Positions 1 through 64,000 of a stretch of DNA of 64,000 bases are shown one piece after another. The notes beneath the pieces are model-generated. The model saw only the letters and a list, made by a program, of their open reading frames with translations, did no database searches and was not told the DNA's origin. Both the position numbers and the translations under genes were made by a program. The stretch is from Piedraia hortae CBS 480.64 (taxonomy: Eukaryota), in the NCBI GenBank assembly GCA_010093745.1, contig MU006002.1, positions 1-64,000 of the forward strand, read 5' to 3'. Position 1 is the stretch's first letter. Every line of letters starts with the position of its first letter.

Positions 1-913
1 TTATTAGTAACCGTCGCTCGGCTCTCGACTTCACGCGTCAACTAGTTTTCCGTAGAGATTTGTATGCAGGTACACATCTGCTCACAATTATAATAGGATC
101 GCGACGGGTCGGGCCGGCGGGGTTTAGCTTCATGCACTCGAGTTTTGGTTTTGGGTTCTGGTGGGTCTAGATAGAGGGATCCATTGGCAGAACATACCAA
201 TTATTGCTACGACCTGTGTTGCTTGGCTGTACATTCGCCTTTCCCCTTGAACAATGGCTGTGCTTCTTGAGTATTCAATCGCTAGCTAAGTGAGGTGAAC
301 TTTATCATTTCAGCGCAGATTTTGGTGGTTATCACATAACAGGGAACTTGCGTTCATCCTCATGGGATGACATCTTCGCAATTCCCACTGAGATATGCAA
401 CACCTTCATGCCATGGATCGTTCTTTTTGGGAAATAGCAACGGTGACGATGGGTTGGGTCGATGGGATTAGATAGATCGGTACTGCCAGTGGAATACAAG
501 CCGCAAAGGCTGGACGTAGTAGTATACAGAGGAAAACGAGTGATCAAACCGATGGAAGGATGTCCTTCAATCGGCCATCAATTTTCTGCAGCCGGACCAG
601 ACCCTGCTTCTCTTTTGGTGTAAAAGCTATCTTTATATGCAGCTATGATCCAGATGGAACAACCGCTTGACGGGCCAACGGATCTTTGTAATTCTGCAGT
701 AAGTTGTTCAGCAGCCGCAGGAACCTCCGTTCGATGGGCTTCTTGCAGCCTGCACATACCGGCTGCGGGCCTCTTGTCGATACTTTTTGCACAGAAAGCC
801 TCTTCCCCTCGGTTTGACCTTCGGGGCTGTTTCTCCCTTGGCTGGCCTCCGCTTCTTGTTGCCCATGAGAGGAGGAAGAAGAGACTGCTTCAACTCCGCT
901 GGGGCTTGCGGTC

Positions 914-1150
914 AAGACGTGCAGTCTCGGTCAAAGAGTGTGTGTAACTGTATACGTCTCTACGTGCTAAGAGCTAACACAACGTCTTCCACAGGCCCAC
1001 AGCTGGGCCAGAACCGCATTTACCGAGACCACGCGATGACGTGATCTCGTCACAGGAGAAAACTCCTCTATGCGGCAGAAACCCCTGCGAAGCCTCGGGC
1101 GTTCTAACTACCACCGATCGAACTCATCTGGCACAGGGCTCACCGTGCTA
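914..1150. repeat. Dispersed ~235-bp repeat (possible solo LTR or element end), copy 1
   Basis: Aligns by eye, in direct orientation, with 62975-63206 (TGTAACTGT..ACGTCTCTACGTGCTAAGAGCTAAC ... GGGCTCACCGTGCTA). Contains a TGTAAC...CACA stretch reminiscent of LTR termini. Confidence 0.8.
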
Positions 1151-1720
1151 GCGGCTTGGTGGCATTGGCATCTTGGGCTTGCACCTGTTCGGCATCTCCT
1201 TGCCGAATGGCAGCGTACGATGCATTTGACCGACGGTACCAAACATGACTTATGCTGAAGACAGCTTTCTTGTAGTTTGTCCTCATGTGCCATATACACT
1301 TTTCGAGCACGGGGACAAGTTCGTGTCCACGATCAGGGACCTGATGATGTCCGCATACACAGTGCCAATCAAAGCCACGTGAGTAGGTCTCTACCCATAC
1401 GAGCAGAACATCCTGCCCCCAATCGCCTGAGCCCTCGCGTACTCCCCCCATGATGTGCGGTGGCTCCACGCCCTCTGTCCAGATCCTCGCTCAGGCCATG
1501 GCTGCGATAGTTTACAGGGTCAGGATCAAAGCCACGAACAAGAAGGGCATGTCAAATGCGTGCGTCGTCCCGACCGAAGCCGAGTTGGTGGCGACCTTCA
1601 CGACGTTGCTCAGGTGCTCGTACATGTGCACGGCTGTGGGCGTGGCCTTCGTCAACTGCGTCCCTGTGCCTGTGCCCACGATGGCGAGGAAGATGGCGGT
1701 TCTTCATCTACCCCACGCTT
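1140..1720 (-). pseudogene. Disrupted unknown ORF of the element (gene F)
   Basis: GC3-rich frame reads TAIFLAIVGTGTGTQLTK...LILTL*TIAAMA*ARIWTEGVEPPHIMGG...WHCVCGHHQ...; it has two in-frame stops and runs into the ORF at 1140-1469. Confidence 0.5.
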
Positions 1721-1729
1721 GCGATCACC

Positions 1730-1771
1730 CTCCATGGAGTTAGGCAGCTGCTTGGTTGCCCTCGGCCTCGG
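1730..1771 (-). CDS. Capping enzyme fragment 3 (candidate nucleotidyltransferase motif VI)
   Basis: PRPRATKQLPNSME fits the RxxKxxPN pattern of motif VI, which is expected right after fragment 2 (ending ...IINPK). Confidence 0.5.
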
Positions 1772-1880
1772 AAGATAGAGACCAGTGTGCTCTTGTGCTA
1801 AGTCGTTGTGTGTAGTCATTATTTTAAGATCAAGCATTTTTCCGATTGTCGGTTTGCATGTCGGAAGACTGGCCGAGGTA

Positions 1881-2594
1881 TTACGTTGCATGCTCGAAGA
1901 CAGCATATATGATAAAGTCGGTCTTCCTGGCCTCCTTCTTGAATAGGCCCTTGTCGATGTTTGATACATTCTCAAAGGTCACTATTTCTGTACGTTTGTC
2001 ACTCCCTGTATTGATGGATACTCCCGCAGATGGGGTATCTCGGTCTGGTCTCATGTATCTTCTTCATATTGATAGTCAGCCTTGTCTTGCCAGACGGGAA
2101 GCTGAATCTAGGTATGTTATTCTCAAACTGCCGGTATACGCCTTTGCCGTTCAGACGTGTCCAGAAGCATACTGCCCCCACAGCAGGCACAAACGACTGC
2201 TGGTAGCTCATCGGCTGGCTTAGAATCATATGAAGCGGTTCATCATCAGACACATACAGTCTGATATTAATGGGCCTTGACTCGCCATTGGTATTCCGTC
2301 TGAAGTATATGACCTTGATCCCGTTGTCACTCGTCAGTTGCTCAATCGTATCCACTCCGCGAGACTGCTTCGTGCCTACGATGAACCCATTGGAGTCGTA
2401 CCTATTGCAGCAGAAGAAGTCCCATGGGGCATCCGAGATTTCGCATATCGGGTAAAAGAACGACGTAGCCTGCACGCCACCCAGCACAACACGATGATTG
2501 AACAATCAGCTTGATCAGCATAGTGGAATTTACTGCTACTGGGTACAGGAGACTGATGGGGCTATGTAGCTCATCGATAGGCTCCCTGCATAGC
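1881..2594 (-). pseudogene. Unknown element protein (gene E); lacks its own start here and has two apparent frameshifts
   Basis: Three frames appear to join: LCREPIDELHSPISLLYP... / FNHRVVLGG...KTRLTINMKK (ORF 1999-2505) / YMRPDRDTPSAG...FIIYAVFEHAT* (stop at 1881-1883). Confidence 0.5.
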
Positions 2595-2764
2595 CTTGGG
2601 GTTGATGATCCTGACCGCGCCGCCGTCCCCTTCCACCACGTCCAGCTCGTAGACCGCGTACTCGTCCATCTCCGCACACCTGCTCATGACCTCGAACATG
2701 GTCGGCCCTGCGATCGCGTACAACGTGCCACCCTTGTGGATGAGGTCGATCGTGGGCCGCTTAA
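2595..2764 (-). CDS. Capping enzyme fragment 2 (motif V and OB-fold region)
   Basis: KRPTIDL...AVYELDV...VRIINPK resembles guanylyltransferase motif V (K..TID) and the following VxE strand. Codon third positions switch abruptly to G/C, as in fragment 1. Confidence 0.7.
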
Positions 2765-3317
2765 AGTTCTCGTCGCACCAGGTCGTATCGAATCTCTTCC
2801 TCAGACCCAGTATGTGCTCCATTCTCGTTCTAGACTCCTCGGCAAATAGTGGTGGGTCGACATTATCCTTGATTTGCTTGAATGAAAATGTCGTATGTTT
2901 CATGTACCCCATTGTCGAATCGTCTCCATCGTAAAGCTCGGATGACTTGTATCTGGCGCATGCCAGATCTAGTTTCCTGTGGGGAGTATTGATCCATTGC
3001 TCGCACTCTTCTATGCCTTCTTTGGAGCGAATGACATAGATATGCATCTCATCACCATCATAGTCTCCTTTGAGTGGACCAACAAGCTTGGGTGATACTC
3101 CCATGCATGTCTTGTTCCAGAACGAGAGGGTAACAGGTTGGATGGACTCCTGGTGGAGTGTCGGTGGCCTTAAGGCGATTGCACGCTCTCCTTCTTGTAC
3201 ACATCCCGACACATATCTCTGGGTTTTCTCGTCGAATCCGACCACCCTCCATTTATCACGAAGATACTCCGGGATAAAGATGATTCTATGGTCATATGTG
3301 TGAGGGGCAATGAGTAC
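2765..3317 (-). CDS. RNA polymerase beta-prime/RPB1-like subunit, fragment 2 (catalytic double-psi barrel)
   Basis: ALRPPTLHQESIQP...VGPLKGDYDGDEMHIY corresponds to the conserved NRxPTLH...NADFDGDEMN segment. DYDGD lies at about 3051-3065. No stop precedes the junction with capping fragment 2. Confidence 0.9.
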
Positions 3318-4232
3318 GACGTCAGCGCATCGTTGGCGGCTCAATCAGCCTCCGCTACAGGTACTAACACCCCTATGACGCTGCTTATGGATATAAGGCA
3401 ATTGATCAATGAGCAAACCGGAGTCATAAGAAGTATACTCGATCAACAGACAAGTAATATGGAACTCATGAAACGTATGCATAATGAGATTATAGCTTAT
3501 ATGCAAGAACTATCGCAATCTATGAGACAGACAAATCATCGGGTCGTTGGTACGAGCAATGGAATTATGTCTGAGTCACCACATAATAGTAAATGGTATC
3601 ATATTGGTGACCCAGTTGACAATTCGAGTAAAGTAGTGGCATGTTTACTTATACAGCTAGAGAAACTCGCATCACGGGACTCTGGCAATAGACCATCAGT
3701 CGGTGATTTTGACACAATGTCGATGGAACTCCGGGACTGGGCTGCAATAGTGAAAGCTATATGTAGAGCAGAGTCTACAGTGACAACACAAACAGGAAAG
3801 ATTGCACTCCCGAAAATATCGTCAAATGAGGCACAGTATGCTCTCAACGTTGTCACTAGCCCTACACCAGGTAGACATATCACATGTAAACCTAATCAAT
3901 ATCGGGACCTAGTAATAAATTGCCCTGGCCTCATTGGTTGCCTAGAAGAAGTGAGACTTCGTATAACTAAATGTCCAGGAATTGTAGGCAGAAGAACAGC
4001 TAGGGCACTTGCATCGATATCGTTTCCCTATGTAAATGAACACAATGATGTCATCAACTCAGATGTAATGAACAAGGGCACTGGTAACACTGTGGTAATG
4101 GACAAGGTACGTAGACTAAACATACCACAGAAGGAGATATACATATCACTGATTTTAAGAGATAACAAACGTCCCATGGCTGCTGCAGAGGAGGCATCTC
4201 GTTACACTAGGCGTATAACTACGGGCAGTTAG
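3310..4232 (+). CDS. Unknown element protein (gene D), N-terminal coiled coil
   Basis: Long open frame (3195-4232 in the track). True start is either ATG 3376, or ATG 3310 with a 1-nt frameshift (MSTTS-ASLAAQSAS...). Overlaps the stop of the convergent ORF. Confidence 0.65.
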
Positions 4233-5031
4233 TATCTATCCAGTGAGCTATGGGACTGCTGGCGTCAAGAATACCAGTCTCCACCCCCAACGCCTCTCTT
4301 ACCGAGTTGGTCTCATCGCTAGAGTGATGTAAACGAATCGTCCTTATGGCAGATCTAGCCAGCGATGATTGCGCGCGACGGGACTTCACGGCTTCTGTTA
4401 AAAACTTGATGGATGTGTCATTACGACAGTCATCGTTATCATCAGCTATGTATGCCGCAAGATACTCTAGATCACGAGCCTCAGCATCTGTTAGCGATAC
4501 TTCGTCGCTATTATCGGCAGAACTGAGCACAATGGTCTCGTTATCTTCGGCGACTGGGGCAAACCCAACAGACCGTGACGTTCTCGACATACCTGATACT
4601 GACCGAGTCGCGGCCACAGGTTGACATGCAGGTTCAGCGACAGGCTGCGAACTCGATAGTGACGATGTATCACTATCATTTGCAAACCCGATCATCTTTC
4701 TCGGCGTGTTGCTGATAGACGTAGCTCGGGACACAGTGCCACCGATATTTGGCTGTGGCACATATTCTTTTCGCCTGCTCATATACGATGGCTTGGCGAC
4801 GTTGGCTGGCTCGTTGATGCTAATAAAAGACAGTCTTACTCGAAGATCCATCATGGTCTTTACGACCAAGCGCATGTCTTCTTTAGCTCTCCGGCATATG
4901 GCTTCCGCATCGTCAACAGCCTTACCTTCGTCTAGCCCTTTGAACACACGCTCCATCTCGTCGAACCTGTCGACCATTGAGTTGCACGCTGATGCTGTGT
5001 TGGCTAGGCTGTTGTCAACGTTGTCCGACAT
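4219..5031 (-). CDS. Unknown element protein (gene C), coiled coil plus Ser-rich linker
   Basis: Intronless ~270-aa ORF from ATG 5031 (MSDNVDNS...), convergent with gene D. Confidence 0.65.
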   Translation of the reverse strand: MSDNVDNSLANTASACNSMVDRFDEMERVFKGLDEGKAVDDAEAICRRAKEDMRLVVKTMMDLRVRLSFISINEPANVAKPSYMSRRKEYVPQPNIGGTVSRATSISNTPRKMIGFANDSDTSSLSSSQPVAEPACQPVAATRSVSGMSRTSRSVGFAPVAEDNETIVLSSADNSDEVSLTDAEARDLEYLAAYIADDNDDCRNDTSIKFLTEAVKSRRAQSSLARSAIRTIRLHHSSDETNSVREALGVETGILDASSPIAHWIDTNCP

Positions 5032-5126
5032 ATTGTGATAGTCTGACTCAGTGTACTCTCTCTTGCCAATGGTTTCGGTGATCACTCTCTCGAGATATCT
5101 AACCGTTGCAATTCCACCAAGCGTGA

Positions 5127-5531
5127 TACCATCCTGAGACTTCCATCAACATGGCAATTGAGAATGCCTGATCTCATCCGACCGGTTTTGGCCTTCATTG
5201 CATCGAGCAGTATCTTTTTTGATTTGCCTTTGTGGAATTTGGAGGATCCCTGGAACGCAAACGATGCAGCACGGGCAACATCGTTCCTGATGACGGGCGT
5301 GTCGATCGCGAGCGACTGCGACGGAAGCATAACTCCTGACGGTAACTTGCACATGTGGCCAAGGCAGTCATCATGGATTGGACATTTCCTCATGTAGTCG
5401 TTGCATGAAGCTATGTTCATGGTGCTCACATTCCCCATATCGAGTCTCGAGTGACCGATGCCTATGATGATCCAGTCATCTGATGGGTCGAAGCCATCAT
5501 AGACGAGCCTCTCGACTTTGAATTCCTCCAT
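5127..5531 (-). CDS. RNA polymerase beta-prime/RPB1-like subunit, fragment 1 (zinc clamp and switch region)
   Basis: MEEFKVERL...CNDYMRKCPIHDDCLGH resembles the RPB1 C..C...CPGH clamp. MKAKTGRMRSGILNCHVDGSLRMV resembles LKGKxGRxRxNLxGKRVDxSxRxV. Confidence 0.8.
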
Positions 5532-5533
5532 TG

Positions 5534-6752
5534 TAATGGTGGTCCTGAGCTTATTCGTGAGCACCACCCCGTCGTTAGGCATAGGCTCGAGGACCAGCTG
5601 CGTCGTGGTCGGGAGTGCGTTCCAGGCCGTGCGGTAGATGAAGAACGTCTTTCTGGTCGTGCTCGGGCACTTGGAGAGGCCCATGCACTTGGGGATCCTC
5701 GCGTCGGCGTCCATGGCGAGCGTCTCGACGTAGACCAGGCTCCCGTCATTCATCATCTCTGCGAGGACAACGTCGGGTCTGGACGTGATTGGAGGCAGGT
5801 CGCTATGCGCGATCGTCGCCATGCACGCCACCACACTCAGGCTCGGGTCCGTGATCGTTACTATGTACCCGAACTCGTAGCAGAACACGTACACTTTCAT
5901 CCCGTCGGCCTTGGCCAAGAGCACGCCGTTGTAGACACTCACGTCCGGAGCATCAACAACCACATGATCGTTGGACCTGACCGCGGGCATGAACTCAGTG
6001 TCAACCACGTCCCGCATCATGTTGACGGTCCCGACGGTACTCAGGGCCATGCACAAGACTGCCCTCACGACGGGGCCTGTGGAGCTGCCCACAATCTCGA
6101 ACTCGGCCGCATACGTGACCCTGTTCGCGCAGATGTACTTCCTCGCAATCGCGTTCGTGGTGATGCCCCTCACCATCAAGACACACTTGACCTCGACCAT
6201 CTCGACGTCCCTCTGCGCGTGTCGGATTGTGCCCCCAAGGGCGTACTCGCGTGACACAGCCAGTGTGGATCCGGGTGCAATCGTGGTTGTGCTTAGGCCG
6301 ATCTTCATGGTCGTCTCCCCGTTCGACCTTATCCTCATCCTCGCGATCGTGTTGGTCTCCGGGCCCATCCAGACGATGCAAACCCTCTCCCTGATCCTGG
6401 CTGTGGTTACGTCTCCGAACTCGCCCCTGCCCATCATCGTGAACATACGCTCGGACAAGTTCGCGTTCAGCCTCATCTCCACCTCCTCGGTGGGCCTGGC
6501 GTCGACGTCCCTCACGGACATCGGCTCGACGTTGAAGTAGCTGCTCATGTCGGCGGTGCTCTGCATGCTCAGCCTCATCGCCATGTCCGTCTCGGTGACC
6601 TTCGCCGCAACCGAGGACATCACCGTGGCCGGATCCCTACACTTGTACAGGATGGGCTCGGGTGGCTCGTCGAGACCGAGGCGGACGTGAGCGAACCTCA
6701 CTCTCGCAGGGTCTCTGCTCTCGTTGCAAATCGGGCAGATGTGCGACTCCAT
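5534..6752 (-). CDS. mRNA capping enzyme fragment 1 (triphosphate-tunnel-type RNA triphosphatase plus guanylyltransferase motifs I-IV)
   Basis: EEVEMR, VSRE and AAEFEI fit triphosphate-tunnel glutamate motifs. LAKADG is motif I KxDG (5901-5912), VLAEM motif III and NDGVVL motif IV. Architecture recalls baculovirus LEF-4 and the poxvirus D1 N-terminus. Confidence 0.8.
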
Positions 6753-6831
6753 CCTCGTGCTCGGGCACGGGCAGCCGCTTGGCTCGCTGTCTGGTACCTA
6801 GTGACCACGGACCTGGGACGAGCGTGTCGAC

Positions 6832-7041
6832 ATGTGCATGGTGAAGTACGTCGTGTGTGGGACGTGCCAGACGACCATCAAGGTGTACGTGAGTAGGTGC
6901 GTGCACTAGAACCCGTCGTGCACTGCGATCGTAGACAAGGCCACGAGCACGCGTAGGAACGTGGAGAACGTGTCGGTCGCTGTGGCGGCTGTGATGCCGT
7001 GTGTGATTACGTCCGCGTGCACCGCGTGCTCCTCCGGCTAG
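6832..7041 (+). pseudogene. Small Cys-rich putative zinc-binding protein with an internal TAG
   Basis: MCMVKYVVCGTCQTTIKVYVSRCVH*NPSC...CVITSACTACSSG*. TAG at 6907-6909; high GC3. Confidence 0.55.
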
Positions 7042-7166
7042 GAAACGACGGGCCTGTTCCACGATCGCGTGCACGTTCAAAACCCCGCTGACAGTCATCA
7101 TCGGCTGCGAACCACTCGTTGCTCAACTACGCACTGCCACCCGCGATCTCACACAATGACGTCGCC

Positions 7167-7655
7167 ATGTGCCGCTTCAGAATCATGGTGTGCCGCTAGC
7201 ATGGGCACGAGATCGTGAGTAGGATGTGGTTTTGCGACGCGATCAAGAACGGCTACCTGTGCGTGGACCCGGCCAGGACCATGTTGAACTTCTCGAGCTT
7301 GTGCATACCTGCCGGGGCCCCGATCGGCTACGTGAACGCGTCCTTGTCCGTGGTTGCCCTTAGGGCGAGAGTCCAGCCCGTTGTGATGGCGATCCAGTGC
7401 GACGTCGGATTCGTTTTCACGAAGATGGGGATGAACCTCAATGCGATGATCAAGATGGAGAGCGTCCGGTCCACGTACCCGGGCATGTCCATGCCTCAGA
7501 CCTCGGATATGGTCAAGGGCGTGCACCACAGAGATGATGGTACGCCTGCCGGTTGGAGGTCGCGGTTGGGACCATCCACCAAATCGGAGAGCAGCACCGC
7601 GGACAGCATCGCGGACAGGGTGATCATCTTGGAGAGCGATGACGACTCGGAATAG
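7167..7655 (+). pseudogene. Element protein with an MC...C N-terminus, acidic C-terminus and an internal TAG
   Basis: MCRFRIMVCR*HGHEIVSRMWFCD... is in frame with ORF 7215-7655. TAG at 7197-7199. Confidence 0.55.
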
Positions 7656-8769
7656 AACCTCCACACGGCGGCCCGCCGGTTGATGGGACAAGCACAAGAA
7701 AAAAGCCACACAGTGAATGAAACGGCCTACGTCTTGCAGTGTCTCGCAAACTCCCAGGTGAGACGCGGCGAGATGGAAAAGGGCCCACAGCCTCTTGTCA
7801 TCCATAGGTACCCATTCGTCCGCTTACTCTCCCTCATGCGAGAGAGGGTTTGGCGTGAGTGCACCTGGTACCATTGGCGGCTGTTCAAGCAGTAGCCCAG
7901 AATCAGTATTCCTTGTGCTTCTACGTGTTACGAAACGCCAGCCTTGCCTTTCCCCAGCAGGGCTAGTGAATCACGTGCGCGGCCTATTTTCCTCAGGTAG
8001 GACGTTCGAGACGCAGTTCCAGTCGAACTTGTATGGTAGATGAAGGAACGTGTAGCGATAGTGCTCTCGTGGATGGGAGTGCGCAGCGGCCCGAACTAGG
8101 AGGACGTAGCGATAGACAGTGTCGATATGACAGTGTGTATGACTATATGTATCTGTGAGGAGACGTCAGAATAAAACTTCTGTACCTGTGGGCCGGTGAC
8201 GTCACGTCGTACGCTAACAGGGCGCATTCGCCATGTTACATATGACATGACCCTGAGGGAAAAACTCTGTGAAGGAAAAACCCTAGGGTGCAGCTGGTAG
8301 TGTAGGAGGTATCGCTGACTCGCTATGCAAGTGCCCCGCATACGCGCTAGCGGCGATGCTTGAATCCAACAGAACGAACGACGACAAAGCATCTCCCACA
8401 GGACGAAAAACACGTCACGGCGAGGTTATCCACATCCCAAAATACTGTTATGGCACCGTCTGATGCCACACAAGTACCTAGTCCGCATTGCTTTAAACAC
8501 CGGATCAGCCAGGAGCATTACAATGCTCGAGTTCGCCGAAACCCGTAGAGAGCTTGATCCAGTGTCCATGCCATCCCTTTTGTGGATGTCCGGGAGGTTG
8601 ATAAGTGTAGATCGTCCAGCGGCGTATCTGTGTAGCTGCCATTCATGATACGAGTGGAAATCAGCACCAGGAACAGAGGAACGTGAAAGGGGCCAGTCCG
8701 AGATAGAGAGAGGGCCGACGTATGGCTAAGTGTAGCCGCGACAGCTGCCCCTGTTACAATTGGTGATTT

Positions 8770-8990
8770 CGCAATCTCTCGTAACTCCAGCACTTGGTAC
8801 GGCGATTTGTCGTTCAGTGAAGATGAGAGTGTCCGGTATAAGGCATAGTCAATCGCTTCCAGCCTGAATTTGGTCGTAAAGCCAGCGTGAAGTAGCTTTC
8901 GGGCCAGAGTACAGACAATATTATTACTTGTTTCAGCCCTTCCGTTCTGCTTGGAGCTTTCCGGAAGTGTTTCGGTGAGCTTTTCCATAT
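8770..8990 (-). mobile_element. Degenerate Ty1/copia integrase fragment
   Basis: PESSKQNGRAETSNNIVCTLARKLLHAG...EAIDYALYRTLSSSLNDKSPYQVL resembles copia PQQNGxAERxN...W.EA...NR.P.....SPYE. Confidence 0.75.
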
Positions 8991-10269
8991 TCTTTGCATT
9001 ATCCGTTAAGTGAGGTGCCCCCAAACTCTAGTCCTCCGTCGAGGTGATAGATCTTGACGAAGCGACCCTGTTGAGTGTGAATATAGGCGGCGCGCCAAAA
9101 CGGCCAGGGACTATTGGAGGGCTGATAACTGGGCTACACTATTATGGTGTCTCTCCACCCTTTCAAACAAGCCGCTTGTTATTGTTGTATCCCTGGAAGT
9201 AGCCAACGAATACACCACAATCCCAGGGACCATGCTCGTATGGCTTTTGTCGTTTGGCCCAAAAGCGCAGCGAAACTGTCAAGTAAAAACAATGCAGCAC
9301 AATGGAGGAGGGTAGTCCCAACATCCTTCAAACCATGAGCTCCACGAGCCCAATGATATAGCCATGCTGGAGTGGTGAGAATCAAATATGAGGTTTGAAA
9401 AGGTCCTTGTTGAACTTCCATCAGCATCAGCATCAGCATCACCATCCTGCTGATGCACACGTGCCGCTTCGACTTCACGCTACTCCTTGGCGCAGCGTCT
9501 CTTTTCACCTCCATCCCTTCCCAGTCGTTCGACCGTTCGCACCAGCTGGTGGCGACCTTCTGTCATCTTCTTGCTTTCCTCATATCAACGTTCTGTGACA
9601 TATTGTCGCGAGCCCTTTCAGGGATTCCCGCTTGCGCTGGACTTTTGAGTTGCTCGATGCTTCCCATACCCTTACCCACAACGAAGAGGTATTCCAGTGT
9701 TGGGGTGGGGGGAAAGGGGGGGGAAGTCTTCGTCAATCGCATGGCATAAAACGTCTTCTCCAGCAAGCCTCGACTGCTCCTCGGATGCCAGCTCTACGCC
9801 CATGTTCCCTTGCGCTGTAAGTAGTATGGATAGAGGCAAGTCTCCAAGGCAAAGAGTGAGAACCGTCCCATTGCCAAATTCCCTGCGCGTTCGTATCCCG
9901 CGAGAGCCAAATCTGCGTATACTCTTATCGACGTATATGCCGATACAACCTTATGGCATTTTGTTATGGCATTTTGCATTGCCAAGCATGAGCGGTGTAA
10001 TCGGTTATCATTCCCCGGCACTGAATTCGAGGCTCAGCGCTGCGCAAGATATTGTCCATGAAGGAATTCGAATGCCCCAAAATCCGAAGTGTGAGCGGAA
10101 CCAGAATTAGATGCGGAATGGGCCGAAGCAAAACCTGCAGCGGTGATTCATCGTACATCTTTTGCGAGATTAGTTTCATTTTATGTAAGATAGTTCACTT
10201 TTGGCTAGATAGTTCACTTTCCTCAAATCATTCACTTTTGCTTGATTTGTCATTTTTACTCATATCATT

Positions 10270-10870
10270 CGCTTTTGGTCGGATCCTTTACGCAATCCGG
10301 ACAATCAAATCTCACTAGTATCGGATCGTTTTACTTTATTTGTTTTCCATTTTACGTCTATGGGTGGGTCATAGCTCCTAATGAGCTTATGCGCGGCCTC
10401 TGATGGGCGTTAGTCGGCACCACGCGCAAGCTCGGATCGTTACACGCGTTCCGAGAATCCAATTTTACTTGTGTCGGATTGCTGTACACGATCCGGATCA
10501 TCCAGTTTCACTTTCCACGGATCCCTATGCATGATCCGAAAACCCAAATCCCACCTTTCTCGGGTTGTTATACGCGATCCGGACTATCTAGTTCCACTTC
10601 CTGGAAAACACTTACATGTGGAAACAGAGCTACAACCGTTAAATGAGTTAACACGGCACCTAAATAGGTTGACAACGAATCAGAATAAGAACTGATGGAA
10701 TTTCTTACCAGAAGAAAGTTTTTTTGATCTTTTACAGGTCTTTCCAGATATGTTGATGTAGCTGCTACAATGAGTCACGACTGTTCAACTACAACAGATA
10801 TGTAGCTGCTACAACTAGTTACTACTTCTCAATTACAGCTACGTTGTCTGCTACATCACCACTCCTCTCC
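10270..10870. repeat. Clustered short motifs (CGGATC/ATCCGG; palindromic TGTAGCTGCTACA x2), probable DNA-transposon subterminal relics
   Basis: Many GGATC/ATCCG motifs at 10278-10585. ATGTAGCTGCTACAA occurs twice, near 10757 and 10800. Confidence 0.35.
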
Positions 10871-10987
10871 ACCTTGATCACGACTTTTTCCACCTGACGA
10901 TATGGCCAATCCCACAAAAATTCACTCCACATGAATCCATACACTTCTGCACAGGGACACAGCCCCCCTCTACTCTATCCACACAAT

Positions 10988-11686
10988 TTACCCCCCAATC
11001 CTCCTCTCCACAAACCCCCTCTCCAACCTCGCGACCTGCTTCTTAAACGCCTCAACCTCCTCCCAACAATCAAGCGGTCGCCTATCATGCGTACGGAGAC
11101 ACCTCACAAGCGCATCCCTCGTCTTTTCCACTTCAGGATCCTGCGATTTACTCTTCCTTTCCAGCAACTTGCTCTTCAACTGCTCCAACTCCATCATCGC
11201 GTCCTTTGAACTCAACGAATCCCTCTTTTCGGGAGTCAGCACCGGCTTCCCCTGTAGCGCAGCGTCGTCGTGGTAAAACGGCGAGCGGAGATGGGCGAAG
11301 AGGCCCGTAGGTTCAGCTGCTTCGGGCGGGACGAGTTCCGGTGCGGTGGAGGAGGACTCCGAACCCGTAAGGTAGCTGACGATAGAGTCGATTTTCTCTG
11401 CCTGCGTGTCGCGGACTTGTTCCAGGTGTGTGCGGAGACGCTGTTTGGCGTGGAGCTCGGTGGTGTATGCCCTAGTTCGGTCGTTCTGTGGTGGTGGTTA
11501 GTAGGGATGCTTCACGGAGGTGGCGGAGGATGACTTCGGGGGAGCGCTGGAGGGAGTCGAAGAGGGCGTGGCTTAATGTGATGCCTTGAGCAGATCTGCG
11601 CGCAGGGGGGTTAGTGGAGATGCTTTGCGATAGTGAAGGGTGTAGTACGCGTAGGATGGTACAGCAGTCGAAACGCTGTTGCCCAT
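10988..11686 (-). CDS. MIC19: MICOS subunit Mic19-like (DUF1690), spliced
   Basis: MGNSVS myristoylation-type start; DSLQRSPE..ELH; C-terminal RDALVRCLRTHDRRPLDCWEEVEAFK. Two probable introns with CTAAC branch sites. Confidence 0.8.
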
Positions 11687-12361
11687 TGTTTTCCTCGGTC
11701 GGCAGAGCTGGGGGTATTGTTCCGCGGGGAGACGGGGGGTCGGGCCGATCCGAGAGACGTCACCTGTCACATTCATTCGATGGGTTGTCACAATGGGGCA
11801 GGATCTCGGAGATGAAGGACCGTCAAGGGGGTGTGGACACAATGATGCTATCCACAGACCTAAAGAAGGAACCGTTAAGCCCTCCTTAATGGAGTCAGGG
11901 AGGTGTACAAGATGAAACCACAACCCTCCGAAGCTTGAACCCACCGAAGTAACGAAGATAGAAACACTGAAAATAGTCCCTCAGGAGAGACGCCAAACAC
12001 AAATCTTCACGGCCATACTCTGGAAGAAAGCAGGCCCTGTATAGCAATGAGGCGTGTTCTTACAGCAACCCAATCCAGGAACATCCAGCATCCCAACTAC
12101 AACTCCAACCAAACCCCCAAGTAACCACCTCCCACCTCCCCCTCCCCCCATCGGATCGGCCACTCCAACCTCCGTCCGCGCGGGGACGTTCGCGCACCAC
12201 CCTCCGGTCCAAGTGTGCAGGTTATTTCCATCCATCCCAAACGCGATAACCTCGCAAAAATCCCCCGTTCCCCTTCGAACGTCTTTTCGACACCCTCCTA
12301 CGCACACTCGTTTCTTCACATTAACAACATACCATTCACTCGTTTGATTCCACCCAGCAGT

Positions 12362-13528
12362 ATGAATCTACGAAGCAGCCTCATCCTTGCGGCCGCGACT
12401 CTAGCAAGGGCATCGACCCTCCCTCCAACAGCCGCCGCCTCCCCTGCCGCAGGCTCCTATCCCGCAGCGGCAGCGGCAGCGATCCCATCCACCGCATCAG
12501 CGGTGCTAGGAAATTGGTCCCTCGCGTTCGGGCACCTCTTCTCCGGGTCGTCCGATACCCCCAACTGCCTATCCTCAATCTGCTCCGACTTCTCCACCCT
12601 GGGCCACGGCCGCCTCTCCCCAATCGGCCTGAATCCGGATTTAGTCAAACAACCCATCTGCAACGCCTCCGCCAGCAGTGCGAACACCGCCGATTCCCTG
12701 CCATGGACAATCCGCTCTTTGAGCGACATGTTCATCGCCCAACTCCTCGGTGCCTTCAGCGACGGCACCACTGTCGCGGGCGCAAGCCTCTCCGCTTCCC
12801 CCAAAGCAAAGAAAGCGTACAGCTACATCTGCACGAATGCGCGGTACTCTGTCCTCGACGCTTATCATCTCGACTCCGCCCGTGTGGTTAACACTACTTG
12901 TCACGCCGCGGGCACAAACATGGCGCCGAGACCGGCCCAGGCCCTCGCGTCCGCGAATCTTACGGATGTGAGTCTCTATTCAAATGCGGTGTCGGATCTG
13001 TTCGGGTCGACGTGGACGGCTACGGCGCGTGATAAGGCTGAACTTGGGGATTTGTGTACTACGGCCAAGGGAAGGTTGGATGGGTATGCGAGGATGGGAA
13101 TGAGTGCAGATCTTGTGAAAGAGTGTGTTTGTGGTGGGAATGTGTCCGAGATGCCGTCTGCGGTCCCGTCGGCTCATCCTCATGGTCCGCCGATGGGTGC
13201 TCCGATGGGTGCGGGTGGTGCTCCGATGGCAGGGATGAATGCCCCGTTGGGAAGTGCGCCTGGTGCTCCGATGGAAAATGCACCGCATCATCCTCCGTTT
13301 TACTTTCCGGGAATGGACACCTTGCCTAAACGAGGAGAGGTGCTGACGACGACGCAAGCGACTCAGTTGATCAAGATGCATATGACGCGCATATTTGTCA
13401 TTGTGCTGAACGGGATGAGCGATATGCCCGATTGGAATGACTTCCTGTGCAAGAATTTGAGCGTTCGGGGACTCGACTCGTGCGGGCTGATGGGTGAGGG
13501 AGTTTTGAAAGCTGTTTGCGCAAAGTGA
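12362..13528 (+). CDS. Putative secreted Cys-containing protein of unknown function
   Basis: Signal-peptide-like MNLRSSLILAAATLARA, scattered Cys, and a GAPM-repeat low-complexity insert. Confidence 0.7.
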   Translation: MNLRSSLILAAATLARASTLPPTAAASPAAGSYPAAAAAAIPSTASAVLGNWSLAFGHLFSGSSDTPNCLSSICSDFSTLGHGRLSPIGLNPDLVKQPICNASASSANTADSLPWTIRSLSDMFIAQLLGAFSDGTTVAGASLSASPKAKKAYSYICTNARYSVLDAYHLDSARVVNTTCHAAGTNMAPRPAQALASANLTDVSLYSNAVSDLFGSTWTATARDKAELGDLCTTAKGRLDGYARMGMSADLVKECVCGGNVSEMPSAVPSAHPHGPPMGAPMGAGGAPMAGMNAPLGSAPGAPMENAPHHPPFYFPGMDTLPKRGEVLTTTQATQLIKMHMTRIFVIVLNGMSDMPDWNDFLCKNLSVRGLDSCGLMGEGVLKAVCAK

Positions 13529-13678
13529 GCGAATTTTTTCCATGCAGAGATGGGATGCTTTTTTTTCTTCTTCTTTTGGCAGGGACGGTTACAATAGAGC
13601 AGAAAGAGTTCTTTTTAGAAACAGGAGGGGGACATTTAACATTTGACATGCCATTTCTTGGAACTGTGGTAGACAGTT

Positions 13679-14413
13679 TTATTTATCGCCAACAGGTTCC
13701 TCCCCGTCATCAGGCAGCAGGTTCCGCTTGGCAGCCACACGTTCTTGTCGTCGTTCGCGCGCAGCCTTGGTCTTGGCACGTTTGGCATCCATCTCTTCCT
13801 TGATCGCACGCGCACGCTGCGCCTCGGCCTTGGCTTTGTGAATCTACAAAAGTCAGCCTCCGTCATCCCTCCATAATATCAGAAAACCTACATGCTCGAC
13901 AAGAGCGCGCTTGTGCTTGAACGTGTTACCCTTGCTCAGGTGGTACAGCTCATGGTAGAGGTGCTTATCAATCTTGCCGGCGGCGCGATACTTGACCAGC
14001 AGACGGCGAAGGACACGCAGACGACGCATCCACATCACCTGACTGGATACCGTCAACACAGTCCCCAGTCACCCAGCAGAATGACAATACTCACCTAGGC
14101 ATACGAGCGTCAGCCGTTCCCTTTCTCTTTCCAAAACCACGATGACGGCCGATGCGGCGGGCGGCGGTAAGCTCGCGGGCGCGGGCACGAGAGTGCATGG
14201 CCACGGGCTTGCGGATAATCAGTCCATCCTTGTACAACTTGCGGATCGTCTGCCTCGAGTTGGCGCTAGAGATCTCGTTCACTTCGTTCGGGTCGAGCCA
14301 GATCTTGCGTTTGCCGCATCCTGCGACCGACGCCGCAAGACGCTTCTGCGTGCGGAGGTTCGCCCTGCAGAGAGTTAGTATTCCATCGTCCCTACGAGCT
14401 GGAGCGCTTACAT
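13679..14413 (-). CDS. RPL19: 60S ribosomal protein L19 (eL19), 3 introns
   Basis: [27 protein letters not shown]...; the start codon is split AT|GTAAGC...[30 protein letters not shown]. Confidence 0.97.
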
Positions 14414-14561
14414 CGTTGCTGCGGTGAGATTGCGGTGTTGCTGCGGTGGGAGGGGTGATTTGAATGCCAAGCCCACTGCTGTAATTCCGCGCACGGAGCG
14501 GGCCGTTGTCACGTGTCAAGAGACGTGGTCATTCACCAACCACTTAAAAAGTCTAGATAGC

Positions 14562-17500
14562 TCAATCCTCCAGGCTCTCAACCTCCACCCTCCCAACAGC
14601 CATGACCTCTCTCAGATCCTCCACCTCATCACCCTGTAGCCCGAGTCCGCCCTGCCCGCCCTCGGCCTCCCTCCTTTCTTTCGCCTGATTACCCAACCGT
14701 ACCGCAACTCGATTCTGATACTCTGTCAAGCTCCTCTTCGTGTTCGGCTGTAGCGACGCCCCGGGACCCGCCATGTACTTCTCAAACAGCGCACTTTCCT
14801 CATCCAGAACCGAGAAAACCGCAAGATACGCCGCCTCCGCCGCAAGTTTAACAGGCAGGACAGGGTCGCGCACGCTGGAGAAAATCGCAGGGACTAGCGA
14901 CTCCATATATCGCGGCACGATGAGCGAGTTCTTCTCCCTTGTCACTGTTCGGACCACAACAAGCGCGAGGCGGCGAGCATCTGATGGGTTGCCCGGCGCT
15001 ATAATCTTTGCAAGGGATTCGATGAGTGGTCGGATGGTTTCGGCTTCGTCTGTGGAGAGGAGGTACTTCCCCGCTGCCATGACGCCGTTGGATGAGATGA
15101 ATGGATTGTTACTGCTGATTCCATGGATGATGACTTGCCGGATCGCTTCACCTGGTAGGATAGTAGGAGACTTGGCCAGGACCGCGTTGAGGGCCAGAAC
15201 AGATGAGGGAGTCATGTTCTCCGTCAGAATGCGCGTCTTGATGAGACTTGTAGCAGCATCCTTTGGAAGAACACACACAAGAGCAGCAAGCAGCTTCGCA
15301 AATGTGATGTTGACTGATGCATCTGCTGATCCAACGTCTGAATCAATCAGCCCCAGAATAGCCGTCCGTGATGCATCGTTCATGTTCGAGCCCGCTTGAC
15401 TGACGACCTCGTAAAGGGCCGTTAACATTGCATTTCGAACGCCAGCATCGGTGCTTTTAGAGCCTGTGACGAGTTCTGATATAAGCGGATCGATGCGAGG
15501 AGTCATCTTGATCAGAGTTCCCAACGCCCTAGCCGCTCTCGTCCTTAGAACCTCGCTCGAAGGGTCTGCCAGCGACTTGGTAAACGTCCGCTGAAGCTGT
15601 GGCAGGAACGGCTTCAACAGAGTTGGGATCTTGTCTAGCAGATTGTTGATAGTGAGCAGAATAGCTGCCTTGAGATCCGTTGATCGTTCAGATACAACTC
15701 TGATCAGCGGGCCAGTGATTTGCGTGACGAACGGTTTGAGGCCCTCTGGACTTGTCCTGGCAACGACATCTGAGATGGCCAGTGCCGCTTGTGTTCGTTG
15801 CTCGGCAGAGCCGTTCATGAGACCTTGCAAGAAGATTGGAAGTACAGCTTGGATGCCTTTTGGTAGAGAGAACCCGGGTAGTGGATGGCCGGGAACGCCG
15901 ACGTGGTTCAGAGACTGTCGAGTTGAAGTCACAAGTGCCTCTAGCTCATCTTTACGCAGACGTGAAGTCAACGTAGACAGAGCAAGCCAAGCGGCTTTGA
16001 CGACATCCTCATCCTTGTCGTCGAAAGCGATAAGAAGCACTCGGACGAGGTCCGCGTAGTATCTTGTAAAGTCGATATCTGTCTTCTCCACGAAGCGAGC
16101 AAGATGATTATTGGCAGCGGCTCTTCGGTGATGGTCGTCATTCTTGGTCAACGCTAGCATAACGCTCATCATCGTGTTCAGTCCTTCAGAGTCATCAACT
16201 GAAAGCAGAACCGTATCCAGCGCAGCATCCAGCTCAGCCTTGAGCGTCTCATCCTTCGTCGCAACAATATCATCCATCAGCGCGTTGATGATCTGAGGCA
16301 GTCGTCTCGTCATAGTCGAGCTCGCCACCTCCGCCAACGAGGCCAAAGCCCTCGCATTGAACGCCGTCATTGGCGAAGTAAGTAGCGTAGGCAAAAGGTT
16401 CGGCAGAATAACATTCGACCTCGACGATTCCGTCAACAAAGTCAACAGACCCGAAAGAGCAACATCAGCCTGTCCTTCAGAGCGCAAGAGATTCAGCAAA
16501 TGCGGCAGGACCTGATCAATCGCCCTCTTGCCCACAACCCTCTGCAACGCATCGAACGCCTCCGCTGCCGCCTCTCTGACATCAGCATCTGGATCAACAA
16601 GTGCTGTCCGTACAATAGCTATGATAGCACCTTCATAATCCGCCATTGAATCCGACGAAGCTGACTGAATGAGTTCTTTCAAAGCAATGCAAATCCCCTG
16701 CCTTGCATTCCTATCCGTGGCAGTGTGCAGTCCTTCCTCCAGCGTCGGTAGCAACGTCCCCAAAACCCCCTCACCCGCTTTGCGAATGAGTTCTCCCAGA
16801 GCATTGCTCGCAATGACTTTTTGTTCCATATTCGAGTTCGCCAGCCGTCTGATAAGGAACTGTGTGAGGGTGGGAATGAGCTCGCGTAGAGTTCTTGGTG
16901 TCGAGACGAGAGCCTTCCAGACATTTACAGCGGCTGTGCGCACCAAGCCAGAGGTATCGCAGCGACAGATATATAGACCCGAGAGGATTCTATCTCGTTT
17001 TTCCACTCCCAGAACCTCCAGCAGCGACTGCGAAGCGGTGTTTGATCGTTCGTAGTTTTCTGCCTCGGACTTGCCGCTGATGCCCGTGAGATTGAACAGA
17101 AGATCGCCAACAAGCTCCACGGAGCTGAGACGGATGCGGTAGCTGTCGTCTGCTAGACCGCGCTCAAGCTCGGGGAGAAGGAGATCAACGGAGCGTGAGG
17201 CAAAGTTCTTGATAAGAAGTCGAGCAGCACGTAGCGAGGTTTCGCGAATCGATTCAACATCATCTGCAAGACCGCCAAGGATGGCGGGAATGATGCGAGA
17301 AAGGTAGTTGGCAAAGCTCTGGCCAAAGCAGGCGGGTAGGAAGATGAAGAGCGACATGAAGCCTTCGCGTACAGAGGGCTTTGAGCTGGACACGTTCTGC
17401 AGCATTGTAGGCAACGTCTCTTCCAGCCTGGTCGTCCCAAGTCCTGCAAGAACTTCGCTGAGCGCCTGTGCAGACCCCAAACGGTCGCCAGCACCGGTAT

Positions 17501-20500
17501 CAGACCTCAAAGTATGCATCAGCTCTGGGATAAGCTCCGGCAAAACATCCTCTCCCAGCTTCTCAATCAGAGACCCTAGGGCCTTGGACGCTGTGGCTCT
17601 AGTAGCAGGCACCGGATCAACAACAGCAGACTTCAAACCCGCCACAAGAATCGGCAGGTGAGCAACCAAGTCCCTGCGTTCAGTAAGATGCGCAAGACTC
17701 CCAATAATCTGGGCAGCTTTCCTCTTAGTCGTTGACCTCTCCCCAAGCCCTCGCTCAAGGATTCGAACAACAAGAGCAAGCGACGGCGCATCAAGGTAAT
17801 GAACAAAATTAACCTTGATCAACGCATCCAAAGCATCATCCGTGTATCTTGTCGGATCACTCAATGCCTTGAGCAGTCGATCAACCTGGCTCTTCACTTC
17901 GGGGTTGGTAATCACATCCCCGAACCGCTTTAAACTACGGTTAGCAGAAGCCCTGACCTCCTTGTGGCTGTCATTCAGCACTTCCGTCAACGGAGGAATG
18001 ATATCCGGTAGACTGATCGCAAGCTGTTGCGGATCAAGGTATGCCATTGCACCCAGAGAATCGCTCGCGCCCTTTTTACTTCGCCATTGCGGTTCATCCA
18101 GCCCTTCGAGTAGCATTGGCAATATCTTCTTCACCCCGTATGAGCTGAGGGAGGAGAAACAAGTCTTTGCAGCATCCAGACAAGCCTCTCTGACGTCTGC
18201 ACTCGAATCTCCAAAGCCGACAAGCAGTTGCGGCACAATCGAGATGACATATGGCTCGAATACGCGGTTGAGGAGCAGCGATAGCAGCTCGTACGCGAGG
18301 AATGCGCCCTGTCTCTCGTTTGCATCTTTCTTGTTCTCCGACGCCGCACGGAGGGTTGACATTAATCGACACTCCTTCATGAGCACAATTCCCCTGCCCT
18401 TGACGATGCCAGCAAGTCCATATGCCGCGCCACGTCGGGTAGCATACGGCTTCCCATGCAGCGTCTCCTCCACCGTCTTCTGCAGGTAATAACCCGCCTG
18501 ATCACTCGACGCACGCACCAGCGGCGGGAGACACTGTGCAATCGCATACTGCACCGACTCAGACGGTGTACTCAGCGTCCACAACAGCCTGTCCACAACC
18601 TTCTGAATCCTCGCATCACCCCTTGGCAAATGCCTCGCAAGCGCCCCATAAACAATCACAACCGCCTCGTTCACCAGATCACTTGCCTTCGAGCCCGACG
18701 AATCCTTGAGTTTCCCCTCACAAAGGTCCATCAACGCCTCGACCTCCTCCTCTCCGCGAAGTGCAACAACCCTCGTAGCCGCGTCCACAAAACTCGCACG
18801 CACCCTCGCATCCCTATCACAGAACGGCCCCATCTCAACCAAAAACATCAAAAACGGAACCAACTCCTCGGCGGGAAAACACTGCGCTAATTCCTTGAAT
18901 GCGAACGCAATCCCCTCCCTCGCCTCCCAAGGATCACTCAAATCCTTCTTAACCGGCATACCAAAGCGATCAAGCTCAGGCTTCTTAACCTCCGCCCGTT
19001 CCACATACATCCCCTTCAACGTAGCCACCAACCCCTCAAACAACACCGGATACTCTCCCACCGCACCACGAACCGCCCGCGCAGCAGCCCTCCTCACCTG
19101 ACCATCCTTCCACTCCAGCAAATACGGGAGGCAACTTCCCGCCGCATCCCGCGTCAGCGTCAACCCATTTTCCTCCCAAATCTCCCTCGCAATCCGTCCA
19201 AGTTCCGGGACATCATCATGGCAAGCCAGCCAGATCTCCTCGTAAAACCCCCCCTCAGTGAGCGAAAGCTCATCACTTAGCGCAGACAACACAGCGCTTC
19301 TAACCAACGGATCCGGGACAAGAACCCCCTTCACCACAACCGCAGTCTCACCCACCCCTATAGTAGGTGAAACGGACCTGCAAAGGTCCGTGAACACATC
19401 CCTCATCTGGCGGAAATGCGGCGCATACCGCTGCATCGCAGCAATCAAACAACGAAGCAGATCCCGCTGCGGGAGACGTATATCCGCACAGATTGTTGTG
19501 TGGAAGGACAGAAACTCGATGGCGAGGACAATCTGCTCGTCCGCTTCGTCGCCTGTGCAGGCTATCCCGCCGTTGTCTAGGACTTGTAGGATTAATGGGA
19601 GGGTGTAGCTGAGGGTTATGGGGTCGAGGGGGCGCTGCTCGCCGAGGGAGCGGAGGCGGTAGAGGAGTCTAGTCACCTGTTCACTAAGCTGTTCGGTTGT
19701 TAGGTTGGAGGGTAAGGGGGTGATTCCCGCTGCGCGAAGGGTTGCGACGCCGATGAATTGTCGCTGTGCACCCAGACGGGGTGAGATGCGGGAGGAGCAG
19801 TTGAGGTAGCTGATGGAGGCTGCGTCGCTGAGAATGAGACTCGCGCCGGCTTGGATGGTTTGGAAGAGGAGCTGGATCAGGGGGCCAAACCAGGCTTCTG
19901 CGTCCGTGGGCCCAGTGATGAGGGCGTTGATGATTCCGATTCCGCGCTTGAGGTGGGAGACGATGGTTGAGATGTGGTGGCGGATTTCGGATTCTTTGGA
20001 GAGTTGGGTGTTGATCTTTTCTTGTTCTTCGGGGGTGAGTTTTTTAGTTTGACCTTTTTTCTGTGCGAGCTGCGAGCGGAGGTCTGCTTCCCATTTCAGC
20101 ACGTCGTAGTCTTTGATGTTTTTGCTGACGGCTTGGGCTTGGGATGGGGTCGATAGAACGTCTATGAATGCCGTTCCTTCTGGTGTGCGGTATATGGCTG
20201 CTTCGGTGGGGCCGACGCTCGTCAGTTGGGCCGGGTTCAGGTCTTGGGAGATTTGGGCGACGATCTTGGGGGTCAGGATTTCGGGTGCGACGAATGCAAG
20301 GTCGGCGGCGGCACTGTAAGCTGCTTCTTGGAAGGCTTCGTGCTCGGAAGCTGTTAGGATCTGTGAGAGGCATTCTTCAGCGTGCCTCGATGCAAGTAAA
20401 CCCGGATCGCATCCTACATGCAGACACAGCTCAACCCAAGACGCTCGAGGGATGAGTTGCGGTCTACAGAGGACCAACAACCTGACCATCTGGGCGCGGA

Positions 20501-22473
20501 GGATATCCTCTCCAACACCACCGTCCGCAGGACAAATCGCCCTAACGACCCTATACAACCCCTCGCACCCAACCGCAACAGCCGTACTGTCTTTAATCTC
20601 GAGCTTGTAATCCTCACACCACCTCCACAACCCATCAACCACAACATCCACAATCACCTCCGGCTTCTCGAGATACAAACCCTGCAACTCATCAATCATT
20701 TCCTTTCGCACCTCCCACCCCGTCCCCGGGTTCGCAATCAGATAGGCTACCCCCTGCGCCCAAGCATTCCTCCCAGCCTTTCCCTCGGGAAGCCACCCAA
20801 ACACCCCCATCAACGCGCGAGAAAACCACCTCAAATCCCCAACCTTGGTATAAACTCTCGCACTAATCAAAAACGACGGCTTCGGCTCCACCGAAACCAA
20901 CCTCTCCGCCAACCTCTCCCTACCTCCAGTGGACCCCTTCATCAACAAAACCGCCACAGCAGCATACGCAACCGGAACCTGACCTGCCACCACCGCGGGA
21001 TTAGGATTCATCAGTACCTCATCCAAGATCTCCTCCAACTTCGGCCTTGCACGATCCATCAAATCCGCAGATTTGTCTTCGGGAAGCGTCCAGATAAGGT
21101 CCGCGAGTTTCAGTGCCCAGAGCTTCCTCATCGGGAGACGCTTTTCTCCTAAGCCGGTCACGAAGGCGTCGATAACTTCTTTTTCGGGCTTGAGTTCGTT
21201 ATTTAAAGCGTAGGAGAGGATGTGGCAGAGCACACTAAGGATGGATCCTGCGGAGGTTTCGTTTGCTTCTTTGCTTGCGATTGCGGTGAGGGCTGGGAGG
21301 AGTTTTTTGGTGAGTGAGGGGTTCGGGGGGAGGGTTTGCAGCATTTGGGCGTAGACGACTCTTTGGTCCGTGGTTTTGATGGTTTTAAGTTGGGATAGGA
21401 TTTCGTCGGAGGTTTTTGAGACGAGGGTTTCGTTGTGGCTGTGAGAGGATATGGCGGCGAAGGTGTGAACCATGCCGTTGCGGATGGTGGGGTTGGTGGA
21501 TTTTGCGTTTGAGAGGAGGGGTTTGAGGAGGTGGGATACTAAGATGTCGGATAGGTCGATGGTGTCGGGTAATGATAGGATCATGGGGGCGATGAGGTCG
21601 TTGAGGACGATTTCTGGGGCGCGGAGGAGAGATTTCTCCACGGAGGGGATCACCTCGCTTGTTAAATCGGATTTCGTGATGTAGTTCGCCCAGAATTCAT
21701 TCAGGGCGGTTGAGATGTATGGAGGCAGGTGGACGCGAGAGGCGAGTATTTCGCGAAGGTAGAATGATAGATAGTTGTTTTTGCGGGTTTCCACGACTTT
21801 GGGTAGGTCCTTGCAGCATTCGGCAATGATGCCCAGGGTGAGGGTATTGTGTGGAGCTCCCTTGGTGGTGAGGTCGGTGATGCATTGGTCCAGAGCTTCG
21901 CTGGCAAAATCTGCTTTAACGAGGCCTTTGATCGCCCGTCTGCTTACCCGTCGAGCTGTTGATAGTGTTCCTCCCTTTGGCTGTGCGCTAAACAATAGAC
22001 CGAGGGCATTGGTTAGTGCCTTGATCAAAGGTTTACCACATGCTGTCCACAGGGACTTGTCGAGTGCAGCACGCTGGATGAACAACGAACTCCAGCGTAC
22101 CAGAACGAAAGACTGAGCGGGTGCTATGCCAGGCTTTGAGCTCTCCTTTTCAATCTGAATGATTAGATCAGACAACGCATCCCGGGCAGCAGGAGTTGCG
22201 GCAATAGTGTCTAAGCATTGCTCGACAGTGTGACGGGACTGAGTATCAACATAGAGAGGATAAGTATCGAACAACAAAGCAGCAATAGCGACGAGATCTT
22301 CCCGAGTCGCACCTAAAACTAAGTCAAAAAAAAAGACACTGAAAAACTACTTGCAACCTACCCGCAACCTTTGCTTGCAGCGCGTTCAGCTCCGCAATCC
22401 TACGCGTAGCCGAACTGGACAGCAAAACAGGGCTGAGGAGAGCCAAACCCAGGCCATTGTCCTCTGTCGCCAT
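14562..22473 (-). CDS. GCN1: eIF2-alpha kinase activator GCN1 (HEAT repeats)
   Basis: 2571-aa open exon with GAAYGLAGIVKG, WRSKKGA..LGAMAYLDPQQL and PFVTQITGPLIRVVSER. Short first exon MATEDNG... at 22473 followed by one intron. Confidence 0.96.
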
Positions 22474-22585
22474 TCGAATGTGCTGCTCGTAAATAATTTC
22501 TACCGACTGTTTGTGGACCTGTGGGGGGTGATGTGACTCCCGCAAAGTCACATCAAACAAAACAACAACAGAGTAGACTGTAGTC

Positions 22586-25500
22586 ATGGCAGGCGGCAAG
22601 AAGAAAAAATCAAAGGCCGTAAACCCCAATAGAGGCTTCGCGACCACGTCGCTGCCCAAAGCCGCTCCTAAAGTCGAAGAGGTCAAGGAAGAGGCCACCA
22701 GCACAGAGACGTCAACGCCTGACACGGCCCCGACATCTGTCAGTGCCACAAACGGCAGCAGTGTAGCCGGTCATGCGCGGGAGCTAAACGAACTCAGTGC
22801 CGAAGAGCTCGAGGCGCAGCTGGAAGCGTCGGAATTGCAGCAATTTGTCGAACAACACGCAGCAAAGGTACAGAAGGAAACTAACCGGCTGGTCTCGCGG
22901 CTGAAGGCGGATAGACGCGTTTTGCGGAGCCAAGCCGAGCCTCTGCCAAACAACTGGATTAGCGATGAGCTGGTCCAGGAAATTATAGAACTTACGCTGG
23001 CAGAGGAAACTGCTACGAACACAGCCATAGAAGCCGATGCGCTGCCAAAGCTATGGATCCTATCTTCCTGTCTTCTAGAGCTCGGTATTTCGCAAGAGCG
23101 GGTCGACGAGGTGCTCCAGCATTCCCTTTGCTATCCTCCTATCGACTCATCGTCGACTACATGGAGTTTGAATGATGCATTGGACTGGCTCTCTTTGCGC
23201 TGTGATCTGGAAGAGCTGGGAGAATACGATGTGGAAAAACACGTCACTTTTGCCGAGGAAGCGGAGCCGGAGGAAGCGGAGCCTCCTCCAGCCAGTACCC
23301 CTCCGGAGGTCGTAGAGGTTTCAACGGAGGAAGAATCCGAGGTAAGCGATCTAGGAAGCGATCCAGAGCAGGAAGAGCTTCTGGGCGCGTACCTTCGCAC
23401 AAAAGCTAGGCTATTCAAAAAGGAAAGCGGATCAAGTAAGAAGAAGGGGGGTGTTCAAAAGAACCAGAGTGCTACCAGCAAGAAACTGGTGCAAAAAATA
23501 CGTCGAATCGAGTCTGACATGTTGTTTGACTTGCCGCATGCAGAGGCACAATGGTCGGCACAGCGAGCGGAGTTGATGAAAGAGGCAGCTGAACAGAAGA
23601 AAGAGGCAGCTGAACAGAAGAAAGAGGCAGCCGAACAGAAAAAGCTGGAGAATCAAAAGCTCAGCATCGAAAATACAAACGGCACTGCACCCAAAGAAGA
23701 GCAGTCAGAAGATGATGTGGAAATGCTGGGCGGGGTGTTTGAGTCGTTGCCCGGTCCGTCAAAGGCTGTCTCCGCCGACGACACACCCGTCACGGTCAGA
23801 GACTTTGGTCGATTGACGAGCATCGGTCCGAAGCGAGTTTTGGAAGAAACATGCAAGGCGAGGGACCCATCTGTAAAAATATCTTACAAACAAATAAGTC
23901 CGACGGTCTGGTCGTGTAGACACTCGGTGACAATCAGCTGGACCAGAGCAAGACCTCTAATAGGATCCGATTATCTTCCAAATGTTGAAATTCAGTCCAA
24001 GAATAACACCGTGACCATTTCAATGGTGCGTGAGGCTACACCTGATGTGGCCCAAAGCGAAGCATACATCGCCACTGTTGCTCTATATGTCCAGTTTGAC
24101 GGGTCGACAAAGGAGGGCAAAGCCCATCTGCGTCTCCCATCAGCGTTTCGCGGCCTCTGGGACGACTTGAACAAGAGTAAGCAGGAGCACCGCGATGCAA
24201 TGGATCGGGAGACCGTCAAAGCCTTGCGTCAGCTTATCGAGGAGAATAAACCCATGGACGACGATGATGATGAGGAGATTGTCTATACTCCAGCAAGTAG
24301 ATGGCGGAATGCGTCTGAAAGCGGTGCAGCTACTCCCGCCAGTGCTCCTGACATGCAGGACAGTAGCCACATTGCAGACAACATGAAGCAGATTTGGGCT
24401 AGGAAGTCGTCGACTCCGGCGTACAGGGACATGCTCCCAGGACGCATGAAACTGCCGATATACGACCAGAAGCAGGCTTTGATGGCTGCTATTGACCGCA
24501 ACCAGGTCACGATTTTGGTTAGCGAGACGGGGTCCGGGAAGAGTACCCAGCTGCCTGCTTATATTCTCGAGCATGAGCTGTCGCAGGGAAGGACATGTAA
24601 GGTCTACTGCACGGAACCGAGACGTATCAGTGCCATTTCTCTCGCCCAGCGGGTCAGCGAGGAGCTGGGCGAGGGTAGGAACGATCTCGGCACGATGAGG
24701 TCTCTGGTCGGATATGCCATCAGACTGGAATCAAAAGTAACGCCGTGGACGATGTTGGTATATGCCACAGTCGGCGTAGTGCTGCGTATGCTCGAGTCTT
24801 CGAACGGACTGGAGGATGTGACGCATTTGGTGGTTGATGAAGTTCACGAGAGAGGCATCGAAACAGACTTTTTGCTCATCATCCTGAGGTCGTTGATGCT
24901 CCGACGTCCGGAACTGAAAGTCGTCTTGATGAGTGCCACTGTAGACGCGCAGACATTCTCCAACTATCTCGGCGGAGCCCAAATCTTCAGCGTACCCGGA
25001 CGCATGTATCCAGTACAAGAATACTTCCTCGAAGACGCCATTGAAATGACCAATCACACCCCCGAAGACGGATCGGAAGAAACAGCCGACCAAGAACGCT
25101 CCGACACCGGCCAGCTAGTCGGCTATTCCAAACGCACAGTCGACATATTACAACACTACAACGAATTCGACTTCGACTACACTCTCATCACAAGCCTAGT
25201 CCACCGCATCGCCACCGACCCTCAACTCCACCAATACAGCAACGCCATCCTAATATTCTGCCCCGGCATCGCCGAAATCAAACGTCTCTACAACATGTTC
25301 ACCACCGACCGCGCTCCCCCCGGGTCCTGGCGCGTCCACGCCCTCCACTCCACATTCTCAACCCAGGACCAACAATCCACCTTCTCCCTCCCCCCCGCAG
25401 GCACCCGCAAACTAATCCTCGCAACCAACATCGCCGAAACAGGCATCACAATACCGGACATAACCTGCGTCATCGACAGCGGAAAGCACAAAGAAATGCG

Positions 25501-26737
25501 CTACGACGAGCGGCGCCAGCTCTCCCGCCTCATAACATCCTTCATCGCGCGCGCAAATTCCAAACAACGCCGCGGCCGTGCCGGTCGCGTCCAACCAGGT
25601 CTCTGTATCCACCTCTTCACCAAACACCGCCACGACACCCTCCTCCCTGAATCCCCAATCCCGGAAATGCTCCGTCTCTCCCTCCAGGACCTCGTTATGA
25701 GAGTAAAAATCAACAAGCTAGGCTCAATCGAGGACGTATTCTCCCAGGCGTTAGACCCGCCCACGAACAAAAACGTCCGCCGCGCAATCGACGCGTTGAT
25801 CGAAGTCGACGCTTTGACATCCTCTGAGGAGCTCACCCCGCTAGGACGACAACTCGCCCGCCTCCCCGTCGACGCGCAGGTAGGGAAGTTAATCCTCCTA
25901 GGCACGATCCTCAGCTGCGCGGACTTTGCGGTCACGTGTGCTGCGATCCTAAGCTCAAAGGCGCCGTTCGTAACGCCGATGCATGAGAAACAGCGCGCCG
26001 AGGCTGCCCGGCTAGCCTTCCGGCGGGGGGACTCGGATTTATTAACTGCGTATACTGCGTACCTTGCGTGGAGGAAGGCATGTCAAACCCCCGGGGTGTC
26101 GGAGATAGCGTTCTGCAGGAGGAATTTTCTCTCACCCCAGAATTTATCCGCGATTGAAGATCTAAAACACCAACTCCTGAATACACTGGTGATGAATGAA
26201 CTCATCACCGGCCCCCGACAGCGAAGCAGCAAGAGGTTCGTGGACGTCCCAGGGGAGTATGCACGTAACGATGGGAACGATGCCGTGATTCAGGCCGTGG
26301 TCACCTGGGCTTTTTATCCTAAGATTGCGAGAAGGGAAGGGAATGGATGGAGGAGTCTGGGGGGAGGGCAGATGGTAGGCATGCATCCGCATTCGGTTAA
26401 TAGGAATGCTGGCGCGGTGAGACTGGTGACGTTTTATGGGGTTATGCAAGGGACAGGGAGGAGGGTTCATGCTCTGGAGACAACGGGTGTTAATGAGGTT
26501 GGTTTGGTGGTTATGGGGGGGAGTGCGGTTTGTCATGCTTACGCGGGGGTTGTGGTGCTTGATGGGAATAGGGTGAGGTACAAGGTGAGGGAGTGGAGGG
26601 GGTTGATTGTGATCAAGGTGCTGAGGATGAGGGTTAGGGAGGTGATTGGGATGGTGTGTAAGGGTAAGAAGTTGACACAGAGGCAGGAAAGGTGGTTAGG
26701 GGTGGTGGGGAGGGTGTTGGAAGGTGCAGGAGGGTAG
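22586..26737 (+). CDS. DEAH-box RNA helicase, DHX29/DHX57-like
   Basis: GSGKST, DEVHER, SAT, TNIAETGITIPD, QRRGRAGRV and HA2 region; N-terminus MAGGKKKKSKAVNPNRGFATTS. Confidence 0.93.
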   Translation: MAGGKKKKSKAVNPNRGFATTSLPKAAPKVEEVKEEATSTETSTPDTAPTSVSATNGSSVAGHARELNELSAEELEAQLEASELQQFVEQHAAKVQKETNRLVSRLKADRRVLRSQAEPLPNNWISDELVQEIIELTLAEETATNTAIEADALPKLWILSSCLLELGISQERVDEVLQHSLCYPPIDSSSTTWSLNDALDWLSLRCDLEELGEYDVEKHVTFAEEAEPEEAEPPPASTPPEVVEVSTEEESEVSDLGSDPEQEELLGAYLRTKARLFKKESGSSKKKGGVQKNQSATSKKLVQKIRRIESDMLFDLPHAEAQWSAQRAELMKEAAEQKKEAAEQKKEAAEQKKLENQKLSIENTNGTAPKEEQSEDDVEMLGGVFESLPGPSKAVSADDTPVTVRDFGRLTSIGPKRVLEETCKARDPSVKISYKQISPTVWSCRHSVTISWTRARPLIGSDYLPNVEIQSKNNTVTISMVREATPDVAQSEAYIATVALYVQFDGSTKEGKAHLRLPSAFRGLWDDLNKSKQEHRDAMDRETVKALRQLIEENKPMDDDDDEEIVYTPASRWRNASESGAATPASAPDMQDSSHIADNMKQIWARKSSTPAYRDMLPGRMKLPIYDQKQALMAAIDRNQVTILVSETGSGKSTQLPAYILEHELSQGRTCKVYCTEPRRISAISLAQRVSEELGEGRNDLGTMRSLVGYAIRLESKVTPWTMLVYATVGVVLRMLESSNGLEDVTHLVVDEVHERGIETDFLLIILRSLMLRRPELKVVLMSATVDAQTFSNYLGGAQIFSVPGRMYPVQEYFLEDAIEMTNHTPEDGSEETADQERSDTGQLVGYSKRTVDILQHYNEFDFDYTLITSLVHRIATDPQLHQYSNAILIFCPGIAEIKRLYNMFTTDRAPPGSWRVHALHSTFSTQDQQSTFSLPPAGTRKLILATNIAETGITIPDITCVIDSGKHKEMRYDERRQLSRLITSFIARANSKQRRGRAGRVQPGLCIHLFTKHRHDTLLPESPIPEMLRLSLQDLVMRVKINKLGSIEDVFSQALDPPTNKNVRRAIDALIEVDALTSSEELTPLGRQLARLPVDAQVGKLILLGTILSCADFAVTCAAILSSKAPFVTPMHEKQRAEAARLAFRRGDSDLLTAYTAYLAWRKACQTPGVSEIAFCRRNFLSPQNLSAIEDLKHQLLNTLVMNELITGPRQRSSKRFVDVPGEYARNDGNDAVIQAVVTWAFYPKIARREGNGWRSLGGGQMVGMHPHSVNRNAGAVRLVTFYGVMQGTGRRVHALETTGVNEVGLVVMGGSAVCHAYAGVVVLDGNRVRYKVREWRGLIVIKVLRMRVREVIGMVCKGKKLTQRQERWLGVVGRVLEGAGG
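23580..23642 (+). repeat. 21-bp coding tandem repeat x3 (EAAEQKK)
   Basis: AAGAGGCAGCTGAACAGAAGA repeated three times with one or two mismatches. Confidence 0.9.
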
Positions 26738-26953
26738 ACTGGGAAGACAAGTAGATTCTTATCGACAAGATTCATTTCGTTATCATCAAGGGGATGCTCC
26801 ATTCATCATCGAATCCCTCAAGGGTTCATACCCATCATTCTCATTAGAGATTCAAGGCTAATACCCAGCCAACCACCCAAACTTTCTCACCTTCCTGTTC
26901 TCATTAGCATTCACTCCAATTCTTAATTTTTTTATTTTTTTTTTTTCAAATAC

Positions 26954-27664
26954 TCACACCCTCGCCCCTGTGCCCACCAAAACCCCCACACCCAGCAACA
27001 AATAAACCCAAGCCCTCAGTCCTAACACCTTAAACCCATACGCTGTCCCCGAAGCCGCACAAACTGTCACCACCATCAATGCTAACGTAACATACCCCCC
27101 GAGCCGATGGTACTTATAAACCGCCTTCCCCCTCTCCACTCCCCCTAACACCCACGGAGCATAAAACTGCAGTACACCAAACAAAACCTGAATCACCAAG
27201 AAGAGGTAGGTAATAAACCCCAACACAGCATGCGGCGAATCGAAATGCGTCCCCCCATGTGAGAATTTGTTATATTCAATCACACCCAATCCGCCCAATG
27301 CAAGTAACGTGCTCATCGCCATAAAAACCGCATGGAAGTTCGTCCCAGAGAGTTTCTGCTCAGCGGTATGCGTAGGCTGGAGGAGCAGAACCCCGTTGAG
27401 GAGGAGGAGGACGGAGGTCGTATTGACCAACTGAATCAAGAAATGGGGGTGGTTAGTTAACGTGAGAATGGATTGGAGACTCTTTGATAACACATACCGG
27501 ATGCGCAGAAAAAAGGATCACATCGTGGGTGAAGATTGCGCCCCAGGTATATGCCACGATCTGTGACCATTAGGGAGGATTCTGAATGGATAAGCAAGGG
27601 GGGGCAGGACGAGTAGAGCACTTATCTGAGCGATGATTCCCGTGCCTGAGAGGGTTAATATCAT
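26954..27664 (-). CDS. Cytochrome b561 domain membrane protein, 1 intron
   Basis: LFSAHP|LVNT across a GTATGT...CAG intron; conserved His in NFHAV, HFDSPHAVLG and YKYHRLGGY. Confidence 0.85.
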
Positions 27665-28138
27665 TGTTGATGAGATTGGGTGGAATCTACCGAGGATGAG
27701 ATTGTAATACAGCGGGGCGTCGTGCTGCGTTGCGTCGCCTGGCCACATTGTCAATTCACCGTGCGGGGGAGGGGCGGGGGATGTGACGGGAACATACCAG
27801 GTCGGCCGAGTAATGGCTCCTCCAACTGCGACGACTCTGAACCTTGGGACATTTTCGCTCTGACTTGACTTTCCCCGCGGGATGGATATGGGTGGATAGA
27901 TTAGATGACTAAGCTACAGCTACGTACGACGGTGGTCTACATGAGGCCGTTGGGGTGTGGCTGCGACGGATGATGCACGCACGGCCCGAGCCTCGCTAGC
28001 GTCAAACACGGCTGAGATCGAACGCTGTAACGGCTCGATCCCTACTCTTCTTCTTTTTTAAATGATCTGTCCCGCGGGCTGCTGACGCAAGGGTTTTGCT
28101 GTTTTTTTTTTTGGGGGGGGGAAGGGAAACGTATTGCG

Positions 28139-29878
28139 ATGGAAGAGAAGAAGCGCGACAGCAAGTTTACGTCTCCCGACGCGTTACTGCTGTCTACAAC
28201 AACGACGTCATCAGCAGGGGAGGTGAATCTCGAAGATCTCGCGTCGGATAAGATTTCGTTTTCGCAGCGGGGAAGTTTGTTATTCGGGGGGAGGCGGATG
28301 AAGGATTTGATGGCCAAGATGGAGGATATGTATGGGAAAGAACCCGGTCCGCCGGAGGAGGTGAAGAGGGTTCGAAGGAAGAGGAGTGTGGAGATGTTGC
28401 AGGCTGCGTTGGAAGGGAGGAGGGTTCTCTCCGCAGAGGAAATTAGTCTTTCCATTAAGGTGAGGAGCATGTATGATGGGCAGCAGCAGCAGGCGGAGGA
28501 GAGTGTTGCTGCGCCCAGTCCGCCGGTTTCGAGGAATGCGTCGATTAACACGTATGGGATTGAGGATTGGGAGGATGTGGAAGGTCAGGATGTTGATCGG
28601 TATGGGTTTATAAAACCGAATAGGACAGGGACGAACTCGACGAGACAGAGCCAGGGGATCCCGAGGGTTGCGACGGAGATCAGTCTCGAGGCGGAACAGC
28701 CGCGTCGCGCGAGAAAGATTGGGAGGGAGACGGCTAGGAAGAGGTATTCGAGGTCGTTGACGCCGGCAATGGCGGACCAGGATGGGTCTAACAGCGTATA
28801 CTCGGATCGACGGAGATCGTTTACCACTCCGTTCTCTTCTGCGAGACAACGAACGCTCGCGGATGCAGCGAATATGCTCAGTCTCCCGCCCGGCTACGAC
28901 GATGCAAGCGAAAGTGGATTGACGGTATCGGAACAGCGCAGAAGACGCGAATGGGCGCGCGATCAGAAGTGGCAGAAAATGGCAAAGAGCGTGGCCACCT
29001 CGTCTGCTGATACCAAAGGAGGCGGGATGCACTTTGAATTCGACACCAGAGACTCCAAAGTCATCAACCGTACGTGGAAAGGGATCCCCGATCGATGGCG
29101 TGCAACTGCTTGGCACAGTTTCCTCAGCGCCAGTGCAAAACGAAGGGGAAATACAGTCTCCGATGTGACCCTCATCAGCATCTACCACCAACTCCAAGAG
29201 GCCAGCTGCGCCGATGACGTGCAGATTGATATCGACGTCCCGCGCACGATCAACATGCACGTCATGTTCAGACGACGGTATCGCGGTGGGCAGAGGCTAC
29301 TCTTCCGCGTCTTACACGCTATAGCGCTGTACTTTCCGTCTCCGGGCTACGTCCAGGGCATGGCATCCATTGCGGCCACCTTGCTAGGCTACTTTAACGA
29401 GGAAGAAACCTTTATCATGATGGTCCGCCTTTGGGAGCTTCGCGGGATGAGGGAGCTTTTCATGCTAGAGTCGGACGGTCTCTTGGCCGCTCTACAGCAG
29501 TTTGAAAACGAATGGCTCCGGGACGGCGATGTGAGTCGAAAACTCGCCGAGTTGAGTATTCCCACCACTGCGTTTGGGACCAGGTGGTATTTGACATTGT
29601 TCAATCTGAGCGTGCCGTTCCAGGCGCAGCTGCGCATCTGGGATGTGTTTATGCTGCTTGGCGATGCCCCCGATGATCGCGGTCCGTTTGGCGGTGCTGA
29701 TCTGGACATCTTACATGCTACGAGTGCGGCTTTGCTGGATGCGGTCAGGGGTATTCTCCTGGATGCTGACTTCGAGACGGCGATGAAGGTTGTGACTTCG
29801 TTTATTCCGGTCAGGGACGATGATGTGCTTATGAGGGTTGTCAGGACAGAGTGGAAGGTGAAGAAGAGGAGGGGCTAG
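28139..29878 (+). CDS. TBC-domain Rab GTPase-activating protein
   Basis: WKGIPDRWRATAW, IDIDVPRT (R finger), GYVQGM (Q finger), LRIWDVF. Confidence 0.92.
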   Translation: MEEKKRDSKFTSPDALLLSTTTTSSAGEVNLEDLASDKISFSQRGSLLFGGRRMKDLMAKMEDMYGKEPGPPEEVKRVRRKRSVEMLQAALEGRRVLSAEEISLSIKVRSMYDGQQQQAEESVAAPSPPVSRNASINTYGIEDWEDVEGQDVDRYGFIKPNRTGTNSTRQSQGIPRVATEISLEAEQPRRARKIGRETARKRYSRSLTPAMADQDGSNSVYSDRRRSFTTPFSSARQRTLADAANMLSLPPGYDDASESGLTVSEQRRRREWARDQKWQKMAKSVATSSADTKGGGMHFEFDTRDSKVINRTWKGIPDRWRATAWHSFLSASAKRRGNTVSDVTLISIYHQLQEASCADDVQIDIDVPRTINMHVMFRRRYRGGQRLLFRVLHAIALYFPSPGYVQGMASIAATLLGYFNEEETFIMMVRLWELRGMRELFMLESDGLLAALQQFENEWLRDGDVSRKLAELSIPTTAFGTRWYLTLFNLSVPFQAQLRIWDVFMLLGDAPDDRGPFGGADLDILHATSAALLDAVRGILLDADFETAMKVVTSFIPVRDDDVLMRVVRTEWKVKKRRG

Positions 29879-30507
29879 GCAGAGAAGATGATCAAAGATA
29901 TGAGGTTGAGCAGGCGGGTTACTTTTGTCCTAATCATGATACCCAGCAGTTTCCTATTAATGTTTATACCGATTGTGTCTTCAAGGCTGGCTCTCTTGCC
30001 TGCGCAGATTAAAGTACCAACGGGATTCTCTACTCATAATGACTGTTGGCGGGCATTACCTTATGCATGTCAGGCCTCCTATGGTCTTCAATCGTCCCAA
30101 CGACCTGGTTGACGGGTTGACACATGCTCTAATTTTTTCTACCTGTCGGTCTGACTTCACGTAAATGACAGAGTGGCCCGTGTCTGGACTCGGCCCGTTT
30201 CCCATCATTCCGACGTCCTCACTTTGTCGTCTCCCTCTACCGCACCTCTACTGCGCCTCTGCTGCATGAAGCCTGACGCTGAACTCACCCGAGGCTGAAA
30301 TCCCAATTGCATGACTACCCGTTTCAGGATGCATCAGCGTTTTGGCCCAAATGGCCGGCCGTTGTCGGACGTTGGAGAGCCGGGAAAGAAGCAAAACGGT
30401 CCCCAGCCAGCCAGTTTTTACCAAGTGGAAAATAGTTTCACATTTCTTTCTCTTGACATCTCTGAAAACAGTTTCCCATATCTTGATTCCTCTCCAACTC
30501 TTCTGAA

Positions 30508-31290
30508 ATGCCCACCTATCTCGTCCACGGCTTCCGCTGGCCTCGGGCGCTGATTCGCATTCACATCATCCTGCAGAACCTGGACGACGCGGCAGCCGAA
30601 TGGCTCGTCGCACCGGACACAACGCGCACGCTTCTGCACAACTTCCAGGAATTGCTTCCCAACCATGTAAAATCCCTGCCGAGTCTGAGATTTGTGGAGC
30701 AGTACGACGCCGACGACGACAACGCCGTGTCGCAACCGTTTGCGTACGTGGCCGGTCTGTGCGAGGAGCTTCGTCTCGGCATCTCGCTCGAGGAGACCGT
30801 CGCCATGCAGCTGGAGCCGGAGCGGCTAAACGCCATCTCAGCGCTCAGGGACCGGCTGGCTCCGGACGAAAAAGTAGGCTGGTTTGTTGTCGTCTGCGGC
30901 GACGAGGAGAGATGGGCTCCGCCTACACTTGCTCAACTCGAGGCCGCTGGGCCGCTGCCTGTGCAAACCCGAATGCAAACGCCTGACCGTCAGCTCTGGA
31001 CTCCAGACACCTCGTCGCCAGTGAGCACATCAGAGCCCAGCGGGTTCCGCAAGTTCCTCGGCCTTACCCGACGGAAGAGCAGGCCAAACCTCACTGCCAT
31101 TGACTCAGCCAACCAATCCCAAGTCAGTCTCGCCGAGCGTCCCAAGAGTAGGAGACGAAGCTTGTCCCGACCTCGCAGCTCCTCCAAATCCGCCCCAAAG
31201 ACAGAAGTTCCTCCAATCCCGCCCTTGCCTCTTCCCCAGCAGGGGCACCCGCAGCAGGGATATCCACAAGGCCCGCAAGGGAACGCCTGA
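30508..31290 (+). CDS. FlbE-like developmental regulator family protein (frame continues past TGA to 32031)
   Basis: MPTYLVHGFRWPR..IRIHIILQNLDDAAAEW, LRFVEQYD, SQPFAYVA and GWFVVVCGDEER match the FlbE family. Confidence 0.75.
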   Translation: MPTYLVHGFRWPRALIRIHIILQNLDDAAAEWLVAPDTTRTLLHNFQELLPNHVKSLPSLRFVEQYDADDDNAVSQPFAYVAGLCEELRLGISLEETVAMQLEPERLNAISALRDRLAPDEKVGWFVVVCGDEERWAPPTLAQLEAAGPLPVQTRMQTPDRQLWTPDTSSPVSTSEPSGFRKFLGLTRRKSRPNLTAIDSANQSQVSLAERPKSRRRSLSRPRSSSKSAPKTEVPPIPPLPLPQQGHPQQGYPQGPQGNA

Positions 31291-32324
31291 CAGTTACAGC
31301 CGCCGGGCGGCCCGCAACACCATCCGCACGAGCAGAAGCGGCTCGTCAGCGACGTGCGTCGTCAACAGGCGCACGCGAGGCCCTACCATCCTCACGATAG
31401 CAACGTCCCGGCGTTTTCCAACTCGCCGCGTCCGTCCATGAGCGCGCAGGCGAGGCCTTCCATGAGTCCCCGACCCTCCTTCAGCGCACCAAGAACGTCA
31501 TTGAGCTTACGTTCAGGCTCTCCGTTGTGCAGGGAGATGGTGTACCGAGACGGCGACGAAGGCCATCGTCTCTCCAAGAGCTATGACGACGCGGATAGAC
31601 ATCGACAGGTCACCCTTGCCGCGCTGCAGTCGCGGAGTCCGCCGCCCGCGGCACTAGTCCCTCCCGATGATCCGGGCAGGGAGCGCAGCAGAGTTAGATC
31701 TCTGGAGCGGAGGAGTAAAAACGTGGAAAATACCAATGCTATGGCAGGGGTAAGGCGATGGAACAACAACAGTAACAGCAGCATCGGGGGCGGCCTAGGG
31801 GCGGGTGGACCAGGCGAAGTGACTTCCGTCCCCGAAGACGACGAAGAAGTCGAGGTTATATCAATCGCCCCCGCATCACGCGAACCGCTCACCTCGGCGA
31901 GGGTATCAAGAAACTCCCTAAGAGTAAGCGGCAGTTTTCTGACGTCCGATCCGAAGAAGTATTTCGGTCAGAGGATCAATGCGGATGATCTGATTGCCAC
32001 GGGGCTGGAGAATGCGTTTGAGAGGTTGTAATATCACCGTAGTATGTAATTTGGATAGAAGTAGAGTCCGCGGGCGGGTCTACATGTCCACCGGGATGTC
32101 ATCCACGAGGTTACGTTTATCCCATTGCCCGATGGCCGTGGAATTTGGCGTGGGGCCCGTGTGACATAAGCTCCACGGCCATCGGGCGATGATATTCTAA
32201 ATGTATGCAGTGGGGGAAGAAGCGGGGCATCAGCCGGGTGGGGGGGGGGGGGGGGGGGGGCACCACAACAAGATTGACAACCACCCCAAGGATAGTTTAA
32301 CCCCAAGGAACCCCAGGGATAACA

Positions 32325-33239
32325 ATGCCCAACCCCCAAGTCCTAATTCCCAAACTCCGCATCCAACTCAAACTGTCCATCTCGCGCCTCCGCCTCTTAC
32401 AATCGAAACTAACAGCCCTCTCAAAATCCGACCGTCGCGACCTCGCGACTCTACTCGAAAGTGGGAAGGTATCCTCCGCGCGAATCCGTGTTGAGAAAGT
32501 CATTGCCTCGGATGTATATATTGAGGCGTTAGAGATGCTGGAACTGTACTGCGAGCTCCTCCTCGCGCGGATGGGTGTTTTTGAACTTGAACTTAATCAG
32601 TCCAAATCAGCACCACAAACATCAAACTCAAAATTAGGGCAAGCAGCGTCGAACTCGAAGACAGCCTCAAAATCAGGACAAACATCCTCAGCCTCAACAC
32701 AAAAACCCTCCAACCCAGGATCAGGATCGACCCCAATCTCAGGATCAAACCAAGTCTCGACATCCTCGAACTTGGGTTCACCCGAATCCCACTCCCCCTC
32801 TCCTCCCTCCAATGAAGAAACTCCTTTAGACGAATCGGCCCTATACGAATCCATCTCAACCATCATCTACGCCTCTCCGCGGGTTGAATGCAAAGAACTT
32901 TTGCTAGCACGGAATATCCTCGCGGAACTGTGGGGGAAGGAACGCACGAAAGCTGCATCCGAAGGGGTGGGCGTTTCAGAGAAGTTGCTGAGGAAGTTGA
33001 AGGTTGAGACGCCCACACGGGAGCTGGTGGAGGGGTATTTAAATGCCATTGGGGGAGCGTATGGCGTTCAGGGGTATGGGGATCATGGAGGCAAGGATAT
33101 AGAGGGAGAGGGGCCGGTAGAAGTGTCTGTCCCGCAATTGAAGACTGATGATGTTGAGTCGAAGATCAAAGAGGATAAACTAGGCAGAATCCCGGATGCG
33201 GATGAGCTTGCGGCTAGGTTTGCGATGTTGAAGCGTTAA
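32325..33239 (+). CDS. IST1: ESCRT-III-associated IST1
   Basis: KLRIQLKLSISRLRLLQ, SARIRVE, EMLELYCELLLAR and C-terminal DELAARFAMLKR. Confidence 0.92.
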   Translation: MPNPQVLIPKLRIQLKLSISRLRLLQSKLTALSKSDRRDLATLLESGKVSSARIRVEKVIASDVYIEALEMLELYCELLLARMGVFELELNQSKSAPQTSNSKLGQAASNSKTASKSGQTSSASTQKPSNPGSGSTPISGSNQVSTSSNLGSPESHSPSPPSNEETPLDESALYESISTIIYASPRVECKELLLARNILAELWGKERTKAASEGVGVSEKLLRKLKVETPTRELVEGYLNAIGGAYGVQGYGDHGGKDIEGEGPVEVSVPQLKTDDVESKIKEDKLGRIPDADELAARFAMLKR

Positions 33240-33368
33240 ACCACATCCGTTCCCGAATACATCAAGCAGGGAAAGAAAATGCTTGACATGCATACCATGA
33301 CCCCCTAACCACTACTTCTACTACTACTACTACTACTACTACTCAAAGGTAACCCTAGCCCCCCAAGG

Positions 33369-33450
33369 TATCATCCAACCCCCTCCTCATCCTCGTAACG
33401 TATCATCCAACCCCTTCCTCATCCTCGTAACGTATCATCCAACCCCCTCC
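33369..33450. repeat. 32-bp tandem repeat (about 2.5 copies) duplicating the end of the adjacent CDS
   Basis: TATCATCCAACCCC(C/T)TCCTCATCCTCGTAACG repeated. Confidence 0.85.
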
Positions 33451-35224
33451 TCTGCCTCTTCAACGGTGAAAAACCACACCCTCCCACCGCGTTCGTAGCC
33501 GTCAACTTCCTCCTCGCACCAAGATCATGCTCGTCATCCAAATCGAACAACGTCCTTCCCAGCCCACCTTTCAATTTCTTCTGCTTCTTTACAACAACCT
33601 TCTTCTCGGCATCGAAACTGGGAATGTCGTGGATGCTTTTGCGGGGTTTTTTGATCTTCTTCCCCCCATCGTCGACCTTTGTGGGGACCTTCTTCGTGGC
33701 GGGGATTGCATTCGCTTGTTCGTTTTCCTTTTCATCTCCCTGTCCATCTCCCTGGTTGTTTCCCTGGTGATCCTGCTCGGGATTATTCTCGGAACCCTCC
33801 TTTGCGGGAACCTTCTTTACGGGGTTTGTCTTCACGGGTCCCTTATTCTGCTCCCCCTCCTCCCCAACCTTCTCAAGAGTCTTGGCAGGACGATTTCCAT
33901 CCCGCTGCGCAAGCGGCTTCATAACATCTTGATCGTCCTCCTCGATAACAGTATTAACCGTCTTGTGCAGGAAAGGGGTCAGAGAGAAGGTTGATTTCTC
34001 ACCCGCCTGTGCATGCCTCTTTTTCCTCTGCAGACCAGGTGTTCCCAGCACGGTAGCTTCCGTCTCAGTAGAAGTAGCAGCTTTCTTATTCTGCTGTTCA
34101 GCGGCTTTCAACTTCTCCTTTGTAGACCGGAGTTTTGTCCGGAATTGATTGAGTTTTTCTTCCAGCAGGGTTTTCTGCGATTCGAGGGATTCGATGCTTT
34201 TTTCGAGACGGAGGTTGGTTTTTTGGGATTGGGAAAGGGTTTGTTGGAGGGTGTGAAGGTCGGATTGGGTTGCGGTGAGGGATTCCTTGGCGGAGGCTAG
34301 TTCTGTGCGGAGGTTGGAAGCTTCGTTGTCGATGGGGGCTGAGGTTTGGCGGGAGGATTTCTCTTGGGCGAGTTGCTGCTTGAGGGCTTCAATTTCCGCC
34401 TCGAGTTTTTGACGGGCTTTCTCGGACTTTTTGAGGCTTTGGCGGAGGTCTTTGGTTTCATTGTCCACGTGTGGCTGCATCTGCTTCTGCTCAGACATCT
34501 CGGCTTGCAGCCTCTGCACCTCCTTCTCAGCATCCAGTCTAGCTTTTCTTTCTTGCTCCAGGTCGGACGCATTTGCCTCCTCTGCACGCTGTCTAGCGCG
34601 CTTCTCCTTCTCCAGCTGCCGACGCAGTTCGTCCATCTGCGCTTCTTGGGCGATTTCAACCCCGGTATTCCTCCTCTTGGCAAGCGCTCTTTGGGCCTCA
34701 CGTTTAGCGTTCTCGACCTCGCACTTTGCTTCTGAAAGTTGCCTCTGCAGGGCCAGCTTCTCAGTCATCAACGACTCCGCCATCTGCGCCTGCCCTTTTA
34801 GGTGCTCGATCTCCGGCCTTAGCATGCTCAACTCACGCGCAAGAGCCAGCTTTTCTGTCACGGCCGCTGTGACGTCCTCTGTGTTCGTTTTTAAAGTTTC
34901 GATTTCCGACGTCGCCATGGCGAGTTCTTGCTTACGCGCTCTGAGTTCTGTTTCCAGTTCGCGCGCGTCCGCTTCGGCCGTCTCTGCGCGCGCGAGGTTC
35001 TCGTTTACCAGCCGCTCAAACGCATCGGCGCGGTCCTCTTCTTGCTGTAACTGCTCGCGGATTTCGTGGTTATCGTCTTCTAGAGTGGCGATGTTGAAGC
35101 GTAACTTCCTGTTTTCTTCGTCTTTGGATAACATTTCCTCTGAATGCACGCTTTGCAGGTATGCTATTTCTAAGGAGGAAGAGTGCTCGTGCATTCGGTA
35201 CACATGCGCGGGTAAAGGTGCCAT
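33419..35224 (-). CDS. Fungal long coiled-coil protein, function uncertain
   Basis: 601-aa ORF rich in heptad repeats, with EKSTFSLTPFL and terminal FSPLKRQRR motifs. Confidence 0.8.
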   Translation of the reverse strand: MAPLPAHVYRMHEHSSSLEIAYLQSVHSEEMLSKDEENRKLRFNIATLEDDNHEIREQLQQEEDRADAFERLVNENLARAETAEADARELETELRARKQELAMATSEIETLKTNTEDVTAAVTEKLALARELSMLRPEIEHLKGQAQMAESLMTEKLALQRQLSEAKCEVENAKREAQRALAKRRNTGVEIAQEAQMDELRRQLEKEKRARQRAEEANASDLEQERKARLDAEKEVQRLQAEMSEQKQMQPHVDNETKDLRQSLKKSEKARQKLEAEIEALKQQLAQEKSSRQTSAPIDNEASNLRTELASAKESLTATQSDLHTLQQTLSQSQKTNLRLEKSIESLESQKTLLEEKLNQFRTKLRSTKEKLKAAEQQNKKAATSTETEATVLGTPGLQRKKRHAQAGEKSTFSLTPFLHKTVNTVIEEDDQDVMKPLAQRDGNRPAKTLEKVGEEGEQNKGPVKTNPVKKVPAKEGSENNPEQDHQGNNQGDGQGDEKENEQANAIPATKKVPTKVDDGGKKIKKPRKSIHDIPSFDAEKKVVVKKQKKLKGGLGRTLFDLDDEHDLGARRKLTATNAVGGCGFSPLKRQRRGLDDTLRG

Positions 35225-35393
35225 GGTGGATGTTCGTGTTGTGACTGTAGCTGTTTTTGTTTACGCTTCGCGACCGGGCAACGCTTGGGGGGCTATATTG
35301 GGATTAGCCTCATCATCCTTGCGGGCTGCTCGGCTAACCTTCCTGTTTGAAGTGCAGGATAGCTGACCGCCAGACGACGTGTTGCTGCACGCG

Positions 35394-36471
35394 ATGAGGT
35401 TCCTACGGCTACTCTTCGCCGGCTTCGTGTCGCAGACGTTGGCCAAGCAGACCCCCGAAGAACGCTTCCAGGAATTCAATTCCAAGCAGCTCTCCGTCGG
35501 CGGGCCCATTAAGCTTAATGATGCCATCTACCAGAAGCTCGTCACCGCACCGCGAGACTACTCGGTGGCTGTCCTCCTCACTGCGCTGGAGCCGCGAATA
35601 GGATGCAACCTCTGCAGCGAGTTCCAGCCCGAATGGGATATGCTAGCGCGGCAGTGGACCAAAGGTGATAGCAAGTCTGAGGGACGACTGGTCTTTGCTA
35701 CTCTGGACTTTAAGGACGGAAGGGCGACTTTTCAGAGCGTGAGTTGTGCTACAAAGGGTGCAGGATGTCCTTCTAACAGCCCAGCTAATGCTTCAAACCG
35801 CCCCGGTGCTGTTCCTCTTCCATCCAACAATAGGACCCAACGCGAAGCCCGACAAAGGCCCCTCGCAGTTTGACTTCACAGGCGGCACAGACAAGGCCGA
35901 GCCCATCCATGCTTGGCTCTCCCGTCAGCTCCCAAATATCCCCCACCCTCCCTTTGTCCGTCCGCCCAACTATGTCAAAACGGCCTTCATAGTGACATCC
36001 GTGTTGGGACTGTTCACTTTTGCTAGCGTTGCCGGGCCATATCTTCTTCCTCTCATACAGAGCAGGAACCTTTGGGCTGCGGTGTCAATCATTGCTGTGC
36101 TTCTCTTCACGTCAGGACACATGTTCAACCACATCCGAAACGTGCCCTACGTAGCCGCTGACGGGAAAGGTGGCATTTCTTACTTTGCCGGTGGGTTCCA
36201 GAGCCAGTTCGGTCTGGAAACGCAGATTATCGCTGCCATCTGTGAGTTTGATGTAATCTTTTGCAGAACCCTACTGATTCGTTGGGTAGATGGAATTTTG
36301 TCCTTTTCGGCCATTTCACTGGCGGTCAAAGTTCCCAGAATGGCAGACGAGAGGGCGCAGAAAGTTGCGGTAGCCGTCTGGGGAGGCGTCATGCTGGGCA
36401 TGTATTCTTTTCTGCTCAACGTTTTCCGCATCAAGAACCAGGGATATCCGTTCTGGTTGCCGCCTTTCTGA
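35394..36471 (+). CDS. Oligosaccharyltransferase subunit OST3/OST6, 2 introns
   Basis: Signal peptide, thioredoxin-like CNLC, LFTSGHMFNHIR, QFGLETQI, KNQGYPFWLPPF. Confidence 0.92.
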
Positions 36472-36496
36472 AGCAGACAGCACAGAAGCTACTAAT

Positions 36497-37329
36497 CTAG
36501 AACCTGCTCCCTATCAACGCCCTTTTTCCTCTTGATTGCAACGAAGTAAGCCTCCTTGGACTCCTTCCTCGAAGAATCCGGCTTCACCCTGTGCACTTTC
36601 TCAAATAGATTTTTCAGTCTCTTCTCAAGCTGTCCATCTTCAGCTCCCTGGTAGAACTTGCATACAAAATGCCCCCCCGGAGCAAGCGAAGTGTAGACAA
36701 ATTCTAACGCTGCGAGGCAGAGTCTCTAGTCCATCAGTCCCAAACGCTGTCAGAGGTATAGATAAGCTCACCATACTCAACGCATGATCCCTGACCCTCG
36801 AGCCCGTCGTGTTCATCATCCTGCGATACGGGTTACTAATGCTCTTGAGCCACGCGCCTTGTACCAGCGGCCAGGGTTCGCACATGTCGCTCAGTACCAC
36901 ATTCACCTCTTCCGTCTCTTGAGTGCCCCCCCCATCCTCCTGCGCATCCGGCCTCCTCAAAAACCTCCTCACTTCCTCTCTTATGTCCGGACTCGTAAAA
37001 TCTCCTTGTAGGGTACTCACACCTCTAGGCGGCTGAGCGGGGATGACATCTATCCCAATCACCCTCCCCCCGGGCGCGGTCCTATTCACAGAGACCTGGC
37101 TCCACGATCCGGGCGCGTATCCCAGATCCACGACCGTCTGTCCCGGCTTGAAAATGTGATATTTGCTGTTGATATCCAGCAGCTTATACGCCGCTCTGGA
37201 TTTTAATCCCGCGAGTTTCGCCGATCGCGCGAACTTGTCGCCCTGTTGTCTTGATATCCATCTTGAGGAGGAGGAAGAGGAGGAGCTGTAGCGTCCAAAC
37301 GAAACCGAGAGTGAAATTGCCGTGCGCAT
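36497..37329 (-). CDS. MRM2: FtsJ/RrmJ-family mitochondrial rRNA methyltransferase, 1 intron
   Basis: KSRAAYKLL, VVDLGYAPGSWSQV, VVLSDM, then an exon with GGHFVCKFYQG and KPDSSRKESKEAY. Confidence 0.88.
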
Positions 37330-37437
37330 TAGAAGAAGTTGTTGTGCTTTTAACACCACCTCCCCCACAACATCTCCTCCCCACAACCTCTTCCTCCTCC
37401 TCCACACCGGAACAAGGAAAAAAAAAAAAAAAGAAGA

Positions 37438-37753
37438 ATGTCCTTCCACTTGCGCACCCTCCCTAAACACCTCCGCCCCCTCACCACCCAATCCCTCGCG
37501 GGCATATCCCCCACCCTCACCTCCTCAATCGGGCATACCCCCCTCCTCCGCCTCACGCACCTCTCGCGCGAAACCGGCTGCACCATCCTAGGCAAATCCG
37601 AGTTCCAGAACCCCGGCGGTAGCGTCAAAGACCGCGCAGCGAAATACCTCGTCTCCCGCGCCGAAGCCCGCGGAGCGCTCCTACCCGGGGGAACCGTCGT
37701 CGAGGGCACGGCGGGGAACACCGGAATCGGCCTCGCACACGTCTGTCGCTCCA
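37438..37753 (+). CDS. Cysteine synthase (PLP-dependent), 5' part; the rest presumably lies in the assembly gap
   Basis: [38 protein letters not shown]. Confidence 0.92.
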
Positions 37754-38733
37754 NNNNNNNNNNNNNNNNNNNNNNNNNNNNNNNNNNNNNNNNNNNNNNN
37801 NNNNNNNNNNNNNNNNNNNNNNNNNNNNNNNNNNNNNNNNNNNNNNNNNNNNNNNNNNNNNNNNNNNNNNNNNNNNNNNNNNNNNNNNNNNNNNNNNNNN
37901 NNNNNNNNNNNNNNNNNNNNNNNNNNNNNNNNNNNNNNNNNNNNNNNNNNNNNNNNNNNNNNNNNNNNNNNNNNNNNNNNNNNNNNNNNNNNNNNNNNNN
38001 NNNNNNNNNNNNNNNNNNNNNNNNNNNNNNNNNNNNNNNNNNNNNNNNNNNNNNNNNNNNNNNNNNNNNNNNNNNNNNNNNNNNNNNNNNNNNNNNNNNN
38101 NNNNNNNNNNNNNNNNNNNNNNNNNNNNNNNNNNNNNNNNNNNNNNNNNNNNNNNNNNNNNNNNNNNNNNNNNNNNNNNNNNNNNNNNNNNNNNNNNNNN
38201 NNNNNNNNNNNNNNNNNNNNNNNNNNNNNNNNNNNNNNNNNNNNNNNNNNNNNNNNNNNNNNNNNNNNNNNNNNNNNNNNNNNNNNNNNNNNNNNNNNNN
38301 NNNNNNNNNNNNNNNNNNNNNNNNNNNNNNNNNNNNNNNNNNNNNNNNNNNNNNNNNNNNNNNNNNNNNNNNNNNNNNNNNNNNNNNNNNNNNNNNNNNN
38401 NNNNNNNNNNNNNNNNNNNNNNNNNNNNNNNNNNNNNNNNNNNNNNNNNNNNNNNNNNNNNNNNNNNNNNNNNNNNNNNNNNNNNNNNNNNNNNNNNNNN
38501 NNNNNNNNNNNNNNNNNNNNNNNNNNNNNNNNNNNNNNNNNNNNNNNNNNNNNNNNNNNNNNNNNNNNNNNNNNNNNNNNNNNNNNNNNNNNNNNNNNNN
38601 NNNNNNNNNNNNNNNNNNNNNNNNNNNNNNNNNNNNNNNNNNNNNNNNNNNNNNNNNNNNNNNNNNNNNNNNNNNNNNNNNNNNNNNNNNNNNNNNNNNN
38701 NNNNNNNNNNNNNNNNNNNNNNNNNNNNNNNNN
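37754..38733. other. Assembly gap (N run)
   Basis: 980 N. Confidence 1.
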
Positions 38734-41039
38734 GAGGGTTCCAAAGGTCAAAAGCATCGAGTTCAGTCCGCCAGTCTCCTGCGTGAAGCAGAACTGGTAA
38801 TGCCCGACTCGGCTGGCCGCGATATACTGCTTGCCCATCCGCTCCATGTGAGCGTCAACGTACGTCCGGAGCTTCCTTTCCCAAAGGGCTATGTTAGCCA
38901 TCAGGCAACCCATTACCGCCCGCTGCGAGCGTAAGCTCGCTCGGCATGGGGCTGTCCTGACGTATGCCACCCCGTCTTGCTGCTTTTGCAACTGTCACCC
39001 ACCACACAGCTTCTTTGGCAGCTCACCGGCGTGTCTGGGAATTTCGCCCCTGCAGATATTGACAGCGTCTGCTCCCAGAACATGGCCTCCTCGCGCCAAT
39101 CTGGTGCATTACAGTTTGTTGCCGAATGGGTCATCGGAAATGCTCGGCCTCAAATGATACAAAGAAAGCAGCCCGTGAAGCTCCTTCGCTGCCCTTGTGG
39201 CCACTCTGGTTGGGATAGTACGCAAACGAAGACGGCTTGGCCGACCAAGGGAAAGTGTCGTCCAGCCAATCCTGTCCACCAGTGCGGTCGAAACACAACC
39301 CAATGACCACATGCTTTGTACGTAAATCCATCGTCCGGCTGCATTTTGCCCTTGACTTTCAGCGTAGGGCCTGCTGTCCCGCGACTAGGCAAAACAAGCA
39401 TATGTCGCCAAGTAGTTGCCTCAAATGCTTGCATTTCAAGTAGTTCACGTCTCTGTTTTGTGCGGCCGAGGCGGCATATTACTACCCCAGCTCATCCAGA
39501 TAACCACTCACCTCCCACACTGGATTTGATTCCCGTCCCGCAGTCGATACCACGAGGCTCCAGCGCTAGTGGCGGTCCGCTCCATTGCCAAGAGCCCCAC
39601 TCCGAATATTTTTGTGTCGGGGTTTTTCCAGTATGCACCGTCATACCCAGTGCGCACCCGCAGAAACCTACACGGACACGGCGCCTGCTGCAAGGCAAGG
39701 ACCCGGCCAGTTTGCAACAAGAGCAGTTAAAGGGAACGAACTGATAGTGTCAGTACACTGAGACGTTAATATTTGTATAGTTATCTATACTGCATACATG
39801 AGGGGACGTTGTTCATGGCCATCACGTGACACATCCTTCGACTAAATCAGTGCTGTGCAAAATTCATCGGGGCTCGAGAGATGGAGTCTCTGGCGATATA
39901 CTTGATTCGATGCCGTATAGAGCTCACTACAAGGCTGATGTAGTGAGCCGTCAATATGCTTGCCATGAAACCTGTCGTAGAATTATTAAAGCCTTGAAGC
40001 TTCTTACGAGGAATTTACGATCAGCAAGTGCAACACTGAATGCAATTCAGTCCAGCTTGCAAGCTCTTTTGACATGACGCATTTGCAAGTCGATCTCGCC
40101 CGCTGCTCGTGGCGAGATTGAGATGGATTCCTCAAGATGAGGAGTGCCAAACCGGGCTCATATTTACAAACACATGTCCCGACGCCGGGAAAAATAAGTC
40201 CAGGGGTCTCCAATGGTACTACCACAACCAGTGCCAGGGCATGCAGCGGCATTACTGGCACATTCAGCGTCCCAGATTGCAGACCCAAGTGACTGGACTT
40301 AGTAATCTGGAACAATTCTTTTCCGACTTTTTAACCGTGGGAAGCTGTCCTCTGAAAGAATAAACAGATATTCAACATGAAGTCACTATGATCGAGACAG
40401 TCAAAAGATATTTGATCCGTCCTGGCTTTCAACCCAAGGACAAACCGCCACCAGTTAATGATCGTTGCGGATAATCCAGCAGCATCAGACATTTGCTCAC
40501 ATACGTGGGACAGTGACTTCTCCTACTGGGCATTTCTGCATAAGCGACGTCAAGTGAAGACGATTAGAACACCCCGACATACAAGAATTCTAGGTCAGTG
40601 GGCCTACTTTCTATGAGATGGCGTTCGCTGGGTTTTCCTGTTCTGTGGCTTCGATCCACATCAAGACATGCCATACGATGCCCTGCGCGGAGCCATGCTC
40701 GGGTATTTTAGGTATATGTGGATGAGCACCAAGGATGATGTCGTGCTTGGGGACTGTGTGCATTGCCGACGTGAAACGTGATGGGCTTGACGGCAGTTGA
40801 AGCGGGCCTTTTTTTTAGCCACCGGAAGTGTGTCGACATGCTCTACTACAAGCGCTCTCGCTACCGCCAAGTTACCTGACAGCAGTCACCAAGATCCTAC
40901 GGCAAGCAATAACTGCCTACTCGCCCTGGTCTCAAGAACCGTCCGGCGTGCGCGCATAAATGACGACAGGAAGCTCACGTATCAGGGTGCAAAATGCGAA
41001 GCACCAAAGTCACCATTACCGCTCCCCAAGTCACCACCA

Positions 41040-41400
41040 AAACTGGTTTTTGGGAGGCTCTATACTCTGTTTACCACGACTTTGTGAAGATGCTGCCTGC
41101 TGAAACATCCAGACGCGTAACCAATGACTCCAGGATGTTCCAGTTCTTTGACAAATGCGTTGGCGCAATTGACGGCTGCCACATATATGTGCATGTTCAG
41201 GGCGAAGAAGTCGCCGAGTGGAGTCGCAAAGGGTTTCTCGCAAAATGTCCTGGCGGCCTGCGACTTTGAAGGCGATTTCACTTACGTCCTGGCGGTATGT
41301 GACTTCGACGGCAACTTTACATACGTTCCGGCGGGCTACAAAGGCTCTGCGAACGACAGTAGGGCCTTGAAAGAAGTAAGGCTTCGAAGTCCCGGCGTCG
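41040..41400 (+). mobile_element. Degenerate PIF/Harbinger DDE transposase fragment
   Basis: FFDKCVGAIDGCHI, SQNVLAACDF...FTYV.AG..GSANDSR; frameshifted, with a short internal duplication. Confidence 0.85.
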
Positions 41401-41599
41401 GGTTTAGATGCCGGGTATGGGAACTTGTTGAGCCCACTGAGGCCTCACTGGGGCTCAACAGAACTCGGAGCTCGCTTTGATGCCGTTTTGAAGGTTCGTT
41501 ACCAGAACTGTTGTCCTCCAGGACGTGTCAAAGAACTCCTCGATCCGCGTTACGCTCAATTGCGTAAAGCCATGCCCTTTCGTCAGTTGGGGCATCGAT

Positions 41600-41720
41600 C
41601 ACAAAGGCCCAATCGCTCCGACGTCTACCTACTAAACGCGATCGAATACGCCACGGGATATTTCTGTTGTTGTGTCGTGCCGACAACATCACTCCCGGCA
41701 CTATGCCTTCTTCTGATGGA
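41600..41720 (+). mobile_element. LTR-retrotransposon integrase core fragment
   Basis: YLLNAIEYATGY resembles the integrase YxLxxIDYxTxW strand. Confidence 0.5.
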
Positions 41721-41869
41721 GGGTGTGTTCTGCGTGTTGGGCGTTAGCATCATCAGCATTACAATTATGTTCGCGGGGCTTTGACTATGGGAATACATCA
41801 ACCCAATACCTATCTCACCAGCCCCACAGATGAACGATGGGTGATTCCGGTGACTCAGATGGGAGTACC

Positions 41870-42370
41870 ATCCCGCACGACGAGAGTATCTTCAACACCC
41901 ATGAAGTGCGGCCTTCTTTTCCTCTAAAAAAAAAAACGCCCCGCCATCTCCAAATGCACTCGGTGAGATGCATACCACGACACAAGGGCGTGCAGCGTTG
42001 CGGCGTGGCTCCCTTCAGCACCCAGCTTCCACGTCCCCAGGAAAGGGAATCATGGTATCAGACTTTCTGACTTCGGGAGGCTCAATACAAGACAGTATCT
42101 CTGACGGACAACAAAGGCTTGTCCCAGCCGCCATTCTTGAATATGGGAAAAGCTGCCATTGGGATTCTGAGCTGTTCGAGCTAGCCTTTTCGCCGGAGTC
42201 GTTCCAGGCGTTATATCTCTTTGATAACACAACGAACCGGTAGATGTACCCAATGCGCGCAACCCGAGTTTGTGTCCCTGCTGGAAGTAGACACCGATGA
42301 TGGCTTTCAACGGCCAAGCCAAAGGGCTCAAGATTGTTCTCCAGGAGCGAGGGCTCTGGCCAACCGATTG
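41870..42370 (+). mobile_element. Degenerate Tc1/IS630-like transposase fragment
   Basis: HDESIF, GKGIMVSDFL, LEYGK, ALYLFDN and KGLKIVLQERGLWP across shifted frames. Confidence 0.75.
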
Positions 42371-43935
42371 CCTGCGGCACCGAAAATACAAGGCCCCAGA
42401 GAACTCATACTGACCTGCCAGTCCGATTCTCTTGCTCAAAAAAACGTGGCGTGGCTGTCTAAGTATAGGTGCCATGGGAGTTGTGTGTGGAACAAGGATT
42501 ACGACCAGGAGTACGGGTCAACTCCCTTGCTTGCCTCCACACAACCAAATGACCAGACTGTTCGTCAGTCTGAACCAGGTGCGGGACGACTGCGCCCGCT
42601 ACCCCGTCAACGGAGGAAACCACGGCCAATTTCCATGGGCACGCCCCAAAGATTTTGACATGGTGTACATAGACGACTTCCAGATCCTCCGCGGCCCACC
42701 GGGTTGGGGGCCCAATGGGATCTGCAACTGGTGCAACACGGTGCTTCAAGCCTGCGTCGGGCGCTGGATCAGATTCAGCCATGGATCAACCCTGGAACCA
42801 TCGTCCACTCGCGTTATACACGCCAATGGTCCCAGCCCTCTCATACGCCAAGTTCCATCGAGAAGTCAACTGGATGGAATACTACCGGGCCAAGGACGAG
42901 AGAACTGCACGTGCAATATCTGTTCCCTCCGCGAGAATGTCACCGCCTCGATGGATGCGGAATCGCCTGTGACGCTCCGGAGGTGCTACTAAGACGCCAT
43001 GGATAATTCTAGCGTATGAAGGACTCGAATACGGTACGGAGTTCACCAAGCGCGTGTACAGATCGCACCAGGTTGTCTACAAAAGAGCCTTTGGAGCAGT
43101 TACTCTGGATATTTTTGTGCGGTGTGGCTTCTGCTGGAATCATATGAAGGGAGGACGCAAGCCCAACAGGGACTCTGCTGACCACCAGGGATGGGGAGAT
43201 GCACCCCCCAATGTCAGCCCAGCCGTGTTGTCGTGGGACCGAATATTCTATATCACGGACGGCATGTTATCGGCTGCAATTCCAACGTCTTCCTGGATTA
43301 CTGGAGACGACAGACCCTTCCCGGAAGCTACTGTCCCTCCTGTGGACCGTGTAAGACCTCGTTCCCTAACATGCCAACCCGCTTGTATACGCCGCTCCTA
43401 AAATGCGGATCTGCTCGACTCGTCCCGCGGCGGCGAGGATGACAGTTGTTGGAAACCCGACACGCGGTTTTACACCTGTATGCTCAAGATCCATCAATGG
43501 TCGACCATTGCTACTCTCCAAGGAAAGAAACGCCCAGATGTCCTTTCCGGGCTCCAAAATGCCAACGTGCACGCGCAACGTGCAATCGTGGAGGCAGATC
43601 TGCGTGGGGATTGTGAAGACGTTGTTTCGCTGAAAGGTTTTTGACATTGAGGGGGAGTCCGAGGAGGAAGTGGCGAGGAAACAAGGGACGAGTATTACGT
43701 ACATCTCATTGACTGGACTTGTCTATCGGGCCGGGAACGAAGATGGAATCGAGTATGATTTGGAGAGAGATATATTCGGTGCGGACGCTGAGACCTTTTT
43801 GGCTCCACACATGCATATCGAAGCTGCTCTTCCCCATTAATTATGCTCGACAGATCCGCCTCAAGAAAGACCTCAAAGTGACACCAACCTTCGAGCTGAA
43901 TAATATATACACTTCAGTATACTACACATTTCCCC

Positions 43936-43960
43936 NNNNNNNNNNNNNNNNNNNNNNNNN
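43936..43960. other. Assembly gap (N run)
   Basis: 25 N. Confidence 1.
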
Positions 43961-44069
43961 CCTCCCTTCCTCCCTCCCATCCCACTCAGACAAAAGAAAA
44001 AAAAAAAAAAAGAGAAAAGAGAAAAACATTGACAAAAACACAAACGCTCAAATCCCTTTCGCATAAACA

Positions 44070-47000
44070 CTAACAAAGCCCGTCCCCCCTTCTCCTCAAC
44101 TCCTTCCCTTCCAGCGTCGCGATCCAAAGACACCTACTCAGCGCTTCCGGCTGGAGTTCAAAATGGGCATACCTCGACGACGCTTCAATCAAATTCAGCA
44201 TAGACTTCACAATTGACGCCGCGCGATGCTGTCTCCCAAAATTAACTAAACAACCATCGTCCCCAACCCGAATCGGCTGCTGCGCGTTGAACGTCAGATC
44301 ATGAGTATAAAGCCCCAGAAAGGGGATACACCCCCCTTCCCTCCCCGACGATTCCATCTCCGCGCGTAGGTTTTTGAAATTCCGCTGCGGGAGACATAGG
44401 GTTTCGAGTTTCGCGAGGGTTGATTTCTCGGCTGCGGGGACAAGGGACCAGGTTTTTTCTAGGTGGGAGAGTTCAGATGATAGGAGACCGAGCGTGAGTT
44501 GGTAGGTTGAGGCGTAGTTGCGTCGGGTCCAGCATGCGGATGCGATGCGGATGAAGTGCGTTATTGTGCTTGCGCGTTCTTCGAGGTTTTCGGTTAGTAT
44601 GCATTCTGATGTGACCCATTTGACGACGAGGTTGAAGCGAGAGACGACAAGGTCGACGCCGGAACAGTCGCCTCGTTTGAGGAATTCGACCCAGTTGTGG
44701 ATCGGGAGGGCGGTAGGGCGCCAGCGGCATTCGATGAGTTCTTTCCAGTCGATTTCGTCGAGGGCATCTTTTTCGATGATGGCGAGTTGGTCCGCGAGGA
44801 CTTCGGCGTCGAAGTTGAGGATGAAGGGCCGGTGGCGGACCATGCGCGCTTGGAGGGTGCCTTTTTCGCGCCGGCTGGCAATGCTTTCGGGCGTGCGGGG
44901 ATGAGGGCTGGCTTTGGGCGTTGCTTCGTCTTCGACGCTGTCGTCGAAGAAGGTTTGGGAGAGTTTTGGGTTGACGACTTGTGGGGGGGAGAGGTCGCTT
45001 AGGCTTTCGTTTTCGTTGAGTAGGAAGGAGCTCTTGGGGTTGGAGGACACTTGTCTCGAAATAGAGCGGATGGCGGGAGTAAAGGGCCGGGCGGAGTCTT
45101 GGGCTGATAGAACGGAACCATTACATGGCCTTCCTTCTAGCCTCAATAGTGCATCCTCAACCCCCTCTGTTTTCTTGCCCTCAGGAAGTTGCGCTAGCTT
45201 GACCACTTCCGCCTTGAATGAAGACCGCAGCTCAGGCTTCGACGTGTGCGCCCAATGGTTGAACGAATTCATAGGCTCTGGCGCTTTGGGATGAGCCATG
45301 TCGCTAGACGGCTGGCAAGAAGAAGCTCGCTTTCTCACGGCTGGCACATCTCGCGATGATCCCGACCGCGCTCGGTCTACCGAGGAACTCCTTACCGGCT
45401 TGGGCACGTTCCCTGTATCGTCCATGATGAGGATCGAACGGCTGCCGGTGGTGACATGGCTGTTAAGTCTTTGCGGAGGCTCAATGTCCTCTTCTTTGCG
45501 TTGCCCCCGCTGGCGACGGTCTGTCGGGCTGGGCAGATCCATCTCGTGAAAGGCGTTTCGATAAAGATGGACAACATAAGCCCCCAGCACGTCAGCGCGA
45601 GGCGGGGTGCGCGGACGCTTGCCGGGAGTGTCAGGTCGCGTCGTCAGGCGTTGGGCGTACCTTTGTGCATCAGCGGACAAGGTGGCGGACTGGTCTTTGG
45701 GTGAGACAGGTCGTCCGTGACGGGAGCCAAGCATCCGTCTGGCATCACCGACCATCCGCTTGGCCGTCGGTTTCTGGTCTCTTGAAGGGGACTGGTTCCT
45801 GCATTGGCTTTGAGTACCCGATGAAGCTGGTCGAGGCATTATCGGTGATGGCTGTAAAAGCAAGCCTCGAACAAGCCCTCCACGGAAGCAGACGGCGTCT
45901 AGGGCGCCCAAAGGGTCATCTTCTGCCGGATCTGTTGTTGAACTATCCGCACGAACGGCATCGGAGAGATTGGAAACCCTCTGGTTGCAGGAACCAGGAA
46001 TGCGGGACGAAGACGGCCGGACGTGCCGCAAAAACGGGACCGAACTTGACAAAACGTACACGCTGGCCTCGCTCAGCGGCGACACGGGGATGCGAGCACG
46101 CGATGCGGCATCGTTCCTACTTCCCGTTGCTAATCTAAAGGGAGTCGATGGCCGGCGGAAATCGCCTCCGCCGCCTGTTATGGGTGGAGGAATGCTTGCG
46201 TCTGACGTGGCAGGCTCTCCACCAGGCTCAATGTCGGCTTCGGGTGATCCATTCGACTGTTCAGGCCAATACAAGGCACATGTCTTACGCCAGCATTTCT
46301 TGAGCTCACCCAATATATTGAGATTTCCACTGCCACCTTCACCTTTGGACAGTCTGCCGGCTAACCCGTTGACCAGACTGCAGAAGCGTTGCCGCAGCTC
46401 CCGGTCGGGGTAGAAGTCGCAACGGAAGAAGTTGAGAATCCAATGTCGGATGGCCACAAACGTTCTGACGCGTACAACACGTCCAGAATCCTTTGAGCTC
46501 GTTACAGCCCATTCCATACGGGCGGCGAGATGATCCAACAACTCGCTTCGGGACATGAAGCCCCGAAAGGCGAGGAAAAAGTCGGAAAGGAGCTCGTAGT
46601 CTAGGGATACAGGCGACGTAATGTGTGCCACCAGCATGGCAGGTGTTGCAGCTAAGATGGCGCCGCTTCGAGGGTCAAACCGTACAAGAGCGGGATTCTT
46701 CGGGTCGGCCTCGATCTCATCGTAGAGATCTGGGGTGATTGCAGGAGGCGGAGGAGGAGCCGAAGCTGGAGCTGCGGATAAAGCTGGAGCTGAACCCGGT
46801 GGCGGCTCGATTTCTATACTCGCCGAAGTCGCATTGCTTTTGATCTGCGACAGGGAAACAGATTTTTTGACCGGAAAGCTTGGCACAGCATTATGGTGGA
46901 GGGTGAACGAAATGGAGCTGCTTGGAGAGTCGGGCGGGCTGGAGATGCCGGCGGCCTGTGGTTTGGAGCCCCAAAGTCCAGCTGCAGGCGGCCAATCCGG

Positions 47001-47336
47001 CATCGGAGGCGTTCGAGGGCGAGGAAGGGCGAACAAGGGTGGGACGATGCAGCTTTCATGGTCATTTTCAGTCGTGGGCTCAAGAATATACGCCGTTCCG
47101 TGTTCGCTAAAGTCTGGGATGCCCAGGCGGTGGTCTGGGATGGCCAGGTCCAGTAACAGTCCAGTCGAGAAGCCCTTCCTGGATGCCGTTTCGCCGCTTT
47201 CAGCTCCAGCTATTGATCTACCCATTCTATCCTCTACCAGGCTGCCGTTCATAGATGCGCCTGCGATCCGTTCCGGGGATATGCTCTCTGCGGTTGGGCC
47301 CTTCCACCCAGCGGTACTTCCTTGGCGAACGTCCAT
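44070..47336 (-). CDS. Ras guanine-nucleotide exchange factor, LTE1-like
   Basis: REM domain (DYELLSDFFLAFR, VRVRTFVAIRHWILN) and CDC25 domain (LADQLAIIEK, RFNLVVKWV, CIPFLGLY). Confidence 0.88.
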   Translation of the reverse strand: MDVRQGSTAGWKGPTAESISPERIAGASMNGSLVEDRMGRSIAGAESGETASRKGFSTGLLLDLAIPDHRLGIPDFSEHGTAYILEPTTENDHESCIVPPLFALPRPRTPPMPDWPPAAGLWGSKPQAAGISSPPDSPSSSISFTLHHNAVPSFPVKKSVSLSQIKSNATSASIEIEPPPGSAPALSAAPASAPPPPPAITPDLYDEIEADPKNPALVRFDPRSGAILAATPAMLVAHITSPVSLDYELLSDFFLAFRGFMSRSELLDHLAARMEWAVTSSKDSGRVVRVRTFVAIRHWILNFFRCDFYPDRELRQRFCSLVNGLAGRLSKGEGGSGNLNILGELKKCWRKTCALYWPEQSNGSPEADIEPGGEPATSDASIPPPITGGGGDFRRPSTPFRLATGSRNDAASRARIPVSPLSEASVYVLSSSVPFLRHVRPSSSRIPGSCNQRVSNLSDAVRADSSTTDPAEDDPLGALDAVCFRGGLVRGLLLQPSPIMPRPASSGTQSQCRNQSPSRDQKPTAKRMVGDARRMLGSRHGRPVSPKDQSATLSADAQRYAQRLTTRPDTPGKRPRTPPRADVLGAYVVHLYRNAFHEMDLPSPTDRRQRGQRKEEDIEPPQRLNSHVTTGSRSILIMDDTGNVPKPVRSSSVDRARSGSSRDVPAVRKRASSCQPSSDMAHPKAPEPMNSFNHWAHTSKPELRSSFKAEVVKLAQLPEGKKTEGVEDALLRLEGRPCNGSVLSAQDSARPFTPAIRSISRQVSSNPKSSFLLNENESLSDLSPPQVVNPKLSQTFFDDSVEDEATPKASPHPRTPESIASRREKGTLQARMVRHRPFILNFDAEVLADQLAIIEKDALDEIDWKELIECRWRPTALPIHNWVEFLKRGDCSGVDLVVSRFNLVVKWVTSECILTENLEERASTITHFIRIASACWTRRNYASTYQLTLGLLSSELSHLEKTWSLVPAAEKSTLAKLETLCLPQRNFKNLRAEMESSGREGGCIPFLGLYTHDLTFNAQQPIRVGDDGCLVNFGRQHRAASIVKSMLNLIEASSRYAHFELQPEALSRCLWIATLEGKELRRRGDGLC

Positions 47337-48218
47337 CGTCTCTCCGTAAAGCTGTGCGAAGGGCGCAGACTACTGAATCGCGCAGGGCCAACCGGAGACT
47401 TCATCCATGCCGTTGTTGACGGGGCAGGGCAGGTCAAAGAGGTTTGGCGTCGGGCAGAGTTTCGGGACGCGAAGGTGACGGGTGCGGAGATTCTCGATCA
47501 GGTCTAGCGCGGCGCGGGGGTCCGGGGATCGCACATCGAGTCAGTTTGCTACACAAAACCCACGTGGCCCATGCAACCTGTCAATGTCATGCTTGGTGAC
47601 ACAAGCCCCGTTTGCAGCTCAAGACTGCCGGCTGAAATGTGGCGTCAGAGTTGGCTGCTCCAGTCAGGCATTGTCTGCCCCAGATCGTCTAATCTATTTC
47701 CCGCGATGATCTGTCAATAACAACCCGGTGATTCCGCTCAATCACCAACCATCATCCTGTTTGCCCAATCATCAAACCGGGCTCCCGTGAGCCCTTTCCG
47801 TTTGCATGGCCTGAAAGTGACCGTCCATCTTGTCCCGCAATTTCCCCGCCTCCTTCGGCAGTTCCAGCGTTGAGCCGTTTTGAGAACGCTCTGGCATTAG
47901 CGTGCCGAGCGTCGGGCATATGACCCGCACCGCCGACCTTGCCACGAATAGATGTGAAAGCTGGTTGTTATTGAACACGTTCAACTGAGTGCACGAGCAT
48001 ATTCTTAACAGTGGAACCACAGCAAAATCAGTCAAAAGCTCTCTACTGACACGTGAAGTCGTGTGCGTTCACTCTTGAGCTCTGGTTTGGCAGCTGCTGT
48101 TAGAAATGCTCACATGTCAAGTTCAATCTACACTTTCCAGTGATAATGATGACTGGGCGCCATGCACGCCGGATACTTTCCATACACATCAGAAGAGATG
48201 CCATTCAATCACAAGCTC

Positions 48219-48671
48219 TCACTTGGTCGGCTCTTCCCAAAACTCAACATCTCCATCTGGCCCAATTCGTGCCTTTCGCAGTATTTCCCCTTTTTCCTTC
48301 ATGATCTCCTCCAGCGTCGTCCCCTTTTCGGAGAATATTTTCAGGTGGTCGGTAATGACATGCCTATTTTTACATCCTGGACAGGTCACCAGTACCGATC
48401 CGTGATGGTAGGCTTGCTTGGTGATGCGATGCTTGGACCGTTCCGAGCAGCGGCGGCAGGTGAAGCTGAGATCGTATGATGGCGTGTCGGCTTTGTCGAG
48501 TGCCTCTTGGCTCGACTGGGGGACGCTCTGAGGGCTGTCTGTAAGCGGCCGTCGTGAAGATTCGAGCCGAAACTGGCTTCGCCACGGCTGCTGCCGGATA
48601 AATGGAGCGACTCCGAATGCTGTAGGACGAACACGTCGCGCTGCGAGCCGTAACGGGCGCAATCGGTGCAT
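48219..48671 (-). CDS. TIM15: Mitochondrial DNL zinc-finger chaperone Tim15/Zim17
   Basis: Arg-rich presequence, then FTCRRC..RSKHRITKQAYHHGSVLVTCPGCKNRHVITDHL. Confidence 0.92.
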   Translation of the reverse strand: MHRLRPLRLAARRVRPTAFGVAPFIRQQPWRSQFRLESSRRPLTDSPQSVPQSSQEALDKADTPSYDLSFTCRRCSERSKHRITKQAYHHGSVLVTCPGCKNRHVITDHLKIFSEKGTTLEEIMKEKGEILRKARIGPDGDVEFWEEPTK

Positions 48672-48851
48672 TTGGCGGGTGCTGGATAAAGAAAGGAATG
48701 TGCGCAAGCGCAAATTTCCTAAAACGGAAATGCCACGTTCAGCACTAACCGCATGCGTATAATCAACGTCACTTCTTTACCCTCCGACCATCACATGTTC
48801 ACGAAAAGCTACAAATAAAACAGTACAATCATTCTCGGGGTAATTAGGCCC

Positions 48852-51358
48852 ATGTCTGCCTTACACCGTGGAAAAACCAAGTTTCGTCCGCCGAAACGGA
48901 GCCCCAACATCTCAAACTTCGATTTTGAGGCCAGTTGGCGCATTCTGGAACAGGCTTTTCGGGAAATCCATACCAAGAATGCCTCCGACTTATCATTCGA
49001 GGAGCTGTATCGGGTGGCCTACAATGCGGTATTGGCAAAGTTGGGCGCACGGCTATACGACCGTGTTGTGGATTTTGAGGCTGCATGGTTGAGAGAACAT
49101 GTTAGAGGCCAGATAGCTGCCAAGCTCACGCCTCCCCTGATGGTCGATGGCCACCAAGGACGACCCATGATCACTGACGGCGAACGATTACATGCTGGAG
49201 CCAGCTTTCTCAAAGCCTTGAAACAGGCGTGGGAGGACAACTACACTTGCGCGACCATGATGAGCGATGTTCTCATGTACTTAGACAGGGCCTACTGTCC
49301 AGCTGACCGCCGTGCGTCTCCCTTTTTCCGATCCATGTGTCTTTTCCGCGACCAAATCCTCCATTCACCCGCCCGTCCCGACTTCCCCACCATCCTGGAC
49401 ATTCTTATCCGCGTTGTTCTAGATCAGATCGAAATGGACCGCAGTGGCCAACCTATGGATCAGTATCTGGTCAGGTCGAACATTCTTATGCTTGAAGCCC
49501 TGTATGAATCCGACGACAAGAAGGACGACGAGCGTCTGTACACCAAGCACCTGGAACCCGCATTCTTGCGCGAGACTTCGGCATTTTACCGCGCAGAGGG
49601 CGAGAGGTTACTGCAAGAGTGCGATGCTGGCAGCTACTGCCGCAAGGTCCACGACCGCATTCGCCAGGAAATTGTTCGGTGCCAAACAACCCTCTCTCCC
49701 ACCTCGACAGGGAGTATACAGCGGGTTGTGGAAGAAGAGATGATTAGACATCAGATCAAAGGCGTCATACAAATGGATACGGGCGCCGCAGCCATGGTGG
49801 AGGAACAGCGGCACGATGAACTCCGCCTGCTATTTGAGTTGGAAGCACGCGTGGACAAGGCACGTCCAGAGCTCACTAAAGCCATGTGGAAGTGCATTGC
49901 AGAACGCGGAGCGGCAATCCAGGCAAATGTCACGGCTGTAGCTCAAGCACCCCCCACAACCACCGAGGATCGGGAATCGGGCAAGGCCAAAGCTACGGCA
50001 GCCCGTGCATCAAATCAGCAAGCCTTGGCGGCTCTTGCATGGGTGGACGAGATGCTCAAGCTTAAAGACCGGTTCGATGCGATCTGCCAAATATCCTTTG
50101 CTTCAGACCAAGGCATGACTGGCTCCGTCAACCGCAGCATAGCAGACGCAATCAACGACTTTCCCCGCGCAGCCGAATACATCTCGTTATTCATCGACGA
50201 CAACATGAAGAAGGGCATCAAGGACAAGACGGAGAGCGAGGTGGATGAGACGCTTGAAAAGGCTATCATATTACTGCGATACCTGAATGACAAGGACGTC
50301 TTTGAGACGTACTACAAGCGGAACCTTTGCAAGCGATTACTGCTAAAGAAGAGCATCAGCATCGAGGTAGAGAAGCAGATGATTAGCCGCATCAAGCTGG
50401 AACTGGGCCACAGCTTCACGCTCAAGATGGAGACCATGTTCAAAGATCTAGCCCTGAGCGAAGAATTGACAAACAGTCACAAAGCTTGGCTAGTGGCCAA
50501 TAACAAGGACCACCGCAAGCGGCCTGACCTTAGCGTCAAGGTCCTAACTTCAATGACGTGGCCGTTGGAGGCATTCCGCACCACCGACAGCGAGGGCAAT
50601 CAACGACCCACTCTAATATTTCCACCAGCAGTAGAGCAACTCCGCACAGATTTCACAAGCTTCTACGATAGCCGGCACTCGGGCCGTAAGCTGACATGGA
50701 TCGGGATCATGGGGGATGCGGATATACGGGCTCACTTTCCAAAGTCCCGCCATCCTGTGCACGAGATCAACTGCTCGACACATTCGATGCTAATCCTGCT
50801 GCTTTTCAACAAGATTCCTCAGGGTGAATGGTTGACCTTTGAAGATATCCAAGCCCGGACCAACATTCCCGCAAATGACCTCATGCGAAACCTGCAGTCT
50901 CTCGCCGTGGCTCCCAAAACCAGATTTTTGGTCAAAGAGCCAATGAGCAGAGAGGTGCGGCCGGGAGACCAGTTCAAATACAACGAGAACTTTACGTCGA
51001 AGCTCATGCGAATAAAAGTCGGGGTTGTGAGCGCGGGTAACAAAGTTGAATCGGATAAAGAGAGGCAGGAGACGGAGAGGAAGAATAACGATAGCAGAGC
51101 CTTTGCGATTGAGGCTGCTATCGTACGTATTATGAAGTAAGTTTTTTTCTTCTTCTTCTTTTTTAGTGGACTTCAATGGCTAACGGAAACAGGCAACGGA
51201 AAGAATGCTCGCACACGCAGCTGATCACAGAGATCATTGGACAATTGACGAGACAGTTCAAGCCCGACCCCCCAATGATCAAGAAACGCATAGAAGGCTT
51301 GATTGAGCGCGAGTATCTGGAACGGATGGATGGGTCATATTATAAATATCTAGCTTAG
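48852..51358 (+). CDS. CUL3: Cullin-3, one intron near the 3' end
   Basis: LSFEELYR, DVLMYLDR, EYISLFIDD, DKDVFETYYK, IEAAIVRIMK|QRK, IKKRIEGLIEREYLER. Confidence 0.93.
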
Positions 51359-52582
51359 ACCTGCTGTTCTGCTAGGGGTAGGAATTTTCTCCCACGGGTA
51401 TTGAGCTGCGGGGAAAGTGAAGGATTCGCATCCTTCAGCTGCCCCGCACCTTTCGCTCCAAGCGAAATTGTCGCCGATAAGGCTCAATCCTTCTACCGCA
51501 AAGCCCCGAACTCTATGCCTGTGGGTACTGCTTGCATGGGTAAATGGTTGTAGTGAACGGGCACTCTACACCTTGCAAAAGCCAGATGCAGGGGGCACGT
51601 TAACTACTCAGTACGAGGTAACACGGCAGCGCGTACACTTGAAATGCCTCAGCTTGAGACCGTTTAATACGATTGGGAACCTCGCAGCGTACGAAACAGA
51701 GGAAGTACCGATCAGATGGAGGAAGGTGGTTTAGATGCGCACAGTCGGATGCAAGTGTATAGTCATCCGACATGAAACGAAGGGTCATACTGTATAATAC
51801 ATGTTTGGCCTATGGCTCACTGGCAACAGCAACAGGATGTATTCGCCATGACGCATGCGACATGACACTGGGGCAATACTCGATGAGGGCAAAACCTAGG
51901 GTGCCGCTGTTGGTGATGAAAGTGGTCGCTAATGTGCTGCGCACGTGAAGCAGATGTGTACTGTGACATCTAGCTTCTGCGACTGTGCATGAGAAACAAT
52001 CGTTCTTAGCAAAACTTCTGCGTCTTTCGCTCAGCGAACAGCTTAGCGGCAGTTTATTGAGGCTCGCGGAAAAGCGGGGAATCGTTGTCCAGACCCTTTT
52101 ATTTTGCCACGATCTGCAAATAGCCTGTAGAGATCTTGAGGCAAGCCAGCAAGCTAAAGTGAATACGGAATACGGTAATGTCCTGTATCACGCCAGCGTG
52201 TTGGCCAATCAGAGTAGGTTCCGACCGCAAACGCAGGTACAAACATAGACGCCAGGTACGCCAGGTACGCCAGGCACAAGGATGCCCAGTTATGTCATCT
52301 CGCCAAGACATCCCGCTCAGGACTAGCCCTTACCTAGAAGAGTATGGTGGGCCCTGTCTCATCAAACAAAGGCAACCAATCAGGTGGCGGGCGCGTGTAG
52401 GATGCATGGGCGGCGTGTCACAGGCAAAGTTAGCACATGGCCCACTCCCTGATACATTAAGTCTGCCACCCTTTTCCTCTCCCTCCGCACTCTCATTTTG
52501 GGCATTCGCTCGTTACGCTCTCTCTCCAAAACACTCTTTTTTCCTGTGCCCCGGTCGGCTTTGCACCTATTTCTAAGTAGAA

Positions 52583-54001
52583 ATGGCCGCGCGACTTTTT
52601 CTTTTGACCCTTTGCGCCGGCGCCCTGGCCGCCCGTCACGGCGGTCACCGCCATCACCACGAGCGCGTCGCGGTTGCCTATGGAACGGGGAATGCGACAG
52701 GCCCTTTCAACTCGACAGGCACTGGTAGCGTCTCGTCCAAGTCGCATCCGACAACGGTGTTGACTGAGACTGACTATCACGGCAATACCGCCCCGGCTCC
52801 ACCGCCGTCGTCGCATGCGACGTCGGCAGTGTCTGCTCCGGCCCCGTATGCTCCGGCGGGGTCTTCGGCGGGCGGCGAAAGCCACACCGTGTGCACGACC
52901 GACGTTACGGTCACAACTACGGAGAAGGTGACGGTCACTGTGACGCGCAGCAAGGGGCCGTCGTCTAGTAAGCACCACTCGACGTCGACCAGCACTATCC
53001 ACACAACGACGACGGTGACCGTCACCGACTCGTCGAGTGCTTCAGCTGTCTCCTCTGGCTCCTCTCCCAGCAGCGCCAGCATTAGCAGCTACTCCTTGAG
53101 CTCGGCTCCGGTCTCGTCCTCAGAGTCCAGTGCCCCGGCCACATCGTCTTCAAAGGCCAGCGTGTCTCCCGCCAGCAGTTATGGTGCGAGCTCCTCTATG
53201 AGCAGCTCAGCCGTTCCGACAGATTACCATGGCGCTGATAGAGGCCACTACACTGCCGTGCCCAGCCAGGCAACCGCAACATCTAGTGTTGCCAAGAGTG
53301 GAAAGCGCGGCGTGGCCTACAACGACGTTAAGCTAGTTGACATCTTGAGCTCCTCGCCGCACGTGTCGTGGGCGTACAACTGGGCCAGCTCCTGCGCCGG
53401 GCTCAGCAAAAACCTCAACTTCATCCCGACGTTGTGGGGCACCGCCGAGGAATTCGTCAGCGTGTGGAAGGAGAATGCGCAGTCTGCCATCGACAACGGC
53501 TCAAAGTACCTCTTCTCCTTCAACGAGCCTGACAACTCTGCGCAAGCCAACATGTCTCCCGGCGAGGCCGCCGCTGCCTATAAACAATACATGATGCCCT
53601 TTGCCGGCAAAGGCGTGAAACTCTGCGCCCCCTCCATCACCAACGCTGGCGGCAACATGGGCCTCAACTGGCTCACATCATTCATTGAAGCCTGCGACGG
53701 CTGTCAAATCGACTGTCTCAACCTCCACTGGTACGACAGCCACGACAAAACAGACTACTTCAAGTCCCACATCCAAAACGCCACGGATATTGCAGGTGGC
53801 AAACCCGTCTGGGTCACGGAATTCGGATGCACCGATGGCACTCCCGCGGACATTTCGTCTTTCCTCCAAGACGTTATGCCCTGGATGGACAAGGAAGACA
53901 AGGTCGAGGGTTATGCCTATTTCATGGCGTCTGAGGGTCTGCTGGTTTCGGGCTCCGGACCATCGGAGTTTGGCAATACCTACGTATCTTTTAGCGAGTA
54001 G
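52583..54001 (+). CDS. Secreted GH128 (Asl1-like) beta-1,3-glucanase with a Ser/Thr-rich stalk
   Basis: Signal peptide; KRGVAYN, WAYNW, FIPTLWG, FNEPD, WVTEFG. Confidence 0.9.
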   Translation: MAARLFLLTLCAGALAARHGGHRHHHERVAVAYGTGNATGPFNSTGTGSVSSKSHPTTVLTETDYHGNTAPAPPPSSHATSAVSAPAPYAPAGSSAGGESHTVCTTDVTVTTTEKVTVTVTRSKGPSSSKHHSTSTSTIHTTTTVTVTDSSSASAVSSGSSPSSASISSYSLSSAPVSSSESSAPATSSSKASVSPASSYGASSSMSSSAVPTDYHGADRGHYTAVPSQATATSSVAKSGKRGVAYNDVKLVDILSSSPHVSWAYNWASSCAGLSKNLNFIPTLWGTAEEFVSVWKENAQSAIDNGSKYLFSFNEPDNSAQANMSPGEAAAAYKQYMMPFAGKGVKLCAPSITNAGGNMGLNWLTSFIEACDGCQIDCLNLHWYDSHDKTDYFKSHIQNATDIAGGKPVWVTEFGCTDGTPADISSFLQDVMPWMDKEDKVEGYAYFMASEGLLVSGSGPSEFGNTYVSFSE

Positions 54002-54690
54002 TTTTCTTGTGTTTTAACGAGTATGGTTTGCCGACTGGCTTTATTGTGTGGGTGTTTCTTGTATAAAGGTTTTGGTGTCTTTTGGTTTAGGTGATAATGC
54101 CTTTTTTTTTATGTGTGTGGTGCGTGAGGCGTACGCCGTTGGGTTTCAGCTTGTGATGATGGTTATAATCTCCACACGGGAAAAGGAAAAAAAGGATGAG
54201 AAATCCGCCGAGGCTGTGAGCCTTCGGGCTAGATTTGTGGTTTTTTAAGAAAGAATTTCATAGACTTTACGTACTGCTGGCTAAGAACTGTGATGATATT
54301 GCGATGTGATTGTGCTAGGTGGTCGATGTTGGGAGTGATTCGGAGGATGTCGGGGGAGATACACAGATGTCATTGCACATGAATCCGGCAGATGTGGATG
54401 CATGATTTAGAGCAGGGGTAATGCTCGGCGGTTAGGTGCAGCTGAGAAGAGCGCACTTACGTGTGAGCTAGCTTTGCGGAAGATTTCTCACCTTGCAAAT
54501 ATCAACAAGCATTCCCGAGACTTACCCTGATGTAACCTTGGATCAGACCCCAAAAGTAAGCCTTATGCCCACACAAAAATCACCACCGCTCAGGGGCTAC
54601 ACCTCGAAGTAAAATTGATCTGTTGCGACTGTATAATCCCACCAAGATTTGCAAAGTCATTTGTATTGCAAAAGCTTTGATAAATAGCGA

Positions 54691-54901
54691 AGGTTTGCAG
54701 CGGGCCTCAATTTGGTTTTCAGTTTAGTTTCGTTTTCGTTTTTATTGCTTTAGGTCTTGGAATGGAACTGCAATCTCATATTGTAGAAATGAGACACTGC
54801 TACAAAGATCCCGGATTTTGTAGGATAGTTCGTATAAATGAAATCGAAACTTGAATTAAAACTAAAATGACAAAGTGAAATCGAAATTCGCTGCAATATC
54901 T
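54691..54901. repeat. Possible degenerate MITE
   Basis: TTGCAGCG at the left end and CGCTGCAA at the right, with roughly inverted TTTCG/CGAAA-rich arms. Confidence 0.35.
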
Positions 54902-55637
54902 CTCTGACAGAGGTATTGTTCAGATCACTCTCGACAAGACTATTAAGCTAGAGGTTTGGCCTGCAGCCCAAGGAAGGTGTAATATTGGCCAGAAGGAAAA
55001 TTTTAGGCTTAATTCCATGTGGGGTGCATCAAACTCACCGTACGCTCAAATTCAAATTTGTTGAGCCTGTTTTATATGTCACTGGTAACACCGTCACACG
55101 CTCAGGTGATTCACTGTGCGGGCACAAAAATAGTGTAGGTTCTCAATTTAGAGATAAACTGCAAAGGCAAGTGGAAATCTTGTGGCGGCCCTCCTAAAAA
55201 TTCATAATAAACTGTCGAAATGTGGATTGTCTTCTTGTTGGGGCGTATGGCCGTTCGAGACCGCAAAGGCAGAAATAGCAGGAATTGTCTCTCTTTACCC
55301 ACTATCCTGAATTATGCATTTACAGGTTGACTCTATCAATTTGGCAAGAGTCAACTTGCCTCTTTGGGGGTCACGAATCAATTGCTTTCAGATATAACAA
55401 CTGTGTATCCATGCAAGAGTTGCTGTGATTAACAGATCTCACATTGCACCAAATAAATGAGGAAGGAAAGCAAAAACATCGCTTGGTCTATCTGAATCAT
55501 TCACAAGGCTTGAACACTTCTAAACAAGTGACAGAGGTCGTACCCAAATAACGACTGGACACCATGCTAAAGGATCTTAACCCTAACCCTATTGCCACTT
55601 TCCTAATCCCAATGTACCCAATTTATCCTAATCCGTC

Positions 55638-56285
55638 TGGGGATCAACCTGCATACTCCTCGCAGCCGGAAGGCCGAACACGGACTCAGACGCCATGTTC
55701 TCAGCCGTCTGATCGCGGCAAGATCCGGCCACGGCGATTTTAAAGCCTATCATGAGCGCCTCAAGCACCATGATGCTATCGACACCTGCAACTGCGGGCG
55801 TGACAAAACGCCCATCCGCTTCTCCTTTTGCGACTTGGCTCGATGGCGGTGGAAGGATCGTTGGACGAGGAGAGGGGAAACTAGCCTGCGGGAGACCGTA
55901 GACTGGGTCCTCACCACACCATCCGGCGCCCGGACTTTCGGCGAACTTGTGCAGAACATGTCCTTCTTCAAGGACATCTGCCCGTCTTACTGGCGGGCTA
56001 CAAGGTGGGCGGTACGGAGGCCTCATCCCGGCCCCGCTGTTGATGTGTCGGGGAAGGGGTTTGGCGAGCCCTTCCCCTCGAGGCTACATCTAATGCGATC
56101 AGGACAGTCAGGCCAACCGGGTAAGCGTTAGTCCGACATCGGGCCCGCTGGCGCATTGCACCTTCGTTAATAATTCTGTTCCCCACTAGGGGGAACACGT
56201 CTAGTTGCCCCTCGGGAGGCCGCAGATTCCCCGCCCGGGGTTCTGCCGGGACGTTAAAAAAAAATAATAATCAATCAACCAATCA
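55638..56285 (+). mobile_element. 5'-truncated Tad1-like LINE with target-site duplication
   Basis: LIAARSGHGDFKAYHERLKH...CNCG.DKTP...FFKDICP (ORF2 C-terminus); A-rich/CAAT tail; flanks ATCCTAATCCGTC (55625-55637) and ATCCTATTCCGTC (56286-56298). Confidence 0.88.
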
Positions 56286-56355
56286 ATCCTATTCCGTCGA
56301 AATTCTAATTCTGGCCCGACAGTCTCGCGCGCGCGCGCTGCGACTCGTTCGAGAT

Positions 56356-58359
56356 ATGGCTCCTAGCTCTCGGCCAGGACCAGGTCACCATGGTGATATA
56401 TTATCTGGCAAATCATTCTTCGTGTCACGTTTCGTTCCTTCCCGCAACGATCGCATAGCGAAAATCAAAGAGCTAGGCGGTAGAGTTGTCAAAGCAGAAG
56501 GTGTAGCAGATTATGTGATTGTGGATCCGTCGCGCCAAGATCTGTTATCCGACGGGATCGGTTACACATTCATTGATACCGTAGTCCGCGAAGGTGCGCT
56601 TCCAAATATCAGCGATTATGTTGTGTCGAAATCGGAGCGTGACGTAGGAAGTGCTTCGAATCCGGCCAAGAATACACGGACACCATTCACATTAAGTGAA
56701 GACGGGGCACTGTGGAAATTTGTTGAACGAAAGAAGCAGGGAGGTTGTGCGGTTGTGAATGGCCTGGAGATTTACAAGAAGTTCGCAATAGATCACCCGC
56801 AACACACCGCTCAATCGTGGCGGGAGCGATACAAGAAACATTTGATCGATAACCCTCCTCTACTCAAGACACGTGCTGAAAAGCGAAAGACGGCTAAAAA
56901 CGACCCTTACCGAGGCTGGGACAGGGAATTTGAACATCTGATGGCCCAGGCGTCGGATATTGTCAGAATAGATCTGTCAATGACAGACGAGGCTTGGGCC
57001 GCATGGGCTAAAGCAGAAAAGTCCACGCCGCACTCCAAAGAGGAATGGAAGAAATTCTGGGAGACCAAAGTTTATCCTGAATACATGAGGAGGAAGCGGG
57101 CGCGAGCCAGATCGAAGAGTAGACAATCTTCATCAAAAGCAGCCGGAGGTAGACTGGCATCATCGAACGCAAATCAGGCCAACTCTGGTACCGAGGATAT
57201 CACAGTGGCCAACGCTAGTGCTAAGGATATCGAAGTTGTCGAAATTTTAGACGATGCAAACGCGATGGACGTCGTCCTACCTGTCGGACCGAATGACAAG
57301 CCAGACAACACTCCTATCTCCGACAATCTAGCTATAGCGCCTTCTGAGGCTCCGAATGCTTTGGGAATATCAGTCAGGCCGAGAGGATCGCCAACCTTGA
57401 GCGACCCCGAACCTCTGAATTCCGACCAGGACACAACTGCTGCTGCTCCGGTTGACATGCCTGATTCACCGCTCTTTTGCTCGACATTAGACCCTAATGC
57501 TGCAGCGCCGCCATCCGAAGTATCAATGGGTAAGCCCCAATCGCCACTTTTCCTGCATACCGATCGGCACGAAGCTGCTACCAACCGTGCACCAAGTGCG
57601 CAAGCAATTTTATTCTTGTCACCCCTTGGCGAGGATATTCCTTACCCCGACGATTGGGAGAAATTCAACGAGGTCGATGTGACCATTCCTGACCCTGATG
57701 ACGGATTTGAATTGTCAGATGCGACTTCAACCCGCATTAGAACCCTCAGCCCAGCTGTGGACTCAGAGGACGAAGTCTGGGCGCCGAGTACGAGACGAAA
57801 GAGACGGAAGCTAGGGCGAAGCACTGCACCCGAGCCGTCAAGTGTGATCTCAATCGGAGTCACTCCCGACTTGACCACCCCAACTAGGACCAATGGTCTT
57901 CACAAGGCTGTTGACAAGCAAGATGACGTCGTCATGCTGGATGACACACCTACTCAAGATCGCCGCGGGTCGTCGCACTCTTTCATGCAATCCATCGATC
58001 TGCTGCCCGCATCAAGGCTTCAAAGCCAACCGCCGGATTTGGGGGTGGAAGAGACGTCGAACGAGGACATCGACGCCTTCATTCACAGGATGGCTACAGA
58101 TCACGAAATTGTAGACCAAGAGCTGATCCTCATGGCACTCAAGAGAACCTCAATCAGACTCGATCTAGCTACCATCGTCCTCCTTGAGATCAAAGCCGGC
58201 AGGGGCATGCCACTTACCATCGGTGGGATATGGACAGAAGACGAGGACGATGCTTTACTCAGTGGGAAATTCGCCAGGTACAGGCAATTAGCTGAGAAGC
58301 ATGGGGATGCGGAGTGCATTCGACGACAAGAATTTCTCAAATCTTATAATAGCGCATAG
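56356..58359 (+). CDS. RAP1: Telomeric protein Rap1 (BRCT, Myb and C-terminal RCT domains)
   Basis: N-terminal BRCT; RTPFTLSED...HPQHTAQSWRERYKK; C-terminal GIWTEDEDDAL...KHG....RRQEFL. Confidence 0.88.
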   Translation: MAPSSRPGPGHHGDILSGKSFFVSRFVPSRNDRIAKIKELGGRVVKAEGVADYVIVDPSRQDLLSDGIGYTFIDTVVREGALPNISDYVVSKSERDVGSASNPAKNTRTPFTLSEDGALWKFVERKKQGGCAVVNGLEIYKKFAIDHPQHTAQSWRERYKKHLIDNPPLLKTRAEKRKTAKNDPYRGWDREFEHLMAQASDIVRIDLSMTDEAWAAWAKAEKSTPHSKEEWKKFWETKVYPEYMRRKRARARSKSRQSSSKAAGGRLASSNANQANSGTEDITVANASAKDIEVVEILDDANAMDVVLPVGPNDKPDNTPISDNLAIAPSEAPNALGISVRPRGSPTLSDPEPLNSDQDTTAAAPVDMPDSPLFCSTLDPNAAAPPSEVSMGKPQSPLFLHTDRHEAATNRAPSAQAILFLSPLGEDIPYPDDWEKFNEVDVTIPDPDDGFELSDATSTRIRTLSPAVDSEDEVWAPSTRRKRRKLGRSTAPEPSSVISIGVTPDLTTPTRTNGLHKAVDKQDDVVMLDDTPTQDRRGSSHSFMQSIDLLPASRLQSQPPDLGVEETSNEDIDAFIHRMATDHEIVDQELILMALKRTSIRLDLATIVLLEIKAGRGMPLTIGGIWTEDEDDALLSGKFARYRQLAEKHGDAECIRRQEFLKSYNSA

Positions 58360-58899
58360 TGGGCTTGTTAATTTCAGTCGAAACAGCAAGGGGTGGAGCG
58401 TTCGCTTGCATAGTCGTTTGGCGGGATGGTGGGCGTTGTCTCTTTTCATCCGTATGACACGCCATGTAGCAAGAGCTAGATTAATCTAATCGATCTTGAC
58501 GCCAAGCAGCCCGATGGTCCCTGACAATATGCAACGAATTGTTGTGAGGTTTGATTGGTAAAGGCATGACTCGGGGTGCGGGAGGTCTGCTAGCGTGGGT
58601 TGACGTTCAGCACCCCGCACAGAGAAAATTTCGCTTTTGTCCCACACCAACCACCAGACTCTTAACTCCGACAATGCTTTGAGACCGAAGAGTGCGAACG
58701 CATGCGAGGGACACTGGTCCGTGCGCTCGTGCTAGCTAGGTCTGGTCACATGTACCCGAACACGCACTTCAGAATGAACGGGCTTGCGACTTGTCCCATG
58801 TGACGTTTTCTTCACTGAGGTAAAAGCACTGGGAAACCCTGACCTCCACCTCCGGTCCTCCGGCGATAAAACTACTACTGGAGGACCATACGCACGCAT

Positions 58900-59480
58900 G
58901 CCCCACAATATAGGCTTGTGTGCGCTCGTCATCGTCACCGGCCGAGGCTTGGCACACCAACACGCAGCTCACCCACGAGCTCCACAAGGTCCGGAATCCG
59001 AATGCCCCGAATGTGCGCGAAGCTGGACATGAGCTCTAATTCTTTGACCAGCACTTTCCGAGCTTTGAGGTCATCTTCATGGAAATCCCGGGGGCAAGCC
59101 GTTCAATGTTGTTAGCATGATGGACACCATTCGCATGGAACTTGCTAGGTTTGAGCGCCGCTTTTCCAGCGCCGTCGGATAGTGCCACAACAGTCTACGA
59201 ACAAGGAGAGCATTGGGGAAATGTTTGTCCTTCCTCAGGTTTATGTGGAGCAAACGCACGGCTTCAAGGGGGGGGATTTTGTTTGCCAACTTTATGCGGG
59301 CTGAAGCAATTGCCTTTGCCCTGGTACCACGAACACTACCAAGCTTTCTTCGACATCCAATTTCGGCGAATGTGGAGTGACATTTGCATTGTACGACATG
59401 CGGCGAAGGGGGCGTTGGCCGTTGTCTATGTAGACGACATTGTTATTGTCGCAACGACTGAAGAGCACATCAAGAAAACA
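58900..59480 (+). mobile_element. Degenerate Ty1/copia pol fragments
   Basis: LCGLKQLPLPWY...SDICI...VVYVDDIVI (copia reverse transcriptase); upstream H...CPEC motif. Confidence 0.8.
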
Positions 59481-60439
59481 TACGACTGACGAATCTGGCA
59501 TGGAGGGAAGTGAAGGTGAAATTCTTGGCCTTTTCTGGACACCATCAATCTCGAAAGTGCGGCCGCGAGTATCTGGCTCGGAGATATCTTGGAATTTGAA
59601 CGCGGCCACTCCACCAGGTACGCCTTATTTTACAGTGGTGCCATTTATTGTCGCACATCTTTCACACTTTCCACGGAAGATGGGTTCCCGGCCATTAACT
59701 CTAAAACGATCATCTTCCTCCAGGGCTACGGAATCTCTAAATTTTACCGTCCGGCTGCGTTCAAATCTGTTTGTCAGAAGAGTGAACCTCCGAGGAGTAA
59801 AGGGGAGCGGATATCGACGACAAAAGGGCAAAGGTTGTTGAGAGGTTGAGACATCATCTCTGCGACTTCAATGTTGTTTCCAAGGCCTTAGCAAACTCTG
59901 CCGCGAATCAATTGTGTCGTCTTCGTACCTGGTTGAACGCCTGGATGCCACGTCCCAACTGGAGCAGGTCTTTCTTGAAGGGCTCAATCATCCTTTCATC
60001 TTCGGTCCGATTGCGATGAAAGCAAAGTTGTCCTGATCAAGTCCACGTTCAACGAAGAACGGAAGGACTGGACTTTAAGCTTCTGACCAAGCTAGCCCCG
60101 TCAGACCGATATTATCGCCTTGTATCTCTCCCAAGGGATGTGATTTGGCCAGGAACTCCTCAAGATCCGAATTGAGCTTTTCCCCGATATCTGGAACAGT
60201 GTCAGAAGCATGTGGCATCTACCATGACCAGAGCTGTATATAGAGGTCGAAACTTTTCAGGGTTTTTACCTCTATAGAGGAAGTTTTCCCTGGAACGGGT
60301 CATGGTCTCGTTCATGCTTAAGGGCATGGTTCGCTGACGTTGTCCTGGCGAATGCGGTTAGGCTGAGGTAGTGTTGGGAAGGTTTCGAACCTCACCTCAC
60401 ATAGACATAGACATCTACATTCACATTTTCAGTCAAAGG

Positions 60440-62070
60440 GAAAGCTGAAATCTGGGAAGAGGCGGATACATGGAAGTGGCGAAGCAATTCATAAGCCTTT
60501 ACCGCCGTGTCGTCGCTGTCAATTTCGACTTCAACTTCGTATGATCCGGCCATGAGAATCGAAATTCAAAGGATGTCTGGGTGACGATAGACGAGCAGAA
60601 GACCGCCTGAGAGGAGGTAGAGGAGCTGGCCGAGCGCGGCGCCGGGAGGACATGAAAAAGGCAATCCGGACTCGGCGGATGGAGATGATCCAGTGCGAAC
60701 TCGGGCCGGACGAACTTGAGTCGCTGGTCGTATCCTCCTTTGCCCTGAACGCCGTGTCCGAGACCAAGCGGGCGTGGAAGACGGCGGTCCAGGTGAACCC
60801 ACTGACCTCGGCATTCATCTGGATAACTCAGCTTCTCATTTTAGGTGACGCGCTGGCTCGGCTGGGGGATGCTGGTGGTCGCGAGCTCCTTTGCGGGTGT
60901 CTGAAATTGGAGTGTGATGCCGCGGTGCGCACTCCGAAGAGGGGCGGAGATACCACCCTCGATGAAATCCTCGCTGCCTTCGAGGACCTATGCCAGGACA
61001 TCCAACGACACTGCCTCCGCGTGCCCGGCTTTCTGATGACATATCAAGTCCAGAAGGCCCTCGGCCACCTACAGGATACCCTCGTCGACGAGCCGGGCCC
61101 GGTCCTGCTGGTCCGCCCCGAGCTGGACCCAAAAACGTGGAACGCCTATCTTGGCGTCGCCAAGCAGTTCATATCCTTCTACCGTAGGGTTGTCGTTGGC
61201 GGCTTCTCCTTCGACTTCCTACCCTCTGGCCACCAGAATGAGAACACCAAGGACGTGTGGGACACCACCGTCCACCAACGCACCACCTGGCAGGACGTGG
61301 AAATGCTTGCCCGCCTGGGGAACCGCTCCGGCCTCAAGCCGGCCATCCGCGCCTGGTGGCTGGCCATGATAGAGCACCAGCTCGACGCCGACGAGTTTGC
61401 GTCCCCCATCGTTTCCTTTTTCGCCTTGAATGCCGTCTCCGAGACGAACCGAACCTGGAAGAAGGCCCTGCAGGTCAACCCCCTGACCTCGGCTCTCATC
61501 TGGGTCGTGCAGCTGCTCATCTTCGGCGACGCCGTCCACCGGAGCCCGGTCGGGTCTTGAAGCATGTCGAGGAGAAATGCCTACGCCAAGGGGAACAAAC
61601 CCCTATGGGGCACGTCTTGAGGTACCGTCTCTACCTTTGGCGCGTGCAGAAGGGCGAGATCAGCTCAAACGAGGTGTCCCGGAACCCCGAAGAGACAATC
61701 CTATACTTCAGGGACATCGAGCTTCCCTTGGCCGACATCAATCGACTGATCGCCTCCGAAATCGCTGAAGCCAGACACGTCTTGCGGAGGGAGCTTCTCT
61801 TCGGCTTCAAGGCGCCCACCCTGCGCCCCCAAGACATGTGGGAGGTCTTGGAGGAGGAGACCTGGGCTTCTGGTTCGGCTTGGCGGATGCCACGAGGCGA
61901 AAATTGCGAGGGGCAGAGGACGTTCTGCTCGCACGCATCTACCAGAGCGCAAGTCTCCGAGAGCAGTACGTGACACGGGGCATGACCAGCTACCAGCTAC
62001 GATCGGCTGCGATGAGGCGTTACCAGGGCAATGTGCAGACTTTCCGAGAAAAGGACGGACATGAGCTGGT
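60440..62070 (+). pseudogene. Telomere-linked RecQ-helicase-associated (DUF3505-type) element relic with an internal duplication
   Basis: FASPIVSFFAL...PLTSALIWVVQLLIF...TPMGHVLRYRLY...ARHVLRRELLFG across frameshifts. About 60440-60850 repeats about 61110-61535. Confidence 0.6.
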
Positions 62071-62974
62071 GTAAATCCATCGTTCCCACTCAAGTCAGTT
62101 TGCCGTCCAAATGATCCTAAAGCCTGATTGAAAGGACCTATAGAAACAACTTTGCCAAAATCCTCGAATCTGCCTACGCGTACCCTATCATAGAACGAGT
62201 GCTCCTTCACTGCATGGCCCTATGCCAGCCGATCCATCCCCTAAGGCGCTCCAACCCTTTGCCGTGACAAGAGAGCAGTGCGAGCCTTTTGTAGAACAGT
62301 GTGAAAGTCATGTGCAGAAGTTTGCCGTGGGCCGGGCGGGATGTTTGTGCTGAATGTATTATTGTCTATGATACAGGGGTCAACGACAGCCGAAACCTCG
62401 TCGTTTCCGAGTATACCCAAACCCTTATCACCAAACTGTTTCCATGCACGCTACACCGCCAGCGAAGAAAAGCCGTTTGACCGCGACCAGTGCACTGCCC
62501 GCTTCCGCTCCAGCTGTAGCCTCTCGGCCGGGAGCTCAATGCGTACTCTTATGTCGGCTTCAAAAGTTTGCTCGATTTGTCCTTGTCGGCCTCGAGGACG
62601 CTGCCCTCTGATGCGATCTCCTGCTCTGGGTGTGCGGTTACGCACTGCGTGGCTGTTTTGCGATGACGGGGCCTGCTCTTCTATCGGCGGCATTAGGGTG
62701 GCGCGAACATCGGCGACTTCCTCGGGCCCCACTGGCACCTCAGCAGAGTCATTCTCTGCTTGCTCATCAGCAGAGACACTGGACTCGCTTGAGTCGTCGT
62801 CTGGGCCTGGGGTTGTGCCTGATTGGATGCAGGGCGCTGCGACCTGTGGGCGGTTGCCCTCCACAAGAGCTTCCATACGTTTAAACCTGCAGATTTTGTT
62901 CAATTTTGCGGTGATGGCTTCTTCTGGTGGAGGCTGCCCATTCCCTCGAACACCGGATCCGGTCTGGTTCTTCT

Positions 62975-63206
62975 AAGACGTGAAGTCTGGGACCAAAGGT
63001 ATGTGTAACTGTGTACGTCTCTACGTGCTAAGAGCTAACGCAACGTCTTCTACAGACCCACAGTTCGCCAGACCGCATTTGCCGAGACCACGCGATGACG
63101 TGATCTCGTCACAGAAGCAAACTCCTCTGAGGCAGAAAACCCTGCGAAGCCTCGGGCGTTCTAACTTCACCGATCTAACTCATCTGACACAGGGCTCACC
63201 GTGCTA
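62975..63206. repeat. Dispersed ~235-bp repeat, copy 2
   Basis: Direct-orientation match to 914-1150. Confidence 0.8.
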
Positions 63207-64000
63207 TCTTCTTGGCTTTGGCCGTGCGGTAAATCTTCATCCACGTGTTCAACCTCTGCTTGATCATTTTTATACGTCGTTAATTCTCCAATTCCCAGCC
63301 AACTCGTGTAGGCCAGGACCTAAGAGCTGGGTTTTGCATTTAGTGATGTTTGCGACTCTTCGCGGAAACGAAGGAGCTTGTTCAGTTTACTGTCGTCCCA
63401 GAAATCTCTGGTACGTGTCGACGGCCTGCCAAACTGTTTTTGATCCAGGGAAAATACTTTCTTCTCTAGCCGGTTCCTGGTAAACTTGACGATGAAATGA
63501 TCGTCTGCACTGCCGCATGAGGGTAGCTCGGAGTGTTAAAGAGATGTGGCTTGCTTCTTTCATTACTTTAATTTGCCTTCGCTCTGCATTCTCCGACTCG
63601 ATTTGCGCCTCACCTCCCCATCGCTATATAGAAGGGCTATAGAAGGGCTATTGATATGAAGAAGCTCAGATTTTGCTCGAGGTGACCAACGCGCACGTGG
63701 AGCTGGAGAATCTCGTCCTTGCGCTCGGCGATATTGTCCTTTACAATGCAGGTAGTCAAGCGCTGCTTCACGCAGTCCCTCTTGATCTCAGACAGGTTTA
63801 TTGACTTCTGAGCATTTGAGTCCTCAAACCGAGCTTCTTGGCCTCGTAGCCTGACTGCACAAGCTATGACCATCTTCCAGGAGCCATAATATCCAGTTGT
63901 GGCAAGCCTCCGAAACCTAGCAGAATATCTTTAACTCCCCGAGCTTGGATCTTTTCTGCCACCACACGTGCAGTCGATTCTCCAGCAACATAGCGTAAGA

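Follow-up and report, generated by a model that had tools for sequence, protein, structure and literature searches.

A capping-enzyme gene in three pieces and its inserts

The window, meaning the whole 64-kb stretch of DNA analysed, contains a gene for an mRNA capping enzyme in three pieces, all on the minus strand and, in a piece map against full-length proteins, collinear with relatives of approximately 730 residues. Piece 1 (5538..6752, family residues 1-408) is composed of an N-terminal Cys cluster, the tunnel triphosphatase, and the nucleotidyltransferase half of the guanylyltransferase; piece 2 (2595..2762, residues 412-468) carries motif V and OB-fold strands; and piece 3 (1730..1771, residues ~468-482), which reads PRPRATKQLPNSME from 1771 to 1730, carries motif VI. 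The ORF at 5082-6752(-) is real and stays open for 556 codons through the junction of capping and polymerase sequence. Its first 406 codons match proteins of ~730 residues, for instance P0001 residues 6-458 (51% identity, E 6e-149), while P0001 residues 411-468 match 2765-2595 (38% identity, E 3e-7). The counterpart of piece 3 in L002, L003, L004, and L005 is found no more than 35 nt past the piece-2 homology (57-69% over 13-21 residues, tblastx).

The capping motifs, all of which fall on invariant columns in a 27-sequence family alignment, follow each other on the minus strand. The triphosphatase has EVEMR (6485-6471; E94/E96/R98) and AEFEIV (6107-6090; E221/E223); the guanylyltransferase part of piece 1 has KADG (5912-5901; K285/D287/G288), which is motif I with the predicted lysine nucleophile, VVLAEMM (5771-5751), and PNDGVV (5579-5562); piece 2 has KRPTIDL (motif V, 2762-2742); and piece 3 has RATKQLPN (motif VI, 1762-1739). 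The sequence-only reading had described a capping gene in three dispersed pieces, with motif V 2.8 kb from the first piece and a candidate motif VI a further 0.8 kb away, and the piece map, the order, the positions, and the alignment of motifs I-VI all agree with it. Among the 58 invariant columns covered by the three pieces, 55 are kept and three are changed (C40Y, P373T, and R484K), the first being one Cys of the N-terminal cluster; no catalytic motif of either the triphosphatase or the nucleotidyltransferase domain is damaged. Guanylyltransferase motifs III-VI are, nevertheless, split over three pieces 2.8 kb and 0.8 kb apart and make no contiguous OB fold. Capping homology stops at 1730, with no methyltransferase domain after it; a tblastn search of the window at E <=1e-3 with six query proteins, including the full-length capping relatives P0001, P0002, and P0033, gave no match to residues past ~470. 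The copy is probably dead as a capping enzyme, because its OB fold lies apart from the nucleotidyltransferase domain and because it has neither R410 nor a methyltransferase domain.

Pieces 1 and 2 are separated by the 5' part of a gene for a small beta-prime-like RNA polymerase subunit. Its Met1 codon is separated from piece 1 by the hexamer ATTACA (coding strand, 5532..5537, minus strand), where about two capping codons are missing, the invariant R410 among them. Residues 1-135 (5127..5531, minus strand; 87% identity to P0030) are in frame with piece 1, and residues 136-~318 (2763..3311, minus strand; 81% identity) are truncated at ..CDENF, so that ~320 of ~587 residues are present. The metal-binding GDYDGDEMH (3068-3042) is the DxDGD motif of the double-psi barrel; the fragment matches Pfam RNA_pol_Rpb1_2 (E 1.6e-7, 32.1 bits against a cut-off of 25.3 bits), and P0030 residues 169-247 match Rpb1, Rpo1N, and beta-prime chains.

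The polymerase fragment is itself split, between ..RMV and IAPH.., by an inner insert of 1.8 kb (3312..5126) that removed no polymerase residue. This insert holds two convergent reading frames: ORF E (4219..5085, minus strand, 288 codons), for which no homologue was found and which is the last ORF of a polyadenylated transcript, and the ORF F fragment (3360..4232, plus strand), which covers residues 41-336 of a family of ~330-residue proteins without the N-terminus and has a confident predicted fold with no structural match. Another insert of ~820 bp (2594-1772) separates pieces 2 and 3 and contains a fragment (1941..2505, minus strand) of a gene similar to that of P0038, a protein of 289 residues, matching residues 78-266 with one frameshift. 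Continuity across the nested inserts is close, as the polymerase picks up at residue 136, right where it broke off, and the capping enzyme goes from T408/409 to K412.

Two further fragments flank the capping pieces. The first (1335..1695, plus strand; residues 77-196 of 457) is related to L007 14784-16154 and oriented opposite to the capping pieces. The second (7102..7305, plus strand) has weak tblastx matches to L001 8579-8782 and L002 1772-1951, and its relative in free elements is placed upstream of the capping gene and divergent from it. All matches to element ORFs fall within 1335-7400, an extent that is the part visible here, as the window begins at the left edge of the mosaic. The pieces derive from at least two lineages and nearly all share one orientation. 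No direct or inverted repeats of >=20 nt were found beside the inserts, no target-site duplications or inverted ends were found at the junctions, which are small deletions or clean breaks, and GT..AG is absent from the insert boundaries. A TTA shared between 5534-5536 and 2762-2764 (TAA on the plus strand), formerly proposed to join pieces 1 and 2 in frame, does exist; it carries no weight, because an in-frame 3-nt identity within 3 nt turns up for 20% of position pairs drawn at random from the window. A join at this point would leave the linker lacking R410 and shorter by one residue.

The GC3 of capping pieces 1, 2, and 3 is 0.85, 0.91, and 0.79, respectively, against 0.61, 0.52, 0.36 (the ORF F fragment), 0.54, and 0.63 for the DNA between them, 0.54-0.61 for the RNA polymerase pieces (0.61 for residues 1-135), 0.60-0.63 for host genes, and 0.84 for the fragment at 1335..1695. 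The switch at the junctions, noted earlier for pieces 1 and 2, is thus confirmed, except that the supposed intervening genes are gene fragments. The capping pieces are at best 51-53% identical to any database protein, whereas the RNA polymerase pieces are 81-87% identical to P0030. Sequence comparison assigns the polymerase fragment to another lineage than the capping pieces, because both identity to relatives and GC3 differ, and because L001, which encodes the closest full-length capping relative, has an RNA polymerase that shares just 23% identity with P0030.

The capping-enzyme family and its free relatives

The fold was modelled for the full-length relative P0001 (pLDDT 81.9) and not for the copy in the window. 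Vaccinia D1 is its best whole-length structural match (Foldseek E 1.5e-17; residues 91-729, Z 13.7, rmsd 20.5, 467 aligned). By parts, residues 90-246 resemble the mimivirus (2qy2), Cet1, and Pct1 triphosphatases (Z 12.4, rmsd 2.6, 145 aligned); residues 247-493 resemble the Chlorella virus guanylyltransferase 1ckm (Z 11.2, rmsd 3.7, 227 aligned); and residues 496-729 resemble cap N7-methyltransferases, such as RNMT (Z 15.8, rmsd 3.8, 212 aligned) and the ASFV methyltransferase domain 7d8u (Z 13.6, rmsd 4.2, 218 aligned). In the full-length relatives, motifs III-VI are in a single chain with a contiguous OB fold (model against 1ckm), and pieces 2 and 3 of the window map onto its predicted OB-fold strands and motif VI. 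No ligase is among the structural matches listed. The family matches no Pfam family, and a profile search against PDB sequences gave nothing below E 0.46. On the model, the family combines three functions (triphosphatase, guanylyltransferase, and N7-methyltransferase), because the match to D1 extends over the whole length. The viral-type architecture proposed from the sequence, in which one chain joins a tunnel triphosphatase to a KxDG guanylyltransferase, therefore holds, and "bifunctional" falls one domain short.

Free relatives are GC-rich metagenome contigs of up to 35 kb with a GC3 of 0.8-0.95. Their genes include those for a family B DNA polymerase, for a minimal RNA polymerase made of two separate subunits, beta-prime-like (~590 residues) and beta-like (~800-950 residues), and for the D1-like trifunctional capping enzyme. 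The polymerase ORFs of L001, L006, L007, L008, and L009 all match PF00136 (5/5, E 1e-23 to 1e-34) and none of the five matches a protein-primed model; the best PDB sequence matches are archaeal PolB and Pol alpha/delta. Pfam searches of 42 ORFs from the same five contigs recovered RNA polymerase, PolB, and NADAR domains only, with more than half of the ORFs having no match; the Nucleocytoviricota hallmarks considered were the double jelly-roll capsid protein, packaging ATPase, D5-type primase-helicase, and VLTF3. Fungal species names (Baudoinia, Beauveria, and Macrophomina) stand on the records of three of 37 hits, and a literature search found no published description of the free relatives. 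They point to a family of DNA elements, apparently not yet described, that occurs in filamentous fungi and transcribes its own genes.

Chromosomal setting and transcription

The mosaic is followed in the window by host genes of the ordinary fungal nuclear kind (GCN1, DEAH helicase, RabGAP, RasGEF, cullin, and Rap1). In the DNA run X1, a single contig of 6415 bp corresponds to 1665-8079 with 0 differences and a depth of 11.7, and the adjoining host contig has a depth of 12.3, meaning that the mosaic DNA is single-copy. Only the second sample, X2, is independent, because X1 may be the sample from which the window was assembled. The X2 contigs 1665-3452 and 4123-8080 run uninterrupted across every junction, with neither a gap nor a joint, and 3488-4121 is without a contig. 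High-copy repeats occur beside the region at 1-317 and 8084-8560.

The upper X2 contig (4123..8080, minus strand) ends in 24 non-templated A after 4123, seen as 24 loose T before 4123 where the genome reads ..CTAAACA. The RNA label of X2 is a guess, and that X2 is RNA is inferred from this poly(A) tail and from depths between 0 and 696. Since the contig runs from 8080 to 4123 and ends in the non-templated tail, the mosaic is transcribed and its RNA is not spliced: an unspliced, host-transcribed minus-strand RNA extends from at least 8080, a minimum set by the high-copy repeat, to the poly(A) site at 4123. Its word depth of 696 is ~4x that of the neighbouring host contig (181), contig word depth being a poor measure of expression. 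The proposal that this DNA carries its own RNA polymerase and capping enzyme, and with them host-independent transcription, fails at the locus, which has truncated fragments only, in a fungal chromosome at single-copy depth, with RNA bearing a non-templated poly(A) tail. For the free relatives, transcription independent of the host can fairly be inferred.

Origin of the mosaic and comparison with known systems

The locus is best read, with a probability of roughly 0.7, as a non-functional mosaic: an endogenous viral (or plasmid-like) element sitting in a nuclear chromosome of the fungus. The first capture would have been of part of a GC3-rich DNA element, comprising the first two thirds of a D1-type capping gene and some of its upstream neighbour; other DNA fragments would have been inserted later, one inside another. 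The 5' half of the small beta-prime-like gene, from the other lineage, would have entered between motifs IV and V, this fragment itself carrying a 1.8-kb insert, and a piece of a third gene would have entered between motifs V and VI. The absence of target-site duplications and inverted ends is consistent with end-joining of free DNA more than with transposition. Decay is suggested because three of 58 invariant residues are changed, R410 is lost, the P0038-like fragment is frameshifted, and the window holds no methyltransferase domain. The open 556-codon frame with its intact catalytic motifs points against a dead element and, like the ~4x word depth of the RNA, is compatible with exaptation too. 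It is very improbable that independent, random hits on the chromosome would nest three times within a few kb; either the fragments had already been joined when they integrated, or the locus is prone to insertion.

Exaptation would make the 556-residue chimera (the triphosphatase, one half of a guanylyltransferase, and polymerase residues 1-135) a decoy against incoming elements, or the polyadenylated RNA a feed for silencing against them. It is unlikely, though it accounts for the open frame, the higher word depth and proper tail of the RNA, and the stacking of similarly oriented fragments at a single locus; a decoy is conceivable as the capping enzyme of yeast virus-like elements binds the element's RNA polymerase, according to PMC6211774. 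On the other side, three invariant residues are changed, including a Cys of the N-terminal cluster, an in-frame fusion arises by chance one time in three, the viral genes are sense on the transcript, and word depth reflects expression poorly. That the locus is a host-transcribed archive of fragments from at least two lineages of self-replicating, self-transcribing elements, and that its RNA or chimeric protein protects the fungus, is a decidedly long shot. An element still alive here, integrated or episomal, with its genes merely rearranged, is highly improbable: free relatives do occur on contigs of 20-35 kb and several element-derived pieces cluster here, but the pieces are truncated, the 64 kb lack the DNA polymerase, the beta-like subunit, the methyltransferase domain, and the second half of the beta-prime-like gene, and DNA depth equals that of the host, whose genes lie within a few kb. 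The high-copy repeats on both sides could suggest an assembly artefact behind the scrambled order, which is scarcely credible given the 6415-bp X1 contig without differences and two X2 contigs, from another sample and another study, across every internal junction. Finally, restoration of one working enzyme by splicing, trans-splicing, or DNA rearrangement, for which the collinear, same-strand pieces with all six motifs and the chance-level shared triplet might argue, can practically be dismissed, as the RNA contigs are collinear with the genome over 5532 and 2762 with no joint between pieces, the boundaries are not GT..AG, and R410 and the methyltransferase domain are missing.

To our knowledge, neither DNA viruses nor cytoplasmic DNA elements that encode a transcription machinery of their own have been recorded in filamentous ascomycetes. 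If the mosaic is a dead endogenous element, the broken capping gene is a chromosomal footprint of such elements and points straight to free relatives. A nested, transcribed, two-lineage mosaic also raises the question of whether fungi store traces of earlier infections by DNA elements and put them to use; an archive of fragments, if true, would be a fungal counterpart of immunity from endogenous viral elements, directed at elements of filamentous ascomycetes.

The D1 architecture is also that of ASFV NP868R and mimivirus R382. Vaccinia D1 (PDB 4cke, 4ckc, and 6rfl) shares with the family its domain order in one chain, namely, tunnel triphosphatase, KxDG guanylyltransferase with OB fold, and N7-methyltransferase; it differs in its 844 residues against ~730 with an N-terminal Cys cluster, there is no sequence-level match, and D1 is whole whereas the window copy is a broken fragment. 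Baculovirus LEF-4, LEF-8, and LEF-9 comprise a tunnel triphosphatase with guanylyltransferase and very reduced beta/beta-prime-like subunits, alongside a family B polymerase; the free relatives share these kinds of capping enzyme, RNA polymerase, and DNA polymerase, whereas LEF-4 is without a methyltransferase domain and baculovirus genomes are far larger. LEF-4 did not come up in the searches of PDB.

Yeast cytoplasmic elements are AT-rich, 9-16 kb long, and have protein-primed polymerases, whereas the free relatives have a PF00136 polymerase, separate beta-prime-like and beta-like subunits, a high GC3, and up to 35 kb. The likeness is that pGKL2-type virus-like elements are also fungal DNA elements with their own D1-like capping enzyme (K2ORF3p) and a reduced RNA polymerase of the multisubunit type (K2ORF6p/7p), as PMC6211774 describes, and pieces of yeast-type elements are known inside fungal nuclear genomes (PMC13348850). 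Endogenous viral elements of large DNA viruses in fungi and protists are likewise chromosomal and fragmentary, with decayed replication and transcription genes that are sometimes host-transcribed. The word "Ascomycota" is absent from the text of PMC7017919, and the fungal endogenous elements compared belong to non-Dikarya phyla and derive from giant viruses, whereas the mosaic described here comes from a small element family and consists of nested pieces of at least two lineages.

Architecture and composition of the locus

The locus is best read as an endogenous element that is mosaic, transcribed by the host and no longer functional, with one capping enzyme gene lying in three minus-strand pieces. 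The three-piece arrangement proposed by the sequence-only reading was confirmed, and its enzyme assignment was right; a split gene that still works is rejected, and so is a transcription system resident in the window, with its own RNA polymerase, that would free the element from host transcription. The pieces were mapped by tblastn and tblastx against full-length relatives, together with direct reading of the junctions. Capping enzyme residues 1-408 occupy 6752-5538(-) and are followed by a six-base junction (5537-5532, -) and by residues 1-135 of an RNA polymerase beta-prime-like protein (5531-5127, -; 87% to its relative P0030). Next comes a 1.8-kb insert (5126-3312) containing ORF E (5085-4219, -) and the 5'-truncated ORF F (3360-4232, +), and then polymerase residues 136 to approximately 318 (3311-2763, -; 81% to P0030), with GDYDGDEMH at 3068-3042. 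Capping enzyme residues 412-468 lie at 2762-2595(-) and motif VI at 1771-1730(-), separated by an insert (2594-1772, -) that carries, frameshifted, residues 78-266 of a gene like that of the 289-residue protein P0038. A fragment of another element gene is found at 1335-1695(+), and 7102-7305(+) shows by tblastx a weak resemblance to a gene that, in free relatives, sits on the upstream side of the capping gene.

All matches to element ORFs in the 64-kb window fall inside 1335-7400. The left 8 kb is unlike the remainder, where the long ORFs beyond approximately 8.5 kb are ordinary fungal nuclear genes, including GCN1 with the fungal HEAT domain, DEAH helicase, RabGAP, RasGEF, cullin, and Rap1. 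Positions 1-12000 contain no Rfam or tRNA hit, and Pfam gave no match for the ORFs at 1999-2505, 7149-7805, and 6637-7101. Two N runs are assembly gaps, 37754-38733 (980 bases) and 43936-43960 (25 bases), and account for the seemingly low GC content around 38-39 kb.

The ORF that opens with the first capping piece, 5082-6752(-), had 37 matches at E <=0.01 in a search of 5.8 billion proteins. Thirty-three are relatives of its first ~400 residues, most of them 720-770 residues long and from contigs of at most 35.1 kb; three of their records bear fungal species names (Baudoinia, Beauveria, and Macrophomina). The other four are ~586-residue proteins with RNA polymerase Rpb1 domain 2, which cover only the last ~150 residues at 74-87% identity. 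Because the two groups match separate parts in this way, the ORF is a chimera.

The contrast in third-position GC (GC3) noticed earlier also holds: the three capping pieces stand at 0.85, 0.91, and 0.79, against 0.36-0.63 for the DNA between them, namely 0.61 and 0.54 for the polymerase pieces, 0.52 for ORF E, 0.36 for ORF F, and 0.63 for the P0038-like fragment. The fragment at 1447-1695 has 0.84, the free loci retrieved mostly 0.8-0.95, and four host genes 0.60-0.63. The closest full-length relative of the capping pieces is the capping enzyme of L001, a free metagenome locus, and their best identity to any database protein is 51-53%, whereas the polymerase pieces reach 81-87% to P0030, which shares just 23% identity with the L001 RNA polymerase. 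Taken together, these figures indicate two or more source lineages.

Sequencing support and transcription

In X1, a DNA run that may derive from the source sample of the window, a single 6415-bp contig covers 1665-8079 with 0 differences at a depth of 11.7. A depth of 12.3 for the host contig next to it shows that the region is single-copy chromosomal DNA. X2 represents the same organism but belongs to another study, with its own sample. Its contigs cover 1665-3452 (depth 10.8) and 4123-8080 (depth 696), next to a host contig at 181, with no contig over 3488-4121; together they cross all junctions without gap or joint. The larger contig starts with 24 T that are absent from the genome, which means that a minus-strand RNA is polyadenylated at 4123, 96 nt beyond the ORF E stop codon. 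The RNA label of X2 is a guess, and the run is read as RNA from this tail and the uneven depth. The poly(A) site (within 4123-4160, -) lies inside the 3' end of the opposite-strand ORF F, right after an AT-rich stretch with TATGTATAT, which resembles fungal polyadenylation efficiency elements. That this expressed mosaic has been exapted, with a role of its own in the host, is improbable.

Short high-copy repeats occur at 1-317 and 8084-8560, with a summed word depth in X1 of ~4000-4900 against ~12 for single-copy DNA. All contigs are broken there as a result, and the repeat at 8084-8560 conceals where the RNA starts. An 87-bp stretch at 51831-51915 is related to them, with 77% identity.

Junctions and inserts

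Approximately two codons are missing at the capping/polymerase junction, and the inner insert divides the polymerase cleanly. The triplet shared by the facing ends of the first two capping pieces, earlier offered as an in-frame join, is real, but as evidence of a join it is no better than chance, since 20% of random pairs show the like. The nested, continuous order A, B, C, B', A', D, A'' (capping enzyme A, polymerase B, inserts C and D) cannot come from a single random ligation of fragments; it requires insertions into already existing pieces, before or after integration.

The inserts are not bounded by any repeat of >=20 nt, whether direct or inverted, and their ends are not intron-like. Transposon insertion was rejected for want of duplications or inverted ends, a spliceosomal intron because there is no GT..AG and the RNA is unspliced, and RIP decay because the frames are open and retain 81-87% identity to P0030.

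ORF E had 0 Pfam matches, and a search among 158-504-residue proteins gave it no homologue at E <=0.01. The family of ORF F, with 50 representatives at E <=0.001, consists of proteins of ~330 residues. Its fold is confidently predicted (pLDDT 88.7) and combines a long N-terminal coiled coil with a globular, helical domain that carries a near-invariant CPG. The ORF F model had no structural match at E <=0.001 in PDB or BFVD, a wide VIA structural search gave coiled-coil matches only (Z <=6.1), and the protein atlas held no usable match. Among the ORFs of the 16 free loci (L001-L016), which are incomplete, nothing was found with the ORF F family profile or in phmmer searches started from P0038, ORF E, and the ORF at 7149-7805.

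Free relatives and the capping enzyme family

A single metagenome scan yielded these 16 loci. For instance, L001 (22 kb out of a 32.3-kb contig) encodes a beta-prime-like subunit (6269-8014), the capping enzyme (10001-12190), a beta-like subunit (12177-14588), and a family B DNA polymerase (20461-22179), with a Pfam match above the curated cut-off in 3 of 18 ORFs. L006-L009 have the same gene set plus a NADAR gene, and 12 of 24 ORFs with a Pfam match. The RNA polymerase subunits are recognisable only near their catalytic cores; the DNA polymerase is of the PF00136 type, and its nearest PDB sequences are archaeal PolB and Pol alpha/delta. Viral contig scans with the capping family, P0030, and the ORF F relative P0039 found no relative; P0030 and P0039 are encoded on contigs of roughly 32 kb. 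Putative paralogues within the free elements aligned at 10-32% identity, too poorly for use. No published description of such elements was found in the literature searched, which consisted mostly of abstracts. The locus is of value because it bears the imprint of a family of filamentous-fungal DNA elements, apparently undescribed, and leads to that family. The mosaic is also of interest for itself, being expressed and oddly nested.

Several features of the relatives were noted in passing. The NADAR-domain gene of some free elements (L006 17804-18337, E 6e-50) has a counterpart in P0033 (925 residues), where a NADAR domain is fused at the N-terminus of the capping enzyme. L008 9338-15112(-) is a 1925-codon open frame with a GC3 of only 0.66. 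Its single DNA polymerase B domain spans residues 1532-1844 and is preceded by 1500 residues with no assignment, so that the frame may represent a fusion or may have been wrongly chosen. Of 57 element genes (L001, L002, L006-L009, L011), 13 have [ACT]AAAA[CT] at a distance of 16-74 nt upstream from their first ATG, compared with 2.6% of 80-nt windows drawn at random from these loci; as a candidate promoter or terminator signal it is only a lead, because the motif was chosen by eye post hoc and intergenic DNA is less GC-rich. P0018, a 351-residue "hypothetical protein" on a 1.7-Mb scaffold of Baudoinia panamericana, is a capping relative without the triphosphatase and most of the methyltransferase domain, and looks like a relic that this element family has left in the chromosome of another fungus.

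The family alignment comprised 27 of the 33 capping relatives, omitting P0009, P0015, P0018, P0027, and P0037, which are short or partial, and also P0012. Its invariant columns include E94, E96, R98, E221, and E223 of the triphosphatase; K285, D287, and G288 of motif I; D398 and G399 of motif IV; R410, K412, P414, T415, and D417 of motif V; R470, K473, and N477 of motif VI; and a glycine-rich motif near the C-terminus. The motifs called beforehand in the window sit on these columns. The window pieces keep 55 of the 58 invariant columns covered and 82 of 90 conserved at >=90%; C40Y, P373T, and R484K are altered, and R410 is lost at the junction. The methyltransferase part (family residues 490-729) was not found anywhere in the 64-kb window by tblastn with full-length relatives. 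The chimeric ORF (5082-6752, 556 residues) had 0 Pfam matches, and the family profile gave only a chance match (E 0.46) against PDB sequences.

The AlphaFold model of P0001, a full-length ~730-residue relative, was built from the 27-sequence alignment (pLDDT 81.9). A second structural alignment assigned its residues 90-246 to a triphosphatase (Z 12.4), 247-493 to a guanylyltransferase (Z 11.2), and 496-729 to a cap N7-methyltransferase (Z 15.8). As modelled, the family is thus trifunctional, and the earlier description as a two-domain, bifunctional enzyme fails on this third domain; its viral-type assignment stands. No ligase is among the structural matches listed. Vaccinia D1 is the top whole-length Foldseek match (E 1.5e-17), followed, in order, by Chlorella virus guanylyltransferase, also named beforehand for this comparison, the ASFV methyltransferase domain, tunnel metalloenzymes, and RNMT.

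Follow-up and report, generated by a model that had tools for sequence, protein, structure and literature searches.

A probable nested mosaic of gene fragments from DNA virus-like or plasmid-like elements with their own transcription machinery in Piedraia hortae

Layout and base composition of the locus

The window analysed here is a stretch of 64,000 nucleotides from Piedraia hortae CBS 480.64. Close to one end lies a set of interrupted genes for transcription proteins, the order on the minus strand being capping enzyme 1-418, RNA polymerase (RNAP) 1-135, a 1.8-kb segment carrying two truncated genes, RNAP 136-318, capping enzyme 419 to about 480, a stop and a cut piece of a fifth gene. The arrangement is nested, and the interrupted capping-enzyme and RNAP genes each resume exactly at their own break-off point. 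The features are as follows.

1999..2505, minus: fragment Y, corresponding to residues 177-337 of a 396-aa ORF on the related metagenome contig L015 (tblastx; tblastn E 1e-37, 41% identity)
2571..2762, minus: capping-enzyme tail, residues about 419-480 followed by a stop (tblastn of P0008 residues 418-475 on 2765..2595; alignment)
2763..3311, minus: RNAP codons 136-318 (Pfam PF00623, E 1.6e-7; PDB matches; tblastn; alignment)
3312..5126, no strand: the interruption, two convergent, N-terminally cut gene pieces of element origin
3318..4232, plus: ORF Z, homologue of a family of 334-338 aa, first 26 residues missing
4123, minus: poly(A) addition site of the transcript 8080..4123 (contig of run X2 with 24 untemplated T; no genomic A/T run there)
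4219..5126, minus: ORF W, listed as 288 aa from 5085, frame open to the junction, sense to the polyadenylated transcript
5127..5531, minus: RNAP codons 1-135 (tblastn with 6/6 relatives; alignment; profile match to Rpo1N/RPB1)
5532..6752, minus: capping-enzyme front, N-terminal 407 codons (phmmer and tblastn to a family of ~730 aa)
6753..7800, no strand: GC-rich stretch preceding the capping-enzyme start on its upstream side; GC here varies strongly with period 3

Internal stops are absent from every piece of the mosaic. The locus is adjoined by fungal nuclear genes (GCN1, DEAH helicase, cullin and Rap1), and P0001, an annotated protein of this strain, is assembled from pieces of these ORFs. 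The GC content at third codon positions (GC3) is 0.85/0.86 in the capping-enzyme pieces, 0.61/0.54 in the RNAP pieces and 0.51 and 0.37 in W and Z, respectively, compared with 0.60-0.63 in four host genes. This sharp contrast between the layers (0.85, 0.54-0.61 and 0.37-0.51) suggests different donors. The high-GC codon position of the outer layer carries on over 6753-7050 and a new phase follows over 7100-7800, and the stretch upstream of the capping-enzyme start probably consists of further coding remnants of the outer GC-rich donor. The donors themselves are unseen, and one donor genome with internally varying GC3 is an alternative to several.

A miniature beta-prime-like polymerase within a capping-enzyme gene

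An earlier note on this DNA had described a minimal RPB1/beta-prime-like polymerase split inside a conserved motif, and both parts of that description hold. Each of the six full-length relatives (P0002-P0007) matches the window in exactly two tblastn blocks, which is far beyond chance. With P0002 the first block places residues 1-135 on 5531..5127 (87% identity, E 7e-75) and the second places residues 134-323 on 3317..2748 (81% identity, E 1e-107), and the break falls between ...GSLRMV and IAPH..., where the relatives show a continuous GSLRMV-I(T/S)P motif. On the minus strand, ORF 5082-6752 terminates ...CHVDGSLRMVSRLVELQRLDISRE* and ORF 2571-3344 includes ...VLIAPHTYDHRIIFIP...RPPTLH...GDYDGDEM. 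Upstream of part 1, about 407 codons of the former ORF are capping enzyme rather than polymerase, and part 1 is in frame with them. Over 317 columns the window copy is 85.2% identical to P0002, and 39 of 40 family-conserved columns are kept.

Part 1 carries a Cys/His cluster, C-x2-H-x2-C-x2-H, followed by K-x-G-R-x-R ... D-G-S-L-R-M-V; the residues C50, H53, C56 and H59 are family-conserved and all retained in the window copy, and a PDB sequence search with part 1 alone gave no match. Part 2 carries R-P-P-T-L-H and the catalytic D-Y-D-G-D-E (3065-3048), which in PDB alignments falls on DFDGD of NRPE1, NRPD1 and RPB1, and its match to PF00623 is above the cut-off. The homology is corroborated at the level of the family, whose profile matches archaeal Rpo1N and RPB1 (E 4e-19) from family position 107 on, at Rpo1N 296-478 and RPB1 337-505. 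The same profile places GSlRlvItp on FSARTVISPDP, in line with the proposed correspondence to the conserved R.VI.PDP strand. The predicted structure of the family (pLDDT 75.8) gave the largest RNAP subunits in 50 of 50 Foldseek matches listed, and a VIA fold search aligned model residues 19-587 on RPB1 15-1467 with Z of about 17 (16-17.6).

The miniature size that had been proposed is borne out by the full-length relatives, which range from 582 to 603 aa. The polymerase is also, as suggested, distinct from host Pol I, II and III, since identity to host-type Pol subunits is 10-17% in structural alignments and the window copy is 85% identical to a separate 587-aa protein. In the full-length relatives D-x-D-G-D-E is followed by a long helix (311-350 in their model) and by a Q-Q-x-x-L-D-S-H-R-A stretch, two features that, from the alignment, may be read as bridge helix and trigger loop. 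As the model contains this helix and the fold alignment reaches RPB1 1467, the family itself probably has both elements.

The window copy is another matter. Relatives' residues beyond about 320-360 have no tblastn match anywhere in the 64-kb window; a further piece is thus missing, as anticipated, and the C-terminal piece that was to be sought is not in the window. What is lacking is the C-terminal 270 aa of about 590, that is, the bridge-helix and trigger-loop part. The joined protein of about 320 aa had been described as having no stop, but it runs in frame into 63 capping-enzyme codons and stops at 2571. Its zinc clamp and double-psi barrel are read separately, and it has lost the bridge helix and the trigger loop. 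To judge from its sequence, the window copy is therefore a broken remnant, dead as a polymerase and no functioning split gene. The translatable product is a chimera of 556 aa, made of the capping-enzyme front and the RNAP N-terminus. The stop-free pieces and the retention of nearly all conserved RNAP residues mean that the RNAP piece bears no positive sign of long neutral decay.

The enclosing gene was recognized by its own relatives. A phmmer search returned 171 proteins at E<=1e-3, which fall into two families with the split at query residue about 408. The capping-enzyme front spans two parts, the tunnel domain of the triphosphatase and the nucleotidyl-transferase part, which contains K-A-D-G; it matches residues 2-450 of P0008 (E 1e-114), and the family alignment covers P0008 residues 6-418. 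By tblastn the capping enzyme matches the window at 6764..5436 and 2765..2595, and in the alignment the front ends at residue 418 and the tail picks up at 419. The methyltransferase third is absent from the window. The best Foldseek match of the family model is the vaccinia D1 capping enzyme, full length (E 1.8e-18), with separate domain matches to guanylyltransferase, N7-methyltransferase and tunnel triphosphatase structures. K292, D294 and G295 are invariant in the family. The predicted structure thus points to a trifunctional D1-type capping enzyme of about 730 aa, combining triphosphatase, guanylyltransferase and N7-methyltransferase. The family gave no sequence match to solved structures (PDB) or to Pfam families, and its profile none in the viral contig collection. 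The window copy is altered at the conserved sites C41Y, G129V and Y186R.

Two related contigs show the company that such genes keep. L015 encodes a family-B DNA polymerase (PF00136, nearest to archaeal PolB and Pol alpha), RNAP, an RNaseH-NADAR protein, a primase-helicase-like protein without a PDB sequence match, and PIF1. L038 encodes a beta-like protein of 801 aa, a capping enzyme, PIF1 and a beta-prime-like protein. The gene for the last of these is separate from the beta-like ORF (PF00562 E 4e-9, PF04560 E 3e-6), which is placed upstream of it at a distance of about 3.8 kb. A beta-like partner, which had also been sought, is missing from the window but present on this related contig. The GC content of the related contigs is 39-50%. 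Models for the giant-virus capsid (PF04451) and the packaging ATPase (PF04665) had no match in assembly G001; the capsid control was also silent, which makes this result uninformative.

In the viral contig collection the RNAP profile found only distant giant-virus polymerases (14 loci, 23-38% identity over short stretches). Neither a ~590-aa beta-prime-like family nor an element of this kind in Pezizomycotina was described in the part of the literature that was searched, in which subscription papers are under-represented.

Transcription, assembly and the nature of the interruption

At 10362-10413 run X2 shows a GT..AG joint of 50 nt, which the DNA run X1 lacks, and from this spliced joint and the untemplated tail X2 behaves as RNA. 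Its contigs cover 4123-8080, ending in the 24-nt untemplated tail, and 1665-3452. No joint across the insert was found in X2, and no contig joins the two RNAP halves. The word depth of the transcript contig is 696. A gene in use and a fossil expressed by accident would fit this value equally well, contig depth being unable to rank expression. Bins 1201-1600 and 3601-4000 of X2 are without cover, a gap on which no weight is placed.

The persistence of an open and transcribed reading frame raises the question of whether the fungus has exapted the 556-aa chimera as a host gene, for instance to interfere with infecting relatives. The ORF is intact over 556 codons, a polyadenylated transcript covers it, and GC3, at 0.85, is higher than in the host genes that were compared. 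Against this, over 1.3 kb of the transcript contig precedes the annotated start, and the ORF departs from the capping-enzyme family at conserved residues, among them an invariant cysteine and the R in R-x-K. We regard exaptation as unlikely, though it is the best surviving of the alternatives to a nested mosaic of element fragments.

The interruption had been presented as two complete convergent ORFs with GTA at both ends. The ORFs are indeed convergent, but incomplete, Z lacking its first 26 codons and the frame of W being open to the junction. GTA does occur on the minus strand, once at 5129-5127 and once at 3317-3315; the latter copy is, however, equally the reverse of a TAC codon of the plus-strand insert gene and hence no reliable duplication. 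No terminal repeats or convincing duplication were found at the insert ends. ORF Z has four relatives (48-53% identity over 98-99% of the query), encoded on contigs of 24-32 kb, the same size class as the RNAP-family contigs, and its profile had no match in the viral contig collection. For W no relatives were found and the protein atlas gave no usable match, and PHROGs gave none for W, Z or Y.

These data bear on the idea that a transposon or other autonomous mobile element entered the polymerase gene and duplicated 3 bp of target, GTA, in doing so. The GTA at both ends and the two ORFs within would fit, as would the weak likeness of Z to clusters of retrotransposon Gag in the protein atlas, whose score of about 0.82 is below the usable level. 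Yet neither terminal inverted nor direct repeats were found, neither ORF matches a transposase, integrase or reverse-transcriptase family, Z is cut at the junction with its relatives on contigs of the RNAP-family size class, and the segment is single within the window. Such an insertion is therefore improbable. The simpler picture implied by the earlier note, of one gene and a discrete mobile insert or intron with GTA ends, gives way to that of a fragment from a related element: the RNAP fragment is itself nested in the capping-enzyme gene, the interruption contains the end of the transcript, and none of the RNA contigs links its two sides. The interruption is a further element fragment, neither intron nor transposon.

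An assembly chimera, in which the nested order would stem from joining free-element and chromosome reads, might be suspected because there are repeats on either side of the block and the unitigs of both runs stop at them. This is very improbable, as two runs from two studies are colinear across 5531, 5127, 3311, 2763 and about 2550, and the DNA depth equals that of flanking host contigs. The DNA contig 1665-8079 is colinear with the window and has a depth of 11.7 compared with 12.3 for the flanking host contig, and X2, from the second study, spans every junction. The linkage of 1665-8079 to host genes crosses repeats at 1605-1694 and 8051-8370 and rests on the original assembly and the equal depth. 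A joint from 95 to 8318 in X1 was rejected as spurious, one side having 27 letters and no repeat being present between 1-600 and 7900-8600.

A functional polymerase gene split by an intron, an intein or trans-spliced pieces, with its halves joined at the RNA or protein level, can practically be dismissed: the break is clean with no codon lost and the end of part 1, G-T-A-T-C-A, resembles a 5′ splice site, but there is no frame-keeping AG at the 3′ junction, a stop 14 codons into the insert excludes an intein, a search of 1500-8500 with Rfam (0 matches at E<=0.1) detected neither a group I nor a group II intron, the RNA contig runs colinearly past the 5′ junction to its poly(A) site in the insert without any joint, the C-terminal 270 aa are absent, and within the insert lies a truncated relative of a different element gene.

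Origin of the mosaic and relation to known elements

The most plausible explanation of these observations, to which we assign a probability of about 0.78, is that the locus is a nested endogenous mosaic, put together from pieces of DNA virus-like or plasmid-like elements with transcription machinery of their own. The donor machinery would have comprised a beta-prime-like subunit (~590 aa), a beta-like one (~800 aa) and a triphosphatase-guanylyltransferase-methyltransferase resembling vaccinia D1. The element DNA, supplied by three or more different donors, may have been captured serially at double-strand breaks, either in the chromosome or in an already integrated element copy, and joined by end joining with neither loss nor duplication of the target. 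Counting against capture, both RNAP/capping-enzyme junctions are in frame and the inserted piece begins within a few codons of the RNAP start, a combination somewhat unexpected if insertion was random; for the two in-frame junctions by themselves chance would give about 1 in 9. The lack of a positive sign of long neutral decay in the RNAP piece likewise weighs against this explanation.

The motif order of the polymerase is that of the largest RNAP subunits in general, i.e. bacterial beta-prime, archaeal Rpo1, eukaryotic RPB1/RPA1/RPC1, plant NRPD1/NRPE1 and poxvirus Rpo147: an N-terminal Cys/His cluster, K-x-G-R-x-R...S-x-R-x-V-I-x-P, R-P-P-x-L and the D-x-D-G-D-E metal site. These subunits are 1,200-1,900 aa long, whereas the family has about 590 aa and is devoid of a CTD or large lineage-specific inserts. 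Small beta-prime-like and beta-like subunits beside a capping enzyme on a non-cellular DNA element are otherwise found in baculoviruses (LEF-9/LEF-8/LEF-4) and yeast killer plasmids (virus-like elements, VLE). The VLE transcription module has a fused beta/beta-prime large subunit and goes with a protein-primed DNA polymerase on AT-rich linear plasmids with terminal repeats. Stripped-down subunits and a neighbouring capping enzyme are common to these systems and the present family, a likeness of description and not of direct sequence comparison. The VLE gene set is taken as given in PMC13348850. Pfam LEF-9 was unmatched at E<=0.1 in 5/5 family members, with library filters that drop weak matches, and one of 12 capping-enzyme relatives touches the LEF-4 model (E 0.08). 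Furthermore, the DNA polymerase on L015 is an RNA/DNA-primed type of family B (PF00136), in contrast to the protein-primed VLE enzyme, and a further point of difference is the methyltransferase domain carried by the capping enzyme of the element family. This enzyme resembles vaccinia D1 and ASFV NP868R, with the same fold of triphosphatase tunnel, guanylyltransferase and N7-methyltransferase and with an NP868R domain among the matches, and differs from D1 in having one more Cys cluster at its N-terminus.

Fragments of element replication and transcription genes are likewise placed in fungal chromosomes by NCLDV-like endogenous elements and by captured DNA of plasmids or viruses. Endogenous NCLDVs have been described in seven fungal phyla (PMC7017919), a paper in whose main text the term 'Ascomycota' does not occur. 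From Pezizomycotina, VLE-derived toxin clusters have been reported (PMC13348850); according to that account the integrations there are toxin clusters and not housekeeping genes, and no free VLE was ever encountered in the group. The pieces in Piedraia hortae, by contrast, are housekeeping genes of a different, miniature type, and they are nested.

One may further speculate that filamentous ascomycetes are present or recent hosts of an undescribed NCLDV-like clade with a tiny two-subunit polymerase (about 800 + 590 aa) and a D1-like capping enzyme, and that the locus is a graveyard of at least three lineages, nested and still expressing a chimeric ORF; this wider proposal is tentative, and we hold the odds to be somewhat against it. 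As of 2023 no double-stranded DNA virus of fungi was known according to PMC10640383, and later work reports giant viruses of zoosporic fungi (PMC13533422).

The locus is decayed, and it is the element family that is of interest. The RNAP family packs a zinc clamp, a catalytic barrel and an apparent bridge helix and trigger loop into about 590 residues, and together with its 800-residue partner it represents a natural minimal RNAP of the multisubunit type that is open to expression and structure solution. If the wider proposal above is true, the polymerase would be among the smallest two-subunit beta/beta-prime enzymes known. For the fungus, the locus is direct evidence of encounters, apparently repeated, between a filamentous ascomycete and DNA elements that bring a polymerase and a capping enzyme of their own.

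A split polymerase nested in a capping-enzyme gene

The locus encodes a split homologue of the beta-prime/Rpb1 subunit of RNA polymerase, accompanied by pieces of other genes:

5082-6752, minus strand: ORF of 556 aa with C-terminal ...CHVDGSLRMV, then 14 unrelated codons and a stop
2571-3344, minus strand: ORF of 257 aa containing ...VLIAPHTYDHRIIFIP...RPPTLH...GDYDGDEM
4219-5085, minus strand: ORF W, within the 1.8-kb insert between the polymerase parts
3195-4232, plus strand: ORF Z, within the same insert
2505-2032: truncated homologue of a 396-aa ORF on L015, a related metagenome contig, downstream of the polymerase and capping-enzyme pieces

Part 2 of the polymerase, in the 257-aa ORF, matches Pfam RNA_pol_Rpb1_2 above threshold (E 1.6e-7), and its RPPTLH...DYDGDE aligns with the active-site loop of plant Pol V/IV and Pol II subunits. 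Six longer relatives (582-603 aa) were found, and each matches the window in just two blocks; in the relative P0002, residues 1-135 correspond to 5531..5127 and residues 134-323 to 3317..2748. The sequence ...GSLRMV-I(T/S/G)P... is unbroken in all six, which bears out the observation in the earlier note that the polymerase is split inside a conserved motif. The motif equivalence proposed there also agrees with a profile of 18 family members, which matches archaeal Rpo1N and RPB1 (E 4e-19) and places the family's GSlRlvItp onto FSARTVISPDP. The whole content of the window copy is polymerase residues 1-318, with 85.2% identity to P0002. It keeps 39 of 40 strongly conserved family columns, the exception being a D to E change preceding the RPP motif, and the C-terminal ~270 residues of the relatives have no match anywhere in the 64 kb.

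All 50 matches listed by Foldseek for the AlphaFold model of P0002 (pLDDT 75.8) were largest RNA polymerase subunits. Model residues 19-587 align with RPB1 residues 15-1467 (Z 16-17.6), and the family thus reproduces the entire RPB1 core in miniature. In its C-terminal region we read from the alignment a putative bridge helix and a trigger-loop-like QQxxLDSHRA. The protein has the defining features tested of the beta-prime/Rpb1 superfamily, works like its members and belongs to no host polymerase. The earlier note was right to identify it as a minimal beta-prime-like polymerase that is not the host's.

Within the ORF that contains part 1, the 407 codons 5′ of it come from a different protein family. 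When the 556-aa ORF was used as query in an exhaustive search, 171 proteins reached E<=1e-3; they form two groups, one of ~730 aa matching query residues 1-~440 and the other the ~590-aa polymerase relatives (query 408-544). Neither Pfam nor a sequence-level PDB comparison gives a match for the ~730-aa family. Its model (pLDDT 75.7) matches vaccinia D1, a capping enzyme, along the full length (E 1.8e-18) and also has separate matches to guanylyltransferases, tunnel triphosphatases and cap N7-methyltransferases, the ASFV NP868R domain among these last. After the polymerase piece, 63 codons (2762-2574) continue the same capping enzyme. Since the front runs to residue 418 of the family and the tail resumes at 419, the polymerase fragment is nested in the capping-enzyme gene, in frame at both ends. 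The idea of a single gene divided by an insert was too simple. The capping-enzyme gene terminates after the tail, and its methyltransferase third is absent.

The N-terminal CxxC...CxC of the capping-enzyme family may be a zinc ribbon. A hint of this is that the N-terminal Cys cluster of one relative (locus L025, 1177-3414, minus strand) touches the TFIIS zinc ribbon PF01096 at E 9e-4, below the cut-off. The annotated gene model, a hypothetical protein of Piedraia hortae CBS 480.64 (P0001), is stitched from pieces of the two minus-strand ORFs (5082-6752 and 2571-3344). It excises polymerase and insert (5508-2763) as a 2.7-kb GT..AG 'intron', which accidentally rejoins both capping-enzyme pieces, and also drops ~200 codons of the triphosphatase domain; neither joint is supported by an RNA contig.

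The insert and its compositional layers

ORF Z has four relatives (334-338 aa, 48-53% identity), each encoded on a contig of 24-32 kb. The window copy starts precisely on the junction, with the residue that is number 27 in these relatives. ORF W has no known relatives, and its frame is open as far as the other junction. Because ORF Z is cut and the ORF W frame runs open to the junction, the insert consists of element DNA in which two convergent genes keep their 3′ parts; its source is an element broadly of the same kind. The GTA at the right insert end can be read as codons of the ORF Z gene, and we give it no weight; if so read, the insertion was exact, with polymerase sequence neither lost nor duplicated.

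GC3 is 0.85 and 0.86 in the front and tail of the capping-enzyme gene, 0.61 and 0.54 in polymerase parts 1 and 2, 0.51 in ORF W (minus strand), 0.37 in ORF Z (plus strand) and 0.60-0.63 in four host genes. The halves of each interrupted gene are alike and differ from what separates them, as serial insertion from different donors predicts. A GC-rich period-3 signal extends 5′ of the capping-enzyme start to ~7800; in 6753-7800 it is strong, keeping the same phase to ~7050 and taking a new one in 7100-7800, where a plus-strand ORF (7215-7655) is open. This stretch is likely to hold further coding remnants of the GC-rich donor.

Transcription, integrity and alternative explanations

The most plausible explanation, to which we assign a probability of about 0.78, is an endogenous mosaic of nested pieces that grew as element DNA was captured repeatedly; it is dead as a polymerase and yet transcribed. 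Each new piece would have landed inside the previous one by end joining.

Transcription is indicated by a run of the same organism from a second study (X2), which behaves as RNA: it has a 50-nt GT..AG joint at 10362-10413, apparently an intron, that is missing from the DNA run (X1), patchy cover and untemplated T. Its label as RNA is a guess. One X2 contig is colinear with 4123-8080 and preceded by 24 untemplated T, so the minus-strand transcript is polyadenylated at 4123, 96 nt past the ORF W stop. A second covers 1665-3452, and no X2 contig joins across the insert or the whole polymerase piece. An intact ORF on a polyadenylated transcript might suggest an exapted chimeric gene; this is improbable, however, given the loss of conserved residues, the capping-enzyme copy being altered at the family-invariant sites C41Y, G129V and Y186R and carrying I for the R of R-x-K. 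An autonomous transposon is still less probable, as the insert lacks terminal repeats. There is very little to favour an assembly chimera: X1 gives a single colinear contig over 1665-8079, which shows that assembly did not create the internal order, and the contig's depth of 11.7, against 12.3 in the adjoining host contig, places the block at chromosome copy number. An intron, intein or trans-splicing can practically be dismissed, since the polymerase frame stops 14 codons into the insert, no AG stands at the required 3′ end and Rfam gives no match to the insert.

The block edges are repeats where contigs break, and linkage to host genes rests on the original assembly. Word depth in 1-400 and 8001-8400 is 3,220-66,710 in both runs, against ~12 close by, and 8371-8374 is where many contigs diverge. 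The two segments are high-copy repeats bounding the element-derived block. A 246-bp direct repeat (914-1159 and 62975-63215, 88% identity) joins both window ends. Elsewhere the window carries the ordinary fungal nuclear genes GCN1, DEAH helicase, RabGAP, RasGEF, cullin and Rap1.

Related elements and significance

Besides a full-length polymerase relative (45% identity), the metagenome contig L015 (31.4 kb, GC ~39%) encodes an RNA/DNA-primed family-B DNA polymerase, a PIF1 helicase, an RNaseH-NADAR protein and a protein resembling a primase-helicase. The contig ends inside the polymerase gene, and the element therefore exceeds 31 kb. A second contig (L038; 10,116 bp, 50% GC) is part of an assembly that bears the title Streptomyces fumigatiscleroticus JCM 3101, whose rpoC region has 66% GC, and may be a contaminant or that organism's element. 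Its genes begin with an 801-aa beta/Rpb2-like ORF (PF00562 E 4e-9, PF04560 E 3e-6), followed by a relative of the capping enzyme (745 aa), then a PIF1 helicase and lastly a beta-prime-like ORF of 648 aa; the assembly has a further small contig with a DNA-polymerase relative. The beta-like partner sought in the earlier note is thus present in the family and absent from the window. Beside the beta-like gene, two adjoining minus-strand ORFs (199 and 230 aa, at 1-1388) appear by eye to be paralogues of each other, and neither has a family match.

Baculovirus LEF-9/LEF-8/LEF-4 and the yeast killer-plasmid module may be comparable in size and gene neighbourhood; Pfam LEF-9 gave no match in the members of the polymerase family scanned, and killer plasmids differ from L015 in DNA polymerase type. 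In the literature searched, of incomplete coverage, no description of this miniature polymerase family was found. Endogenous giant-virus DNA is reported in several fungal phyla in a paper whose main text lacks the word Ascomycota (PMC7017919), and for Pezizomycotina another (PMC13348850) reports virus-like plasmid toxin clusters 'but not housekeeping genes'. A viral fossil, broken and nested, the locus points to an element family with a miniature two-subunit RNA polymerase, probably undescribed, and is evidence that a filamentous ascomycete came into contact with DNA elements.
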